DNA of 64,000 nucleotides from Eremomyces bilateralis CBS 781.70 (Eukaryota). Of this stretch, positions 1 through 64,000 are shown piece after piece. Where the stretch lies: assembly GCA_010015585.1 (NCBI GenBank), contig ML975166.1. One strand, 5' to 3'. A program made the position numbers and the translations under genes. The notes beneath the pieces were generated by a model. It saw only the letters and a program-made list of their open reading frames with translations. It searched no databases and was not told the origin of the DNA. Each line of letters starts with the position of its first letter. The stretch's first letter is position 1.

Positions 1-58
1 CGTGAAAGAGGAAGAGGAGGAGGCTGGGCGGGATACGACCGAGGCGACATCTCAATGA
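1..58 (+). CDS. 3' end of a gene truncated by the window edge (VKEEEEEAGRDTTEATSQ*)
   Basis: Acidic, coding-like frame from position 2 ending in TGA at 56-58, convergent with RHO4. Confidence 0.35.
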   Translation, partial: VKEEEEEAGRDTTEATSQ

Positions 59-473
59 AGGCTGCGTTGCTTACGAAATGATACCCCCGAGGCGTGTTCA
101 TGGATCGTCCGATCGCGACGACGGTACGGGCCGGCGTTCTGGTTTGAAAGATTTTGTATCGATTGATGATATGTACGACAGAAACCCATAGTCGTCAGTT
201 CGCATGTCATCCATCCCCAGTCTTACACAGATGCGCCGATGTGACGCCGATAAATATGCACCGCCGAACTGCCCATCCATCCAAACCGCCCGATCATCGA
301 ATGGTCATGCCATCCTCGCACACTGGCCGTCATCGAACTCGTTGGCCATATCCACGTAAACTACGTAAACCAATCGGGTGACTCACCAGGCTCCAACATG
401 GCTGATTAAACTTCCTCCATCAAGGATGAAGCAGCGTGGGAAAGTGTCCAACACTATAACCCAAAGAGGTCGC

Positions 474-1505
474 TCAAAGAATCGTGCACCGCTTGATCTC
501 CCTTCTCCTCCGTCCGCTCGGCCGAACCAACCCTCCCCGCGCCCTATCCCCCGTCTCCCGATCCACATCTCGCTCCGGCCCGCCCGCGTCCTCCTCGCCT
601 ACCGCCAGGCGGACGGCGACGTCGAAGATCTCGGCGACGCCGGTCATCTCCTTGCTGGAGCACTCCATGTAGGTGGCGCCCATCTTCGCGGCGACGGCGC
701 GGCCCTGTTCGGGAGTCACAGGGGTGAGGCCTTGGGTTTTGAGGAGGTCAATGCAGGTTTTCTTGTGGCGAAGATCGGATTTGAGACCGACGAGGATGAT
801 GGGCGTGTGGGGGAGGAAGTGCATGACTTCGGGGTACCACTGGCAAAAGATTTGTTAGTGGTTGGTGATAGGAGGGCGAAGTGCGGTGACGTACCTTGTC
901 CATGACATTCTCGAGACTGTTGGGGCAGTCGATGGCGAAGCAGACAAAGGCGAGGTCCGTCTCTGGGTATGAGAGCGGGCGGAGCCGGTCGTATTCTTCC
1001 TGGCCTGCAGTGTCCCACAGTGCTAACTCGACTGTCTTGCCGGTCGTCGGATGTGGAGTGTGCGTGATATAGTTCTCGAACACAGTCGGAACATATTTCT
1101 GTTGTCATTAGCTCTATGAGCAGTGACGGCAGGATAGTTTCTGTGACGTCTCACCTCTGGGAAGATTCCCGCGCTGTAGCTGATCAACAAGCACGTCTTG
1201 CCGCATCCTCCATCGCCAACCACCACTAGCTTCTTGGAATAAACAGGAGGTTCCGTCAATGAAGTTGTATGGGTAGCGGCAGTATTCGCGGTCGAGGTGG
1301 TGATGGACGAGCTGACCGTCCCGTTGCTCACTCGCTCGCTCGGCGGCCGAACGGGTTTACGGGTAACATTGTTCGAGTCGCCATGGGAAAGGTTGATGCG
1401 CTCGGAGTTCTTCCGCCGCAGATAGTCGTAGTTTTGTGTTCCTTCGACGGACATGGCGGAGAGTGCCCGGCCGCTCGATGGGATTAGTGATGATGGAAAT
1501 GGCAC
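474..1505 (-). CDS. RHO4: Rho4-type small GTPase with N-terminal extension
   Basis: [54 protein letters not shown]-terminal CAAX (CTIL); introns 1099-1154 and 840-894; exact start ATG uncertain. Confidence 0.9.
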
Positions 1506-2451
1506 GTTCTGGGAGAAGAGATGCAGTAATAATCCAATTAATATGGGGGACGGCGTTCAATGGTGGAGGGGTGTCCCAGAAGTGTGCGGAGATGGTGGTG
1601 GTCAGATGGAGACAGTGAAGTGGAATGGTGGAAAGGCAGTGACACCGAAGGTCGCCCGCCCAATAATGGATGTTAGATGACTTGACGCTGGAGTTGCAAG
1701 AGCGACGTGGCTCTCAAGTGTGCGGGATGGAAATTTGGAAAGCGATTCTTAAAGACCAAGAGGTCTGTGCAAATTGAATGTGATAGAGTGAACGGTGAAG
1801 ATGTTCTCGATGTTGACAGCGAAGACCGGAATTGACCAACTGGGGGTCCATCAACATCCCCATAGCAACGGTTGGGGCCTCGTGGGGGGGACGTGGGCCC
1901 CGTAGGATTGCACCAATAACTGGGTGGTATAGGCGCTATAGACGCCATAGACGCGGGGCTTCCATCGCCAAGGCGCTGGGTACGTCGGGGCCCAACCGCC
2001 CAATGGACAATCGATCACTTTAATATCTTTGTCAGCTGATCAGCATGGGCCGTGGATTGCTCTGCAGTAGTACAGAAGTATGTATCGAGGTATGCACCAA
2101 TCCCTATCGTCCAACTGAAGTCACTCAGGGTCTCAAGCCACTCAAGCCACCGTCATTTTCGGGCTCCTCGTCCGCTCATCTCCCGACTCCCGCTCTCCAA
2201 TTCAATATCCGACGCGCATCGCATTTAGCAATCACCACTCCTCCGTTGCTCCTTTCCCAGCACCCGCAGTTCTCTTGGTTGCTCGCTGCGGATGGATTAT
2301 ACCTAGAGCCCTGTGATTCCCCATGCCTTGACTCTCAATTGACCATGTTAACGGTGGATGATCTTACCCCTCCGCCCTGCAGCTTATCAATTTCGGTTTT
2401 TCATTCTCTCCATCGCATTCCTTCTGAAGCGTCCTGTCCTTGAAGCGTATC

Positions 2452-4311
2452 ATGAAGCCAGATATGGATTGTAACCAAGCTAATGGCCATGGTGGGAGAC
2501 TCGATGCGGGCTGCCGTGACATAGACCACTGTATGTACTTGCATCGAGAACTCCACGCTATCTCGTTCGCAGATTCCCTATTGTACTGTCCGATAGACTA
2601 AATCCCTCATCCCCAGATGCATCCCGTCTCCCACGATGGCGATACAAGCTCCGCCAGGCCCTCATCCCCATCATCCGCGCTGAAACCCCCTACCTCGCCA
2701 TGCTCCAACACCACCTCCGATCCCCCAACCTCGACGGCTTCTTCGCCTGGTCTGCCAACCTCGGGACCCACACCGCCTTCATGGTCCTGCTCCCGATATT
2801 CTTCTGGGCTGGCCACACCTCCTTCGGCCGCGCGTATACCCAGATGTTGGCCGCCGGCGTATTCTTCTCTGGCGCCATCAAGGACCTGCTCTGCCTCCCG
2901 CGCCCGCTCTCGCCCCCATTGCGCCGGATCAGCATGTCGGGGAGCGCGGCGCTGGAGTATGGATTCCCGAGTACCCATTCGACGAACGCGGTTTCCGTGG
3001 CGGCGTATGCGCTGGTGCTGATTTGGCGGGCGGCCGAGGAGGGCAGGATATCGAGTCACGCCAGCACAGGCATCCAGCTCCTGATCTGGGGGTATACCTT
3101 CGCCATCGTCTTCGGTCGATTGATTCTCGGCATGCATGGTTTCTTTGATGTCATTGTTGGGTCGCTCCTTGGCTTAGTCATCGCCATTGTACAGATCCAA
3201 TGGGGCGAGGACTTCGAAGTATGGCTCACTGGGCCTTCTCCGATCCCGATTATAACATGTCTGCTCTTGATTCTCTTCTGTGTTCGGATTCATCCCGAGC
3301 CTGCCGATGATTGTCCATGTTTTGATGACGGCGTTGCTTTCGCGGGAGTTATAATCGGGATTGAAGGGGGCATTTGGCATTTTGCAACCACCTCGTATAG
3401 CGTGTCCGAGCCTACACCCGGGACCGCCCCATTTTCTTTTGAGCGTGTCGGGATATTCAAATCCCTGTTGAGAGTCGTTCTCGGCATTGCTTTAATCTTT
3501 GCGTGGCGAGCGACCATGAAACCGATTCTTCTAGGAGGTCTTCCTCCTCTATTTCGGACTTTGGAGCGCGTGGGCTTCGAGATGCCCCGAAGATACTTCC
3601 TCAAGGCCTCGTATGTTGGACTACGTCGATTTATTTCCCGGATCATCCTTGCTGACCATATGCCTTGTACAGTCAATACACCAAAATCCCCTCGACAGCC
3701 TATCTCGACAGCGTGATCCCCTCAGCGTCCGACCTGCCTACCATCATCACGAGCTTCCGGCACCCGCGTCGGCGCGCCGTTTCCATTGGTCCTCAATCCC
3801 AAGCCGACGCATACGAGGCCATCGCCTACCGGCGCATTCGCCGCGAAAGCATGGGCCAATCCCGCACCACCCCGTCGCCCATGCACGCGGCCTCCGCCCA
3901 CCCGTTCGGGCGGCCGAAGTTCGATTCCGTGCACGAGCAGGAGGCGCGCGATGCGAGCGCCGACGACAGCCCAGACGTCGGACGGGAGCGGTCGCGGAGC
4001 TTTGGTGAGACGATCAGACCTGAGATCGAGAAGTATCAGGGGATGATGGGGAGTGTGGCGCCAGAGCAGGAGACGGAGGAGCTGGGCGAGCAGGAGGAGG
4101 AGGCGGCCGATCAGAACATCCTGGCGGGGGTACAGAAGCCGCGGGTCAGGTATGATGTTGAGGTGGTGACGAAGTTGATCGTATATTCCGGTGAGTCTTT
4201 CGCTAGCCAACGCCGTCCACAAACCCACTCATTTTTACTTTAGGGATTGCATGGTTAGCAGTTGAAGGCGGCCCAATCCTCTTCGAAATTCTGGGGCTAG
4301 GGATGTCATGA
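2452..4311 (+). CDS. LCB3: PAP2-family dihydrosphingosine-1-phosphate phosphatase
   Basis: KDLLCLPRP, EYGFPSTHS, GRLILGMHGFFD PAP2 motifs; HPEPADDCPCFDD; RYDVEVVTKLIVYSG; introns 2531-2616, ~3612-3671, 4191-4243. Confidence 0.88.
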
Positions 4312-4462
4312 CTCATGATGGCTATGTATATATTTTGCACGGATGTTCATGTCGCTGTACATATCGAAAGCTGGATTGCGGCACACAGTATTGGCCTGGT
4401 ATATGTATCAACTCCTACTTCGGCCTGCTATCGTTCGACTTCCCAAGTTTCCTGCTCGCAGC

Positions 4463-5524
4463 TCAGCCAATACGTGCGTGCGGCGCCACAGGTACCCCAG
4501 GAATGGACCCTTTCAACGCCGCCTCCAGCTTCTCCCCGTCCGTCCCTCCTATCTCCACGCCCAGGAGCTTTCGTACGTGATCCAACAGCCCCCCTTCCGC
4601 CCGTTCGATCTCCATGTGCCGGCCCTGCCAGCTATAAATCAGCTGCCCATCCCGGCTCGAGTCGGCCATCAAGTTGGCTGTGCTTCTCGCGACCACCTCC
4701 GGCCCCTGCATCATATCACCGAGCGCTACACGCAGTTCTTCGGGGACCAGGCCCGTGGCGGTCCATGAGGGGGCGATGGAGTTGACGCGGATGTTGAACG
4801 GTTTGAGGTGGGGGATGATGGAGCGTTGGAAGCCGAGGACGCCATGTTTAGCGGTCGCTGTGAGACGTTGAGCGGGAATTGCGCACTGGGGGAGAGGTTG
4901 GCTTACTGTAGTCGGGAACGGGGAATTCTTGGAAGCCTAGACGCCAATTATTGAGTAAGCAAATGAGTCGGAGGTGGTAGAGTCAGAGGGACGCACTTGA
5001 CCCGCTGGCAGTGAGCACTACGCTGCCGCCATCGCCATGCTTCTTGATGTAATGAGCAGCGAGACGGACGGTGGAGATCACTCCCAGGAGATTCACGTTC
5101 ACTGTCCTGAAATTCGGTGGAGTAAGGTTCCCGTCACTGTCAACCTCGTCATCAAAGAAGGTGCTGGTCAGCGAGAGGCCCGCGTTGGCGAAGACATGGT
5201 CCACCCGCCCCCACTTCTCGTGGACGTTTTTGAAGATGCTGAGCAGTGATTCCCACGACGTCACGTCCAGCTGCTGGTAAAAGACGCCGGCGGAATCGAG
5301 ACTCGCGGGCAGCGGGTTCCGGTCCCCCATCGCGACGCGTGCACCGAGCGAGACGAGGAGCTCTACGGTAGCCAGACCGATACCTGACGATCCACCTTTT
5401 CACATTGCTCAGCGAGTTGGTTCACGGCATCCATCTTGAGAGATATTGACGCACCGGTGACCAGGACAACCTTGTCCTTTATGCGCGCCAGATCCTCATC
5501 CTTAATAATGAATTCTGACACCAT
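4463..5524 (-). CDS. Short-chain dehydrogenase/reductase (15-hydroxyprostaglandin dehydrogenase-like)
   Basis: Spliced KDKVVLVTG/GSSGIG, DHVFANAG, VNVNLLG, YxxxK (YTATKHGVLG); several short introns. Confidence 0.85.
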
Positions 5525-7042
5525 GTTTGTGGAAGATCCGCAATATCGCTCGTGGGTGGAATAAGTGATGACAAGGGCAACTTCAAAAGTCCGGAAGCAG
5601 AAGAGATGACACCGTTATCGACCGTCGGCCGACCGCCATCATTATAAATAGGGTACTTATACTCAACCCGATGGCCTAGGCACCACGCGGTCGGGCCTAC
5701 CAAACCTTTCACCTCGCTTTGGGGTGAGGTAGTATCGCGACTGAACCCCGCGAATCATCCTGCGGTTAGCCGAAAGGCGGCCCAAGACGACGGACCAAAC
5801 GCGCAAGAAACTTTAGAAAGACTTGGAAGCATAAAATGAATAGACCAAACCATAGATCTACTCAACTTGCGCATCCTGGTAGACGTAGGCTCGGCTTCAA
5901 GTGTTAGTTACTAGAACTTGCTCAGTTGCAGCAGTGCTAACGCTTATTTATCACCAATGCGATGAGAATGGACAATCATGTACTCCAGAGGTAATAAAGC
6001 GGGGAAATCCTTCCCCAGGTCTTAGGTCCAAACGAGTGCGGATAAAAATAACCGCTGGGATTAGCGTGCTGCGTGTCCAGTGTTGGGCAGTTCTACCAGC
6101 TCCAAAGTTCCGAGAGCTCTACCAGAACCACATTTGGAAGTTGATAGTAGAAAATCGGACGTGAACTTGTCATGGCCGACACCAACAAGGCATGAAAACA
6201 GCCAAGCGAAATGGGAATGGAATAGGGGCGACGAAGGTCTTCAATGACGAGGGGAAAACGAATCATTATTTGTTTCGTCCGTCGACGATCGGATATCCAT
6301 AATCTGCAGCTCTTGAACGGAGTCCGTCCATACTTCGGAGATCCAGGGGAGCTCTAAGGACTCAAGAATGAATAGCCAAATAGGCGCTTTTTGATCGGGC
6401 ACTCTACGGCGAAAGTTAGCTGCTGATTGTAACACCACCACGATGGGCAATAATAATGACGGCAAGAATAGGCATGGAGTTGTTGAAAAACCGATGGAGT
6501 TGACATTTGGAGGTCGAGATGCCGCTAGACTATATTGGGTGTGACCTAGACATCAGACCAGACATATCAACCTCATATCGGTGTGCGACCTCGACATGTC
6601 AACTTCCAACTAACGTGATCGAGTCGGAGTCCACGTCTAATAAAACAGAAAATCACACCACTGATCGATGGAAAGCGGCGTATTGTCGTTATAAGTCCGT
6701 CGTCTCTGCTCCGCAACGAATCCTCATACGTAGTAGGGACTCGACGCGACTCGCGCTCCTGTCCGCGAAATCGCGGAGATGTCGCCAGTGTTGCTGGACT
6801 TCAGTATCGGTGGACGGCGGTGCGACTGAGAGCCGTGTAGATCTCCTGTTTCAAGTCGAACATATTATCGTTTTGGATTCCTCAATTCTCAACATGTCCT
6901 TCGAAGTCGTCCTGCATCCCTCTCGCACCGTTGTTAAAGGCCCTCCTCTTCAGTCGTTTTTGCGTCTCTGGCCTGAGGTCTTTCCTTAAGGTCACTTTTC
7001 TTCTTCTATTCTATTCAACTTTGATCGTTCAAGATCGCACCG

Positions 7043-8934
7043 ATGAAGCATATCTCTAGGTCCATTACTTTGGGTTTTGCCCTTGCTGGTGCAGCAACGG
7101 CGGGCGTCCAAGAACAACAGGTTATCCCGCCTCAACATGTCATTTCACCAGAATCATCTTGCTCCGAGACACAGGAAGGAGCCTTCACGCGTAAGTATAG
7201 GCCTCCATCCCCCGTATTCCGTGAAATTTAGCCATCTCCCTTGAATGGTACATGAACGGAGCTGACAGTACTCGAAGAGCATGGATTCGAAGACTGCCTG
7301 GCGAAGCAGGCGATGTCCATCTTTTACCCCGAAGATGAAGAGTACGCACCAATGATCTACCCTTACAATCTCCGAATTCCCATATACCCGAAAGCCGTGG
7401 TGGTGCCTGAAGATGCACAGGGCGTGTCATTAGCAGTGCGATGCGGGCACCAATGCGGACTGAAGGTGCAACCTCGATCAGGGGGCCACTCATTCGGCAA
7501 TTTTGGGCTGGGCGGAAAAGACGGCCAGCTGGTTATCAGCATGCAGAACTTCCAGGACGAGATCGAAATCGACGAACAGGGCATCGCCAAGGTCGGTACC
7601 GGTTACAGGCTCGGGAACGTTGCGCTCTCTATATATGAGAAGGGGAAGAGGGTTCTTGCTCATGGCACATGTCCCGGCGTTGGTGTTGGTGGTCATTTCA
7701 CTCACGGTAAGCTCGTCTACTATCTTTCCAATGATATGTGCTCATTTTCTTAGGCGGTAATGGATACTCAAGCCGCCGATATGGTCTTGCTGTGGACCAG
7801 ATTGTTGGTCTCGACGTTGTCACCGCGGATGGCGCCATCGTTTATGCCAGCGAGAAGCAGAATCGCGAGCTTTACTGGGTACTTAGCTCCCAAATTCTAT
7901 CGTAGAAGCCCGTCTAATCATTCCAATAGGCTCTTCGTGGCGCCGCTGACTCTTTCGGAATCATTACAACATTCTACCTTCAAACCAGTCCAGCCCCCGA
8001 GAATGTCGTCTGGTACTCAATTCGTGCCAATATGGACATCCTCAAGAATGAGACCCAATTTGTGCACTACTTCGAGCACATGCAGAACTTCGCGCAGAAT
8101 GCTACTATCGTCGACCGCAATCTGGGCATGGGCATGTACTATGACAACTGGAACCACCACTTGTACGGAACCTACTTTGGCTCCGAGGAACACTTCCGAG
8201 AGAACATCTGGCCGTCCATGCGGGATGCATATCTTCTGGAACCCCAGTCAATCGTCATCGCCTCTGTCAGCTGGCCCGAGTCGCTCCAGAACTTAGCAGA
8301 GAAAGTCCCGCTCCAGCAGCCGAAGTTCGGATATGACATGGCATCCAACTTCCATTCGACCGCCCTCACCATCCCCAGCACGAACTTGGTCACCCGCGAT
8401 GCCTGGGTCAACTACTTCAACTACATCCAGACCCTTCCCAACATCGCCGACGACGGCGTCGGCTGGTTCGGAATGTTGGGTCTCGAAGGGGGTCCGGATT
8501 CCCAAGTCCAGCGGAAAGATCGCGACGAAAACTTCGCCGCCTACCACCGCAAGGACAAGTTCTGGGACTTCCTCCACTATTCGTACGTGCCCGATGAGAC
8601 CACACCGCAAGACTTCCCGCTCTGGTCGATTGAAGTTGCCGACGGCCTCACGGCGGCGATTATGGACGCCATGCCCAGTGCGGAATTTGGCATGTACATG
8701 AACCATGTGGACCCCACGTTGAACAAGGAGGAGGTTATCAAATATTATTACGGCGGCGAGACGCTGTACACGCGGTTGCAGAAGGCAAAAGCGGTATGGG
8801 ATCCCGAGGAGGTGTTCTGGAATCCACAGAGCATTGCACCCGCGCCTCGCTCCAGGTCTGGCTGGTCCAAACTGGGGCTGGGGAACGTTTTCCGCACTCT
8901 GCAAATTGCTCCTTCGATCGTTCCGGAGCTTTAG
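7043..8934 (+). CDS. Secreted FAD-linked oxidoreductase, BBE-like / CAZy AA7-like
   Basis: Signal peptide MKHISRSITLGFALAGAATA; RSGGHSF (His-FAD) and GTCPGVGVGGH (Cys-FAD); C-terminal BBE region YYGG...RLQKAKAVWDPEEVFWNPQSI; three introns (from ~7191, 7707, 7879). Confidence 0.85.
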
Positions 8935-9400
8935 GTGCAGAGTCCTTTCCTTTCAGACGAGGTAATGGATTAATCGGGGGTGAGGTTTTAGGGGGCTTTT
9001 GACATGCATTCAACGGCCGGGGCTTTGATCCTCAGTATTATACGGAATTCCATAGATGTAGTAACGGTGTCTTGATTTTGGAATGACGGATCTGAGACAA
9101 CGTATAATAGATCAATTCCTTAAATGCCGACTGGTGCCATTAACTTCTGATGGCTGCACGTGTAAAATATAACAGTAACGGCAGCAAGGAACCACAGCCA
9201 ATCAGAAGCCGAGACGGTTGGAGAGACGTCGTCATTCCGCCACACGCAATCTTCCCCGTTCCCGCTTGACAGCTTGAGCTTCGAGTTCACTGGTAGCTAA
9301 TACTGTTCACCCTCACATCCTTATCACTTCACATGCGAAACTAAATACTTCTTCTTCCCGCGTAAATCGAATTTACCGTGAAGTTGCATCAACATCCACA

Positions 9401-10884
9401 ATGTCCGAGAAACCTACTGAGAAGCCGGTATGTCTCTCTCTGTTCCCTGATGCGACGGAATTTGTGGTCTGACTTCTAGTCCAGGCTCCAGGCTCCGGCC
9501 GAGAATCGCCACGAACAGCACGGGATCCCGATTTCGACGATGACCCGGAAGAGATTGTCGCAAGCGCTCCAGCATTCGCCCTCGCGCCCGCCGCCTCCGA
9601 ACCTAAACCGAAACCCAGGGTGAGCTTTGCCGACGAGGAGCAGCCACCCGTGAAGCCACCCCGACCCGTCAGCCCGCAGGCTCAGGCGGAGGCGACATTG
9701 GTAGAAGCCTTTCCGAGCGTCGATACGAAGGTCGTCCAAGCGGTGTTGCGCGCCAGTGGTGGGAAGATGGAGCCGGCATTCAACGCCTTGCTGAGTTCGT
9801 ATGCGCTGCTTCGTGTCCGGCCCCGATGCTGACCAGTATACAGGCATGTCCGATCCGAATTACCAGGATGAGCCAGCACCTCTACGACAGCCTCCGCGGC
9901 CCACACAGGCACGGACACAGTTGGAAGCAGACGAGTTGTATGCACGACAGTTGGCAGAACACTATCAGTCGCAAGGACATGAAGGATTCGGATCACGGGG
10001 GAGAGGCGACCCTCCCATGCCTAGGGGAAGGCAGGAATCGGGATTGAAACCCAACGAGATGTACGATGACAGGGATCACAGCTTCTTCGACGGTAAATGG
10101 CATCGGTTGCATGTGGCGGTGATGCAACTGACAGTTCTTAGATGATCTACCCGTCATCCGCGAAAACATTCGAAAGGGCTTCGTCGAGACGCAGTCATGG
10201 TTCAACAAGACCATCTCCGATTTAAAGAAGAAGATGGACGGCGAGGACGACGACGACCTGGACCGGCCCGGTGCAGCTTACCAGCGACAGAACTACGGCC
10301 CTTCGCAGTCGGACCAGATGCGCGGGATCCGGAGGAGCGCCGAGACTCGGGGAAGCGGTGACAGGCATCGCTACGACGCGGATCCGAGGGTATTGGACGA
10401 CGATTTCACGGCCCTTGAGCTTCGAGATGATGAGCGTATGTTCCCTCACTTTGTATTCCGTTTTTAGTTGTTAACCGTCGATACAGATCCGCCTCCCAAG
10501 CCTGCCCGCCCGCTTGCGAATCCCGACCTCTTCAAACCTACCCCCGCCGCTCCGCGTCCCGGTCCCGTCGACGAAATCGACGCCATCTACGGCCAACCGA
10601 CGCGAGATCCCTCGCCGGGGGTGGGCAAGACGAAGAAGTGGCAGCCTCTCACCTCGGTCGCGCCGAATCCGGAGGGGGATAACGATCCGTTCAGCCTAGG
10701 GGACAGCGACGAGGAGGAGGCTAAGACGAAGGATCTGAAGCAGGAGGATACTGAGAGGCTGAAGAAGTCGGCGTCAGCGTCCGTTTCAGAAGGAACGGGA
10801 GCCGAGTTGCCGAAGTTGGAGAAGGCGGAGACGTCGGGGACGAAAGATAAGGATGCGGAGGAGCTATTGAAGAACAAGACCTAG
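9401..10884 (+). CDS. CUE5: CUE-domain ubiquitin-binding protein (Cue5-like)
   Basis: LVEAFPSVDTKVVQAVLRASGGKMEPAFNALL CUE domain; QLEADELYARQL; DDLPVIRENIRKGF; four introns. Confidence 0.85.
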
Positions 10885-11225
10885 GGTTGGGACGGTTTCA
10901 CATCCTAACGTTGCAGACCGTGACGATGCTGTAGAATGTACCTGATCGTTGCAACGTGTGACGAATAGGGTGTGCGAAAGTGGAGAGAATTGTTGCTGCA
11001 CTAGCACTCAGGTTCCTTATCTTACCTAACCAATCGTGTCATTGAAGCGTTGAAGTTGAACGAGATAGGTAGTTCCGCGTCAAATTTCCATATTGGGTAT
11101 GGCTCGTCTTTCCTATCAGTAACGGACCGCCCGCATCTCGACAATCCATCAGGTGCATTTGAACTCAGCAACTTTGTCGTTCCTAAAAGACCAATGTGTC
11201 ATAGACCGATGAAGCACTCGCGATA

Positions 11226-13168
11226 ATGATCCTCTCGTCTGTACTTGTTTTTGCAGCCATTGCTCATGGCAGGGAGATCGTGTTTCCTCCTCTGCTAGAC
11301 ATCACCCAGAATGACCAATTGTTCAAGAGCTTGGAAGGCGCAGGGCAAGATTCAGGCTTCGGTGTTGCGATCGCTGGTCTGCCAACCTATGCGAATTTGC
11401 CATTTATAAACTGTGCAGCCAAGGACGGCGACGATGTGTTCGACATTGGAATCCTTGGGGCAGGTTTTGATACTGTGAGGCCATCTCCCCTCCACTCCAT
11501 TTTCGTATCGCCGTCATTAGAAACATGAGACCAGATGTCATTATGGAAGATTACTGAAGTCTTGTCGCGCATCGCGTTTCTCTCTTCCATATTACCTTCA
11601 TTCCATGCTGCGTTCCGTTCATCTCCCACAGGCGGGAAACATAGTGCTAACTCAATCTCAGGGCGTAACTGCCCGGCCTGGCACTCGCTTCGGCCCCGAT
11701 GGCATACGGCAGGGCTCAAGGCGCATGAGCGATAGCATTTGGAGCATCTATACCGGTACCCGCCTCCCCTTTCGTCAAAGTGTTCAAGCAGGCATCGGGC
11801 CTGATCCGGATCATCTGGTTTTCCCCTGAGCGGGTGCCCGCGTGTTGGTTTTGTGTGACAGTTGCCGCCCATTGTTCTTGTGCATGACTAGGGGATGTTA
11901 TCTAAAGGTTAACTGCAGGCAAAAATACTTTCCGCGACTGGGCCCGGATCGTCGACTGCGGGAACGCGCCGTTGACGTATCTGGTGAGTCATACCCGGCG
12001 GAGCCCCATTGGAGAACAACACTGATGTATATGGTACGGAAAGGACAATACGGTAGCGTTGAAGCAATTGCAGCTTTCGCACAAGGCAAGTAGCCGATTC
12101 GCTTGGGGACGTGCTGATGGGGATAAGCGAGACTGATATGTGGATAGGCCATCTCAGCGAGAAGGACCAGTTCCAGCGAATATACTACCCCGAGGATATT
12201 GACTCTGGGTGGAGATCATACAACCACTCTCCCGGCGTTAAGATCGGCTTATCAGAAGTTTGGACAAGTCAGCGTAATACATTTCGATTCGCATCTCGGT
12301 AGGTCAATAGAATCGTTGCACCCTGCCAGGACAATATTGATTCTGACATTGGGAAGATACCTGGGATCCTAAGGTGCTAGGTGAGTAGACTCCTGGAAAT
12401 CCAAATCATGACTAGACTGATCAAAGGTTCTACATCTTGCAGGAGGCGGAATCTCGCATTATGCGTACGTGTGCAGAACTCTCGACTGGTGTAACCACCC
12501 TAACATGTCAAACAGCGGCGTCAACCACGGAACCTTCCTCCACATCGCACACGAAGAAGGCCTCATTGGCAACAGTTCGATCCACGTCGGCATCCGAGCG
12601 CCCGTCTTGCGTCCGAAAGGAGACGTCCGAAATGACATCCGATGCGGCTTCGACATGATCAAAGCGCGTGACCTCGACCGAATCGGCGTCCAAGGGGTGG
12701 TTGACAAAATTAAGGAAAGAGTCGGAGCGAATAAGGTCTACATTAGCGTGGATATTGATGTACTTGATCCCGCGTTTGCTCCAGGTGAGTTGTCTGGGGA
12801 GAATTGCCGAGCACTTAAAGAGTCGAAGGCTTGAAATGGGATTGATCTGTTGAGGAGTACTAGTAACTGACATGTTTCGCAAACAGGAACCGGGACAGCA
12901 GAGGCAGGCGGTTGGTCGACCAGGGAGCTGCTCACGATCCTCGATGCGCTCTCTGGCCTGGAGGTGGTTGGGGGAGACGTCGGTAAGCTTTCCTCCTGTC
13001 CGCTGCCTAGATTGCTTGAATTAACGTTGTCTTCCCCCAGTCGAGGTGGCCCCGATCTATGACAACGCTGGTGAAACCACAATCATTGCTGCAGCCGAAG
13101 TCGCGCACTCGTTGCTGCAGTTGATGGTGGACCAGCCAGTAAAGAGTCTACGTGCCACAAATGAGTAG
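11226..13168 (+). CDS. Ureohydrolase (agmatinase/guanidinobutyrase-like, arginase family) with signal peptide; 10 exons
   Basis: Spliced motifs [60 protein letters not shown]; 9 introns including a GC-AG intron at 12086-12147. Confidence 0.88.
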
Positions 13169-14184
13169 AATGGTGCTTCCCGCGGACACAAGGACGCTAC
13201 CACAATATATTGATGCCCAGGCATGAAAATTTTTCATAAGTATCTAAGTGCTGAAGGCCTCGCTCTGGAGAAGAGGTAGTATATATCAATATAAAGTGAA
13301 GTAGTCGGAATATCTAGACTCTAGATAGAAATATAGCGGTTGAGATGATATACTTGCATGCGTATCGCCCTCATTTGTGGAAGCAAGAGGTACGTCCTTG
13401 CAACGTATTCCACGTGTCTTGGCTTCAGTGCATTCTTCGTAAGCAAACGCGTTCAATTTGCGGTCGGGCAAAAGCTAACGGTGTCGCCACTGCTTTTGTT
13501 CGGACTGATACTGGACTTTTGACAAACCTATGGCCAATTTGGGCGGAAGGGATGGGTGTCATGATACGATTTTGGGATGAGTTTAATGAGAAGAACTGGG
13601 CCAATTGCGTACACCCCGTTCTGGTTAAGGACGATCTTGGAATCGACGCGAGCAGTATTGTTGATTTGGAGACACTGAAAGGACTGGTGTTGTAGATGGC
13701 GCAGATTTGTCACCTGATCCAAGTTCGGAGAGGGAGATATCCGGTAGAGTAGCTGTCTAGGTTCGGTAATGAGAATCAATGCCTTTACTTTCGCAGTTTG
13801 ATGACACTCGTAGTGTCTCGGCTGACTTCGGTATTTTTAATATGGGTTTCGTGAACCAAGTAGAAGGACGAAGCCTGGAACGGAGATCAATAGATCATGT
13901 CTCTGTTAGCTGAATGTGATATAAGACCAGTGGCGAAGGGGTTGTTGATGTGGGACGTTTGAATAGATTCTGTCTTCAATCTGCCTTCAGTCCGCCTTCG
14001 CAAATTCGTATGTTGGTCAGATATCACTATTATTAATATTTAACTCCGATATCTCCGCAAAAGTGGATGGGATCTGCAAACCAATCCAGGCCTATAAGTC
14101 TCGGTGCTCTAAGGGAATAAGGGATACATTTTTCAGTGAGTACTTCAACACTCAAGGGTCGCTCTCAGCACATACACGTCGAAA

Positions 14185-15084
14185 ATGGGTACTTTAGTCA
14201 TTGGCGCCGGTGAGCTGGGCATGGCAATATTACAAGCGATATCGCTGCACCCCCATCACGACAGCAAAAAGCTCGCTGTCCTTCTTCGGACGGAGGCGAT
14301 CACCTCTCATGACACCTCGAGGAAAGAGAATGTCCGAAAAATCAAGTCTATGGGAGTGGAAATCGAAGTCGGCGATGTTGTTAGCTACTCGCTCGAGGAG
14401 CTTGCCGAGATATTCAGTGGCTATGATACGATTATCTGCTGCTCTGGCATGGGGTTACCTTCCGGGACTCAAATCAAGCTGTGCGGAGCGGTCGTTCGCG
14501 CCCGAACGCCGAGATATATCCCGTGGCAATTTGGTCTCGATTACGACCGCATCGGATACGGCAGCTCGCAGGACTTGTTCGATGAGCAACTCCATGTCCG
14601 GGAGGCGCTTCGTGCTCAGACAACAACGACCTGGACCATCGTATCGGCGGGACTGTTCATGAGCTTTCTCTTTCTTCCGGAATTTGGCATCGTTGACCTC
14701 GAGAATGGCGTGGTCCATGCTCTTGGCTCTTGGGAGAACCGTGTTACCGTCACCGGCCCCAAAGATATTGCCACCATGACCGCAGAAGTGGTCTGTAATG
14801 CGGAAGACACCGCCGACCGAGTGGTATATATCGCTGGAGACACTATCTCATATGGTCAGTTGGCAGAGCTTTTAGAAGCTCGATTTCAAAAGGAATTTGT
14901 GAAGAAGCTATGGGACATTCCGACTTTACATCGCCAATTAGCCACAGATCCTGGCAATGGGATGATTAAGTATCGAAATGTATTCGCCGATGGTCGTGGA
15001 GTTGCTTGGGATAAAGCTGAAACACTGAATGTCAAGCGCAGCATTCCGCTTACGGACCTCAATTCATACCTTGACAAGCTTTGA
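14185..15084 (+). CDS. NmrA/isoflavone-reductase-like NAD(P)-binding protein (aromatic alcohol reductase-like), intronless
   Basis: LVIGAGELG Rossmann motif, PWQFGLDYD, DLFDEQL, YIAGDTISY, GRGVAWDK; 299-aa single exon. Confidence 0.8.
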   Translation: MGTLVIGAGELGMAILQAISLHPHHDSKKLAVLLRTEAITSHDTSRKENVRKIKSMGVEIEVGDVVSYSLEELAEIFSGYDTIICCSGMGLPSGTQIKLCGAVVRARTPRYIPWQFGLDYDRIGYGSSQDLFDEQLHVREALRAQTTTTWTIVSAGLFMSFLFLPEFGIVDLENGVVHALGSWENRVTVTGPKDIATMTAEVVCNAEDTADRVVYIAGDTISYGQLAELLEARFQKEFVKKLWDIPTLHRQLATDPGNGMIKYRNVFADGRGVAWDKAETLNVKRSIPLTDLNSYLDKL

Positions 15085-15582
15085 GAGATGAATCTCATTA
15101 GATAATTTCCGTAGCCAATCTGGTCCTGAATCTAGGTGATCAAAGGTCTTGTCCCTGCTCTGGATGGGAAATAAGTTGAGCTCTCGCCTCTAGTTACTCG
15201 TCATCTGATGCCTTTCGCTCGCTTGACAAACATTGAGTGACCGCCCCGATGCGTAGTCCAGAATAGAATTAAGAATTACGATAGGTACAGTTAATTTACT
15301 AAAAAGAAGAAGACCATCACTACGATTTTCCTCATGGTTGTTTGTGTTTTGAAACGAACACACATCATCTCAGATGGACATGGAGCTGGAATTTGATAGG
15401 TGCCTGACTGCCTGAGGTTTGCCGAAATGAAGCCGCGGTCCAACTTGAACCACCCACATGCAGCTCCTCTGTATTTACATCGTCTCCCTGACTGACATTG
15501 GTCTAACACAATTTCGTGATATCCGGACCATCGAAATATTCCACGAAAGTTTCATCAACGTCCATCGAGCCCATCGATCACC

Positions 15583-16146
15583 ATGGCCGAAACAACAGGA
15601 TCAACCAAGGGGAAATTCGAGCCCAAAAACCCCGTCACGCTGGCTCCACCGAAAGATGATCCGATATCATTAGAATACCTCTCCAAGTGTGACGGTGTGT
15701 GACCACGCTTGCACCACATGAACCTCGTGAAGGCCGCAAAGTGAATTCAGAGACCAACATTTCTAACCATTTATAGGGACCCATGAAGGATATCCAACCT
15801 ATGTTGCTATCAAGGTACGTACTGGAATGACCACGCTGCAACTTCATGCTGACTAGCTGTAGGGGAAGGTATTCGATGTTAGCGGCAATCCTGCCTATGC
15901 ACCAAAAGCCACCTATAATGGTAAGTTCAACCTAATCCCGGCATCGGGGTCCCGCTGAATCTTAGTCGAAATGTAGTGTTCACTGGCAAGGACTCATCGC
16001 GTGCACTGGGGCTCTCGTCACTGAAGCCCGAGGAGTGCGTCGCAGAATGGGAGGACCTTGATGATGACGCGAAGAAGGTGTTGGAAGATTGGTTCACGTT
16101 CTTTAGCAAGAGATATAACATTGTCGGCGTCGTCCAAAAGGAGTGA
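15583..16146 (+). CDS. Cytochrome b5-like heme/steroid-binding protein (MAPR family), 4 exons, absent from ORF track
   Basis: Spliced MAETTG...PPKDDPISLEYLSKCDG/THEGYPTYVAIK/GKVFDVSGNPAYAPKATYN/VFTGKDSSRALGLSSL...LEDWFTFFSKRYNIVG; canonical introns. Confidence 0.85.
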
Positions 16147-16457
16147 ATGTGCAACCTCGACGCATATGTTCAGCGAAAGGAACGGGTCGCAAAGCTGCCC
16201 GCTGGCGTTCCTCCTAAAGATATTATGTACAACTATGTGCATATATGATTACCGAAATCAGCCACTGCTGGGTACAATTGACTTAGCGGCGTCTTTCCAG
16301 CCAAAAAACCTATTCAGCGCAAATGAAACACTCCTATTCAGTGACCACCCACCACGCTCCCATTTTGAACATCTCGCAGTATCGCAACAAATGAGTGGCG
16401 GTGATCAGAACCCTCCCAGTGGGTGTCTACGATATCGGTTTTGAGCACTCTTCCATA

Positions 16458-16619
16458 TTACCCGCATCCAGGGCATGGTACTGATTCACGCCATTGCCGA
16501 ACGACGACTGCCACTCCAAAACACTGGTGGTTTGGATCGTTCCGGGCAAAATGGCAGTGCCGTGCTAGACGTCGCATTGAATGCCCACAGGCAAACACGA
16601 TATGCTCGTAGAAACACAT
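16458..16619 (-). CDS. 53-aa Cys/His-rich microprotein (putative metal-binding)
   Basis: MCFYEHIVFACGHSMRRLARHCHFARNDPNHQCFGVAVVVRQWRESVPCPGCG*; preceded by an apparent 5'-UTR intron 16636-16680 (GTAGGT...CTAAC.GTAG). Confidence 0.65.
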   Translation of the reverse strand: MCFYEHIVFACGHSMRRLARHCHFARNDPNHQCFGVAVVVRQWRESVPCPGCG

Positions 16620-17607
16620 GATCGTCGATTCCTGTCTACGTTAGTGGAATAGATCTTTTTTTGTGCGGTGGGCTACCTACGTTCTTGATTGATGGGGAAC
16701 GCTGGTTGCTAAGGTTTCGCCGTCCGCTGTTCAGTAATGGTATGCGATGGCAGGCGTGGCTTCCGGGTAAGACTAGTAGGGTATGATAACGTCGGTAAGG
16801 TCGGCGTAGAATGACGATGACAAGAACAAACTGCTCCGGCCATCTAGCTGCAGTCCCAATATATGCCTCGACAGACGCCCACCGCTGCATGGGGATTGAT
16901 TCTCCAAGATGATACCTCGACTAGGAATTGCCATCGCGCTATCTAAATAGTTCATTTCCATAAGACGTTCGGCTCGGCAAGGCCCTGTCCTGTTGACTGT
17001 TGAGGACCCAAGATAAACGGCGGCGCGGTCGATGGGCCTTGCACTCTGGGTAGAACCATGGGAATACAAAGGCTGAGTGCAGTCGATCGACCTGAGTGAA
17101 GCTCTATCGGTTCATTTGCTCACTGAATATGATCGATGGCATGGCCGATCGGGGCAAAGGGTCTGTGTCAGCAATAATCAGTCACAGGTATCTGCAGGGA
17201 CACGCATGTTAATGCCCTTCGGCCTGTTGCAGGTGGGGACATTTGTGCATTCGACCATGAAATTGCTAGATGGAACGACAAAGCGATCCGGGGCATATAG
17301 CTGGTCGAGTATGTTCTGGAACCAGTTAGAACGATGACACATAAAACGGATAGCTGCGCCGTCATACCAGAACTTTCCACGCATGGTATTGGTGACAGGT
17401 CGCAGCACAATGAAATAAAGTCAGACAAGGTAATAGCAACGGGTTTGCGTACTGGTCAATGAAGCAATGATGGATGCAGATGAGACGGATAGACAAAGGA
17501 GGTGGATGGATGTTTGAATAAAAGTTCTATTATGCCGTGAGACGCCTTCGTTCACAGGAGAATGTATACTAGTCATCACTTTGATCACACTATATTTGAC
17601 TAGATGA

Positions 17608-19710
17608 CTAGGGCTTTCCACCTTTCCGTTGCCGTCTTTGGTTTCTCTTCCTTGCAATAATCCTTTGCCGCTTTGCGAGGTCTTCATCTTGAGTGGCATC
17701 CTGAGTGGCTTTGTCTAGTTGCTTGCCGCTCCCAGAATCTACCCCAGCACCGATCGTGCCATTCTGGGGTCCGTCGGTCTTCTCACTGTTCGAAGATGTG
17801 GCCTGTTTAGACTGCTCCTCCCTCGTCCGCCGCCTGGCGACGACCTGAGCGTTTTCAATGGCAAACTCTACAATGAGGCGCTTTTTCGGCTCCCCTGAAC
17901 CGCCTTTCGCGCCACCACCCGCTAAGCGACCATTCAACCACCGCAGTCCCATCAATGCTGAGCGATGGGTGTGGTACTCGATGAACCCATAGCCACGGCT
18001 CTTTCCCCCGCTCTCCTCTCTGGTTTTGGCGCCTTCGCTGCTTTCGAACTCAATTTTCGCTTGCTTCACAATACCCGTCCCCTTTGCCTTGCGATTCTGC
18101 TCCGCTTGCTTCATCTCCTCGCCACCGCGGGCCAGCTCTTCTTTGGACAGCCTCTCACGCAGGTCCTCTTTCACGTCTTTGGCAAAGCCAACGACAGCTT
18201 GGCGAGCCAGGGTCTTGAGATCACTGGAATTGACATTCCGAGGAATATTGCGGACCGAGAGCCTAGTTAGACTGAGGAAAAGGGATGGATTGGAATCTAA
18301 AAGCTTCTTGCGCTGTTTCGCGCTCGCTTCGCGCATTGAAATGTCGGTCTGCGAAAGCTCCTTGTAGAACGGAGAACTGGACTGGATGGCTCCTTCGCCG
18401 AGGAGGTAAAGGCGTCGCTTGTCCCTATCGCGGTGATTCCGTTTGTTCAAACTTTCCTCGGCTAGTCGGGATGCCTCGTTTCGATCGACCGCTCGAGAGA
18501 CTTGAAGGATGCGGGTGTCAAATGTGAATTTTCCCGAGGGGTCCAATTCTTCGTTTTGTAGGATGGACACGTTGGTTCTTGACCCTGGACCCGCGGCCTG
18601 GGTCTGCTTCGGCGATTGCTTGAGACAGTCCGTGGCATCAGATTCATTGACGAATCGTACAAAACCTGTGCCGCGAGGTCGCTCCGTTGCAGGATCTAAC
18701 ACAACCCGAGCAAACTTCAATTTCCCAAATTGGCTGAAGTGCTCGAATAATGTCTCGTCGGTAGCGGTAAAGGGGATATTTCGCACGAACAGTGTCGATG
18801 TCAAATTCTCAGCAGGCTTGTGCTCGGGTTCGTCCTCCTCGGTGTCACTGCCTGAACCATCGTCTTCAGCACTACTATTAGTATCGTCACTCTGGTTTGG
18901 TTCTGATGTAACATCTTCATCGTCTTCGGTAACCAAATTCTGCTGTGTAGTGGTGGGCAACGCTTCCTGTCCCTCGTCACCGTCGTTCGTCGCTTTCTGC
19001 CACTCTTCTCGGCCCACCGACCAGTCGACCGCGATCGTACGGCCTTCGATTTCCTTCTCGTTCAACCCAGCGATGGCTTTCTCCGCATTTCGTCGTCCCC
19101 GAACAATGACGATACCAAAGCCACGCATCACACCGTTCTTGTCCTTTGGAATGATAGCGTAGTTGACTTTTCCGTAGCTCCTGAATAGAGACGACAGCTT
19201 CTCCGCAGTGTCGATTGTCCATGGTAGATTTCGTACGATCAACTTCGTTGGGGGCAGCTCGGCTTTTTCCACTACCGGTCGCTGTGTTGAGACTGGTTCT
19301 CGCTTGGGTTTGGCTGACGTGCGTTCTTCATTGCGCTGCCGTGGCTCAGCAACATCCGTTTTGATCTTTTTGCCATGGATCGTCGTCCCGTCCAGCTTCT
19401 CCTTGGCTGCGACGGCATCCTCGGCGTCGGTCAAGGTTACAAACCCATACCCTCTGCATTTCTTGGAGACGGTGTCGAGTACCGCAACAGCATGTTTCAC
19501 GGGATAATGGAACGAAAAATGATTCGTAAGGTCGTCGGAAGTCGTGTTCGGATGGAGTGACCGCACAAAAATGCTTCGAACTGCATGGGGAGCGGCTTCT
19601 TCAGTTGGAAGGGTGGATTTCGCATGCGATAGTTCCTGCTGCTCTTCAGGGACCTTGTCGGCTTCGTCGCCCCCGCTGGACAGCTTCTGACGCTTTCGCT
19701 TTTGTCCCAT
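17608..19710 (-). CDS. NOP4: Nucleolar four-RRM protein Nop4/RBM28 (60S biogenesis)
   Basis: Four RRMs (RGYGFVT, RGFGIV, RGTGFVRF, SRGYGFIEY), DKRRLYLLGEG, RLIVEFAIENAQVV; likely start MGQKRKRQK at 19710. Confidence 0.92.
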   Translation of the reverse strand: MGQKRKRQKLSSGGDEADKVPEEQQELSHAKSTLPTEEAAPHAVRSIFVRSLHPNTTSDDLTNHFSFHYPVKHAVAVLDTVSKKCRGYGFVTLTDAEDAVAAKEKLDGTTIHGKKIKTDVAEPRQRNEERTSAKPKREPVSTQRPVVEKAELPPTKLIVRNLPWTIDTAEKLSSLFRSYGKVNYAIIPKDKNGVMRGFGIVIVRGRRNAEKAIAGLNEKEIEGRTIAVDWSVGREEWQKATNDGDEGQEALPTTTQQNLVTEDDEDVTSEPNQSDDTNSSAEDDGSGSDTEEDEPEHKPAENLTSTLFVRNIPFTATDETLFEHFSQFGKLKFARVVLDPATERPRGTGFVRFVNESDATDCLKQSPKQTQAAGPGSRTNVSILQNEELDPSGKFTFDTRILQVSRAVDRNEASRLAEESLNKRNHRDRDKRRLYLLGEGAIQSSSPFYKELSQTDISMREASAKQRKKLLDSNPSLFLSLTRLSVRNIPRNVNSSDLKTLARQAVVGFAKDVKEDLRERLSKEELARGGEEMKQAEQNRKAKGTGIVKQAKIEFESSEGAKTREESGGKSRGYGFIEYHTHRSALMGLRWLNGRLAGGGAKGGSGEPKKRLIVEFAIENAQVVARRRTREEQSKQATSSNSEKTDGPQNGTIGAGVDSGSGKQLDKATQDATQDEDLAKRQRIIARKRNQRRQRKGGKP

Positions 19711-19881
19711 AGTGTCGATGGGGTAATATGCACGGTGGAAGTACCGCTTTGAAAGACTACCAGTAGTGTAAGGTGAGGTTCGGTGGGACAAATTTATTCT
19801 ATCTTCGTTTTCAAGGCGGAGAAGGAAATTCATGGGGTCCGTGCATGGCACCATGGATAATTCATAATTGTCGCCTTGAAC

Positions 19882-19911
19882 CCTTGACGCCTTGACGCCT
19901 TGACGTCTTGA
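19882..19911. repeat. Tandem CCTTGACG x3 (+ degenerate copy) in the divergent NOP4/DHX35 promoter
   Basis: ccttgacgccttgacgccttgacgtcttga read directly. Confidence 0.8.
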
Positions 19912-20164
19912 ATTCGAGGCATCGAGCTAGCCTGCTTCCAATCGTCAATTGAACGCAAAACCGTCGCGCACGATGTGGAAAGTCAGTTCGAGGCCAACGC
20001 ACGACAATATTTATTGGTGACTTAGCAATTGATCAGCTGTTGTAGCTAGGTATTCAATGGGTCTCTAATGGCTTCAGAGATGGCCCTAACCCCGCGTTTG
20101 GATGTGTAGTACTACATATGCTTCACAAAGACCTAATATCAAATCCTCACCGAAGCCCTGCAGC

Positions 20165-22327
20165 ATGGATGAACCAGGAGACGAGATCATCCCGTCCCTA
20201 TACCGGCCGTCCTCTTTGCTGCCTATTGCTCGCCATCGGGATGCATTGCTGTATCTCGCGGAGAATTATCCGGTCACAATAGTTGTTGGACAAACTGGGA
20301 GTGGTAAAACGACTCAGATACCCCAGTTCCTTGCTCAAGCAGGATGGTGTGCAGACGGAAAGCAGATCGCCGTTACTCAGGTACGTTAGCTCTCCGCATT
20401 CGAAAAAAACCTTCTTTTTCTTAATTAGCGGTTCACATAGCCACGCCGTGTCGCCGCGACAAGCGTCGCACATCGTGTTGCGGAGGAGATGAGATGTGAG
20501 ATCGGTCAAGAGGTAACACTGCATGAACCATTGTTCGGAGCACATGTCTAACCTCATCTAGGTTGGTTACTCGATACGGTTCGAGGACAGGACATCGGCT
20601 GTGACGAAGATCAAATTCCTGACCGATGGTCTGCTTCTACGGGAGGCGTTGGTCGACCCTCTCCTGAGTCGTTACTCAGTGATCATGGTAGATGAAGCTC
20701 ATGAAAGGTCCCTAAGCTCCGATATTCTACTTGGGCTGTTGAAGAAGATTCGTAAAAGGAGGCATGACTTGCGTATCATAGTGAGTAGCGCCACCATCCA
20801 GGCGGAGCGTTTCCTCCATTTCTTCGACGAAGAAGCAAGCGTCTCCAATGGACTCAGTCCCACTGGAAGTACTGTGGGCTCAATCATCAGCCTGGAAGGC
20901 CGGATGTATCCTGTCGATATCCATTATCTTGAAGAGCCGAGCGATGACTACCTTGAGCGCGCAGTCCAGACTGTATTGGACATACACTCGTCGGAAGATC
21001 AAGGGGACATCCTAATCTTTCTTACTGGCAGAGACGAAATTGAACGTGCTGTCGAAATGATCAATGAGCGTGTCGAGTCATCATATTCCAAGGCTTCAAC
21101 TGTGGTCCTTCCTCTGTACGCTGGTCTGCCCACCGACCAACAGATGTACATCTTTGAGCCTACTCCAGAAAATACCCGCAAAGTCATTGTTGCTACCAAC
21201 ATTGCCGAAGCTTCTGTCACTATTGATGGCATCGTCTACGTAGTCGATTGCGGCTTCGTCAAAGTTCGAGCTTACAACCCCCACTCAGGCATTGAGACAT
21301 TGACCGTCGTCCCGATCTCGAAGGCTTCTGCCACTCAACGAGCTGGACGAGCCGGCCGAACGAAACCTGGGAAGTGTTACCGCTTGTACAACGAAGCGGC
21401 CTTTGCCGCCCTAGACGAATCAACCGTCCCGGAAATTCAACGGTCGAATCTTGCGCCCGTAATCCTACAGCTCAAAGCCCTGGGGATCGACAATATCGCC
21501 CGATTCGATTATCTTACAGCACCTCCCTCGGAGCTTGTCACGAGAGCGTTGGAGCTATTGTTTTCTCTTGGAGCATTGGATGACTACGCCAAGTTAACCC
21601 GGCCACTCGGTTTGAGGATGGCAGAGATTTCGCTCGAGCCAATGATGTCCAAAGTGCTCCTCGCTGCACAATCTTTCGATTGTCTGAGCGAGATGCTCAC
21701 GATCACAGCTATGACCAGCCTACAAGGCGCCGTCTGGTTCTCTCACGAAGGTGACCGAAAAAGTCAAGAGTCGGCCCGGCGCAAATTTGCCGCGGAGGAA
21801 GGCGACCACCTAACGCTGTTGAACGTATTCCAAGCTTTCGTAACGAGAGGAAGAAGGGACGCGAAATGGTGCCGCGACCATTACCTCAATTTCAAGTCGA
21901 TGAGCAGCGCCGTCAGCATCAGGAACCAACTGAAAGGGTATCTGGAGAAATTCGGGATCAAGCTGGACGAAACGAATTATGCTAGCAAACCTCGGACCGT
22001 GGGTGGGCCAGATGTGGGCGAACGGATAAGACGATGTTTAACCACTGGTTTATTTGCCCATGCAGCACGGATGCAGCCAGACGGGTCTTTTGCCTCCGTT
22101 AATGGCACGGTGTTCTACGCACATCCGACATCGTTGATGTTTGTAAGTGCTCGATCCTTTTCCTTTCCGAGGACCTTGACTCACTTTTGCAGAACCGTAA
22201 GGCCGATTGGGTGATATTCCAAGACATCATGGAAACGGGCAACAAGACATATATCAGGGACATCACCAAAATTGAGAAAACCTGGTTGATAGAGTATGCG
22301 CCGCAGTTTTATCAAATCTCCAAATAG
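20165..22327 (+). CDS. DEAH-box RNA helicase, DHX35-like
   Basis: GQTGSGKTTQ, spliced TQPRRVAA, DEAHER, SSAT, ATNIAEASVTI, QRAGRAGR; HA2/OB C-terminus; introns 20381-20440, 20513-20561, 22143-22192. Confidence 0.9.
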
Positions 22328-22433
22328 GAAGAGGACGCCAAGAGAAGTCGATCAAACTTAGGCATCTCCCAATGTAACAATACCATGGATCATCCGTAGA
22401 ACACCTTGCAAAAAGAACTTCCTTTCGTCATCA

Positions 22434-23265
22434 TCACTTCATCACCCTTATAAATAGTTCCCGCATCCCCTTTAGAAACGGAGCCAAATCCCTGCTCTCA
22501 TTCAGTTTCTCCACACACCTCTCGATATCCTCTCTCTCCAATTTTGGCCTCGCCGAGAACACTTGGTAATCTCGTGAACCGGTCCCCAGCTCGAACCACG
22601 CTTCCCTCTCCCAGTCTGTCTCGCACACATGTGTAAACACAAACTTCAGTCGGTCCACGGCTCCGGCTCCCTCAATGCGCATGCACAGATTGTTTTCCCA
22701 GAAATCCAACTCGGGGACATTAAATCGCGCTTGCTGTGACAGATGACGCGCGTGGGCTTGTTGGGCGGCCTTTCGTGATGCAATGGTAGCCTGGACGGAT
22801 GAGATGTGTGCCAGTAGCGCGTCTCGATGGGTGGCGTGCTCGTCCCGCTGGGTGGTGAGGGAGGTGATGGCGCTGTGCATCTCGTTCGTTTCTTGCGACT
22901 CTTTGGCGACGGATTGGACGTGGCTTGTCGTTTTCAACTGGAGGATCTCAACATCTCGGTTCTTGATTCGGTGGTCCTCTGTAAACTGGTCAGGGCCCAT
23001 CTCCCCATGTATTCGGACGCTCTCCCATACCTTGCATTTCCGCAACATTCATTCGGAACTGATTGCGCTCTTCGAGAACTCTTTTTCTACCCCGCTCGAT
23101 AAAGTCGTCGAATCGGACGGTAAAGCGCGCCATGCGCTCTCGCAGCTCATCGAACTTGAAGTCCACGCTAGGGAGATTGTCCGCCATGGAGATGGCATTG
23201 CTTGTTGATCGGGATGCGCGAAATGCGCTCGTTGAGGAAGCAGGATCGAAGACGGCTGCAGCCAT
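22434..23265 (-). CDS. SPC25: Kinetochore Ndc80-complex subunit Spc25
   Basis: LPSVDFKFDELRERMARFT coiled coil; PELDFWENNLCMRIEGAGAVDRLKFVFTHV RWD domain; intron 22979-23030. Confidence 0.88.
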
Positions 23266-23773
23266 CCTGTACGACTTGGATACGTAGGATCGTTGTTGAG
23301 TTTGGGAAAAGTAATGTATTTCGCGGTGTGGAGTACCTGAGCTGTTTCTCGAAGAGTCGAAGTCGAGAGCGATTCCAGCCCTGACGATTTGCATTGTTAT
23401 TGTTTTACCAAAAGGAGATTAGCGCGGGACAATCCCGATCACGTGAACCCAACCAAATACTCAGGTACTGGTAGTAAAATCTCGACCATTAACTTTTTGA
23501 TACATCAAAGCAAGCCACATTCGAAGGAAATCCATGTTCTAGCCATGGCTATTCCTGTTGTTATTGTTGGCAGCTTTGGGACGAGATCATATTCAAGCAG
23601 AGCGAGATGTCTTGGAGACTTTGAAACCGCAAGTCCACAAACCACTTGTAGCATTTCAACAAGCATGGCGAATGGCAACCTGATGATGCCAAACGCCTGA
23701 ATCGATTTTTGGGAAACCCGGATAAACAAAATGCTCACATGGCGAACACACTGTACCGAAATTTCCGTGGACA

Positions 23774-26700
23774 ATGAGCTCGATTCGAGGTCTAAAAGCC
23801 CACTATGGCCACCCAGGTCGCGCTGTGTATGACTTAGAGTCTGGCAAATGGCGATTCCAGCGGGATTTAACGTCGACGCGCTATGTCCGAATTCTTGAAG
23901 ACCGAACGCCTCAGGACGACCGACCGCGACATGGCGGAGAAGATCTCTCCACGACATTAGCTCCTGAAAAACGTACTTCAAGAGTACAGCATTTCTTGCA
24001 AGCAAATCCAGAGCTCCAGTTTGCACAAAATGTCGTTCCGCGGCTTGAGTCCGTATCTGAGATGATCACGTCTAATACTACCCAAGTCGATCCCAGTCTA
24101 GGCGACCTGGTGGCTTTCGGATATGCCAATCGTGGGGGCAAATATCGGAAGCCACGAATCTTGGTTAGCGCGGATGGACTCAATGGAGACTCAATTCGGA
24201 TCGAGGAGATCCAGGAAGAGCTACGTAGCTGGACGAAAGGATACGCATCCCATCTCCGAATGCCGCGGATCGTTGGACAGAGTGCCTGGTGGGTTGGCGA
24301 CGGCGCCCCTGTTCGCCAAATTTCCTTCTCGGATCCGGAGAACCGAACCGACATTTTTTTTGCGGTGCGATTTTCAGGCTATACGATGTTGTTTCGGCCA
24401 ACGCTACAGGACAACTTCATTGAATCGAATGCGCCCCCTGGACGGCAGTACCCGCCATCCCATATCGATCCATGTCCGTTCATCAAGATCCCAGTGTCAG
24501 CTACCGGCGGTTCATTACATGCCGATGTGGCCTTCAGTCCCTCGGACAAGCGCTGGTTCGCCATCGTTGACCAGAGCCTGAAGTGGACGGTTTATAATAT
24601 CGGGAAAGGCACCGAGTCGGAAGCCCGGCGCTTGAAAGCAACCGTTCATTCTCAAGGGCAGGTTGAGCTTACGGGCACCACAGAACCACCTAGTGGAAAA
24701 GAAGACGGTTGGGCAAGAGTGATGTTCGTTGGCGACGATCGCACATTGCTTGTTTGTAGTCGTCGGAAGGCTTTGCTCTTCAGTGCGAAGCGCGCCGACA
24801 AGGATGTTCCTCCAGTCGCCGTGACTGTCGAGAAAGAAGCCTGGATCATTGATTTCTGCAGACGCCCTGGTCGTCGCGATGAAATATTCATGCTCACAAC
24901 ATCTGGGATATACTGGTACCGTTTTTCGCGACCTCAGGATCAGGATGGGATTGGAGAGATGAGTCTAAGGCTGTGCTGGAAGCATTTCAGCAATGATCAG
25001 GATGTATCATTAAGCCTATCACTTTCCGAAGAAAACAATGGTGGGTACCCGTAACTCTACATAGAGCCGGTTGCTAACAATTGCCAGTCATCCATACCAT
25101 ACTTTTCTCGCGTCTCCATGAGTCTGCAACGTACCTCGACTTCTCGGACAAGGAAGCTTCCGCATCCCCACCGAGAGTGAGTACTCCGGTTACCTTAAGA
25201 GGTCTTTTCCAAGGTTCGGAAGGATCCAACGCGAAGTCTGTTCAAACAATAGTTCTCAGTGTACTCCCTATGCGTCAATTTGTATTAAGGAAGGGCAATG
25301 CTTCGCGCACCTCACAAGACTTGGACCGAGGGCTGCTTTACCAACGACGAGGCGTATTCTTCTTTTCCGTTTTTGTGTTACCCAAGAACCAGACTCGTCG
25401 GCAATATATTGTCAGTGTCAGCAAAGATCCTCTTACTCCTCAGTTGCCTTCCGTCTTGCTGCAAGGCCTGTCCAAGCTGCACAGGAGCTCTGCGTTTGTG
25501 GAGGAAAGAGACACGTTCCTCGACCAGGCCAACTCCGAATTGGACTCGGATGCTTCTGCGGCGTACAAACAAAAGAACAGGTGGCGAATGGCCAGGCGTG
25601 ATTCAAATGACAAATTCCTCCTTTCTCTCGTAAGGATCACACGCGATCTACGGCAGTCCACACGGATGGGGGCTTCAACATTCTTACTCAGAAAAAGGCA
25701 GCCACGGATGGGTATCCAGGATTTCTCCCGGCTGCTAGACCGATATCTTCGCGTGGTGCAACAAGGTTTGAAGAACCGGCTCCAAAATATGTAAGGATTC
25801 GATCCATGGTCATCTGACCTGTGCTAATCCTCCACAGTTCGGAAGTGGCATTTTCCCTCCCGGGAGTGTCGGGGGCTATTCGAGAAGATTCGCGGACTCT
25901 GCAAAGGCTATGGACCAAATACTCGGGGAACAAAGACCATCATCGGCCTAGCTTACGAATCGATAACGATTCGTTCAAACTAATCTTGGACATGCCTCCG
26001 GCAAACGAAAAGATTACCATTTGGAACATATTCCTACTTTTCCTAGCACAGTGGGGCCCGAGAATGCCCCAGTACCATCGTCCGGGGTGTTTAACACGAA
26101 AGGCAGAGATTATATTATCAGCAGCGACCGACATTTTCTTCGCTACCTCGACAATAGTTTCGCGAACAGGGGATGTCGAAGCCCGAACCGATGGATCTTC
26201 GCTGGGCAAGACCCAGAAGCCTACAAAGGGGATGGGAAAGCATCGCGCAAGTGAGAGACTCGAGTCTCAATCCGAGCATGGTCCGGATACTTCAAACACC
26301 ACGGGCCCCATATCAAACAGCTCTGTCTTCGCAGGCGTGGAGAATCTATACGACAGACTCAGTATGCTCAGAGTTGACAGGGCGCGGCAGCGAAAAGTAC
26401 GGCCCAAGGGCAAGTCCAAGTCTCGCCCAGTTGCAGGTGAAGACATGAAATTTGAGCCAGTAGCCGGAGGAAATACGCCGCCGATCGTTATACCCTCTGG
26501 ATTGGAGGACGAAGAAGATAGAAACAGGGAAACAAGGCTAGAAACGGAGGATGAAGAAGCCGCCCGAAACCCTTCCGCTCCAGGTCGCCATGAACATGTC
26601 GAGGAAGATTTCGATGACGCTAAAGAACGAGACGCCTCTGAAAACAATCTCGAGCAGGAAATATTAGGTTACATAGACGCCACTTGGAAGCTAGGCATCG

Positions 26701-27086
26701 ACCCGACCGAGACCGATTGGTCGAGATTGATTCAACGCTACGTTACCATGGACGGCGAAGTCGAAGTGGAGATCGACGCGCGCACGGCAGCGCGACAAGA
26801 GCGTCGCAAACTCCGGGAAGCCATGAAGATGGACCGATCGCAGCGGGAGGACATCGAAGCCGATGCGATTCCCACGGAGCATGCGCGACGGCCCGCAGCT
26901 CCCGGCGCCCGCCCGTCCGCCTTGCACGGATCGCGCAGCTCGCCCGCGCCACGGCCGCCGATGGTGGGGATCAGTAGTCAGGCGGTCTTCGAATCTAGTC
27001 AGGTCGTGGCGAGCCAGATCGTTGGGGGGAGGCATGGGGGGAGGCCGGAGAAGAAGAAGAAGCGGAAGAGGGCGGAAGGGTTCTAG
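23774..27086 (+). CDS. RRN6: RNA polymerase I core factor subunit Rrn6-like
   Basis: N-terminal YGHPGRAVYD, beta-propeller with TGGSLHADVAFSP, C-terminal SQIVGGRHGGR..KKKKRKRAEGF typical of fungal Rrn6; introns 25041-25087, 25791-25837. Confidence 0.72.
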
Positions 27087-27258
27087 GGGTTATATTGGTC
27101 TTGGGATCGGATATAGCTAGTCGGTTCGCCTAATGGGTTGGGGGCTGGATTGGTGAACTAGTGCAATATCTCGCCGCCAGTACGGACTACATGTACCAGT
27201 TCATTGCGCCCATCTGGTTAGAGGTCGGCACGGATCGAGTTCACGGGTAGACCAGCCT

Positions 27259-27360
27259 TATCCGGATAATAATATCCGATCCGCCAAACTTTGTATCCGT
27301 ATCCGATCCGTGAAATACACGGATAGAGAATTTCTATCCGGATAATTATCCGTATCCGCG
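27259..27360. repeat. Left subterminal ATCCG/ATCCGGAT repeat array of the hAT element
   Basis: Multiple (T)ATCCG copies, including palindromic ATCCGGAT. Confidence 0.85.
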
Positions 27361-27432
27361 AATATCATGAGGCTATCTATAAAAAAATCTTAAATTACCC
27401 TACAGCCTCTTAGGGCATCAACATACGGGGAC

Positions 27433-29545
27433 ATATCGCCAATATCTTCGCCAGGTTCCTTTCTAAGCTTCTCCCGGCGAGAGGCTCGGGCCTTACGACT
27501 TAACTATCATGACCTAAACGATGGAACAGACGAGGAGAACTCGGAGTATAACGGTGATGCTCTAGAGTCGCTGGATCTTAGTATCACGGCGTCATCGGTA
27601 TCACAGGATAGTTTGATGTATTCTGCAGATTCCATTTCTAACAATTCTCTAGAACAGCCACTAGGGGGCATGTTGCCTATCAATCGTGGTGGCAGGAACA
27701 GGAAGAAGTATAAGAGCTGGGTCTGGGCCTTCTTTTCAATCGATAACAGATCAAAACTGGTTAGTTGTATAAAGCCAGGATGTCGCTGGTCATCGAACGA
27801 AGGCCTCTTACAGGGCTCTACGAGCAATCTTATCCGCCATTTATCGACAACTCACGGAATCACTCGCGCTCAACAACATACCGCGCTCGTTCTGCCAAAT
27901 TCCCTCGCTAGCTGGGTCTCTTCGACTTCGGCTTTAGATCTGGTAGCGGATTCCTTCGAAGAAGCTCTCCTTAAATGGGTAGTTGTTGATAAGATTGCAT
28001 TCTCTTCCGTAGAGAGTCCAGCCTTCCAAAATATGCTAAGAGCAGTAGCAACATCAAGAGATCCTACAAGCTCTGCGAGAAGCGTAAAGCGAAGTCTTGA
28101 AAGGCAGTTCCTAGAACCCCGAGAAGCCCTTATTACAGAGCTGGCCAGCACATGCAGCACTATCTCGCTATCTATAGACGCTTGGACGAGCACGAACAGC
28201 ATCTCAATAGTAGCGATCATCGGTTCATGGTTAACCCCTACCTTTGAGTTTAAAGAGAGAGTATTGGAGTTTACAGAGATTGAAGGTAAGTCTATTTACT
28301 AAATATCAGTTTATTTAATACTAAGTTCGTTGCAGGGACGCATAGCGGGGAGAATCTTGCAAAGATCCTATATGAGACTCTCTAAGAGCTTCAGATTAGC
28401 AGCAAGCTCCTAGCGGTAACAGCGGACAACGCTTCAAACAACGACGTGATGGTGAGCCAGTTGTATGGCCACTTACTTGCGGAATACGGCATCACCTCAC
28501 CCTCTACCGATCTAACTGATCCTTTATTCTGCGACAACCTCCCCTTTCGGTTTCGCGGCTCTCAGAGCTTCGTTCGCTGCCTCGCTTATATTCTGAATCT
28601 GATTGTCAAGGATATACTGGGGGCTCTCCGCAGTGGGCCTCGCCAAGCGGCTACAGAGTATGTCGACCGACTACGATTCGGACTTAGACTACCGGTAGAA
28701 CACTCAGCAATCGAGAAGATCCGGATCCTATCGTTGTGGATCCAGGGATCTCTACAACGTATTCAGAACTGGAAGCGCTTCTACTCGCTATATGAGCTCC
28801 CGAGTAACCTTATTCGATATGATGTTGCAACACGATGGAACTCGACATTCGAATGATCGACGATGCTATTCGCTCTTAAAAACAGCTGATAGAGTTTGTT
28901 AAAGTTACCCTAGAGATCCAATCCCTAGAAATAACCTCAAACGAATGGACCTGGCTTAGGGACTTGCAAAAAGTTCTAACGAGATTCGATAGCCTTACCT
29001 GTCAAGTGTCGAAGACCCAACCGTAGATCAGCTTCTCCCTTAGTATTTACTACGAGATATCTGACCTCTTACACGACGTAAAAGAAGCGAGGGATTCTTT
29101 TACTGACCTGCCGGATGATATTCGCCATACTATTGTTGAAGGACTCAAAAAATACGACAAGTACTATGCGTTTGCTGATTCAATAAACGCATACTACGCA
29201 GCAGCTCTCCTGGATCCTAGAGTCAAGAACAAGTGGCTCTCTTGCAATCTTACGAGTGACGATGTTCATACGGTTACCTCCCAGATCCGTGGCCATCTAG
29301 AATCAACTTATCGATCAATTGGAGCAGAAAAGGACGCTCAATTAACTCCAGAGCTTAACCCTTTTGCTAACAAGATGCTGCAAATTGTACAGCGGGACGC
29401 CGCTCCCTTATCGGATGTGGACCGATATTTCGACTCTAGAGTTGTACAAGTCGATACGGATCATGATAAACAATGGCTCTTTAAGTGGTTGGCACGACAT
29501 GCTGCAGAATATCCGGATAATCGAAAAGCCTATCCGTATCCGTGA
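27433..29545 (+). pseudogene. Degenerate hAT transposase (BED finger + DDE)
   Basis: KSWVWAFF...C..PGC...STSNLIRHL...H BED finger; SIDAWTS; VTADNASNN; RCLA(Y)ILNL; TRWNST; LLDPRVK; in-frame stops at 28383, 28877, 29024; frameshift ~28851; intron ~28287-28335. Confidence 0.92.
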
Positions 29546-29615
29546 AACAGGCCAAATTTTCTATCCGGATAGACCATATCCGCGGATGATCCGTGATAAT
29601 ATCCGTCTATCCGTG
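29510..29615. repeat. Right subterminal ATCCG/ATCCGGAT repeat array of the hAT element
   Basis: Multiple (T)ATCCG copies, same motif as at the left end. Confidence 0.85.
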
Positions 29616-29887
29616 CCGAGCTCTACATCTGGTCACTGATGCCAACATTGAACATGCAGCTAGGTTGATGGAGAGTATCCGTGCCCTTGGACGCACCCAC
29701 CACCAGACGAATCCACGATAATGTAAAGTGGGAATCTCGGCTTACTCATGTTCTCCTGTGGGGTATGCTCAGAGCTGAAAGGAACCTCTTTAAAAGCCTG
29801 AACTGTGATCTAGAAACTCATTGCAAAACTACCTTTTGCTTCTGAACTTAATATTTTAAAAGTTCTATTTGAAAACATACCGTGACA

Positions 29888-30843
29888 ATGTCGTTCCCGA
29901 AGTTGCAACCTGCAATGACGGTGCTCGTGCGTGGAACCCCACATGATCTTCCGATGAACCCCATGCTTACATTGTCCGACAGGTTCAAATTGCTGCCCCA
30001 ATGGCAGTCGGTATAGTCAACTTATAATGAGTTCGCTTGATAGAGTTGACATTGGGTAGGGAGCGGGTCGAAAGGGACGCCATTGAATGTTATTGTATGT
30101 GCCTGTACCCAAAATGTGCAGGACAGCCACACGGTCTGATGAGCGCTTGAATAGCCCATGACGAGTGGAACGATCAAGAGCGAACCTGGATTCGAGCCAG
30201 CATTGGATGCCGTGCTGTACAGCTACCTGTCTATGGAGTTGAGAGTCGGATGCTTATACAGCTACTTTTAGCGACGGTGTTGGATATGATTACATCCGGA
30301 ATGATGGGTCTGGGGAGCATATGCGTCTCGACGTTCGCTCTCAGGTGAAGTATGCTACCTTCTCATTTCCGAATGTTCCATCCGTAAAAGAACGTCTGCT
30401 GACCCTATGAAGGAATTCAGACGGCACTGTAAGAGACTCTGGAGGTCCGGGACAGTGTGCTCACGACGACTGACTTGACTGTTCTAAATTGCCAGTTGCT
30501 TGCACTATTCTACAAGGGAGCAGTAGCACTTAGCCCAGGGGTGACCGCGATCCTCTCAGGGGCCGCGGATGCGAAAACGACTGGGTTCGGAGACTCATGT
30601 GAGTTGGATGTCCAGACGTCTATGGATACTTCGCTATGCTAACTTGCGATGGAGTTGTCACTATGAAGTTTGAGGTTCGCATCCTGCACTGCATAGAGAT
30701 ATCGAGCTAATCGGATACAGACTGGCTCTCCAGCGTATAAATCCCTTGAAACCATGCTCCTGGTCGCACAGGGTCGGTTCGTGAAGGAGGCGGACGGTGG
30801 GATTACGGTGGAGTACCGAGTCAGCAAGGTCCTAGCTGGTTAA
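29888..30843 (+). CDS. DUF3237 (UPF0311) beta-barrel protein, 9 exons; only one exon visible in the ORF track
   Basis: Spliced MSFPKLQPAMTVL/VQIAAPMAV/GSGSKGTPLNVI/PMTSGTIKSEPGFEPALDAVL/DGVGYDYIRNDGSGEHMRLDVRSQVK/NSDGT/LLALFYKGAV...AKTTGFGDS/FVTMKFE/TGSPAYKSLETMLLVAQGRF...VEYRVSKVLAG*. Confidence 0.8.
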
Positions 30844-31528
30844 GATGGCAGCCGAGAGAATTGAATGGTTGCGGATCTCGTTCCTTTACGGATCTGGAGG
30901 AGTGGATCAAGGATCAACCATTAATCTATTTACTATTATGAAGCGAAGTGATCAAGCAATTGCAGATCCGAAGATCCTCTGGGCGTTGTTTCTTATTTTC
31001 CCACATCCGACGCCCGTTCCGGGGATGACGGTTGACATCATCCCGGTCAGAGAATCCGCCGGTGTGGCTAGTGCAACACAATGTGGCTAGTACTCTGCAT
31101 GGCTCTGTTGATCCATTGGATACGTGTGGCTGACTAAGCGGAATACTTTCACGGTAAAAGTGGGGCATCTACGTAACTGAATCTCCTTCCCCAGCCTCCG
31201 GTCTCCTGTCAACTCAGCTCCTGTTAGCAAATGAGACTGTGAGTGATCAGTGAGTTGATCTCTAACATTCATTTCCTCAGCCTCCGCTTTCCTTTCTCCA
31301 GATTCTTCGAATTCTACCCTCGCGACCATTCGTCATCACAAATAACGGGAGGAGATAAGGGGACTTCTTCCTTTTTCTTCGTCGCGTCGCGTTACCAATC
31401 GTATCGCAAGGAATTGACTCCGTCACCTCGGTGTAACTTCCTCCTTGTGTCGTATCATTCTTATAATCAACCCGTCGCATCATCCACTGCGTTTCCCACA
31501 TTTCCTCCAAATCCCAAAAGAGTATCCA

Positions 31529-33812
31529 ATGGCTACCGATCAGTCAGTCGACCTGGCGATGGATCCAACCGTGGTCAATGGAACGCAGGAGACTGGATTG
31601 GGTCAAGAACCGCAGCTCCCCAGCACCTCGACCGCCCTCGACGTGGTATGCGGCCCATTGCTGAATTACCGGTACATGAGCGACACGACCTCCGATACTC
31701 CGGTCTGGCATGGCTCCATCCTCATCGTTACCGCACCCGGACCACGCGACCCGGAGCTTACCCTACGATGCATCGGTGCAGTCGGTGACTCCACTAGTAC
31801 AGATGGAGAAGCAGACCAATCGGAGCAGTTTCGAGGCGAGAGGCTCTACGAGGACCCTAAGAAAGCGTTCTTTAGGTTCAAGATCAATGTTCTGATCCAG
31901 GCGTATGAAGCTCGCTGGGAATACACGATCCCTGGAATGACCCTTCAAAACGGCAATACCAACCCGCATATGGTGTTCGCCGTGCCGTCCCGCCAGCAAT
32001 CGATGCGGATAATGTTCCACTCATGCAATGGTTTCAGCGTCGGAACCGACATGCCGACGTTCTCCGGTCCAAACGGCGTGCTCTGGAAAGATGTCTTGCG
32101 AATGCACCAAGACCAGCCGTTTCATGTCATGATCGGAGGCGGTGACCAAATATATCAGGATGGTGTTCGTGTGGAAGGCCCGTTGAACATGTGGTCGAAT
32201 ATGGCCAACCCGCATAAACGACGCGAGTATCCCTTTGGCGAACAGATGCGCTTGGAATGTGACGAATACTACTACAACAACTATATTGATTGGTATGGCA
32301 AGGACCCGTTCCGGCACGCGAATGCGCAAATTCCGCAGATCAATATCTGGGATGACCATGATATTATTGATGGATTTGGATCATACACCGACCATTTCAT
32401 GCGCTGTTCCGTTTTCCGTGGCATCGGAGGTGTGGCCCATAAGTACGTTCCCTGATCCCTTGCCAGTTGTGCAATGACTGACAGCCTTAAGGTACTATAT
32501 GCTCTTCCAGCATCACATTGCTCCCCCCAAAAGCACCTTCACCACTGACAGTGCCAAGACCATGCACGGGGAAAAGCCCAGTGATCCGGTGCAGTTAGAG
32601 AATACCTTTGTTTTGGAGGAGACGGGCTCAGACCCATGCTACATCATTGGGCAAAAGCCCGGGCCCTACGTAGAGCAGCGCAGTCGGAATATCTACTGTC
32701 AACTTGGCGCCCGGGTAGCATTTGCTGGGATCGATGCTCGGACGGAACGCACGCGGCATCAGATCAACTACCCCGAAACGTACAAGCAGTTCTTCGACTA
32801 TGTGTCCAACGAGTTGTCGAAGAACAAGGACATTAAGCACTTGATCATGCTTCTTGGGGTTCCGATCGCATACCCACGCCTACAATGGCTCGAAAACATC
32901 ATTTCTTCCCCCATCATCGGCCCCATTCGATTCTTGAACCGACGTTTTGGCTTCGCCGGCGGCCTCTTCAACAAGTTCGACGGACAAGTGGATCTCCTTG
33001 ACGACTTAGACGACCATTACACCGCCCGACACCACAAGGGGGAGCGACGGGACTTGATACACATCCTTCAGAACCTGGCCAAGCAACACAACGTGCGCAT
33101 CACCATGCTCAGCGGGGACGTGCATCTCGCCGCCATTGGCCGCTTCTACTCGAACCCCGGGCTCTCTATCCCCGCCGAGCGCGACTGGCGTTACATGCCG
33201 AACATCATCAGCAGCGCCATCACGAACAAGCCGCCGCCACCGGCCGTCGCGAACCTTCTGGCGCGCCGCAACAAGGTTCACCGCCTGGACCGCGAGACCG
33301 ACGAGACCATGCTCGAGCTCTTCGACCACGACCCCGGGCAGGGCCCCAAAGCGAATGGCGACGGCCCGGATAGCAACGAGGGCAAATGTCTGCCCTTCCG
33401 CAGCGGCAAGGCCAACAACTGCACCATGCCGTCGCGTAACTACGCCATTATTGCCGAGAGCCACGCGCCGGGTGCCGCGGCCCCGCCACCGAACCCCACC
33501 GCCGCCGGCGCCGCGGCCCCGACGGCCGACGGCGAGATCGAGGCCACGGGAGTCCCGAGGCAGAACACTACGAACGGCGGGCAGATCAAGAACCCGCGCC
33601 GGCCGATCCATGCCGGGGAGGCCAGCGCCGGGATGAGCCACCCGGCCGCGAGCGGGTTGGATAAGACGGGGTTGTGCGGACCGTATGGGCTGGACATCAC
33701 GTTGCGGGTGGAGATCGACTCGAAAAACGCGGAGGGTATCACGGATGGATATGGGTTTTCGATTCCGGCGTTGGATGCGACGGAGGTGCCGCTCGAGACG
33801 AAGGTTGGGTAA
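31529..33812 (+). CDS. Fungal PhoD-like metallophosphatase-domain protein
   Basis: VVCGPLLNY, MRIMFHSCNGFS, MIGGGDQIY, IWDDHDIIDGFGSY, LSGDVHLAA; intron ~32444-32491. Confidence 0.85.
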
Positions 33813-34423
33813 GAAGGCGGATGGAATGGAGAGTAATGGAGGAGGTGGGATGGAGGTCTGTACGATAGTTGTACCGGGAGGTCTGGATGTTATACCCACG
33901 GTTCGTATGGTTGGATTCGCTATGGGTACGTCGGAAGCTTTCTTTGCTTCCTGACGTGGGGGTGCGGCGCGTGGCTTTTTATAAGGGGAATCCTACTGCC
34001 GAATGTTTGTAATTGAATCGAAGTTCCGTTTCGATTTTTCATGACTGGTATGAAGAATGGATACTCCGTCGCTGTGATTCATGTCAGACAACATGATTCT
34101 GGGATGCACAGCACGTACCTGTAGGATTGCAGGCCAGTCAATTGTCCCAAAACTGCTCTCTCCGACCATTGAGCCTCCCATGATGCCAGATGTCGCGATG
34201 GTACTGCACTCTAATGGGCCAATCACGCCTGTCCGTTCAAAAGGGTCCAGATGTGGAGTTTCGCTTGACTGGAGCTGATTCCTCGCGAGATAGTGCTGTA
34301 CAGTCGGAATTCAAAGTATAATATATACATAATAATTTCAAGCCACAGTCCGATTTATTCTTGTCTAGTGCGGCGATAGGCGTTACGTTTGATCGATTCG
34401 TGTCTGATCTATCAGCTGTCGCG

Positions 34424-35804
34424 ATGTCGGAAGCAATACTCTCGCAGCGAGGGTCGGCGCTCGCCAAACGCTTTGAAAAGTCCCATCTAGGAGCCGTGCT
34501 GAAGGTCGCGAGAAACCCATACGACGAGGGCAATGAGGATGGCTATATCAACTTTGGAATCTCTGATAATGTATCATCGAGCGTGCCATGACTCTTACTT
34601 CCAGTCACTGACTGGTTCCAGTATGCGATGCAGGGCGAGATGACGAAATATATAAATGAACATGTACGTGACGGTTCCCGGTCGCACTTTACACCGCCTA
34701 ACCGTCTAGATTCATATTGAAAAATTATCCCTCACGTATGGTGAAGCACCCTGGGGACCTCGACGACTCCGCGCGGCGATGGCGAAACATATGACTACGT
34801 ATTTTCAACCGATCGAGCCCATCGACCCAGACGGCATCATCTGCGTCAACGGGGTGACCTCTCTCGTCGAGATGCTCGCCTGGATCCTGGCGGACCCGGG
34901 CGACGGCATCCTCCTGCCGCGCCCCATCTACCAGGCATTTATCGACGACTTCGGACTGAAGGGCGGGTGTCGGCCGGTGCTGGTGGGGTTTCAGGGGCGG
35001 GATCAGTTCGCGCCGGACGCGGCGCGCGCGTATGAGGAGGCGATCGTCGAGGCGAGGGAGAAGGGGGTTGCGGTGAAGGTGTTTATTTTGTGTAATCCGC
35101 ATAATCCGCTCGGACGATGTTACCCGCGCGAGACAGTGATTGAACTCATGAAGGTGTGCGCGAGACATAAGATCCACATCATCTCCGACGAGATCTATGC
35201 GTTATCCAAATATCAGAGTACCGACTCCAACGCGGTTCCCTTCGAATCGGTCCTATCGTGGGATTTCAGTCCCTACATCGACAAAGACTACGTCCACGTC
35301 GCGTATGGCATGAGCAAGGACCTCGCATCCAGCGGGCTTCGGCTGGGCACGCTGTATACGACCAACCGGCCGCTGTTGGCCGCCCTGCAGGGCATCTCGC
35401 GGTTCCACTCCGCTAGCAGCTTGGCCATCACCGCCTCGACGCTCATCCTCGAGGATGAAGCGTACGTCGCGCGGTTCGCCGCGAAGGTGCAGACCACCTT
35501 GTCCGAGTGCGTGAGAATCGCAGCCGAGACGTTCACGCGGGAGGGGATCCCGTTCGCGGACGGGACTAGTGCGGGATTTTTCCTGTGGGTGGACATGCGG
35601 CAGTTTCTGCCCAAGGACGTGGACGGGTGGGAGGGGGAGAAGCAACTCGCGGCGAGGATGGTGGAGAAGAAGGTTTATATGACGCCGGGAGCGCAGTTGA
35701 GTTCAGAGGAACCGGGGTGGTTCCGGATTATATTCTCTCATGAGAGGAAGACATTGGTGGAGGGGTTGAGGAGGGTGATTCTTGCGGTGAGGGCAGGAAC
35801 TTGA
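34424..35804 (+). CDS. PLP-dependent aminotransferase class I/II, ACC-synthase-like
   Basis: GYINFGISDN, DPGDGILLPRPIY, LCNPHNPLGRCY, ISDEIYALS, YGMSKDLASSGLRLG (PLP Lys), PGWFRIIF; two 5' introns. Confidence 0.85.
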
Positions 35805-36009
35805 CAATATCAAGAATGCCTTTAAAGGGGTTGGAGTGTCGACTGAACGCTAAAAAATTAGAGAAGCGCGGGTTACATCCGTGACGTTGCTGATACAATG
35901 GTGCGCCCTATCCTTTCCGCACATCTAAGAACCTATAGACCGGTAGCGCCATGCCGTGGAGCATCCATCACCCTTCTGAAACTAGCCGAAGGACAAGTAG
36001 TAAGTACAA

Positions 36010-37570
36010 TCATCTCCGTGGGCCATTCGGACCCAAACCATTCTGCCCGGCCATTGTCACCTCGTTAAACTTTTCCCTTACGCCTCCCACCCGTCCCGCC
36101 ACTCGTAACACCGCATCCTCAAAGCCCTGCATCGTCTGCACCAGCTCTCTCACCACGGCCTGCGAGTCCATCTCCTGCACCCGACCCCTCCTCGCCAAAT
36201 TCTCCGCTTCATTCGCCGCCCGCCCCTCCACGAGCCGCAAGTGTGCTTCGATCTCGCCGATCAGCCCTTGCATGACGTTCAATTCCTTTTCGACCTCGTC
36301 CGACCTCCCCTTGAAGAACTTCACCAGATCTGGCGGCCCCTCATCGTACCCCCCGCCCACGGCATCCGCGACCGCGTTGCCCGCTTTGATCCCGAGTGCC
36401 GGTTGGCCGCCCAGATACTGGTGCCACAGCCCGCTCATCTGGAGGTTTGTGGGCAGTTTGAGCATGTCGATGCACCCGCGCAGGTTGGACGCCTCCTCCT
36501 GATCTTGCCGCACGATCTTCTTCAGCGCCGCGATCGCCTCCGCGTCGTTCGCCAGCGCCGCCTCAACGGCGTCGACCTTGGTCGAGACGTACTCGGCGTC
36601 GTTGGGAATGAAATCGAGGGTCTCGCGGTGCGCGGGCACCACGGCGTCGCAGGTCTCGCAGATTTTGATTTGCGCGGCGGTGAGGTTGTCTATTTTGATG
36701 ATATCTTGCTGCACGTTCGGGTGCAGTTCGGAGAAGCGCGTGGTCCCTCGGATGTTGCTGATGTCGACTTGTACGCCTTGAACGACCTGGGGTTGGGGCG
36801 CGGTACTAGTGCCACCGCCGAACCTCATGCCACCAGTGATACCGCCGCCGGAGGTCGCAAGGTTTGTGATGGGTTTGCCGCCAAAGGTTGGGCCGGCGAC
36901 AGTGGTAAATTGGGGTTGCTGAGTTGGCTGGCTGGCGGGAGTAGGAAAGAGGCCGAAGCCCGAAGGTTTTGACTGGGCGCCAGCGGATCCGAACATGCTT
37001 CCCGCGGTAGTTCCGCTAGATTGCTGAGGTTGTGAGGAACCTTGAGTGCTGAAAAGTCCGCCCCCTAGTGTTGTGTTCGATCCGCCCGCGGGTGGGAAAA
37101 GGCTGCTGGTGCCGGTTCCAGACGATGCTGGCGGTTTTCCAAATAGCGACTGCCCCGGATTACCCAGGCTGAATCCACCACTCGACATGTTGGAGGACTG
37201 TTGCGGTTGTGAAGTGCCTGGAGTGCCAAATAGACTCGGTGTTGCCTGGGCTTGTGATGAGGTATTTCCGAAGGGACTCGGAGTTGATTGGGGTTGGGCG
37301 GAGGATGGGGTCCCAAAGAGACCCTGTGTGGACGGGGCTGAAGATGCGGGAGGCTTCAAGGTGCTGGAAAATAGGCTTCCTGCCGTTTGCGACTGTGTGG
37401 TATTTGAGGCACCGAATAGACCGCCGCCCTGGGTGGCGGGTGTTGAACCGCTATGAGAAGTTAACAAGAGGGTCAAATAAATCGGTGATACACAGATCCA
37501 GCACATACAATAGACCTGCTCCACCTCCAGTGTTTAGGGACAGTGAATTAGACCGTGTAAGCGCAGACAT
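36010..37570 (-). CDS. NUP49: FG-repeat nucleoporin Nup49/Nup58-like
   Basis: GLFG/SLFG repeats followed by IRGTTRFSELHP and a coiled coil; start MSALTRSNSLSLNT, one 5' intron. Confidence 0.8.
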
Positions 37571-37777
37571 GTCGTCGCGATGCAAGGGATGTAGACAAGC
37601 GCTGTGTAGAGGATGTTTAGAAAGGTATGGAGAAGGACACGGCTGCGGAAGACGTAGCAAGCGAAGGCTCGAATTTCTGCGCTTAATCCAATCTCATGTT
37701 ACAGATAAGTCCTCTCGATTTGGCTTTGTTCGCGTTATTCGAGGATTGACATCAAAGGGGGAATAAAGCCATTCAAT

Positions 37778-37796
37778 ATCATCATCATCATCATCA
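37778..37796. repeat. (ATC)6 microsatellite in the divergent NUP49/FIP1 promoter
   Basis: atcatcatcatcatcatca. Confidence 0.8.
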
Positions 37797-38144
37797 CAAT
37801 ATCCACGAGACGAAGTTTATGGAGATGTGAAGTCGGGCTTCGGCGATGCTGATTGGTTGGCGCGCGTCAAGCTTCCTGTCGATCTTCAACACCTGCGATT
37901 CACTATTCCGCGACATTAAACACCGTAATATTAAATGTACCAACAATCCCAGAGCAGAAGCCCTAAAACAAGAACCATTCCCTCTACACCGGCAACTACC
38001 ACCTGGCCGGAGCTGCTACATACCAAGGAGCCCTAGTCTTACGTCGAGCGCAATCGAAGAACCCACATAGTACCTCCTCTAGAATCAGCCATCCTGGCGG
38101 ACGACATGGAACACTCAGACTCCGCGAGTCTGGGTTCGGATGTG

Positions 38145-39337
38145 ATGTCGGAGGAAGAGGACGACCTCTACGGAGGAGGCTCCCGACAGCCAAAAGAAGC
38201 GGCGAACGGCACCACGGCCGAAGCAGAGGATGACGATGAAGAAGTAGATATGGAGCAGGATGACGAAGAGGAGGATGAGGAGGAGGAGGAGGAGGAAGAA
38301 GAAGAGGAAGAGAGCGACTCGGTATGCCACGCTCCTCTTGACTGGCTCTTGTATGCGCTAATGAATACAGGATATCGAGTTCATCACAGAAAAGAAAGCA
38401 GCTCCGCCTCCCGAGCCTTCAGGGTGAGTAACGCTACGCGGATTCAATTGCTGGACGGTGCTGATATCCACCCTAGTCGCTCGCGAGAGCCCTCGAAACC
38501 AGAACGCAGAGAGTCTATCTCACACGACACATCGCAGAAAACTACCGCTCCATCCACCTCCGCTGCCACCGCCGAAGCGAAGAAGGAATTACCCACAAGA
38601 TTAGGGACCGACTACCCCGAAATCCGGACCTCCTCGATTGATGTCAACGCGATGCCAACCTGGGGCGACACGGGGAAGTCCCTCGCCGAGATGGATATTG
38701 ATGCCGGTGGGTTTCTCCACTCTACACAAGATCGTTATGTTATATGCAAACTAACATCCATCCAGATTTCGCTGAACACACCAAACCCTGGCGTCTCCCT
38801 GGTGCCGACCAATCCGACTATTTCAATTACGGCTTCGATGAATTCACCTGGACCACCTACTGCCTCAAGCAAAAGTCCATGACCGGCCAACTTGCCGACC
38901 AGAAAGCCGAGACCACTAAGTTCGAGATGATGTTCGGCGGCGGAGTTCCAGGAGGCATGCCGGGCATGCCTTCTGCCAGCGGCGCCAATGCCCAGCAACC
39001 CGCCGCCCCTGCCCAGAGCGCACAGCCCGGGATGGGGATGGGAGGCATGCCCAGCATGCCCGGGATGTCGGACGACATGATGCAGCAGATGATGGCGACC
39101 TTCATGCAGCAGGGCATCACCGATCCGAATCAGCTCGACTTTGGAACGTTCGTTCAGCAGATGCAGCAGGTGCAAGGCGGCGGCCCGGGAGCCGGGGCCG
39201 GAGGTGGTGGCGGGATGGGGCAGAATATTCCTCAGGGTCCGGCGGCGCAGCAAAGTGGTGGTTATGGGCAGGGACAAGGACAGGGTAACTGGGGCGGCGG
39301 TGGTGGTGGGGGACGAAGGGGACGAGGGAGGTGGTAA
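38145..39337 (+). CDS. FIP1: Pre-mRNA 3'-processing factor Fip1
   Basis: Acidic N-terminus with (GAG/GAA)n; Fip1 motif [30 protein letters not shown]; Gly/Met/Gln-rich tail; three introns; alternative start 38106. Confidence 0.9.
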
Positions 39338-39782
39338 TAGGTGCGAGAGGTTCTCTGTGTGATTTAATCGCCTCGTATTACAGAGCAGCCCAAGAATTGA
39401 CGATTCAGGCCTATCACGATGGGTTAGCCAAGGAGTGGCCGCTGGCTGCCTTCTTGGATGGGTTAGGGACAACGGTAATAGTAGTCCAAAGAGGGAAAGG
39501 CATACTGCCGTATCTTCGCGCCATCAAGTTTCTCAATGACTTGAAAAGAAAGGGGCAATAGGCTATAATGGACATCAGGCGGGTTGTAAGTCAGCATAGG
39601 AGCAAGTCCGCTCCGAAGTACCTGTCGCCTAAGGAGAATCCGTCGTTAGAGGGTCAACAAGGCGTACTGAAATCGCGGTTGGCCTGGCTACTTGAGACCT
39701 GTAGCCCCGAGCGAAATAGCCCCTTTGACAGCAATCTATTCGATCTAGATGTCTTTGCTATATCAACACGATCGCACCGTCT

Positions 39783-41227
39783 CTATGGAGCTGCGGTAGC
39801 AACACTCTCCTCCTTCTGCGGTACCTCCATTCCCATACTGGCCCGCTCGTCCTTGAACGAGATCAACTCCTCACCCTCCATGGGCCGTAAGCCCCACCGT
39901 CCAAACATCTCCTTATCCTCATCCCATCCACTGCACGGGGTCGTCAGCATCTTCTCCCCCGTGAAGATAGCATTGGCGCCAGCCATGAAGCACAGCATCT
40001 GCTTCTCCTCGGTCATGTTGATCCGCCCAGCCGCGAGGCGGACGATCGTTGCCGGGAGCACAAGCCGCGCGGTCGCGATGGTCCGCACCGTGGCATCGAA
40101 GGAGATCGGCGTGGAATCGCCTAGCGGCGTCCCCTTGATCGGCACCAGCGCGTTCACCGGGAAGCTCTCGGGGTGCTCCCGCATCGTGCCCACGGTGTGC
40201 ACCAGGCCGACGTGGTCCTCTGGCTTCTCCCCGAGGCCGAGTATGCCCCCGGTGCACACGTGGATGCCCGCGTCGCGGACGTTCTCGATCGTCGCTAGAC
40301 GCTCGTCGTAGGACCGCGTGGTGATCACATTCGGGTAGTGCTCCCTACTCGTATCGACGTTGTGGTTATATGCCGTCAACCCCGCGTCTTTCAGCTCCTT
40401 CGCCTGAGCGGCGTCGATCATCCCCAATGTGACGCACGCCTCCATGCCCATTCCCCGTACGCCTTTCACCATGGCCACGATGTTCTTCAGGTTCGTCTTC
40501 CGACCGCGCATGTCGCGCCAGGCGGCGCCCATGCAGAAGCGGTTGGAGCCATTGTCTTTGGCGATCTTGGCGGCGGCGAGGACCTCGTCGACGGGGGAGA
40601 GCTTGCTGGCTTTGAGGCCGGTACTGTATCGTGAGGATTGTGCGCAGTAGGAGCAATCTTCGGAACATCCGCCGGTTTTGATGCTCATGAGCGTGCAGAG
40701 TTGTATGGCGGCGGGGTTGTGGAATCGGCGATGTAACGTAGCCTACAACGGAAATGTTTATTAGTACCGGATATAACCCCGTATCTAGTTCTCCCAAGAT
40801 ATAATAACTGTTAGTAGCTGGCTAGCTGCCGAATGACTTCATCCATGTTATTCTCGATGGAAATTAGTACCAGCAATTTCCACTCTCTCGTCGATGCTTC
40901 CGAACATCGGCGAATCAAATGCACAACAATAGTAAGCAAGGGATTCCTCACAGCAGCATAAGTCAACTCCATCAACGGCGTATTGTATATCTCCGAGATC
41001 TCCTCTTTCGTCCAGTTATTCCTCGGCCGCGACGCATTCATCGCGTCTTGCAGCGCCGTTCCCGTGTTCGACGGCGTCGGAGGAGGGGGAGGGGTTGTCG
41101 TTGGGATGGCGGCCCGGGGGGCATCTTGGATCGTGGAGAAGGACTGCCATTGCGGTCGGCGTAGGGCTTGAGAGACGCCGGTGCGGGATGTGAGGGCACT
41201 CTGCCGCAGCAGCGAAGGGACAGACAT
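39783..41227 (-). CDS. BIO2: Biotin synthase (radical SAM), mitochondrial
   Basis: Presequence MSVPSLLRQS; IKTGGCSEDCSYCAQS (CxxxCxxC), RFCMGAAWR, YNHNVDTS, GANAIFTGEKMLTT; intron ~40743-40951. Confidence 0.95.
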
Positions 41228-41937
41228 CTTGATGGTGCAATGGTAGAAGCGGGTTGTTGAAAGAATCACTCCGGCGCTGAAGATAATAATGGTGGGACCA
41301 GAGCTGAAGGCCTGACCATGGATCGTGGGGGTTTTCAGGGGAATCCAATTGTACCGGAAGGTGATTCCGATGCTATCCGTACCTCCGACATGCGACGAGA
41401 CGATCCAAAGTTTTTTGTTGATGATCCAATCGAAATGTCTAATGTCTATAATGGCTCTAATCAATTGACGATGTCCTCAGATGTAAGTAGGTATATTAAC
41501 GAGCCTGGAGCTTGATAGACTACGGGTATCCTGTGCCATGATATATACATTCCAACTTAGATATGCACATCCCCAGCCTTTCCCGCCAAACACCATGTCC
41601 GCTCCCCATGCTAGAACCGCCTCAGATGCACCGGAATACCATAGTCAGTGACCGAACAACCGCGAAAAAAGCTCTGAGGCGCCCGCTACATGTGAAACTC
41701 ATAACTCCCATCTCCCTTCCATGCAAACCAGACATTACCCGTTCGATGCAACCAGAAAACACATCAGAGATCAAGCGAAGGACTCCAGATAAATTTCCCT
41801 CCACGGCCCCATAAACTTAACACCAATACTTTCCAGCCCCGCGTTCTTTGAAAAATCGCAAGTGACCTCCATGAACGCGTCTGAAATTCTCCACCGACTG
41901 TGATCGATGTCCCATTACCGTATTACTGTTAGCAAGG

Positions 41938-44900
41938 TCACAGATCCGAACTTTTCGGATTCTGCAGATACACGTCCGGCACCTTCGGCACCCTCGGGCT
42001 CTTCTGCCCCAACACCGCCCGAATCCCCTCTCGCTGCCTCTGTGTCTCCTTCACATCTCCTCCACCACCAGTCAGCCTCCTTACACCCGCCCGGAACCCC
42101 GATCGGGTCCCCTCTTTGATTTTCGGAAGCATGCTATCGAACGGCCGTTCGGACCCCATCCCCAGTGCTGTGGAGCTCCGTGTCACGACGCCGGGATAGT
42201 CGTCGTCCGAGAAGGACTCGTCGATGTCGTCCGAGGCGCCGGCAGCTGCCATCGAGATTTCTTGGCCCGGCGATAGGCGCGGGTTAACAGCGGGAGAGGT
42301 TATGGAGCGGGCATGAAGGCCGGGGCGGACCTGTTGAGACGCGGCCGAGGTGGATGCATGGTGGATGTGTGGCGGCTGCACGGTTGCGGCGAACGCGGTC
42401 GGCGTCATGACCACGGGATCGCGGTACGTGCCGTACTTCGAGTCCGTGAATCCCGTCTGGAACGACGAGATACTCGCGTTACGAGTCAGACTCTTATGCA
42501 GGATGGGGAACGTCTGCTGGTCGTAAATGCTTTCGTGGGCGCCGGACGACGTTAACGGCGAGTTGGAGTCCATCGATTCGAAGCGGTTCATGGCGGGACT
42601 CGGCGGGACCAGTGTCGACGCCTCGGATGGTCCGGCTTCCTGGTCATCGTCGAAGAAATCGTCCAGGCTATCGAGCTGCATCACCAGTTCAGCCACATGT
42701 CCATCTCCACGCGTATCGTCCGACATCATGGTTGCGGTGCGGTATTCGGGGAAGTACGCGCCGCCATCTTCACCAAGAAGAACGATGGCGGAGGAGCCGG
42801 GGTCGGCCAGCGGAGTCTCCGCATCGGAGGAAGCGCAAGTATAGAAGACGGCGTGCACGTTGTTTTGGGTATTTTGGCGGTGAATTCCAGGCATCGGGAT
42901 GGACCACCCAGACTCTTCGGGGATGCCGTACAGGCTTTGAGTCTTTTCGTATTCTTTACGTGTGGCCCGAGTGGAATGCGAGCCCGCCATGCTCATCCGC
43001 AGATGGTGTTTGTCCATCGGCGTGGCCGTCATGCTCATGACATTGTCCAGAACATCCAGCGCTTGAGGGCAAAACTCGGTCTGGAGCAGCCGCAATAACG
43101 GCGCGATCAGGTCCGGACCTTTGCTGGAGATCTCCTGCTTCCGCATGTCGATGTCCGGAATCAACACGCAAAGGACCCGCATGGTCTTGACCTTGAACCA
43201 TGCGATCTTGTTGGTCAGCAACGACATGAGAAACACCAGGGAGTTGAACTCATGATCGGGGAAGAAACTTGCCCGGATAGCGAGAATGATTTGCATCAGG
43301 AAGTCTTTATCAGCACGGTATCGTCGCTGCGTAAGCGCTGAGAGAGCTAGAGCAACATCCTCATATCCTTGGGCGTCGGCGAGTTTTGCCAGTACATCGG
43401 CGGTATGATATACGTTGGGATCGGGAGAGTCGATGTCGAACGAGTGCATAAATCTCGGAATGTTGGCAAGTAAGGTGAATATCAGCCTCGACCCGTCGCC
43501 AATCAGTTCGTGCGACGGCAGGACGACCAGTCGATTCAACACTCGAAGTGACTTCTCCATGCAGACACTCGACCGGACACCCTTGAAAACAAGCTCCTGT
43601 AGGCCTTCGAAGTTTCCATCCCATTTCGGGGGGTAGCATTCGGCGAGTAAGTCGAGAGTGGAACGGTCCGCGAGGTCCAGCTTGTCCAATAACTTCTCCA
43701 GCATCCCAAGGCTCTCTAGGAATTCTCGTTCATGTACCGTTTCCAGACACGCGCAAGCCGTCCAGAACAGTTGCGGATACTCCAACAGATCCTCGGGGGT
43801 TAGAGTTTCAATGATGGTCTTCAAGGTCGTTAGGATCTCCATGGAGAAGGTCTGTACACCCGGCTCCTCGCCCGAGATGGTATTCGACAGCCGAATCAGC
43901 ATGTCGGCCAACATTTGTGGATCGAGTGTGCACAGAATTGTTCGATAGAGTTGGAACGAACGACACGCGAGATGCCTTACGGAGCAGGAAGTTGCCCAGT
44001 GCAGCGTCAACTTCCCCCACTGTTCTCGGACACCGGGATAAACGTGGGAGAATACTTTGACGACTTCGTTGGCCACATACACCATCGTCTCGGGGACTCG
44101 CAGCCCGCCTTCTTCGCCTTTCTTTCCATTATAGTCATCGTATCTCCAGATGACTTTGGCGTCGTGCCGCCGGACCATCTCGATGAAGTTTTCGATGGAC
44201 GCGCGGTCCGCGTTGATGGCGTCGTTGTCGGCGTTGGACAAGACGATTTCATGGATCATGTGCACGAGCATCTCACGAGCCTGGTCCTGGAATAGGGGTA
44301 TGTGCGCATCCCAGAGCACCAGGATGGCTTGTAGAAGACGAGGAATTTGTTCTTTGGGAAGTTGGAAGGGAGATACCATCAGATCCACAAGCAGCACAAG
44401 GCAGATCTGGCCCAGAGAATAGCCACCCTATTCGCCCGCATTAGCTTGCTCTACATCCAAAGATGTTCACAACATTACCTGCTTGTTTCCACCGATCGGC
44501 AAGACCAGATTCAAATCCGCTAGATACGGTAGCGCATGCGCCTCGGGCGGCGTCGCGAACAGCTCCGCCTTCTCCGGGTTCGGCACCATCTCCTTGGGCG
44601 TGATATGCTGCAACAAGAACTCCACGATTTTCGTGCCGGCGGGCGTGCTGGAAATATGCACCACGATTTGCTTGGCGTAGTCGATAAAGTTTTGTTCGCG
44701 CTTGTCCAGACAGAGTCGGATCATGAAGTCAAGCACGAGTTGCACGTTGCCGGCATGCGGTCCGGTGGCCAGTGCTTGCCATAGCGCCTGGATTTCGTTG
44801 TGGAGTGCGTTGCCGCACCGCACCGTAATCTCGAAGAGGTTCACAAGAAGCATGTAGGATTGTCCAGTTGGGTCACCGTTCGGGTCCACTTGGAGATTGA

Positions 44901-47900
44901 TCGTCTGCACCCAAGGAAGCATGGCGGCCACCATGTTCCGCTGGTGATCGGGATGGAGCTCCTTGAAGTAACGGGAGAATTCCGAGAATACGTGGAAGGC
45001 GAGTTCCGAGTGCTGCTTGGCAAGTCGCCGGGAGGTTTCGAATTGAGCCAGCTTGTAGACGGCAATGGTCTTGTCGGAAATGCTGATGTCCAGGTCTTGG
45101 AGGTTGGAACTGTTCTTTTGCGTACGCGCTTCCAGCATGCGGATGAGTCGGGCGGACTTCATTCGTAGCTGACTGTTCTCGTTGCCTAGGGTGTAGATGC
45201 CTGCCGACAGGATCTTCCAAAACGGCGGTGCGAACCGCTCCCGGTCGGCCAGCACCTGAGTAACGACTTCAAAGTAGCTCGCCAGCGCCTTGGGCGTCTT
45301 CGCCATGTAGCACATCTCAATGGCACGGTCGAGCAAGAATCCATGTTCTTTGTTATGGACGATAAGATTAGTGAGAGCGCGTCGACCGATCGCATGTGTG
45401 CGATCCGAAACGGTGTCGAAAATGGCATCGATCCAGGAGAGCATGCGCATCACATCGAATTGCAAGGTCGTGCTCGTAGTGGTGATGCTGACCGGTCCAC
45501 CACATAACGAGGCCATGGCACTCAATGCTGCCGTGCGGAGATCGCGCTTTTCAATCTCAATCGCGGCCGTCACGATGTTCTTGTTCCCAAAATCTTGCTC
45601 CCGTTCCAGGATCGACTGCCGCATCGTATGCTCCCTCGCTTTGATCTGATCTTGATTTGGAGAATAACCACACCATTCTTCCATCAGCGCGAAGGTAGCC
45701 TTGCGAGCCTGGAATGGCATCCACCGTAGCGGGTCGACGGTTTTGTTGATACCTTCAAATAGCTCTTCCACCAGCCCACAGAAATGGGTGCGCAGTTTCT
45801 GAAACTCCCACTCGTTCTGGATCTCCACGTCGCTGAGAAACAGCCGAAGCTCTTTGGCGTAATCGGCCAAATTACTCAATGCCCACTCATCGTTATACAC
45901 GATCGGATCTTGCACGAACCGTGACGTGAGCTTGTACACGTGGGTAATCTCGGTCCGAAGCGTGTCGGTCCGCCGCGGCCGATGCGGGCTGCTCACGGTC
46001 CGCTGATGCGTCGCAACGCGGATCTTGGCATCCTCTCGGCAGCTCCCTACCGCTAGCTGCATGGACTCGAGGAGCGTCCGATACAGGTTGACGTTGATGG
46101 ACCCGAGGCCCGTGACGATGGCATCGCGGGTTCCCGTGTGCGGCGCACCGAGGAAGGGGATGACCCGGGTGAAGAGATCGCCCGCGGATGCAATTTTGTC
46201 CCCTTGTTGGGGCGATTTCGATGTTTGTCGCATATGCTGCTGGCCAGGCGGTTGACCTGGTTGACTACCGATATTGGTGAGCGTCGTGCATGCGAAGATC
46301 AGGTACAGTTTCCATTGCTCGACGACGACCTCGGGCGGCGTTGTCGCAAGACGGCCGGTGGTCATCCGGTTCATCGAGTCGTAAGGGACGGTGGGGGGCA
46401 TCTTTTGTCCCTCGGCGAGGCTACCAATTGTCCGATGCATCTGGGCCAAACGATTGCAGACAATGTCCCGAGTCAATGTGACCGCGAATGGACACACTTC
46501 GAAGCTCAGTCGTACAAGATTCGGGAAGACTTTGAACCACAACGTTGAGTCGTAGGGTGAGTCACTACTGCAGAGTTCGACCAATGTGCTCTGCGTATTG
46601 CTCTTCCTCATCCCACGTTGCAATCGTGTTCGCTCCGCAAGAGACAATTTCTCTTCATTGATGTTCACCACCTCCTGCGAGCTTCCTTCCATAATCTGGA
46701 TGATGCGTTTAGACTCCTTCACGTTCCCGAGGGCCTTGTCGAACTCGGTGATGATCCGAAGCACCGTGACTGCATAAGACCGAACTCGACGCGAGGGCGA
46801 GCAGAGGAAGAACAGTCCGTGAGATTCGATTTCGTCGACATGAGCCCACAGCGCGTTCAGATCGAGCTGCGCTCCTCGGCCATTGGCGCCCTCGTCCATC
46901 AAATCGACATGCGCCTTCTTGATTTTCTCTTTGATCTCTTCGATCCAAATCCCAAGGAGCTCCACGTACAGTCGCAGGGTGTTCTCGATGTGCCCGGGAC
47001 CAAGCATTCCACCGTCGGAAATCGTCGCGTATCGGTCATCAAAGTTGAAGATAAATCGATGGAATCCAAGCGTGACTTGTTGAGCATGGCCCTGTCGAGC
47101 GATCGACTTGAGCGACTGAGCGGATGAGACTGCGATCCCACTTTGAACGTGAGCAGTTCCTGTGCAGAGGAGATTGATAAGAGAATTGAAGGAAATGAAG
47201 GGTGAGAGACATCGTGGAAGAGCCTGCACGGCCACATGCAATAGGTCGTAAAATCCCTGACGCGGATCTCCAGTATATTGTTCATCGCGTCTCGCAAAGC
47301 TGAAGGCTTCCGCCATGGGGGTCTTGGGGGTCTGGAGCGAAAACTTTTCGTCCAGAACCGCCTGTCCGCCGAACGCGTTATCGCACGCAATTGTCACGTT
47401 CCCTAAAATCTTGCAGAACATGTTGTAGGATTCTTTGGTGCTTTCGCTGAAGCCGGACACAAGCACTGGCCGCGACAGCCGACCCTCATTGAGCGTTAGC
47501 AACTTTGAGCTGGGGTGAACGATCGGCTTAGGGCTGATCGGGATCGAGGAAACGCCAAACGACTCCACAGATGGGTCGTTGTCGAAACTGGTTGGTAAAG
47601 AAGGTTGCTCTCCGTTCTCGAGATCCCCCATGATCGCTAGGAACGCCCTGATGCCAATCACCATCCGTTCAGGTTCGAGTTGCTCACTCTTCGGCGGACC
47701 GACGAGCAACTGCTCGGAGTTCATCAGAGGAAAAAGGATCTGCCGGAAACAGATATCCTGGTGCTTGTAACCGATGATCCGGATCATCTGGATCAGCGGC
47801 TCGGCAATGGAGGATTCCGTCGACAAGAACGACCGCTTGCCTGGCTGGAAGACCAGATGGATGATGTCGTTCAATTTCTTCGCGGAGGTGGCTTGGGAAT

Positions 47901-49957
47901 CCGGCGAGCGGAAGACGTACGTCCAGACCAAGCGGCATATTCCTCGAAGCGCCATGGCACGGGTGCTGCGTTCTTTGAGTCGGGGCTGCAACGGCAGAGT
48001 GAGCTGCATCCACTGCGCGTTGAACGACTCGGTCGGGGACGCGCAGAGGAGAACGACCATGACTGGGAACGCCGTTTGCCAATGCTTCGGTTTAGCCAAC
48101 ATCGATATGATCCACGGCCGCAACAACTCGACGATGGATCTCCATTTAGGAGTGTTGACCTGCGATGTTGCTTTTGCGGCGATCGGGAGGAGGAGCTCAT
48201 TGAAGAGGCCACAGTAAGCATACTTGACCGATTGCCCATGCACTTCAACCGCCAGCTTCGCAAGCCGAAACATGAAATCGCAAGAGGCTTCCCACGCTTT
48301 CTCGGGCTCGATTTTTAGCTTGAGGGAGCGCATTCCGCGAATGATAAGGACGGCCCGACCCTCGATCTCCCCGCCCGCAAGTCCTTTCACACCAAGGTGC
48401 TGCTGCATCGCCTCCAGGTCGGACAGAAACCGGGACGAGACGGTCTCGAAGCTGATTTGGCTCATAACTCCGAGCAGCTGGCCAAAAACGAGCCAATTCG
48501 CCTGTCGCAACGGCGATTCCTCCAAGTGGTCCGGGTCGAATTGCTTCAATTGGGTGTATATCACATCTTCCACCTTCGCGGCAACGTCTTGTCCCACATT
48601 GGCGAGAGTCGTCTGAGCGAAGATCTCAATCAGGACCCGACACAACAGATATATGGAGACGATGGATCGCCTCTCTGCATGGGCAACATTTTGCTGAAGT
48701 AGCATCGTCTGCATATGATTCGGCACCACTTGTTTCTGCAACTGAGCGTCAATCGATTGTTGTGAATCGGTTCCTCGTCGAGTTGGCAATCCGTTTGTGG
48801 ACAACGGCACGCGGCTTTCATTGAGAGCAGCTCGGGCAGTGGCGGCCGCTTCACTCTTGGCCTTCCGCCAGAACATGAGGGTGTCGATGAGAGGTTTGGG
48901 CTTCTGCCGCGCAATGTGACCGAGCGCGGAGATCAGTTGGTCGAAGTTCGCATCCACACCCGGGCCACATATCAGCTCGACTCGAGGTTCGGCCTCGTGG
49001 GGTTCGGTAATGCAGGCATTTAGCTTTTGATCGGCCTGCGCGACAAACTATGGCTGGTCAGCAACTTATGGTGCCCGGTTCGAGGACATGCACTCACCGA
49101 ATTGAACAAGTGGTGCAAAGCGTATTCTCCCACGGTCTTGATCTCCTGTGGATGATGCCGTGACAATGACCTGCCATGGAGGTCTTTCCTCGACCTCCCA
49201 CTATGCACTCTCTCCATCCTCCTCGTCGGGTCGATGTAAGTGGCATCATGGAGGGAAGGGGCTTGTGAATGTTTCCCGGTCCCGTTTGTCGCCGCCTGTG
49301 CCCCCATGGCGGTCGGCATATTATTCATCTCGTCCTGCTCCATGATATAGCTTTCCGGTGAATACGGGTTGGCATTTCCGATGGATGCCAATACGTGGGT
49401 ATTCAGCGGGCTCGTCGCCGGAGAATTGACAAAGCTCGTGTTCCTCGAATGCTGTACGCCATGCACGATGGATGTCTGCCGATGGTGTCCGTAATTCAAC
49501 GACGGTCTCCGATCCAAGCTGGAGTTTTCGATGGCGGTCGGGAGTTTGGGCACTGCCGTTGCAGGCGTGTGGGATCGTGAAGAGGAACCGCGGGCGGAGG
49601 ATGATGTCAAGGCTCGTCCTCGTGTCAACGACGGTTCCCGCGATGGTATGGACGGGACCGGTGAAATGTTCGTGTTAGTTGCGGGGATGTCCGCAGCAGT
49701 GACATGGTGAGACAGACTTCCGGCATGTGCACGCGCATGCGACGCTTGGGGTGCAGCTGTAACAGGAGACGTGCCTGGTTAGCTAAAGATCGTCAAGGCT
49801 GAGATGTCTTGCAGCCAAGGTTGAGGGTACGCGATCCGGTACCGCAAAGGCATATATAGGTCGGCATGCAATAATGAAGAGCCCGCAGAGGTCACTCGGG
49901 CGGCGGACCGGAGGGGGAAGGTTAAGACGAGATATTGAATGGGATTTCCTTACACAT
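41938..49957 (-). CDS. TAO3: Cell morphogenesis protein Tao3/Pag1/Mor2 (Furry family, RAM/MOR network)
   Basis: ~2,600-aa HEAT-like protein; KTVGEYALHHLF, LISALGHIARQKPKPLIDTLMFWRK, WATSCSVRHLACRSFQ, LYGIPEESGWSIP; introns ~44429-44478, ~49048-49097, 49757-49953. Confidence 0.9.
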
Positions 49958-50416
49958 GCCAGCAGTTTCGCATCTCCCAGATGCGTCAAACGGAGTACCT
50001 CACACCATCTCTTCTTGAGCAAGAAGTACAGTGGGGGATTCACCAATAGATGAGGAGGTCAAGGACGATAGCCACGCAATATAGAGAGCTTGACGAAGCA
50101 CGAGGGGGTGGAGTCGTGACAGAAGACGAATGCAGGCGTCAAATCACTAAACCCGGACAGTCCGACAGTCCAACAAGTCAGTAGACAATAATAGTCCCTC
50201 AGTCAGTTCACGGTTGGTCCAAGGCAAAGGAGAGTTTGGAGACTGAGGAGGATCAGGGTGTATTCAGGCACAGACGTCGTGGTTCCTGGCGGCTGTTTGC
50301 CGCCGTTGCAGCCAATGAATGGGAGGAGTCGGCGGGTCATGATGGAAGAAGCTTTAGAATCACGTTGCTACTATTGTAATAAGTTATTTTTAGTACTAAT
50401 AGCATATTTACTGTAA

Positions 50417-50439
50417 TCATCTCATCTCATCTCATCTCA
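50417..50439. repeat. (TCATC)4 pentanucleotide repeat in an AT-rich part of the TAO3/CPR divergent intergenic region
   Basis: tcatctcatctcatctcatctca. Confidence 0.75.
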
Positions 50440-52044
50440 AGTTAAATTCCTATAGATTAACTGTAGCACGTGGCTCAATAAATTGCAAGTGACGAGTTGC
50501 AGAGTTAGGTAGGGCTGTAGGAGAACCCAGGTTGATGACTAATCATAAGCTATTTATTATTTTAACCATTTTACTCTCCATTTGGATGCCTCAGGTATTA
50601 AGGCTGCAACTCCGATATCTCTGCGGAGTCGGAGCACCAGACCAACAATTTGCATTCCGATTTCCGAACCTCTGTTCTATCGTGGTGTAATTAGACCGTA
50701 AATAAATGACAACCTGTCTCTAGCATAGTTAGTGTTCATTCTGTATCCCCAGGTTCTTGTGTATTAGAATTTAGAGTGTTGGCCTATTCCAACCCATAGC
50801 AGACATCCGACGTTCGGACATTCCCCGAGATATCACCGCTGGATCGTCCCCCGCAATTGGAGACATCCATCTTCCGGCAACGAAGGCGGCATCGAATAAC
50901 TTAGGTATTCTGTATTCACGATGCGGGACCTCGCCTACTGTCGACTGTCAAGGCCCGAGAGATCAAGCGGCTCCATGCTTAACATCTCTGACTTCGGAAC
51001 CCTTCCGCATGTGCGCCGAGCCGGATCATGTGGGGTTCGCTGCACACCATCCACCCACAGCATCCAGCATGGTCGGACCAAGACTCAGCCCTCAGGAGCA
51101 CACAAGGTTGGAGGAATCGGAAGCCAAGGAGACCGAGTATGGCCGTATGGGCCTATGGGGCTTACACTCTGCCCCTTCAGATGCAGGCGGATATCTTACA
51201 TAAGTTACAATTATGTCGAGCTGGGATGGCGGGCTGGGGACGGAACCGAGGCCAGGGACCAACACTCCAGCATAAAAGGTGGAAGCCAGACAGAAACGAG
51301 AAAAGATCATGCGAGCCCGCCAGGGTCTTCTCCGGTCGTCTTGTGAAACATATGCCTTGGGAAACAGGGAAAGTCGGATCGCTGCTGGAGTTTCGAGGCT
51401 CGAGGTTCGAGGTCTTGAGGAAGACGGGTATGACGAGGAGTAGTATTTAGATTGTAGTGTATTTATTTAGCCATTTGTTCGAGTAGTTATCTCTATTCCT
51501 GTGTTACAGTGTCCACGTATCCACGTATCCAACCTCAGATGAGACAAGCATGGACCCCGAAATCAGCAATACTCTAGTCCGCCCCCCACGATTCAGATCC
51601 TAACTGTTGCCTCACCTACTCACCAGTCCAGGTTGTTAGGTTGCGGTTTGCATGTGTGAACTGTGAACTGTGAAGCGCGTAATACGGAGTGGACGAATCC
51701 CCTGCAACGTAGCGTACCATCGAAATCTTTCGTCAGACAACCACCGGAAGCGCCGTAATAATAATAGCTTATTTCTGCAGATTGCGTTGATAATATTTCC
51801 TGTTCGCTGCGACGCAATCCTCCTGCGGCCTCTCGATACGCCTCCCCCAGATCCTTTCTGACATCTGGCTTCTTGTTCGATTGTCTCCAACGCCGTGGAT
51901 ACTGGTGGGAAATATATCTTTCGGTACGCTGCTTCGCTTTCCTGCACTTTTTACTTTTCTCCTCCCAATCCCCCAATCTCCTCTTCGGTGAACTATCCTT
52001 CATCTCGCCTACTGACATGTGACGTTCCCCTCCAGGCAGACAAG

Positions 52045-54188
52045 ATGACCCAACTCGATACTCTGGACCTCGTGGTCCTCGTCGCTCTTTTCGTCGGTAC
52101 CGTCGCATACTTTACGAAAGGCACCTATTGGTCGAAACCACATGATCCATATGGCGGGTCGCTGGCGCATGCCAACGGCCTCAAGGCCGGGAAGTCGAGG
52201 AACTTCATCGAGAAGATGGACGAGTCTGGGAAGAACTGCATCGTGTTTTACGGGTCACAAACCGGCACCGCCGAAGATTACGCCTCTCGGTTAGCCAAAG
52301 AGGGCGCCGCTCGCTTCGGATTGAAGACAATGGTGGCAGATCTGGAGGACTATGACTTCGAGAACTTGGATCAGTACCCCGAGGACAAGATCGTCTTCTT
52401 CGTGCTCGCCACGTACGGGGAAGGCGAGCCGACAGATAACGCGGTGGAATTCTACGAGTTCGTGAGCAACGAGGATGTCACGTTCAGCAACGGCGCCGCC
52501 GCGGAAGAAAAGCCTTTGTCCAACCTCAATTTCGTGGCCTTCGGCCTGGGAAACAACACGTACGAGCACTACAATTCCATGGTCCGGAACCTTAACACGT
52601 TTTTCGAGCGATTGGGCGGGAATCGCATTGGAGAGGCCGGCGAAGGAGACGACGGCGCGGGAACGATGGAAGAAGATTTCTTGGCCTGGAAGGAACCCAT
52701 GTGGACGGCATTGGCCGCGCACATGAATCTTGAGGAGCGCGAAGCCGTATACGAGCCCGTCTTCGACGTCGTCGATATGCCGAATATGGACGCGGAGGAG
52801 GATACCGTCTACCTTGGCGAGCCGAACAAATACCACTTGGAAGGCGTCCAGAAGGGTCCGCATAACGCGCATAATCCATACATTGCGCCGATTGCGGAGT
52901 CCAAGGAACTCTTCTCTGCTGACGACCGGAACTGCTTGCACATGGAAATCGATGTCGCCGGCTCGGGCATCTCGTACACGACTGGTGACCACATCGCCAT
53001 CTGGCCGACGAACGCTGGGAAGGAGGTCGAGCGGCTTCTCCGGGTCCTGGGCCTGGAGCCGAAACGGCACAGCGTCATCAAAGTCTCCGGTTTGGATCCC
53101 ACCGCGAAGGTCCCTTTCCCCTCTCCTACGACCTACGACGCCGTCGTGCGATACCACATGGAGATCTGCGCCCCCGTCTCCCGTCAAATGGTGTCCACCC
53201 TCGCCGCTTTCTCTCCGACCGACGAAATCAAAGCCGAGATGACCAAAATGGGCGAAGACAAGGACTATTTCCATGCGAAAGTGGCTGATCTTAACGTCAA
53301 CCTCGCACAGCTCCTCGAGATCCTCTCAAACGGCGCTCCGTGGGATAAAGTCCCCTTCTCGCTCATGATCGAAGGCCTCCACAAGATCCAACCGCGATAC
53401 TACTCCATTTCTTCCTCCTCGGTGGTCCAGCCGGGGAAAATCGCCATCACCGCTATCGTCGAGTCCATCGAGAGGCCCGGCGCTCCCCATATCGTCAAGG
53501 GCGTCACGACCAACTACCTCCTGGCGCTCAAGCAAAAGCAACACGGCGACCCCAACCCGGATCCGCACGGATTGAAATACGCGCTGACCGGTCCCCGCAA
53601 CAAATACGACGGCGTCCACGTCCCCGTGCACGTCCGACATTCCAACTTCAAGCTCCCGTCCGATCCGAAGAAGCCCATCATCATGGTCGGGCCCGGGACG
53701 GGGGTCGCGCCGTTCCGAGCGTTCGTCCAAGAGCGCGCGGCGCAGGCGGAGAAGGGCGAGGAAGTTGGTCGGACAATCCTGTTCTACGGGTGCCGAAGAC
53801 GGCAGGAAGACTTCCTGTACGAGAAAGAATGGGAGGTATGTTGCTCGCTCGCTATCATAGCTGTTCCCAGGATTCACTGACTTCCGCGTAGACACACAAA
53901 GAAACCCTCGGCGACAAGTTCCACTGTCACGTCGCCTTCTCCCGCGAAGGCCCGAATAAAGTATACGTGCAGCACAAGGTCCAGGAATATGCCGACGAGA
54001 TCAACACGCTGCTCGAGCAGAAGGCGTACTTCTACGTCTGCGGCGACGCGGCGAGCATGGCCCGGGAAGTCAACGCGCTGCTCATCAAGATCATCGCCGA
54101 GAAGCGCGGCGTGTCCGAAGCGAAGGCCGAGGAGATTGTGAAGTCGATGCGGGCGAGTAATCAGTATCAAGAGGACGTGTGGTCATAG
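52045..54188 (+). CDS. cprA: NADPH-cytochrome P450 reductase
   Basis: N-terminal anchor MTQLDTLDLVVLVALF; FYGSQTGTAEDYA, ATYGEGEPTDNA, PRYYSISSS, MVGPGTGVAPFRAF, C-terminal YQEDVWS; 5'-UTR intron 51924-52035; intron ~53836-53891. Confidence 0.95.
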
Positions 54189-54782
54189 ACGATGGCGACG
54201 GATGTATTGCGGATGACGGGAGGAGCGGATAAGTAGACGATGATTTGATGCATGGCAATTTGGAGCCGCCGGTGGAATTTGGGTTTTACGTTCTTATTGA
54301 ATAGGGGTTCACGCTACTCCTGGTATCTACCACTCAGCTTTGGCTGTTTCCTGTCGATTGATAGCGTCTAGGCGCCTCCGTCGCGACATGCACCACGGCG
54401 GCTGTATATAGATGAATACATCTTTCTTTATGAATTCGCTCACCGACCTCTCAGCGAAGGATCGTATGCTATGATGGCCAGAAAAAGTAAAAAAGGGAAA
54501 CGGACTTGTCGGAAGCATGACTTGAGTACCCCCTACAGATCTACATTGGTCTGCTCCCTCATCAAAAACGGTCCAAAACCGATATCTTCAATCAGATCAA
54601 TGCCCGAATACTATTCTCGGTACAGTATATCACTATAGGATACACATTATCCATTATGATACAAGCAAATCCTTCCTACAACGCTCAGAATGCAGCACAA
54701 GGGCAATCCAACACTGGTGTCGAGAGCAGCGCTGAGTCATCCCTAAACGCCTAAAATGCAAACCCATAAAACTTATGACCCT

Positions 54783-56852
54783 TCATGTAGCAGATCGTAC
54801 CGGGTGATGACTTCCTGGACCGTTCAGCCCAAGCTTATCGATCGTGACACCGAAGCCGTTGAGCAGCTCCAGTTCCAGAGGAGCCACGATCTCATTGTAC
54901 ACCGCTTCTCTGAAGTCATCATTCTCAAGATCCATCTCCTCGGTATCAAACTGTTGAAAGTAGTCCTGGCAATTTAGACAAGCGTCGATGGCTTGATGGA
55001 AACCTTCGTAGACGTCATCCTGTTGTTCGCCGAAGAGTCGCAGAGCCGTGAGTAAATCGGAATTGACATGTTCTTGCTTTTCCGCCGTGAGATCGTCATT
55101 CTCCCGCTTCGACTCAATCCCAGCTTGTTGCTCGATCTCAAGCAGCAATACTCCCAAGGCTAAAACACTCGGGTTGGGGTGCAAGCGGTACATCGCCTCG
55201 GCGGGATCTTCCCGGTCCTGAATGGGCTGAAAATCAGTGGTGACATACGGCCGGATGAGATCCACGTCGTCCTTGCTTTTGTAGAAAAACGAGATATGAT
55301 GTTTGTTCCAACTACTCCTTGTCCCGTGTCTCATCCATGGCGAGTCGCAAAAGTGCAGCAACGAATGGGCAAGAATCACAGCAAGGATCCGCTTCTCCTT
55401 CAGCTTCAGCTTCCGCTTGCCGTCAAGCAGTGCTGCCAGTGAGACGTCTGGCAGCGACCCTTCCACACATAGCCGTTTCTCGCTAGGGCGAGTGATGTGC
55501 CAGATCTGAGTGCCGTCATACAGCATCCGTGGACAACACTTTTGCTCGCCCGCGGCACGAATGATTTTGCAGAACTCGTCTGGATCCGAGACTTGCTCCT
55601 TAGTGAGAGGAGGGGCAGATGCTCTTCGGGGGTAGGCAAGAGGCCGCTGAGTTGTCCACGTATCAGGATCGGGATATGTTGTCCGCCGTGGACGCGTACC
55701 CGTGGGAGTGCGAGTCCCTGAGGTATCCGAGTCCATCGTACTTGCTCGACCCATGAATTCCTCGATGACGGACGGAGTAGTCGGCGATGCCGCAACGGAG
55801 TCTTCATCTTCTATAATGAAGCGGACATTAGATGTCTTCTTGGTCGATTCGTTCGCCAAGGCGACGACCATCTTGCTCTCCAGCCATGTTTGATATTGTG
55901 CGGTTGCCTGGGCGCGGATCGACATCAGCATGTCGAAATATACCTCCTGCGACGCTTTGGATGGAGTATTATCCTGGCATTTGAGTAAGCAAAATCGAGC
56001 CTCATGCCCGTGAGGGCATGAGCAGGGCCAGAGGCCACCCATCGTAGAGTACAGCGCATGCATCAACGGACGCAGTTCCATGTGCGGCGTGCTGGTACTC
56101 TCTGGTCGGGCCTGGTTCGCCTTGGTCTTCTCGTATGTCGCCGACGAACGCTGTAGAAGAGAGTCCAGCCTCTCGTTGCACTTCTCGATTCGATCGAGAT
56201 AGGCATTTCGCTTTTCTTCTCTAATGACAAACTTCAGACGGTCCAAGAAGCGGCTGTGCTCTGGGCTTTTGTCGGCTTTGAATTGCTCCCGCAGCGCCAG
56301 GAGTTTCGCGTACGACGTTCGGGGGGTTTGCTGGGACCCATATTATCAGCACGAGCTCCAAACCGATATCCCGGTCCATGGACCACCGAACAACAACAAC
56401 AACAACAAACAACGAGGACGATGGTCGAATCTTACAATTTCATTTAGACTGGTCTCGATGTCGAGGGTGTCGTCCTTCACCAATTTTCCTAAGTTACGTA
56501 AAATCTCGTCCAAAGCCTCGCGAAATGCGTCGAACCCGAGCCCCAAACGCGACCGCAAGGCTCTCACCACCGCCTCTTCTTGCCAATACGATGGGTCTTG
56601 CTCATCGCTCAGGAGCCTCGTCCGATGCGCTTCTGGAAGAACGTAGAGGTCATGGATGAGACTTTGGATAGTGATATTGAGCATTGAAACCTCATAGTGT
56701 AGGTTGCTGAAGAACGTCGCAAGCTTGATGCTTTTTCTCCTGTGTAGGAAGACTGTCCGCGTGGGATCTAACAGTTTGGAATGATATTCCGAGGCCACTA
56801 AAATAACGGGCACAACCGCCAACACAAGACCAGCAAGTTCGACTCCAGACAT
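54783..56852 (-). CDS. ~654-aa protein: HeLo-like N-terminal helical domain + DUF7580-like degenerate kinase-like C-terminal domain
   Basis: N-terminus MSGVELAGLVLAVVPVIL; C-terminal KRILAVILAHSLLHFCDSPW...HISFF...PYV...HPNPSVLALGVLLLEI...YEGFHQAIDACL...FREAVYNEIVAPLE; intron 56331-56435. Confidence 0.65.
56389..56412. repeat. (AAC)n microsatellite within the intron of the DUF7580-like gene
   Basis: aacaacaacaacaacaacaaacaa. Confidence 0.8.
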
Positions 56853-57267
56853 GATGAAGACATGGATTTTACCTGCTTGTCTCGATGAATTTGTGAGGTT
56901 TGAACCAAAGGTTGGCGAACATACGGAACGGCTCGCTGATGGAGGCTATCTTATACAAGCACATGTTCTTCCTGACTTCTGCGTCTACAAGTTCAAAATT
57001 CAGCCTCGCAGATCCATATCTCCTTTGGGTTTCCGGTGTGATAAATGAGGCTGCATTAATTCCGGTTGCCTTCTGTACTGCCCCATTGATGTCCAACAAG
57101 CTGCTCACGCAATGCAGCCAGCTCCATAAAGCCCTAATCATATCATGATTGTCCAGGGATGAAGGCTGGGCAGCGTTTGTATATACATCCGACATGTCGC
57201 AAAGCTGACGATGTTCGAACATCCAACAGCCTCGCGTTGATCTATCTTGCAACACTAACGAGGCACG

Positions 57268-60200
57268 ATGGAACAGCATCTCCAAATTTCGACGGTGGCA
57301 GAGAACTGCAGAAATGCTTTCGGAGCGTGTATTGAAGCAGCACTGGCCGATGCGACTGATGAGGAGAGGACACAGCTCGGGTTGGCTGTGGAAGAACAAA
57401 GTCAGCGCTTCAATATTTGGACGGGAAATATTGGGGTATTTGCCGATCCAAAAGCCTCCCTTGATTTCCGTCTTCGCGGCAGTGAGCCTGTTCATCGACT
57501 GGTGATTTCGCAGCTTAGGATTCTCCTTACATTTCTTCAAGGACTGAATAGTGCATTGACACCAAGTAAGTATCAGCACCTACCTTATCTAATCAGATGC
57601 GACATTCCGTTCCGAGTCTGACATGAATCTAGACAACCCTGATCACGATATTGGGAAGGATCGGACTGATACCGACGAGTTCAAGGAATCCGACTTCGGG
57701 ACTGACACGGAATCTGCTTCGACTGACTCGTCTTTGGTTCGCGCTTGTTCCCCATCTCCAGCCATTCCCCACGCTGCTCAGCAGTTGATCACTGCCCGTG
57801 AAGCAATTGGAAGGCTCCACAGACTTGCGCGAGCGATCCGAAGGCCCGGTCTCCTATCTCGGAACTCTAAAGCAGACAAATTTATTATTCTTGATTCGTT
57901 CGGAAACGATGAGATCCAGGCCTTCGAGGACTTTGTTTGGCAGTGGGTCGGCCTTCGATTTAAAGATACTAGTCCAGCGCTCCGCCGCCGCTTGACCCAA
58001 GTCAACGCGATCCGGCGAAGGCGTTTCCTGTATCTGGTCGAGCATCAGAAGCATCTCCGCGGGAAGAAATTTGACTTCCTACGGCTCGCACTCTCTGGTT
58101 CTCCTCCCGGGAGTCAGTATGCGGCAAGCGCGAGAATAAGTACGACGGCCAGATCCAAGCCTCCAGAGCCAAATATCGATCTCCAAGTGCCAGCGATCCT
58201 CCAACGGGATGCCATCGATACAGCCCCCGGACTGGGCGATGCGACGACCTTCGTGGGATCCAATGTTCAAACGGAAGCTTCCTCTATGTTCACTCCATCA
58301 TCGCCATCGTCCGTAGGGAGCGTCTTTGATAAACTTTGCATCCCTCCTCCGCCTAAGATTCCCCAAGGCAGGCCCGAGTTTGAGTGTCCCTATTGCTTTC
58401 AGATGCTGCCAGCAGATCACGGGCTCAGTCGAAAGAAATGGAGGTTAGTGAGGGCGTTAGATAACGGATGCACGTCCCCGTGGAGTGGTAAACTTGATCT
58501 AACATGGCACCAGGAAACATCTTATGAGAGATTTGGAGCCATACGTATGCTTTGCAGAAAGCTGCTCGGACCCCAATCATCCCTTTCGTGATCGCCATGA
58601 GTGGGTCGACCACATGCGAAAGCACAATATTCAATGGCGGTGCCGACAGCCTGGCCATGAGCCAATGACATTTCACGCGGAGCAAGACTTCAATTCGCAT
58701 TTGGAGATCGAACATCAACATCTGTTGAAGAACCCAACTTTGTTTCAATACGCCAAACGAAACAGCGTCGTCACCACGAACAGTGTGTTCTCACAATGTC
58801 CTTTATGTCCGTTCAGAGCAGCTCCCGACCCGCCAGTTGGCCGAGTGATGGACCGCATGCGCAGGATCCCCTCCGAGACGAAAACGGGATTGTCCGCGTC
58901 AACTCTGAACATGCAGAGGCATATCGCGTCCCATTTTCAGTCGATCGCGATCCTGTCACTTCCTTGGCGTGACGATGTGGACGAGCAGATCCACAGCGAC
59001 CGGCCTGGAACCCGAGAGTCCGACAGCGACTTTGGGAGCGGTTCTGCACCTAATCTATCCGATACAGAAGACCTTGGTTCTGCGTTGGTTGGTCTTGAAG
59101 ACATGGAAGAAGAACTCCAGTTCGATGATCCATGGACCCCCTTGGATGTTACTAATCCTGAAGAGTGGACGTTCATTCCGAGGACCTCCTACAATGGCCA
59201 CGATGCAGACCCGGTTCTGCTTAACTTCACGAAGAGGTTCCTAATCGAATCGCAGTTCGGCGATGGGACTGCAGTGGATCCAATCCTCCCTTGCAAATAC
59301 ATACCCTTCAATAATCGAAACACTGACTTCTTTGGGCGAGCTGACGTTCTGAACACTCTGGTAGAAGCGCTTCGCCCCCCAGGAGTGGCTCCGCAAAAGT
59401 TGGAGATCATGGATCCTACCGCTCCCAATCGGAGCTTTTCTACCAACAGCGGAGGCAGTGGAAGCAACCCCCCAGGGAGTGTCCAGCAGTCGGACTCACT
59501 CTTGACTCCCTCATCAGCTCTCGTTCCGGACGAAGTTCTGTCATCATCTTCTACGTCTTCATCGGAAGCAGACTTGGAAGCGGACTTGAAAGCGGACTTG
59601 AGGAATGGTGAGAAGCTTCGCACTTTTGCCTTATTTGGACCCGGCGGAATAGGGAAGTCACAAGTGGCTGGCGAATTCGTCTGCCGATACTTCGAAAAAT
59701 ATGACGCTATTTTCTGGGTGCATGCCGATGAGCAAAACAAACTGACGGAGGAATACTCTCGGATCGCCATCCAGCTTGGCCTCGTGCCAGAAGTGGTAGC
59801 TGATGGTAGGGATCGAGCCTTGACCCGTGATCTTCTCAAAGCATGGCTGGCAAATCCGGTGAAGAGCTTTACAGACCCCTCCAAAGGAAAGGCACGATGG
59901 TTGTTGGTTCTGGACCATGTGATTGACCCCGAATTGCTTCGGGATTTCTGGCCAACGGACGCGACGAACGGATCAATTCTCCTGACTAGCCGAAGAGTGC
60001 TGCCTTGGGATCAGACGTATTATCCCGGACTCACCCTCAAGCCCTTCACTGCCGAAGAAGGAGCCGATTTTATTACCCATCTCATGGAAGGACCCATCTC
60101 CAGCCAAGAACGGCAGTGCGCCAAACTCATTGCGAACAGCGTCAATGGGATTCCATTGGCATTAAAACACCTGACCAAGATTGTTCAGCAAGAAGAATGG

Positions 60201-62070
60201 AGTTTCGAGGACTTGATCAAGTTTGATAGCGACCCTCAAGAACGGAAAAAGGTCCAGATACACGGCGAGTTGGGGCGATTCCTGGCCGACCATTCATTTT
60301 TGAAATGGGCATTCGAGAAAGTGAAGCCTAGTCGAGCGCTGCTGGATGTGCTTTCATTTTTTGATCCTGATGGAATTCCAGAGCGATTGATAGTCACCGG
60401 GGCAGGAAAGGTGGAGCTCGCGAACTTCCCGGGGTCGGGCAGCGATTGCCAAAATGCAATTTCGGCGTTAAGGAAGTATTCCCTCGTGCAGCGCAACAAG
60501 GTTGACCGATCGAAGCTGTTGATGCACCGGATCTTTCAAGAGGCGGTCCGGAGACAAATGAGCCAGGAATACTATCGGCAGGTATTCAATGCCAGCGTAA
60601 AGATCATCTCCTTAGCCTGGTATGTATTTCCACGAGTCATCACGGTACATACTAACCCAGGGACAGGCCCTTTCGTGCATTTTCGTGGGGACACAGCATT
60701 CGATGGTGGCCGGAATGCGAAATCCTGCTGCCTCACATCATTCGAATGCGATCATGGGCAACTTATATTGCTACAATGGAAGAGGATATCAGCGGAGCTT
60801 ATGAGTACGCACGCCTGAGCTGCAAAGCAGGATGGTATGTCCCTGAGAGAGACTTCGCCATGGACTTTTCACTGAGCGATCATTGCAGGTACTGCCACGA
60901 GCGCGGTCAGCCCCTTGCCGAGATGTTTTGTAACCTTGCGCAAACCATCTGCGAGTCCCTGAAGTCATTCTACCCCCTTTCGGAGGGCCAACAGAAAAAC
61001 GCGAGCCCAAAAGAATGTGACATTGATACCATCCTCGCTGAAATTCACCACAATCGGGGCGTCATCGCCGTGGAGATGAACCGACCCGAAGAGGCACTCA
61101 ACCACTTGACAAAGTTCAATGACATGATGAAGAAGGAGCTTGATGGTCGTTCCCAGGGTAAAGACATGCGATTTGCCATTTCCTGGAATGTAAGTGGTGC
61201 GCGTCATATGGATGTATTCATGCTGAATGCTTGATAGCAACTCGGAGTGGCGTACATGGTGAACGACAATATTGAAAAGGGTGAAGAATGCTTCATCAAG
61301 TCGATAAAAACCATGAAACAGCTGGAAAACTACCGGCCATATCTCATCTCACTCCCGGTAGGCAAACCCTAGAAGACGTGGTGATGTTGATTGACACTAA
61401 TATATATGTCTAGCTAGTCAACCTTGCACTGGTGTATTGGCTTACCAACCGACGAGATGATGCCCTTATCGCTTTGAACGAGGGCGTGGAGGCTCGATCA
61501 CGGTTTTTTGGTCCGAACGACCGTGAATCATTCATGTAAGACCACTATGGATCTTTGCTGCACCACTTACCTAATAAGCCTTAGCACGGGGAGATTCCTG
61601 CACGCCATCGGCAACGTCAAAGAATCTCAAGGGTTCCTCGACCAAAGCCTAGACTATCATCAGCAAGCACTTGATCACTATCTCCTTACCCTTGGAAGAA
61701 ACCACCATCGAACAGCCGACGTTCGAGTCCGAATCGCAAAGCACTGTCTTCGGCAAATCAATGCAGCTGAAGCCCTGTATGTGGGACCATTACTTATCGT
61801 CGCATCTCTTGACTGACATTGTCTTTTAGCGTCGGGCTACAAAAAGCTCTAGCTGCATATGGCACCGACACAATTTATAGTCCCGAACGAGCTCGAGCCA
61901 AATTCATGGTCAGCCAAGCATTGAGGATACAAGGACAGTTGGAGGAAGCAGACTTGGCCGCACAGGAGAGCTACAGTTTGTATTTGACGTGTCGGCCGAA
62001 AGAGGCGAGGTCATTTGGACAACTGACCGAAGAAGACTTTGAGAAAGCGATTGTGTTCTGGTCGAGGTAA
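57268..62070 (+). CDS. Fungal NLR (STAND): N-terminal helical domain + C2H2 zinc fingers, NB-ARC, winged helix, TPR repeats; 9 exons
   Basis: RFNIWTGNIGVFA..SLDFRLR; FECPYC..W/RKHLMRDLEPYVC..C..F..R.EWVDHM; RNTDFFGR; Walker A GPGGIGKS; WLLVLDHV; ILLTSR; GIPLAL; MHRIFQ; TPR-like helices (LAEIHHNRG, FLHAIGNV); 8 canonical introns. Confidence 0.85.
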
Positions 62071-62889
62071 CAAATGTGGATTGTTTTGGCGAGTCCATTC
62101 CTTCTCCTGCAACCATGGCTGTACGGCAATTCTTTGATCAGGCTATTCTTCGTCTCCGATAGCGAATTGAGATGCTCCGAACTCGGGAAATGTAGCCTCG
62201 CTGCATGAACGACAGTATGGTAGTCTTCAATGGAGGCGCGGCATGCTGTAGGCAGACCTGGCACAGCATGGCTTCGTTCCAGCTATTCCGTATCTACCTA
62301 ACGCCCAACAGGCGTTCTAACATGCTCTGGACCGAATCGCGATTGGCAAACTAACCTTTCAGCTCCGACTCGCTTTGGTTTTGTTGATGCAAGGCTGAAA
62401 TTGTTCACCAATCCATCTTGACATGAAGCATCCACGGCCAGTGCCTAATCAGCAATCAATTGAGGTGGAAGAATAGTTGGATCTTCACCTTTAATGTCCT
62501 CTTCCAGCCTACAAAAACAGGGACTCGTAATTATCGACTTTCCTAATTAACGAATGTAAGACATACTTAGCTCGAAAGGTAAAGTGAGGCGAAAAGAAAC
62601 CGAAGGAGGCGATTGAGGATCGTCGACGCCTTGCGGATATTGTTCCAGACCAGCCACCTCATCGTCCACCCGGGGGGACTCAAATGTTCAAAACTTCTAG
62701 GCCCCATTGACAACAAGCTATTTATTTATCAACACTCAGTAAAATTCAATACCTTACCTACAGCCTTGGATTAAGCTCTCCTTTGTTGCTTTCTAAACCT
62801 TCGTAAGCTTTAACATCCGGCAGAAACCTAGTTGTGCAATTGACCTGCTGCTGTCTGGCGTTGTATTCGAGCCTCACGACCCCGCGACA

Positions 62890-64000
62890 ATGCCCGGTCC
62901 TACCACCGTGACCGCTGAACTCGACTTCCTCAAGAAAGATATCAAGCATTCGACGGAGAAGCCCTATAAGCTGCAATACGACCCTGGTCCCGATCTTCCC
63001 CGCTGGAACTGCGAGAACGTCTCTCAATCGGACATACCGGTCCATGACATTCGGGGACACGAGAATGAGTATACACTGGAGAAGAATGGGTTTGTGGTTC
63101 TGAAACTCGAGAGCCGGTTGGTACCCGAGGACTTCTATGATGAGAAGAAGGTGAAAGAGGTGTACTATGAGGAGGTTAAGGAGGTGCTGAAGAGAGAACG
63201 GGGAGCGAAGAGGGTGGAGATATTGGAGCATGGAGTATACCCGCCCAGACCCTTTTCCGTTCCCATGAGTCTATATTGCGCTACAAGTCTTAGCCCTTGC
63301 AACTGTTCTATCTATTGTCAAAGTCATGGGATGTCCTTTCGGATTATTGTTGACTAATTATGGTAGATTCGAAAGAGGCATGAGGAGTTTCCGATTTCAA
63401 CCGGCGGAGATTACCAATATCTTCAACCAACTTCAGTGATTCATATTGGCATGTTGGCTATCTAGCATACAGAGTGTCACGGTTTGCTAACTTAGATAGA
63501 CTTCACTCCTGAAGCAGCCCTAGAATCCAGTGCGAATATCCTCAAGGTCCCTTCGTCCGAGTACGAACGCGTTCAATGCATGAAGTATGCCATAAAGCGT
63601 TACTGATGGAGCTCGCGCTTACCGCTTCCTTAGCATCTGGAAACCTCTCCGCGGCCCACTGACGGACTGGCCACTCACCGTCTGCGATGTGCAAACGCTC
63701 GACGTCGAGCGAGACTGCGTGGCTACCGATGTGGTGACACGGGATGGATTCACGGAGAACTATCAGATCTACTACAATCCCGAACATCGATGGTACTATC
63801 TCAACAAGCAGATGCCCGATGAATTGATTGCGTTCCGCCAGACCGATACGGATGAGCGATATACTACGGGTAAGGACATTGAATTGATGGACTGAGAAGA
63901 ATCAGAGAGGGCTAACTGCGCTGTTCAGGGGTGCCGCATGCCGGGTTTAGAAACCCAATGGCTGTGAAGGGGGAAACTCCCCGTGAAAGCATCGAGATGC
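62890..64000 (+). CDS. AsaB/CmcJ-like (GA4-desaturase-like) hydroxylase/desaturase, truncated by window end
   Basis: PVHDIRG..YTLEKNGF, YYEEV, spliced IHI/DFT, IWKPLRGPLTDWPLTVCD, YNPEHRWYYL.KQ.PDE, VPHAGF, RESIEM. Confidence 0.75.

Follow-up and report, generated by a model that had tools for sequence, protein, structure and literature searches.

To our knowledge, only two routes have been described by which a fungal NLR reaches a separately encoded effector: amyloid templating, used by NWD2/HET-S and its relatives, and gasdermin proteolysis. In the NWD2/HET-S system of Podospora anserina, as described in PMC9815663 and PMC10197012, the NLR gene adjoins a gene whose product carries an N-terminal membrane-targeting helical domain, and the link is presumed to be made by the NLR N-terminus, which shares an amyloid motif of ~21 residues with the C-terminus of the effector. 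In fungal gasdermin clusters, an NLR-like protein activates the adjacent pore-former product through its N-terminal domain, by S8 or CHAT proteolysis (PMC9815663, PMC12881547). MLKL, in animals and plants, joins a HeLo/4HB-like N-terminus to a kinase-like regulatory domain without catalytic activity, is activated by RIPK3 phosphorylation and is not known to be linked to an NLR gene. The plant NB-ARC receptor ZAR1 works with a separate pseudokinase-type protein, RKS1; the channel is formed by the NLR's own coiled-coil, and the ZAR1 and RKS1 genes are not known to be adjacent. Plant head-to-head sensor/helper pairs, in which both members are NLRs, are divergent and have a short shared promoter (PMC12258605), and a 2025 review describes some fungal HELL domains in kinase or pseudokinase proteins of MLKL-like build (PMC12881547).

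Here, we analysed a stretch of 64,000 nucleotides from contig ML975166.1 of Eremomyces bilateralis CBS 781.70 (the window), in which a gene for a DUF7580 protein (gene A) and a gene for a zinc-finger-NB-ARC-TPR NLR (gene B) are publicly annotated under consecutive accessions (KAF1810424.1, KAF1810425.1). Gene models, Pfam matches and RNA joints agree that the two genes lie head-to-head with starts 415 bp apart, as an earlier sequence-only reading of the window had stated (Table 1). A single RNA contig (run X3) contains nine GT..AG skips exactly matching all nine introns of both genes, and DNA run X1 contains zero intron skips at the pair, so both genes are transcribed and spliced. The joint at 56330/56436 represents the 105-nt skip in gene A, read as CT..AC on the plus strand. 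Under the RNA-supported model, the gene A product has 654 aa, compared with 674 aa in the public annotation (P0007), which includes an extra 3' intron; the RNA contig has no splice joint near the gene A 3' end, and residues 140-650 of P0007 are 100% identical to gene A. Similarly, gene B encodes 1452 aa under the RNA-supported model and 1464 aa in the public annotation (P0157), which matches gene B at 100% identity. The cytochrome P450 reductase (CPR) gene previously named as the neighbour of the pair was confirmed by its domain content, and the description of the surrounding block as accessory-looking is weakly borne out within the window, by a GC content of 0.49-0.53 around the pair vs 0.54-0.58 across 32-54 kb of the window.

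Table 1. Features of the gene pair and its surroundings, in positions of the window.
Feature	Position	Strand	Details
Cytochrome P450 reductase-type neighbour gene	52045-53880		Flavodoxin_1, FAD_binding_1, NAD_binding_1
Gene A, DUF7580 protein	56852→54783	minus	ATG 56852, stop 54783-54785
Gene A CDS exons	56852-56436 + 56330-54786	minus	ORF, splice sites, RNA joint
Gene A sole intron	56331-56435, 105 nt	minus	GTAAGA...CAG, CTGAT branch
Hydrophobic N-terminal helix, gene A codons 1-22 (MSGVELAGLVLAVVPVILVASE)	56787..56852	minus	Opens a ~205-aa helical, weakly HeLo-like region
DUF7580 domain (PF24476)	54864..56105	minus	Best Pfam stretch 54864-55598; N-terminal part placed by alignment to relatives
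Shared intergenic region	56853..57267, 415 bp		Between the two ATGs
Gene B, zinc-finger-NB-ARC-TPR NLR	57268→62070	plus	ATG 57268, stop 62068-62070
Gene B eight introns	57566-57632, 58444-58513, 60620-60666, 60835-60888, 61190-61237, 61358-61413, 61536-61584, 61777-61829	plus	Eight GT..AG RNA joints
N-terminal module, ~670 aa	57268..59378	plus	Helical region, then C2H2-type fingers
Zinc-finger region, P0157 residues 361-522	58379..58934	plus	Four Cys/His clusters
NB-ARC	59586-60197	plus	Walker A GPGGIGKS, Walker B LLVLD; Pfam
DUF7779, winged-helix-like part	60306-60569	plus	Pfam
TPR repeats, P0157 residues 1190-1395	61037..61860	plus	TPR_12, TPR_1, TPR_2 (Pfam)
CmcJ/NvfI/EfuI-family oxidoreductase gene, possible third member	62890..64000	plus	3' of the NLR, reaching or nearing the window end

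Gene B has the architecture of a fungal NLR. Its central P-loop NTPase is matched by Pfam NB-ARC (E 1.3e-8 for gene B, 4e-8 for P0157 residues 740-943), together with DUF7779 (4.6e-22) and TPR_12, and the C-terminal repeats are of the kinesin-light-chain type, with no near-identical tandem units in the TPR region. The NOD profile of the gene B family matches plant CNLs and AfsR (AfsR E 2.7e-10) about equally well, and ZAR1 (RPP13-like protein 4 entry) is among the CNLs matched by the NB-ARC profile; no recognisable death domain was found in gene B itself by Pfam or profile search. Within the N-terminal module, the helical part carries the motifs RF..W....G and RL.RL..AIR.P, and residues C363, C366, H384, H415, H419, C425, H444, H449, C477, C480, H518 and H522 are invariant in the module alignment. 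The first finger, which has an atypical spacing, is split by an intron at module codon 382 that is kept in every locus with both flanking frames visible, as judged in the other loci from a frame break at profile position 381-383. A further ~350 conserved module residues fall outside the fingers. In a precomputed domain list, PF26082 is assigned to P0157 and 7 further matches; the Atlas gives this family the name zf-C2H2_AcuF and contains look-alike clusters. The gene B homologue RDW60544.1 (P0160) is a listed member of NLR cluster XP_024735629 (S1 Table, PMC9815663), a C2H2-ZF class of fungal NLRs that is the same protein family as gene B. According to that table, the cluster includes both NB-ARC/TPR and NACHT/ANK forms, from four classes; its label 'NOA36/C2H2-ZF' appears in the supplementary table only, with no partner gene given, and 'zinc' and 'C2H2' are absent from the main text of PMC9815663.

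Gene A is a member of the DUF7580 family, matching at 153.9-158.7 bits against a Pfam gathering cut-off of 27 (E 3.5e-46 for its large exon, 1e-44 for P0007), with a Ser/Thr/Pro-rich insert inside the domain. Pfam found no NTPase domain in gene A; the analogy with plant NLR pairs drawn by the sequence-only reading, to which the divergent arrangement and short shared promoter do correspond, fails because this partner is not an NLR. The first helix of gene A reaches 2.3 in its best 19-residue Kyte-Doolittle window, and a window of at least 1.6 within the first 40 aa is found in 21/30 DUF7580 family members. Pfam HeLo matches, all below the Pfam cut-off and co-linear with the HeLo profile, occur in 3/63 DUF7580 relatives; additionally, HeLo is among the language-model neighbours, and Atlas clusters contain both HeLo and DUF7580. 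The sub-threshold Pfam matches, the language-model neighbours and the hydrophobic helix weakly suggest that the N-terminal ~200 aa of gene A are HeLo-like.

The DUF7580 domain, in turn, may be a degenerate kinase fold, on the basis of co-annotation in Atlas clusters, where DUF7580 and PK_Tyr_Ser-Thr sit on different members (16-22%). Sequence and profile tests of this assignment were negative: Pkinase (Pfam) matched 0/63 DUF7580 relatives, a profile search of solved structures with the DUF7580 protein returned no kinase, HeLo or MLKL entry, and hhalign against a kinase-NLR gave a probability of 0.3%, while the TM-score of the one kinase among the Atlas structural neighbours is just 0.26-0.31. 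In the alignment of DUF7580 proteins (A1), H248, C393, E537 and C590 are invariant, with no invariant Lys or Asp. Both identities on which a likeness to MLKL would depend, the HeLo/4HB-like N-terminus and the catalytically dead kinase-like regulatory domain, are leads here. DUF7580 is also fused to Peptidase_S8 in 5/63 relatives and to PNP_UDP_1 in 7/63, domains described in PMC4986451 as classical effector domains of fungal NLRs. Together with the hydrophobic helix and the HeLo-type leads, these fusions hint at an effector-like role for gene A.

To examine the linkage in other genomes, we collected 61 metagenome loci via the DUF7580 alignment, forming 37 clusters at ≥95% nucleotide identity, of which 19 extended at least ~700 bp upstream of the estimated DUF7580 start and the remaining 18, too short on that side, were dropped, the ~700-bp cut having been chosen after the data were seen. 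An opposite-strand homologue of the P0157 N-terminal module lies directly upstream of the DUF7580 gene in 16/19 clusters; two of the three partnerless clusters are broken by AT-rich blocks, and cluster L010/L014 has no partner gene. At loci with the DUF7580 N-terminus aligned, 264-825 bp separate the first aligned codons. There were no same-strand module matches, and none in 167 kb of other flanking sequence. Since the loci were gathered with patterns drawn from the DUF7580 subfamily of the query itself, with counts running from DUF7580 genes outward, the result is silent on the other ~1,290 DUF7580 clusters. Similarly, the two proteins carry consecutive accessions in Lophiotrema nucula (KAF2117448.1 / KAF2117449.1, both on contigs of identical length), Rhynchosporium commune (CZT00337/38), R. 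agropyri (CZT10391/92), R. secalis (CZT50000/49999) and Fusarium oxysporum f. sp. conglutinans (EXL67265/66), where the NLR accessions of the three Rhynchosporium species and F. oxysporum were taken from S1 Table of PMC9815663; the Eremomyces pair, being the window itself, served as a control. For a DUF7580 protein of Rhinocladiella, the same table lists no NLR at accession ±1.

The trees of 14 pairs have 5/11 splits in common, compared with 0.24 on average and at most 4 in 10,000 label permutations, and the Mantel r of 0.80 for the two gene trees was reached by 0/10,000 permutations. Tree congruence alone may come from common descent. The recurrent divergent adjacency and co-phylogeny that had been proposed as a check on the sequence-only reading are thus both present, and the pairing, recurring in metagenome loci and named genomes, is beyond local chance. 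Any two co-inherited genes would be expected to be adjacent with congruent trees, yet it is highly improbable that common descent alone, with no functional coupling, keeps the two side by side: adjacency, orientation and spacing are kept across three classes (Dothideomycetes, Leotiomycetes and Sordariomycetes), several distinct pairs are found among contigs of the same assemblies, and the linkage survives exchange of the partner's whole C-terminal half while flanking genes differ between clusters, a CmcJ-type gene being the sole common one. Together, the two genes form a single conserved module of Pezizomycotina, transcribed divergently. We found no description of an NLR-DUF7580 pairing in the literature, and the continued adjacency across distant fungi suggests a previously undescribed signalling pair.

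What stays constant next to the DUF7580 gene is the helical/zinc-finger N-module in particular, whatever domains come after it; behind the module we observed NB-ARC/DUF7779/TPR in 6 clusters, NPHP3_N+GPIID_WHD+ANK in 2, ANK in 1 and SH3 in 1. As in NWD2/HET-S-type pairs, the NLR gene adjoins a gene with a putative membrane-targeting helical N-terminus, but motif sharing between the two products is missing: hhalign of the gene B module family (A3) against the DUF7580 family (A1) gave a probability of 0.06% with no common motif, and homologues of gene B carry the label 'noasm' in S1 Table of PMC9815663, in agreement with the earlier observation that the NLR N-terminus lacks a short amyloid motif. 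Here, the NLR N-terminus is instead a ~670-aa folded zinc-finger module, and the C-terminal part of the candidate effector is the ~400-aa DUF7580 domain. The constancy of the N-module fits the earlier suggestion that coupling runs through this module and not through an amyloid motif. Unlike fungal gasdermin clusters, the pair contains no protease domain, and unlike ZAR1, gene B has no coiled-coil channel domain, the helical N-terminus being borne by its partner.

From these comparisons, we favour, with a probability of about 0.5, a reading in which a sensor of the NLR type passes its signal, via a dedicated zinc-finger adaptor, to an MLKL-like executioner encoded by the adjacent gene. The repeat domain of gene B would sense a ligand, the NOD would then oligomerise, and the clustered N-modules would bind the DUF7580 domain of the gene A product; this binding would free the membrane-targeting N-terminal region of gene A, resulting in regulated cell death. 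Such logic would be that of NWD2/HET-S minus the amyloid motif, with an MLKL-like effector that functions without a RIPK3-type kinase. The co-regulated sensor/executioner pair of the sequence-only reading is therefore supported in part, through conserved linkage and congruent trees, while physical contact, signalling direction, membrane attack and cell death are what we infer.

The same linkage and co-divergence would serve equally for a guard or adaptor arrangement comparable to RKS1-ZAR1, in which the N-module would hold the DUF7580 protein as an upstream bait or adaptor, and the output would be other than membrane attack by gene A. DUF7580, which resembles a decoy or pseudo-enzyme in having no invariant catalytic-type Lys or Asp, is joined to varied output domains (S8, PNP_UDP) and so behaves like a regulatory or receiver module. 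However, the hydrophobic N-terminal helix and HeLo-type leads point to gene A itself as the effector, and no death domain is recognisable in gene B itself, making this arrangement improbable.

Gene B could alternatively be a ligand-switched STAND transcription regulator resembling bacterial AfsR/MalT, with fingers that bind the shared promoter and control the DUF7580 gene, as its four C2H2-type Cys/His clusters and the AfsR match of its NOD profile would allow. Divergent placement of regulator and target is common in fungal clusters. Also, the 6-mer AGGCTG/CAGCCT has four sites in the 415-bp intergenic region, sits for the most part 86-230 bp ahead of the DUF7580 start across the pairs, and is found in 13/14 pair intergenic regions (maximum 11 in 200 shuffles) at a density of 4.45 per kb vs 0.63 per kb elsewhere; however, it was chosen post hoc, the regions include related ones (L038/L041), and upstream of CmcJ genes the 6-mer shows no enrichment (1.04 per kb). 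The conserved residues outside the fingers and the atypical first finger argue against a DNA-binding regulator, as does the joining of the module to NACHT-like-ANK and SH3, parts typical of protein-protein signalling, and we consider this alternative unlikely.

The CmcJ/NvfI/EfuI-type gene downstream of the NLR belongs to the NF041278 family, two exon pieces covering profile positions 8-102 and 147-230 with E 7e-16 and 1e-22 (58.5 and 80.7 bits; whole-protein cut-off 80). A CmcJ-type gene accompanies the pair in 9/37 locus clusters and, on either side of the pair, in 5/6 clusters with an NB-ARC-TPR partner. This recurrence would suit a small metabolic or redox cluster, in which the oxidoreductase would produce or alter a compound, or hydroxylate a protein, that the pair regulates or senses, and cell death would play no part. 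The CmcJ-type gene is, however, missing from locus L001 and, even with 10-kb flanks, from the NACHT-like-ANK and SH3 forms, meaning that the pair does not need the oxidoreductase, and no other biosynthetic gene is common to the clusters; such a metabolic role is very unlikely.

Returning to the sensor-adaptor-executioner reading, a broader version of it is tentative and rather doubtful. In this version, a widespread, undescribed form of trans-signalling would use the ~670-aa adaptor on NB-ARC-TPR, NACHT-ANK or SH3 inputs to activate a separate MLKL-like executioner, composed of a HeLo-like bundle and a DUF7580 pseudokinase-like switch, independently of amyloid templating, proteolysis or phosphorylation, and in the NB-ARC-TPR lineage the CmcJ-type dioxygenase would set or erase the signal. 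With or without this broader version, the proposed module would constitute a third route from a fungal NLR to a separate effector, and provide the first upstream activator for fungal HeLo-plus-kinase-like proteins. The module is compact, consisting of two or three genes and a 415-bp shared promoter, and occurs in at least three Pezizomycotina classes; its different sensor parts behind one adaptor make the proposal directly testable via co-expression and domain swaps. DUF7580 and zf-C2H2_AcuF, Pfam families without a function, thereby gain a concrete, linked hypothesis.

The window, whose source lineage is placed in the Dothideomycetes (Eremomycetales) by 100%-identical database proteins, carries the divergent gene pair described in the sequence-only reading, with start codons 415 bp apart, and the pair is confirmed by open reading frames, Pfam domains and a spliced RNA contig. 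Gene A, on the minus strand, matches Pfam DUF7580 (E 1e-44 to 3.5e-46), and gene B, on the plus strand, matches NB-ARC, DUF7779 and TPR, with PF26082 (zf-C2H2_AcuF) assigned from a precomputed domain list. The gene preceding gene A is of the cytochrome P450 reductase type according to Pfam, in agreement with the neighbour that had been named earlier. A single 8,974-nt contig from sequencing run X3 spans the stretch with nine GT..AG skips, all located exactly at predicted introns, and the DNA run X1 shows zero intron skips on the same stretch. The label of X3 as RNA is a guess only, none of the runs listed as carrying the sequence being recorded as RNA, and we treat the run as RNA-derived on the strength of its nine intron-exact joints; because such joints arise only from processed transcripts, both genes are transcribed and spliced, with the contig being uninformative on RNA level, transcript ends and strand. 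Runs X4 and X5, filed under the same species label, contain next to none of the words, which is no evidence of absence. The RNA-supported model of gene A encodes 654 aa and lacks a 3' intron; its public counterpart P0007 (674 aa) is annotated with one additional intron at the 3' end and with a C-terminus that differs (window 54783–54800). In gene B, the first intron measures 67 nt, giving a protein of 1452 aa; the public protein P0157 (1464 aa) retains the 12 residues lost through that intron. A second Eremomyces DUF7580 protein, P0008 (KAF1815310.1), is 46% identical and lies on another contig. Elsewhere in the window, the stretch of lowest GC holds what is probably a decayed hAT transposon, as judged from its broken frames and their zf-BED and hAT-like matches (see the table).

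Coordinates of features in the window and in metagenome loci (L0xx), the latter turned so that the DUF7580 match reads on the plus strand
Sequence	Feature	Coordinates	Strand	Remark
Window	Gene A coding sequence	start 56852, stop 54783–54785	minus	single 105-nt intron, 56331–56435
Window	Gene B	57268–62070	plus	eight introns: 57566–57632, 58444–58513, 60620–60666, 60835–60888, 61190–61237, 61358–61413, 61536–61584, 61777–61829
Window	Shared intergenic region	56853–57267		
Window	CmcJ/NvfI/EfuI-family oxidoreductase gene (NF041278)	62890 to at least 63892 (entry 62890–64000)	plus	just 3' of the NLR
L018	CmcJ-type gene	13187–14284		
L020	CmcJ-type gene	3882–4740		
L029	CmcJ-type gene	7966–9170		
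L041	CmcJ-type gene	12801–13570		
L018	~115-aa frame	12433–12786	plus	
L029	~115-aa frame	7363–7716	plus	
L041	~115-aa frame	12185–12520	plus	
L053	AT-rich block	7000–8500		GC 0.21–0.40
L052	AT-rich block	1–8500		GC 0.24–0.28, at least 8.5 kb
L047	Low-GC stretch	1–9000		GC 0.32–0.37, 9 kb
L057/L059	Divergent segment	~5500–10000		3–10% divergence
Window	Probable decayed hAT transposon	27394–29542	plus	three broken frames; zf-BED (E 6.8e-5), hAT-like RNase-H fold (E 4.6e-4); GC 0.46

We scanned metagenome contigs with A2, an alignment of 11 close DUF7580 sequences, using the patterns [VIL]L[AS]LGILLLE and [AP]V[IV]LA[HN][SA][LIA]L[HN]; the 61 loci returned, which group into 37 clusters at a nucleotide identity of 95% or above, sample the query's DUF7580 subfamily only. 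Partners were detected by tblastn with P0157 and by a local HMM built from residues 1–700 of that protein. A cluster was counted as informative when its sequence extended about 700 bp or further beyond the estimated DUF7580 start in the upstream direction; this cut, chosen after seeing the data, retained 19 clusters and removed 18 whose sequence stops too soon. The check for recurrent divergent adjacency proposed in the sequence-only reading showed that 16 of the 19 informative clusters have, immediately upstream and on the opposite strand, a homologue of the N-terminal zinc-finger/helical module of gene B (the N-module). In loci with an aligned DUF7580 N-terminus, 264–825 bp separate the codons at which the alignments of the two genes begin. 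Same-strand N-module matches were absent from all 61 loci, and 167 kb of the other flank, in 19 representative loci, contained none. Among the three exceptions, an AT-rich block splits the two genes in L053 and a larger one occupies the entire upstream flank in the related L052, and in L047 a truncated DUF7580 match lies next to a long low-GC stretch. In L010/L014, a CmcJ-type oxidoreductase gene, not a zinc-finger gene, stands upstream of the DUF7580 gene. These two loci show a single ~3.9-kb unit (CmcJ-type gene, then DUF7580 gene) in different rotations, the result of a tandem array or else of an assembly artefact. Different locus clusters have members on contigs of one and the same assembly, and a single organism or community therefore probably contains several diverged pairs. 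General synteny fails to explain the linkage, because just two other reading frames recur in at least three clusters, namely the CmcJ-type gene and a small frame of no recognised family.

Linkage was also seen in named genomes. The window pair, used as a control, has the consecutive GenBank accessions KAF1810424.1 and KAF1810425.1, and in Lophiotrema nucula (Pleosporales) the best non-self homologues of both proteins are likewise consecutive (KAF2117448.1 and KAF2117449.1), each on a contig 1,316,291 bp long. The S1 Table of Wojciechowski et al. 2022 (PMC9815663) lists at least 38 NLRs in the N-terminal cluster XP_024735629, annotated 'NOA36/C2H2-ZF' and without an amyloid motif, and P0160, a homologue found here, is a member of this cluster. 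In the rows of that table used here, all four genomes with both a listed NLR and a known DUF7580 accession carry consecutive numbers: Rhynchosporium commune (DUF7580 CZT00337.1, NLR CZT00338.1), Rhynchosporium agropyri (CZT10391.1, CZT10392.1), Rhynchosporium secalis (CZT50000.1, CZT49999.1) and Fusarium oxysporum f. sp. conglutinans (EXL67265/66). Backed by the control pair, we infer from consecutive accessions that the genes are adjacent, accession numbers giving no orientation; the pair therefore extends over Dothideomycetes, Leotiomycetes and Sordariomycetes. The accessions immediately before and after Rhinocladiella KIX10282 and two Ascobolus DUF7580 proteins are absent among the S1 Table rows listed, which contain NLRs only. 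Searches for homologous proteins with P0007 and with A2 gave seven matches each. A further DUF7580 protein, P0047 (KAB8360776.1), is filed under the tree assembly Carpinus fangiana; the family otherwise looks fungal, and the source may be a fungal contig within that assembly. On three independent lines, namely the metagenome loci, the named genomes and what is conserved, the pairing is beyond chance.

A Pfam scan of the frames behind the N-module showed that only this module is constant among the partners. It is followed by NB-ARC and/or DUF7779 with TPRs in six clusters (L001, L018, L020, L028, L031, L041), by NPHP3_N (NACHT-like), GPIID_WHD and ankyrin repeats in two (L002, L021), by ankyrin repeats in one contig-limited case (L035), by SH3 in one cluster (L057/L059) and by no recognisable domain in L042 and L048; in four clusters the frames are cut by contig ends. 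An intron splitting codon 382, inside the first finger, occupies the same profile position wherever both flanking frames are seen. Co-phylogeny, the other comparison proposed earlier, was assessed with quick IQ-TREE trees (LG+G4) built from query-anchored alignments of 521 and 464 columns for 14 pairs (the window, Lophiotrema and 12 loci), with L048 omitted as just 204 of its DUF7580 positions were covered. The two gene trees have 5 of 11 splits in common (label permutations: mean 0.24, maximum 4 in 10,000), and patristic distances correlate at r = 0.80, which no permutation out of 10,000 attained. The three genes with an ankyrin-type partner form one group in the DUF7580 tree. These results show that both genes were inherited and duplicated together, which is by itself no demonstration of co-adaptation, and mere co-inheritance of the two genes is a very improbable account of the data. 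L057 and L059 are 99–100% identical in their flanks (0–1% difference); they differ by 3–10% in a segment that takes in the zinc-finger-SH3 gene, the sequence between the two genes and the 5' portion of the DUF7580 gene, the one instance seen of a local rise in divergence at the pair. Within-cluster comparison of L002 with L005 and L007 revealed no excess divergence of the ankyrin region.

Because a constant N-module is combined with interchangeable sensors and a constant, divergently transcribed, effector-like neighbour, we favour a sensor-adaptor-executioner relay, with a probability of roughly 0.5. Linkage, co-divergence, modularity and expression are what the data show; in the inferred biochemical steps of such a relay, the repeats of gene B would bind a ligand and its NOD would oligomerise, whereupon the clustered N-modules would engage the DUF7580 domain of the gene A product, and the N-terminal helical region of the latter would be freed for membrane attack.

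The DUF7580 family comprises 1,292 representative clusters at E ≤ 0.001 in a 50%-identity library and is essentially ascomycete. Its consensus N-terminus in A1, an alignment of 30 family members, is MSGxExAGLVLxVxPL, and in 21 of the 30 the first 40 residues contain a 19-residue window with a Kyte-Doolittle mean of at least 1.6; the other members mostly look truncated at the N-terminus. Pfam HeLo (PF14479) matches 3 of 63 relatives of at least 400 aa, below the family cut-off (E 0.0013–0.0081) and in register (residues 8–56 with profile positions 1–48, residues 112–190 with positions 108–181). In the ESM Atlas, P0007 neighbours clusters that mix HeLo, DUF7580 and, on 16–22% of members, PK_Tyr_Ser-Thr, and its structural neighbours include one kinase cluster at TM 0.26–0.31. 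None of the 63 relatives has a Pkinase match; a profile search of solved structures with A1 returned no kinase, HeLo or MLKL entry and only coiled-coil noise (syntaxin, GldL, E 0.3–0.5); and hhalign gave no significant match between A1 and the kinase-NLR P0169 (probability 0.3%), with an LGxLLLE segment opposite the kinase WSFG segment as the sole aligned stretch. Given these negative results, we keep 'HeLo-like' and 'kinase-like' as leads, not findings. A1 has no invariant Lys or Asp; H248, C393, E537 and C590 are invariant and C242 is near-invariant. The conserved Cys and His residues of the domain (P0007 242–254, 393 and 590–593), comprising C242, C244, H248, C393, C590 and a near-invariant C593, suggest a putative metal site or disulfides.

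In 12 of the 63 relatives, DUF7580 is followed by Peptidase_S8 (P0064, P0075, P0150, P0122, P0143) or PNP_UDP_1 (P0068, P0081, P0092, P0094, P0095, P0096, P0108), five and seven proteins respectively, and DUF7580 therefore combines with several effector-type domains, both being listed in the part of PMC4986451 consulted among the N-terminal effector domains of fungal NLRs. These fusions speak for a possible regulatory role of DUF7580. A guard or adaptor role of the DUF7580 protein, rather than the executioner role it would have in the relay, is unlikely.

The N-module of gene B has a helical part with the motifs RF..W....G.FA...SLDYRLR, RL.RL..AIR.P and RL...N..RRR.FL. and four Cys/His clusters (FECPYC...W..H, DLEPY.C...H...H, W.C...H....H and CPLC...H...H), and the best 60 of 94 matches among solved-structure sequences include no counterpart. 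Stand-alone proteins of 447–769 aa labelled zf-C2H2_AcuF are present in Ascomycota. The NOD matches plant CNLs (Sr35, MLA13, NRC, Roq1, ZAR1) and the bacterial regulator AfsR, and the repeats match kinesin-light-chain TPRs; no near-identical tandem repeat was found in the TPR region of gene B. The earlier remark that no obvious short amyloid motif is seen at the NLR N-terminus held up, cluster XP_024735629 being recorded without one and hhalign of the NLR-side alignment A3 against A1 detecting no motif common to the two proteins (probability 0.06%). A relay of the NWD2/HET-S amyloid type is excluded as far as sequence can tell, because no such common motif was found. The relay favoured here resembles known fungal NLR/effector clusters in its constant N-terminal module, swappable sensors and constant effector-like neighbour; unlike in those clusters, the link would be a large folded zinc-finger/helical module, not an amyloid motif or a protease.

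The CmcJ-type gene adjoins the pair, on either side, in 9 of the 37 locus clusters and in the window. It is convergent and 3' of the DUF7580 gene in L017/18, L026, L028/29/44, L033, L034/45 and L041, lies past the 3' end of the NLR in L019/20 and L031, the same as in the window, and is upstream in L010/14. It accompanies five of the six clusters with an NB-ARC-TPR partner, L001 being without it, and none was found beside ankyrin or SH3 forms with 10-kb flanks. That the locus is a small redox cluster is improbable. A small frame of ~115 aa, with no family match and common to three clusters, lies between the DUF7580 and CmcJ-type genes.

A possible cis-element is the 6-mer AGGCTG/CAGCCT. Of the 14 shared intergenic regions (the window and 13 loci), 13 contain it, and 200 shuffles gave at most 11; the 7-mer AGGCTGA is found in 10 of 14 (shuffle maximum 7). 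The motif was picked after the fact, and the regions of L038 and L041 are clearly related. The 6-mer sites lie mostly 86–230 bp upstream of the DUF7580 start, at a density of 4.45 per kb compared with 0.63 per kb in all other sequence of the same loci and the window, a seven-fold difference, and are not enriched upstream of CmcJ genes (1.04 per kb). The main rival to the relay is that gene B encodes a transcription regulator of the STAND type, which would act on the promoter shared by the two genes. The zinc fingers of the N-module, the similarity of the NOD to AfsR and the intergenic motif would all fit such a regulator; however, the SH3 and NACHT-ankyrin partner forms and the 350 non-finger residues of the N-module fit less well, and we consider it unlikely.

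The zinc-finger N-terminal class of NLRs is catalogued in the supplementary table of PMC9815663, and the terms 'zinc' and 'C2H2' do not occur in the main text of that paper or in those of PMC4986451 and PMC13449251. One sentence in a 2025 review (PMC12881547) mentions fungal HELL domains in kinase or pseudokinase proteins. In the openly accessible literature searched, the pairing of an NLR with DUF7580 was not found, and DUF7580 had no mention. PF26082, PF24476 and AcuF-like turned up only in a pangenome paper, PMC13412767, whose consulted part places zf-C2H2_AcuF among the most copy-number-variable families of Neurospora crassa, together with HET and ankyrin; this variability fits an accessory, immune-like family. 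The arrangement of an NLR with an adjacent effector gene is thus known in kind, and there is a realistic chance that this pair represents a new signalling mode.
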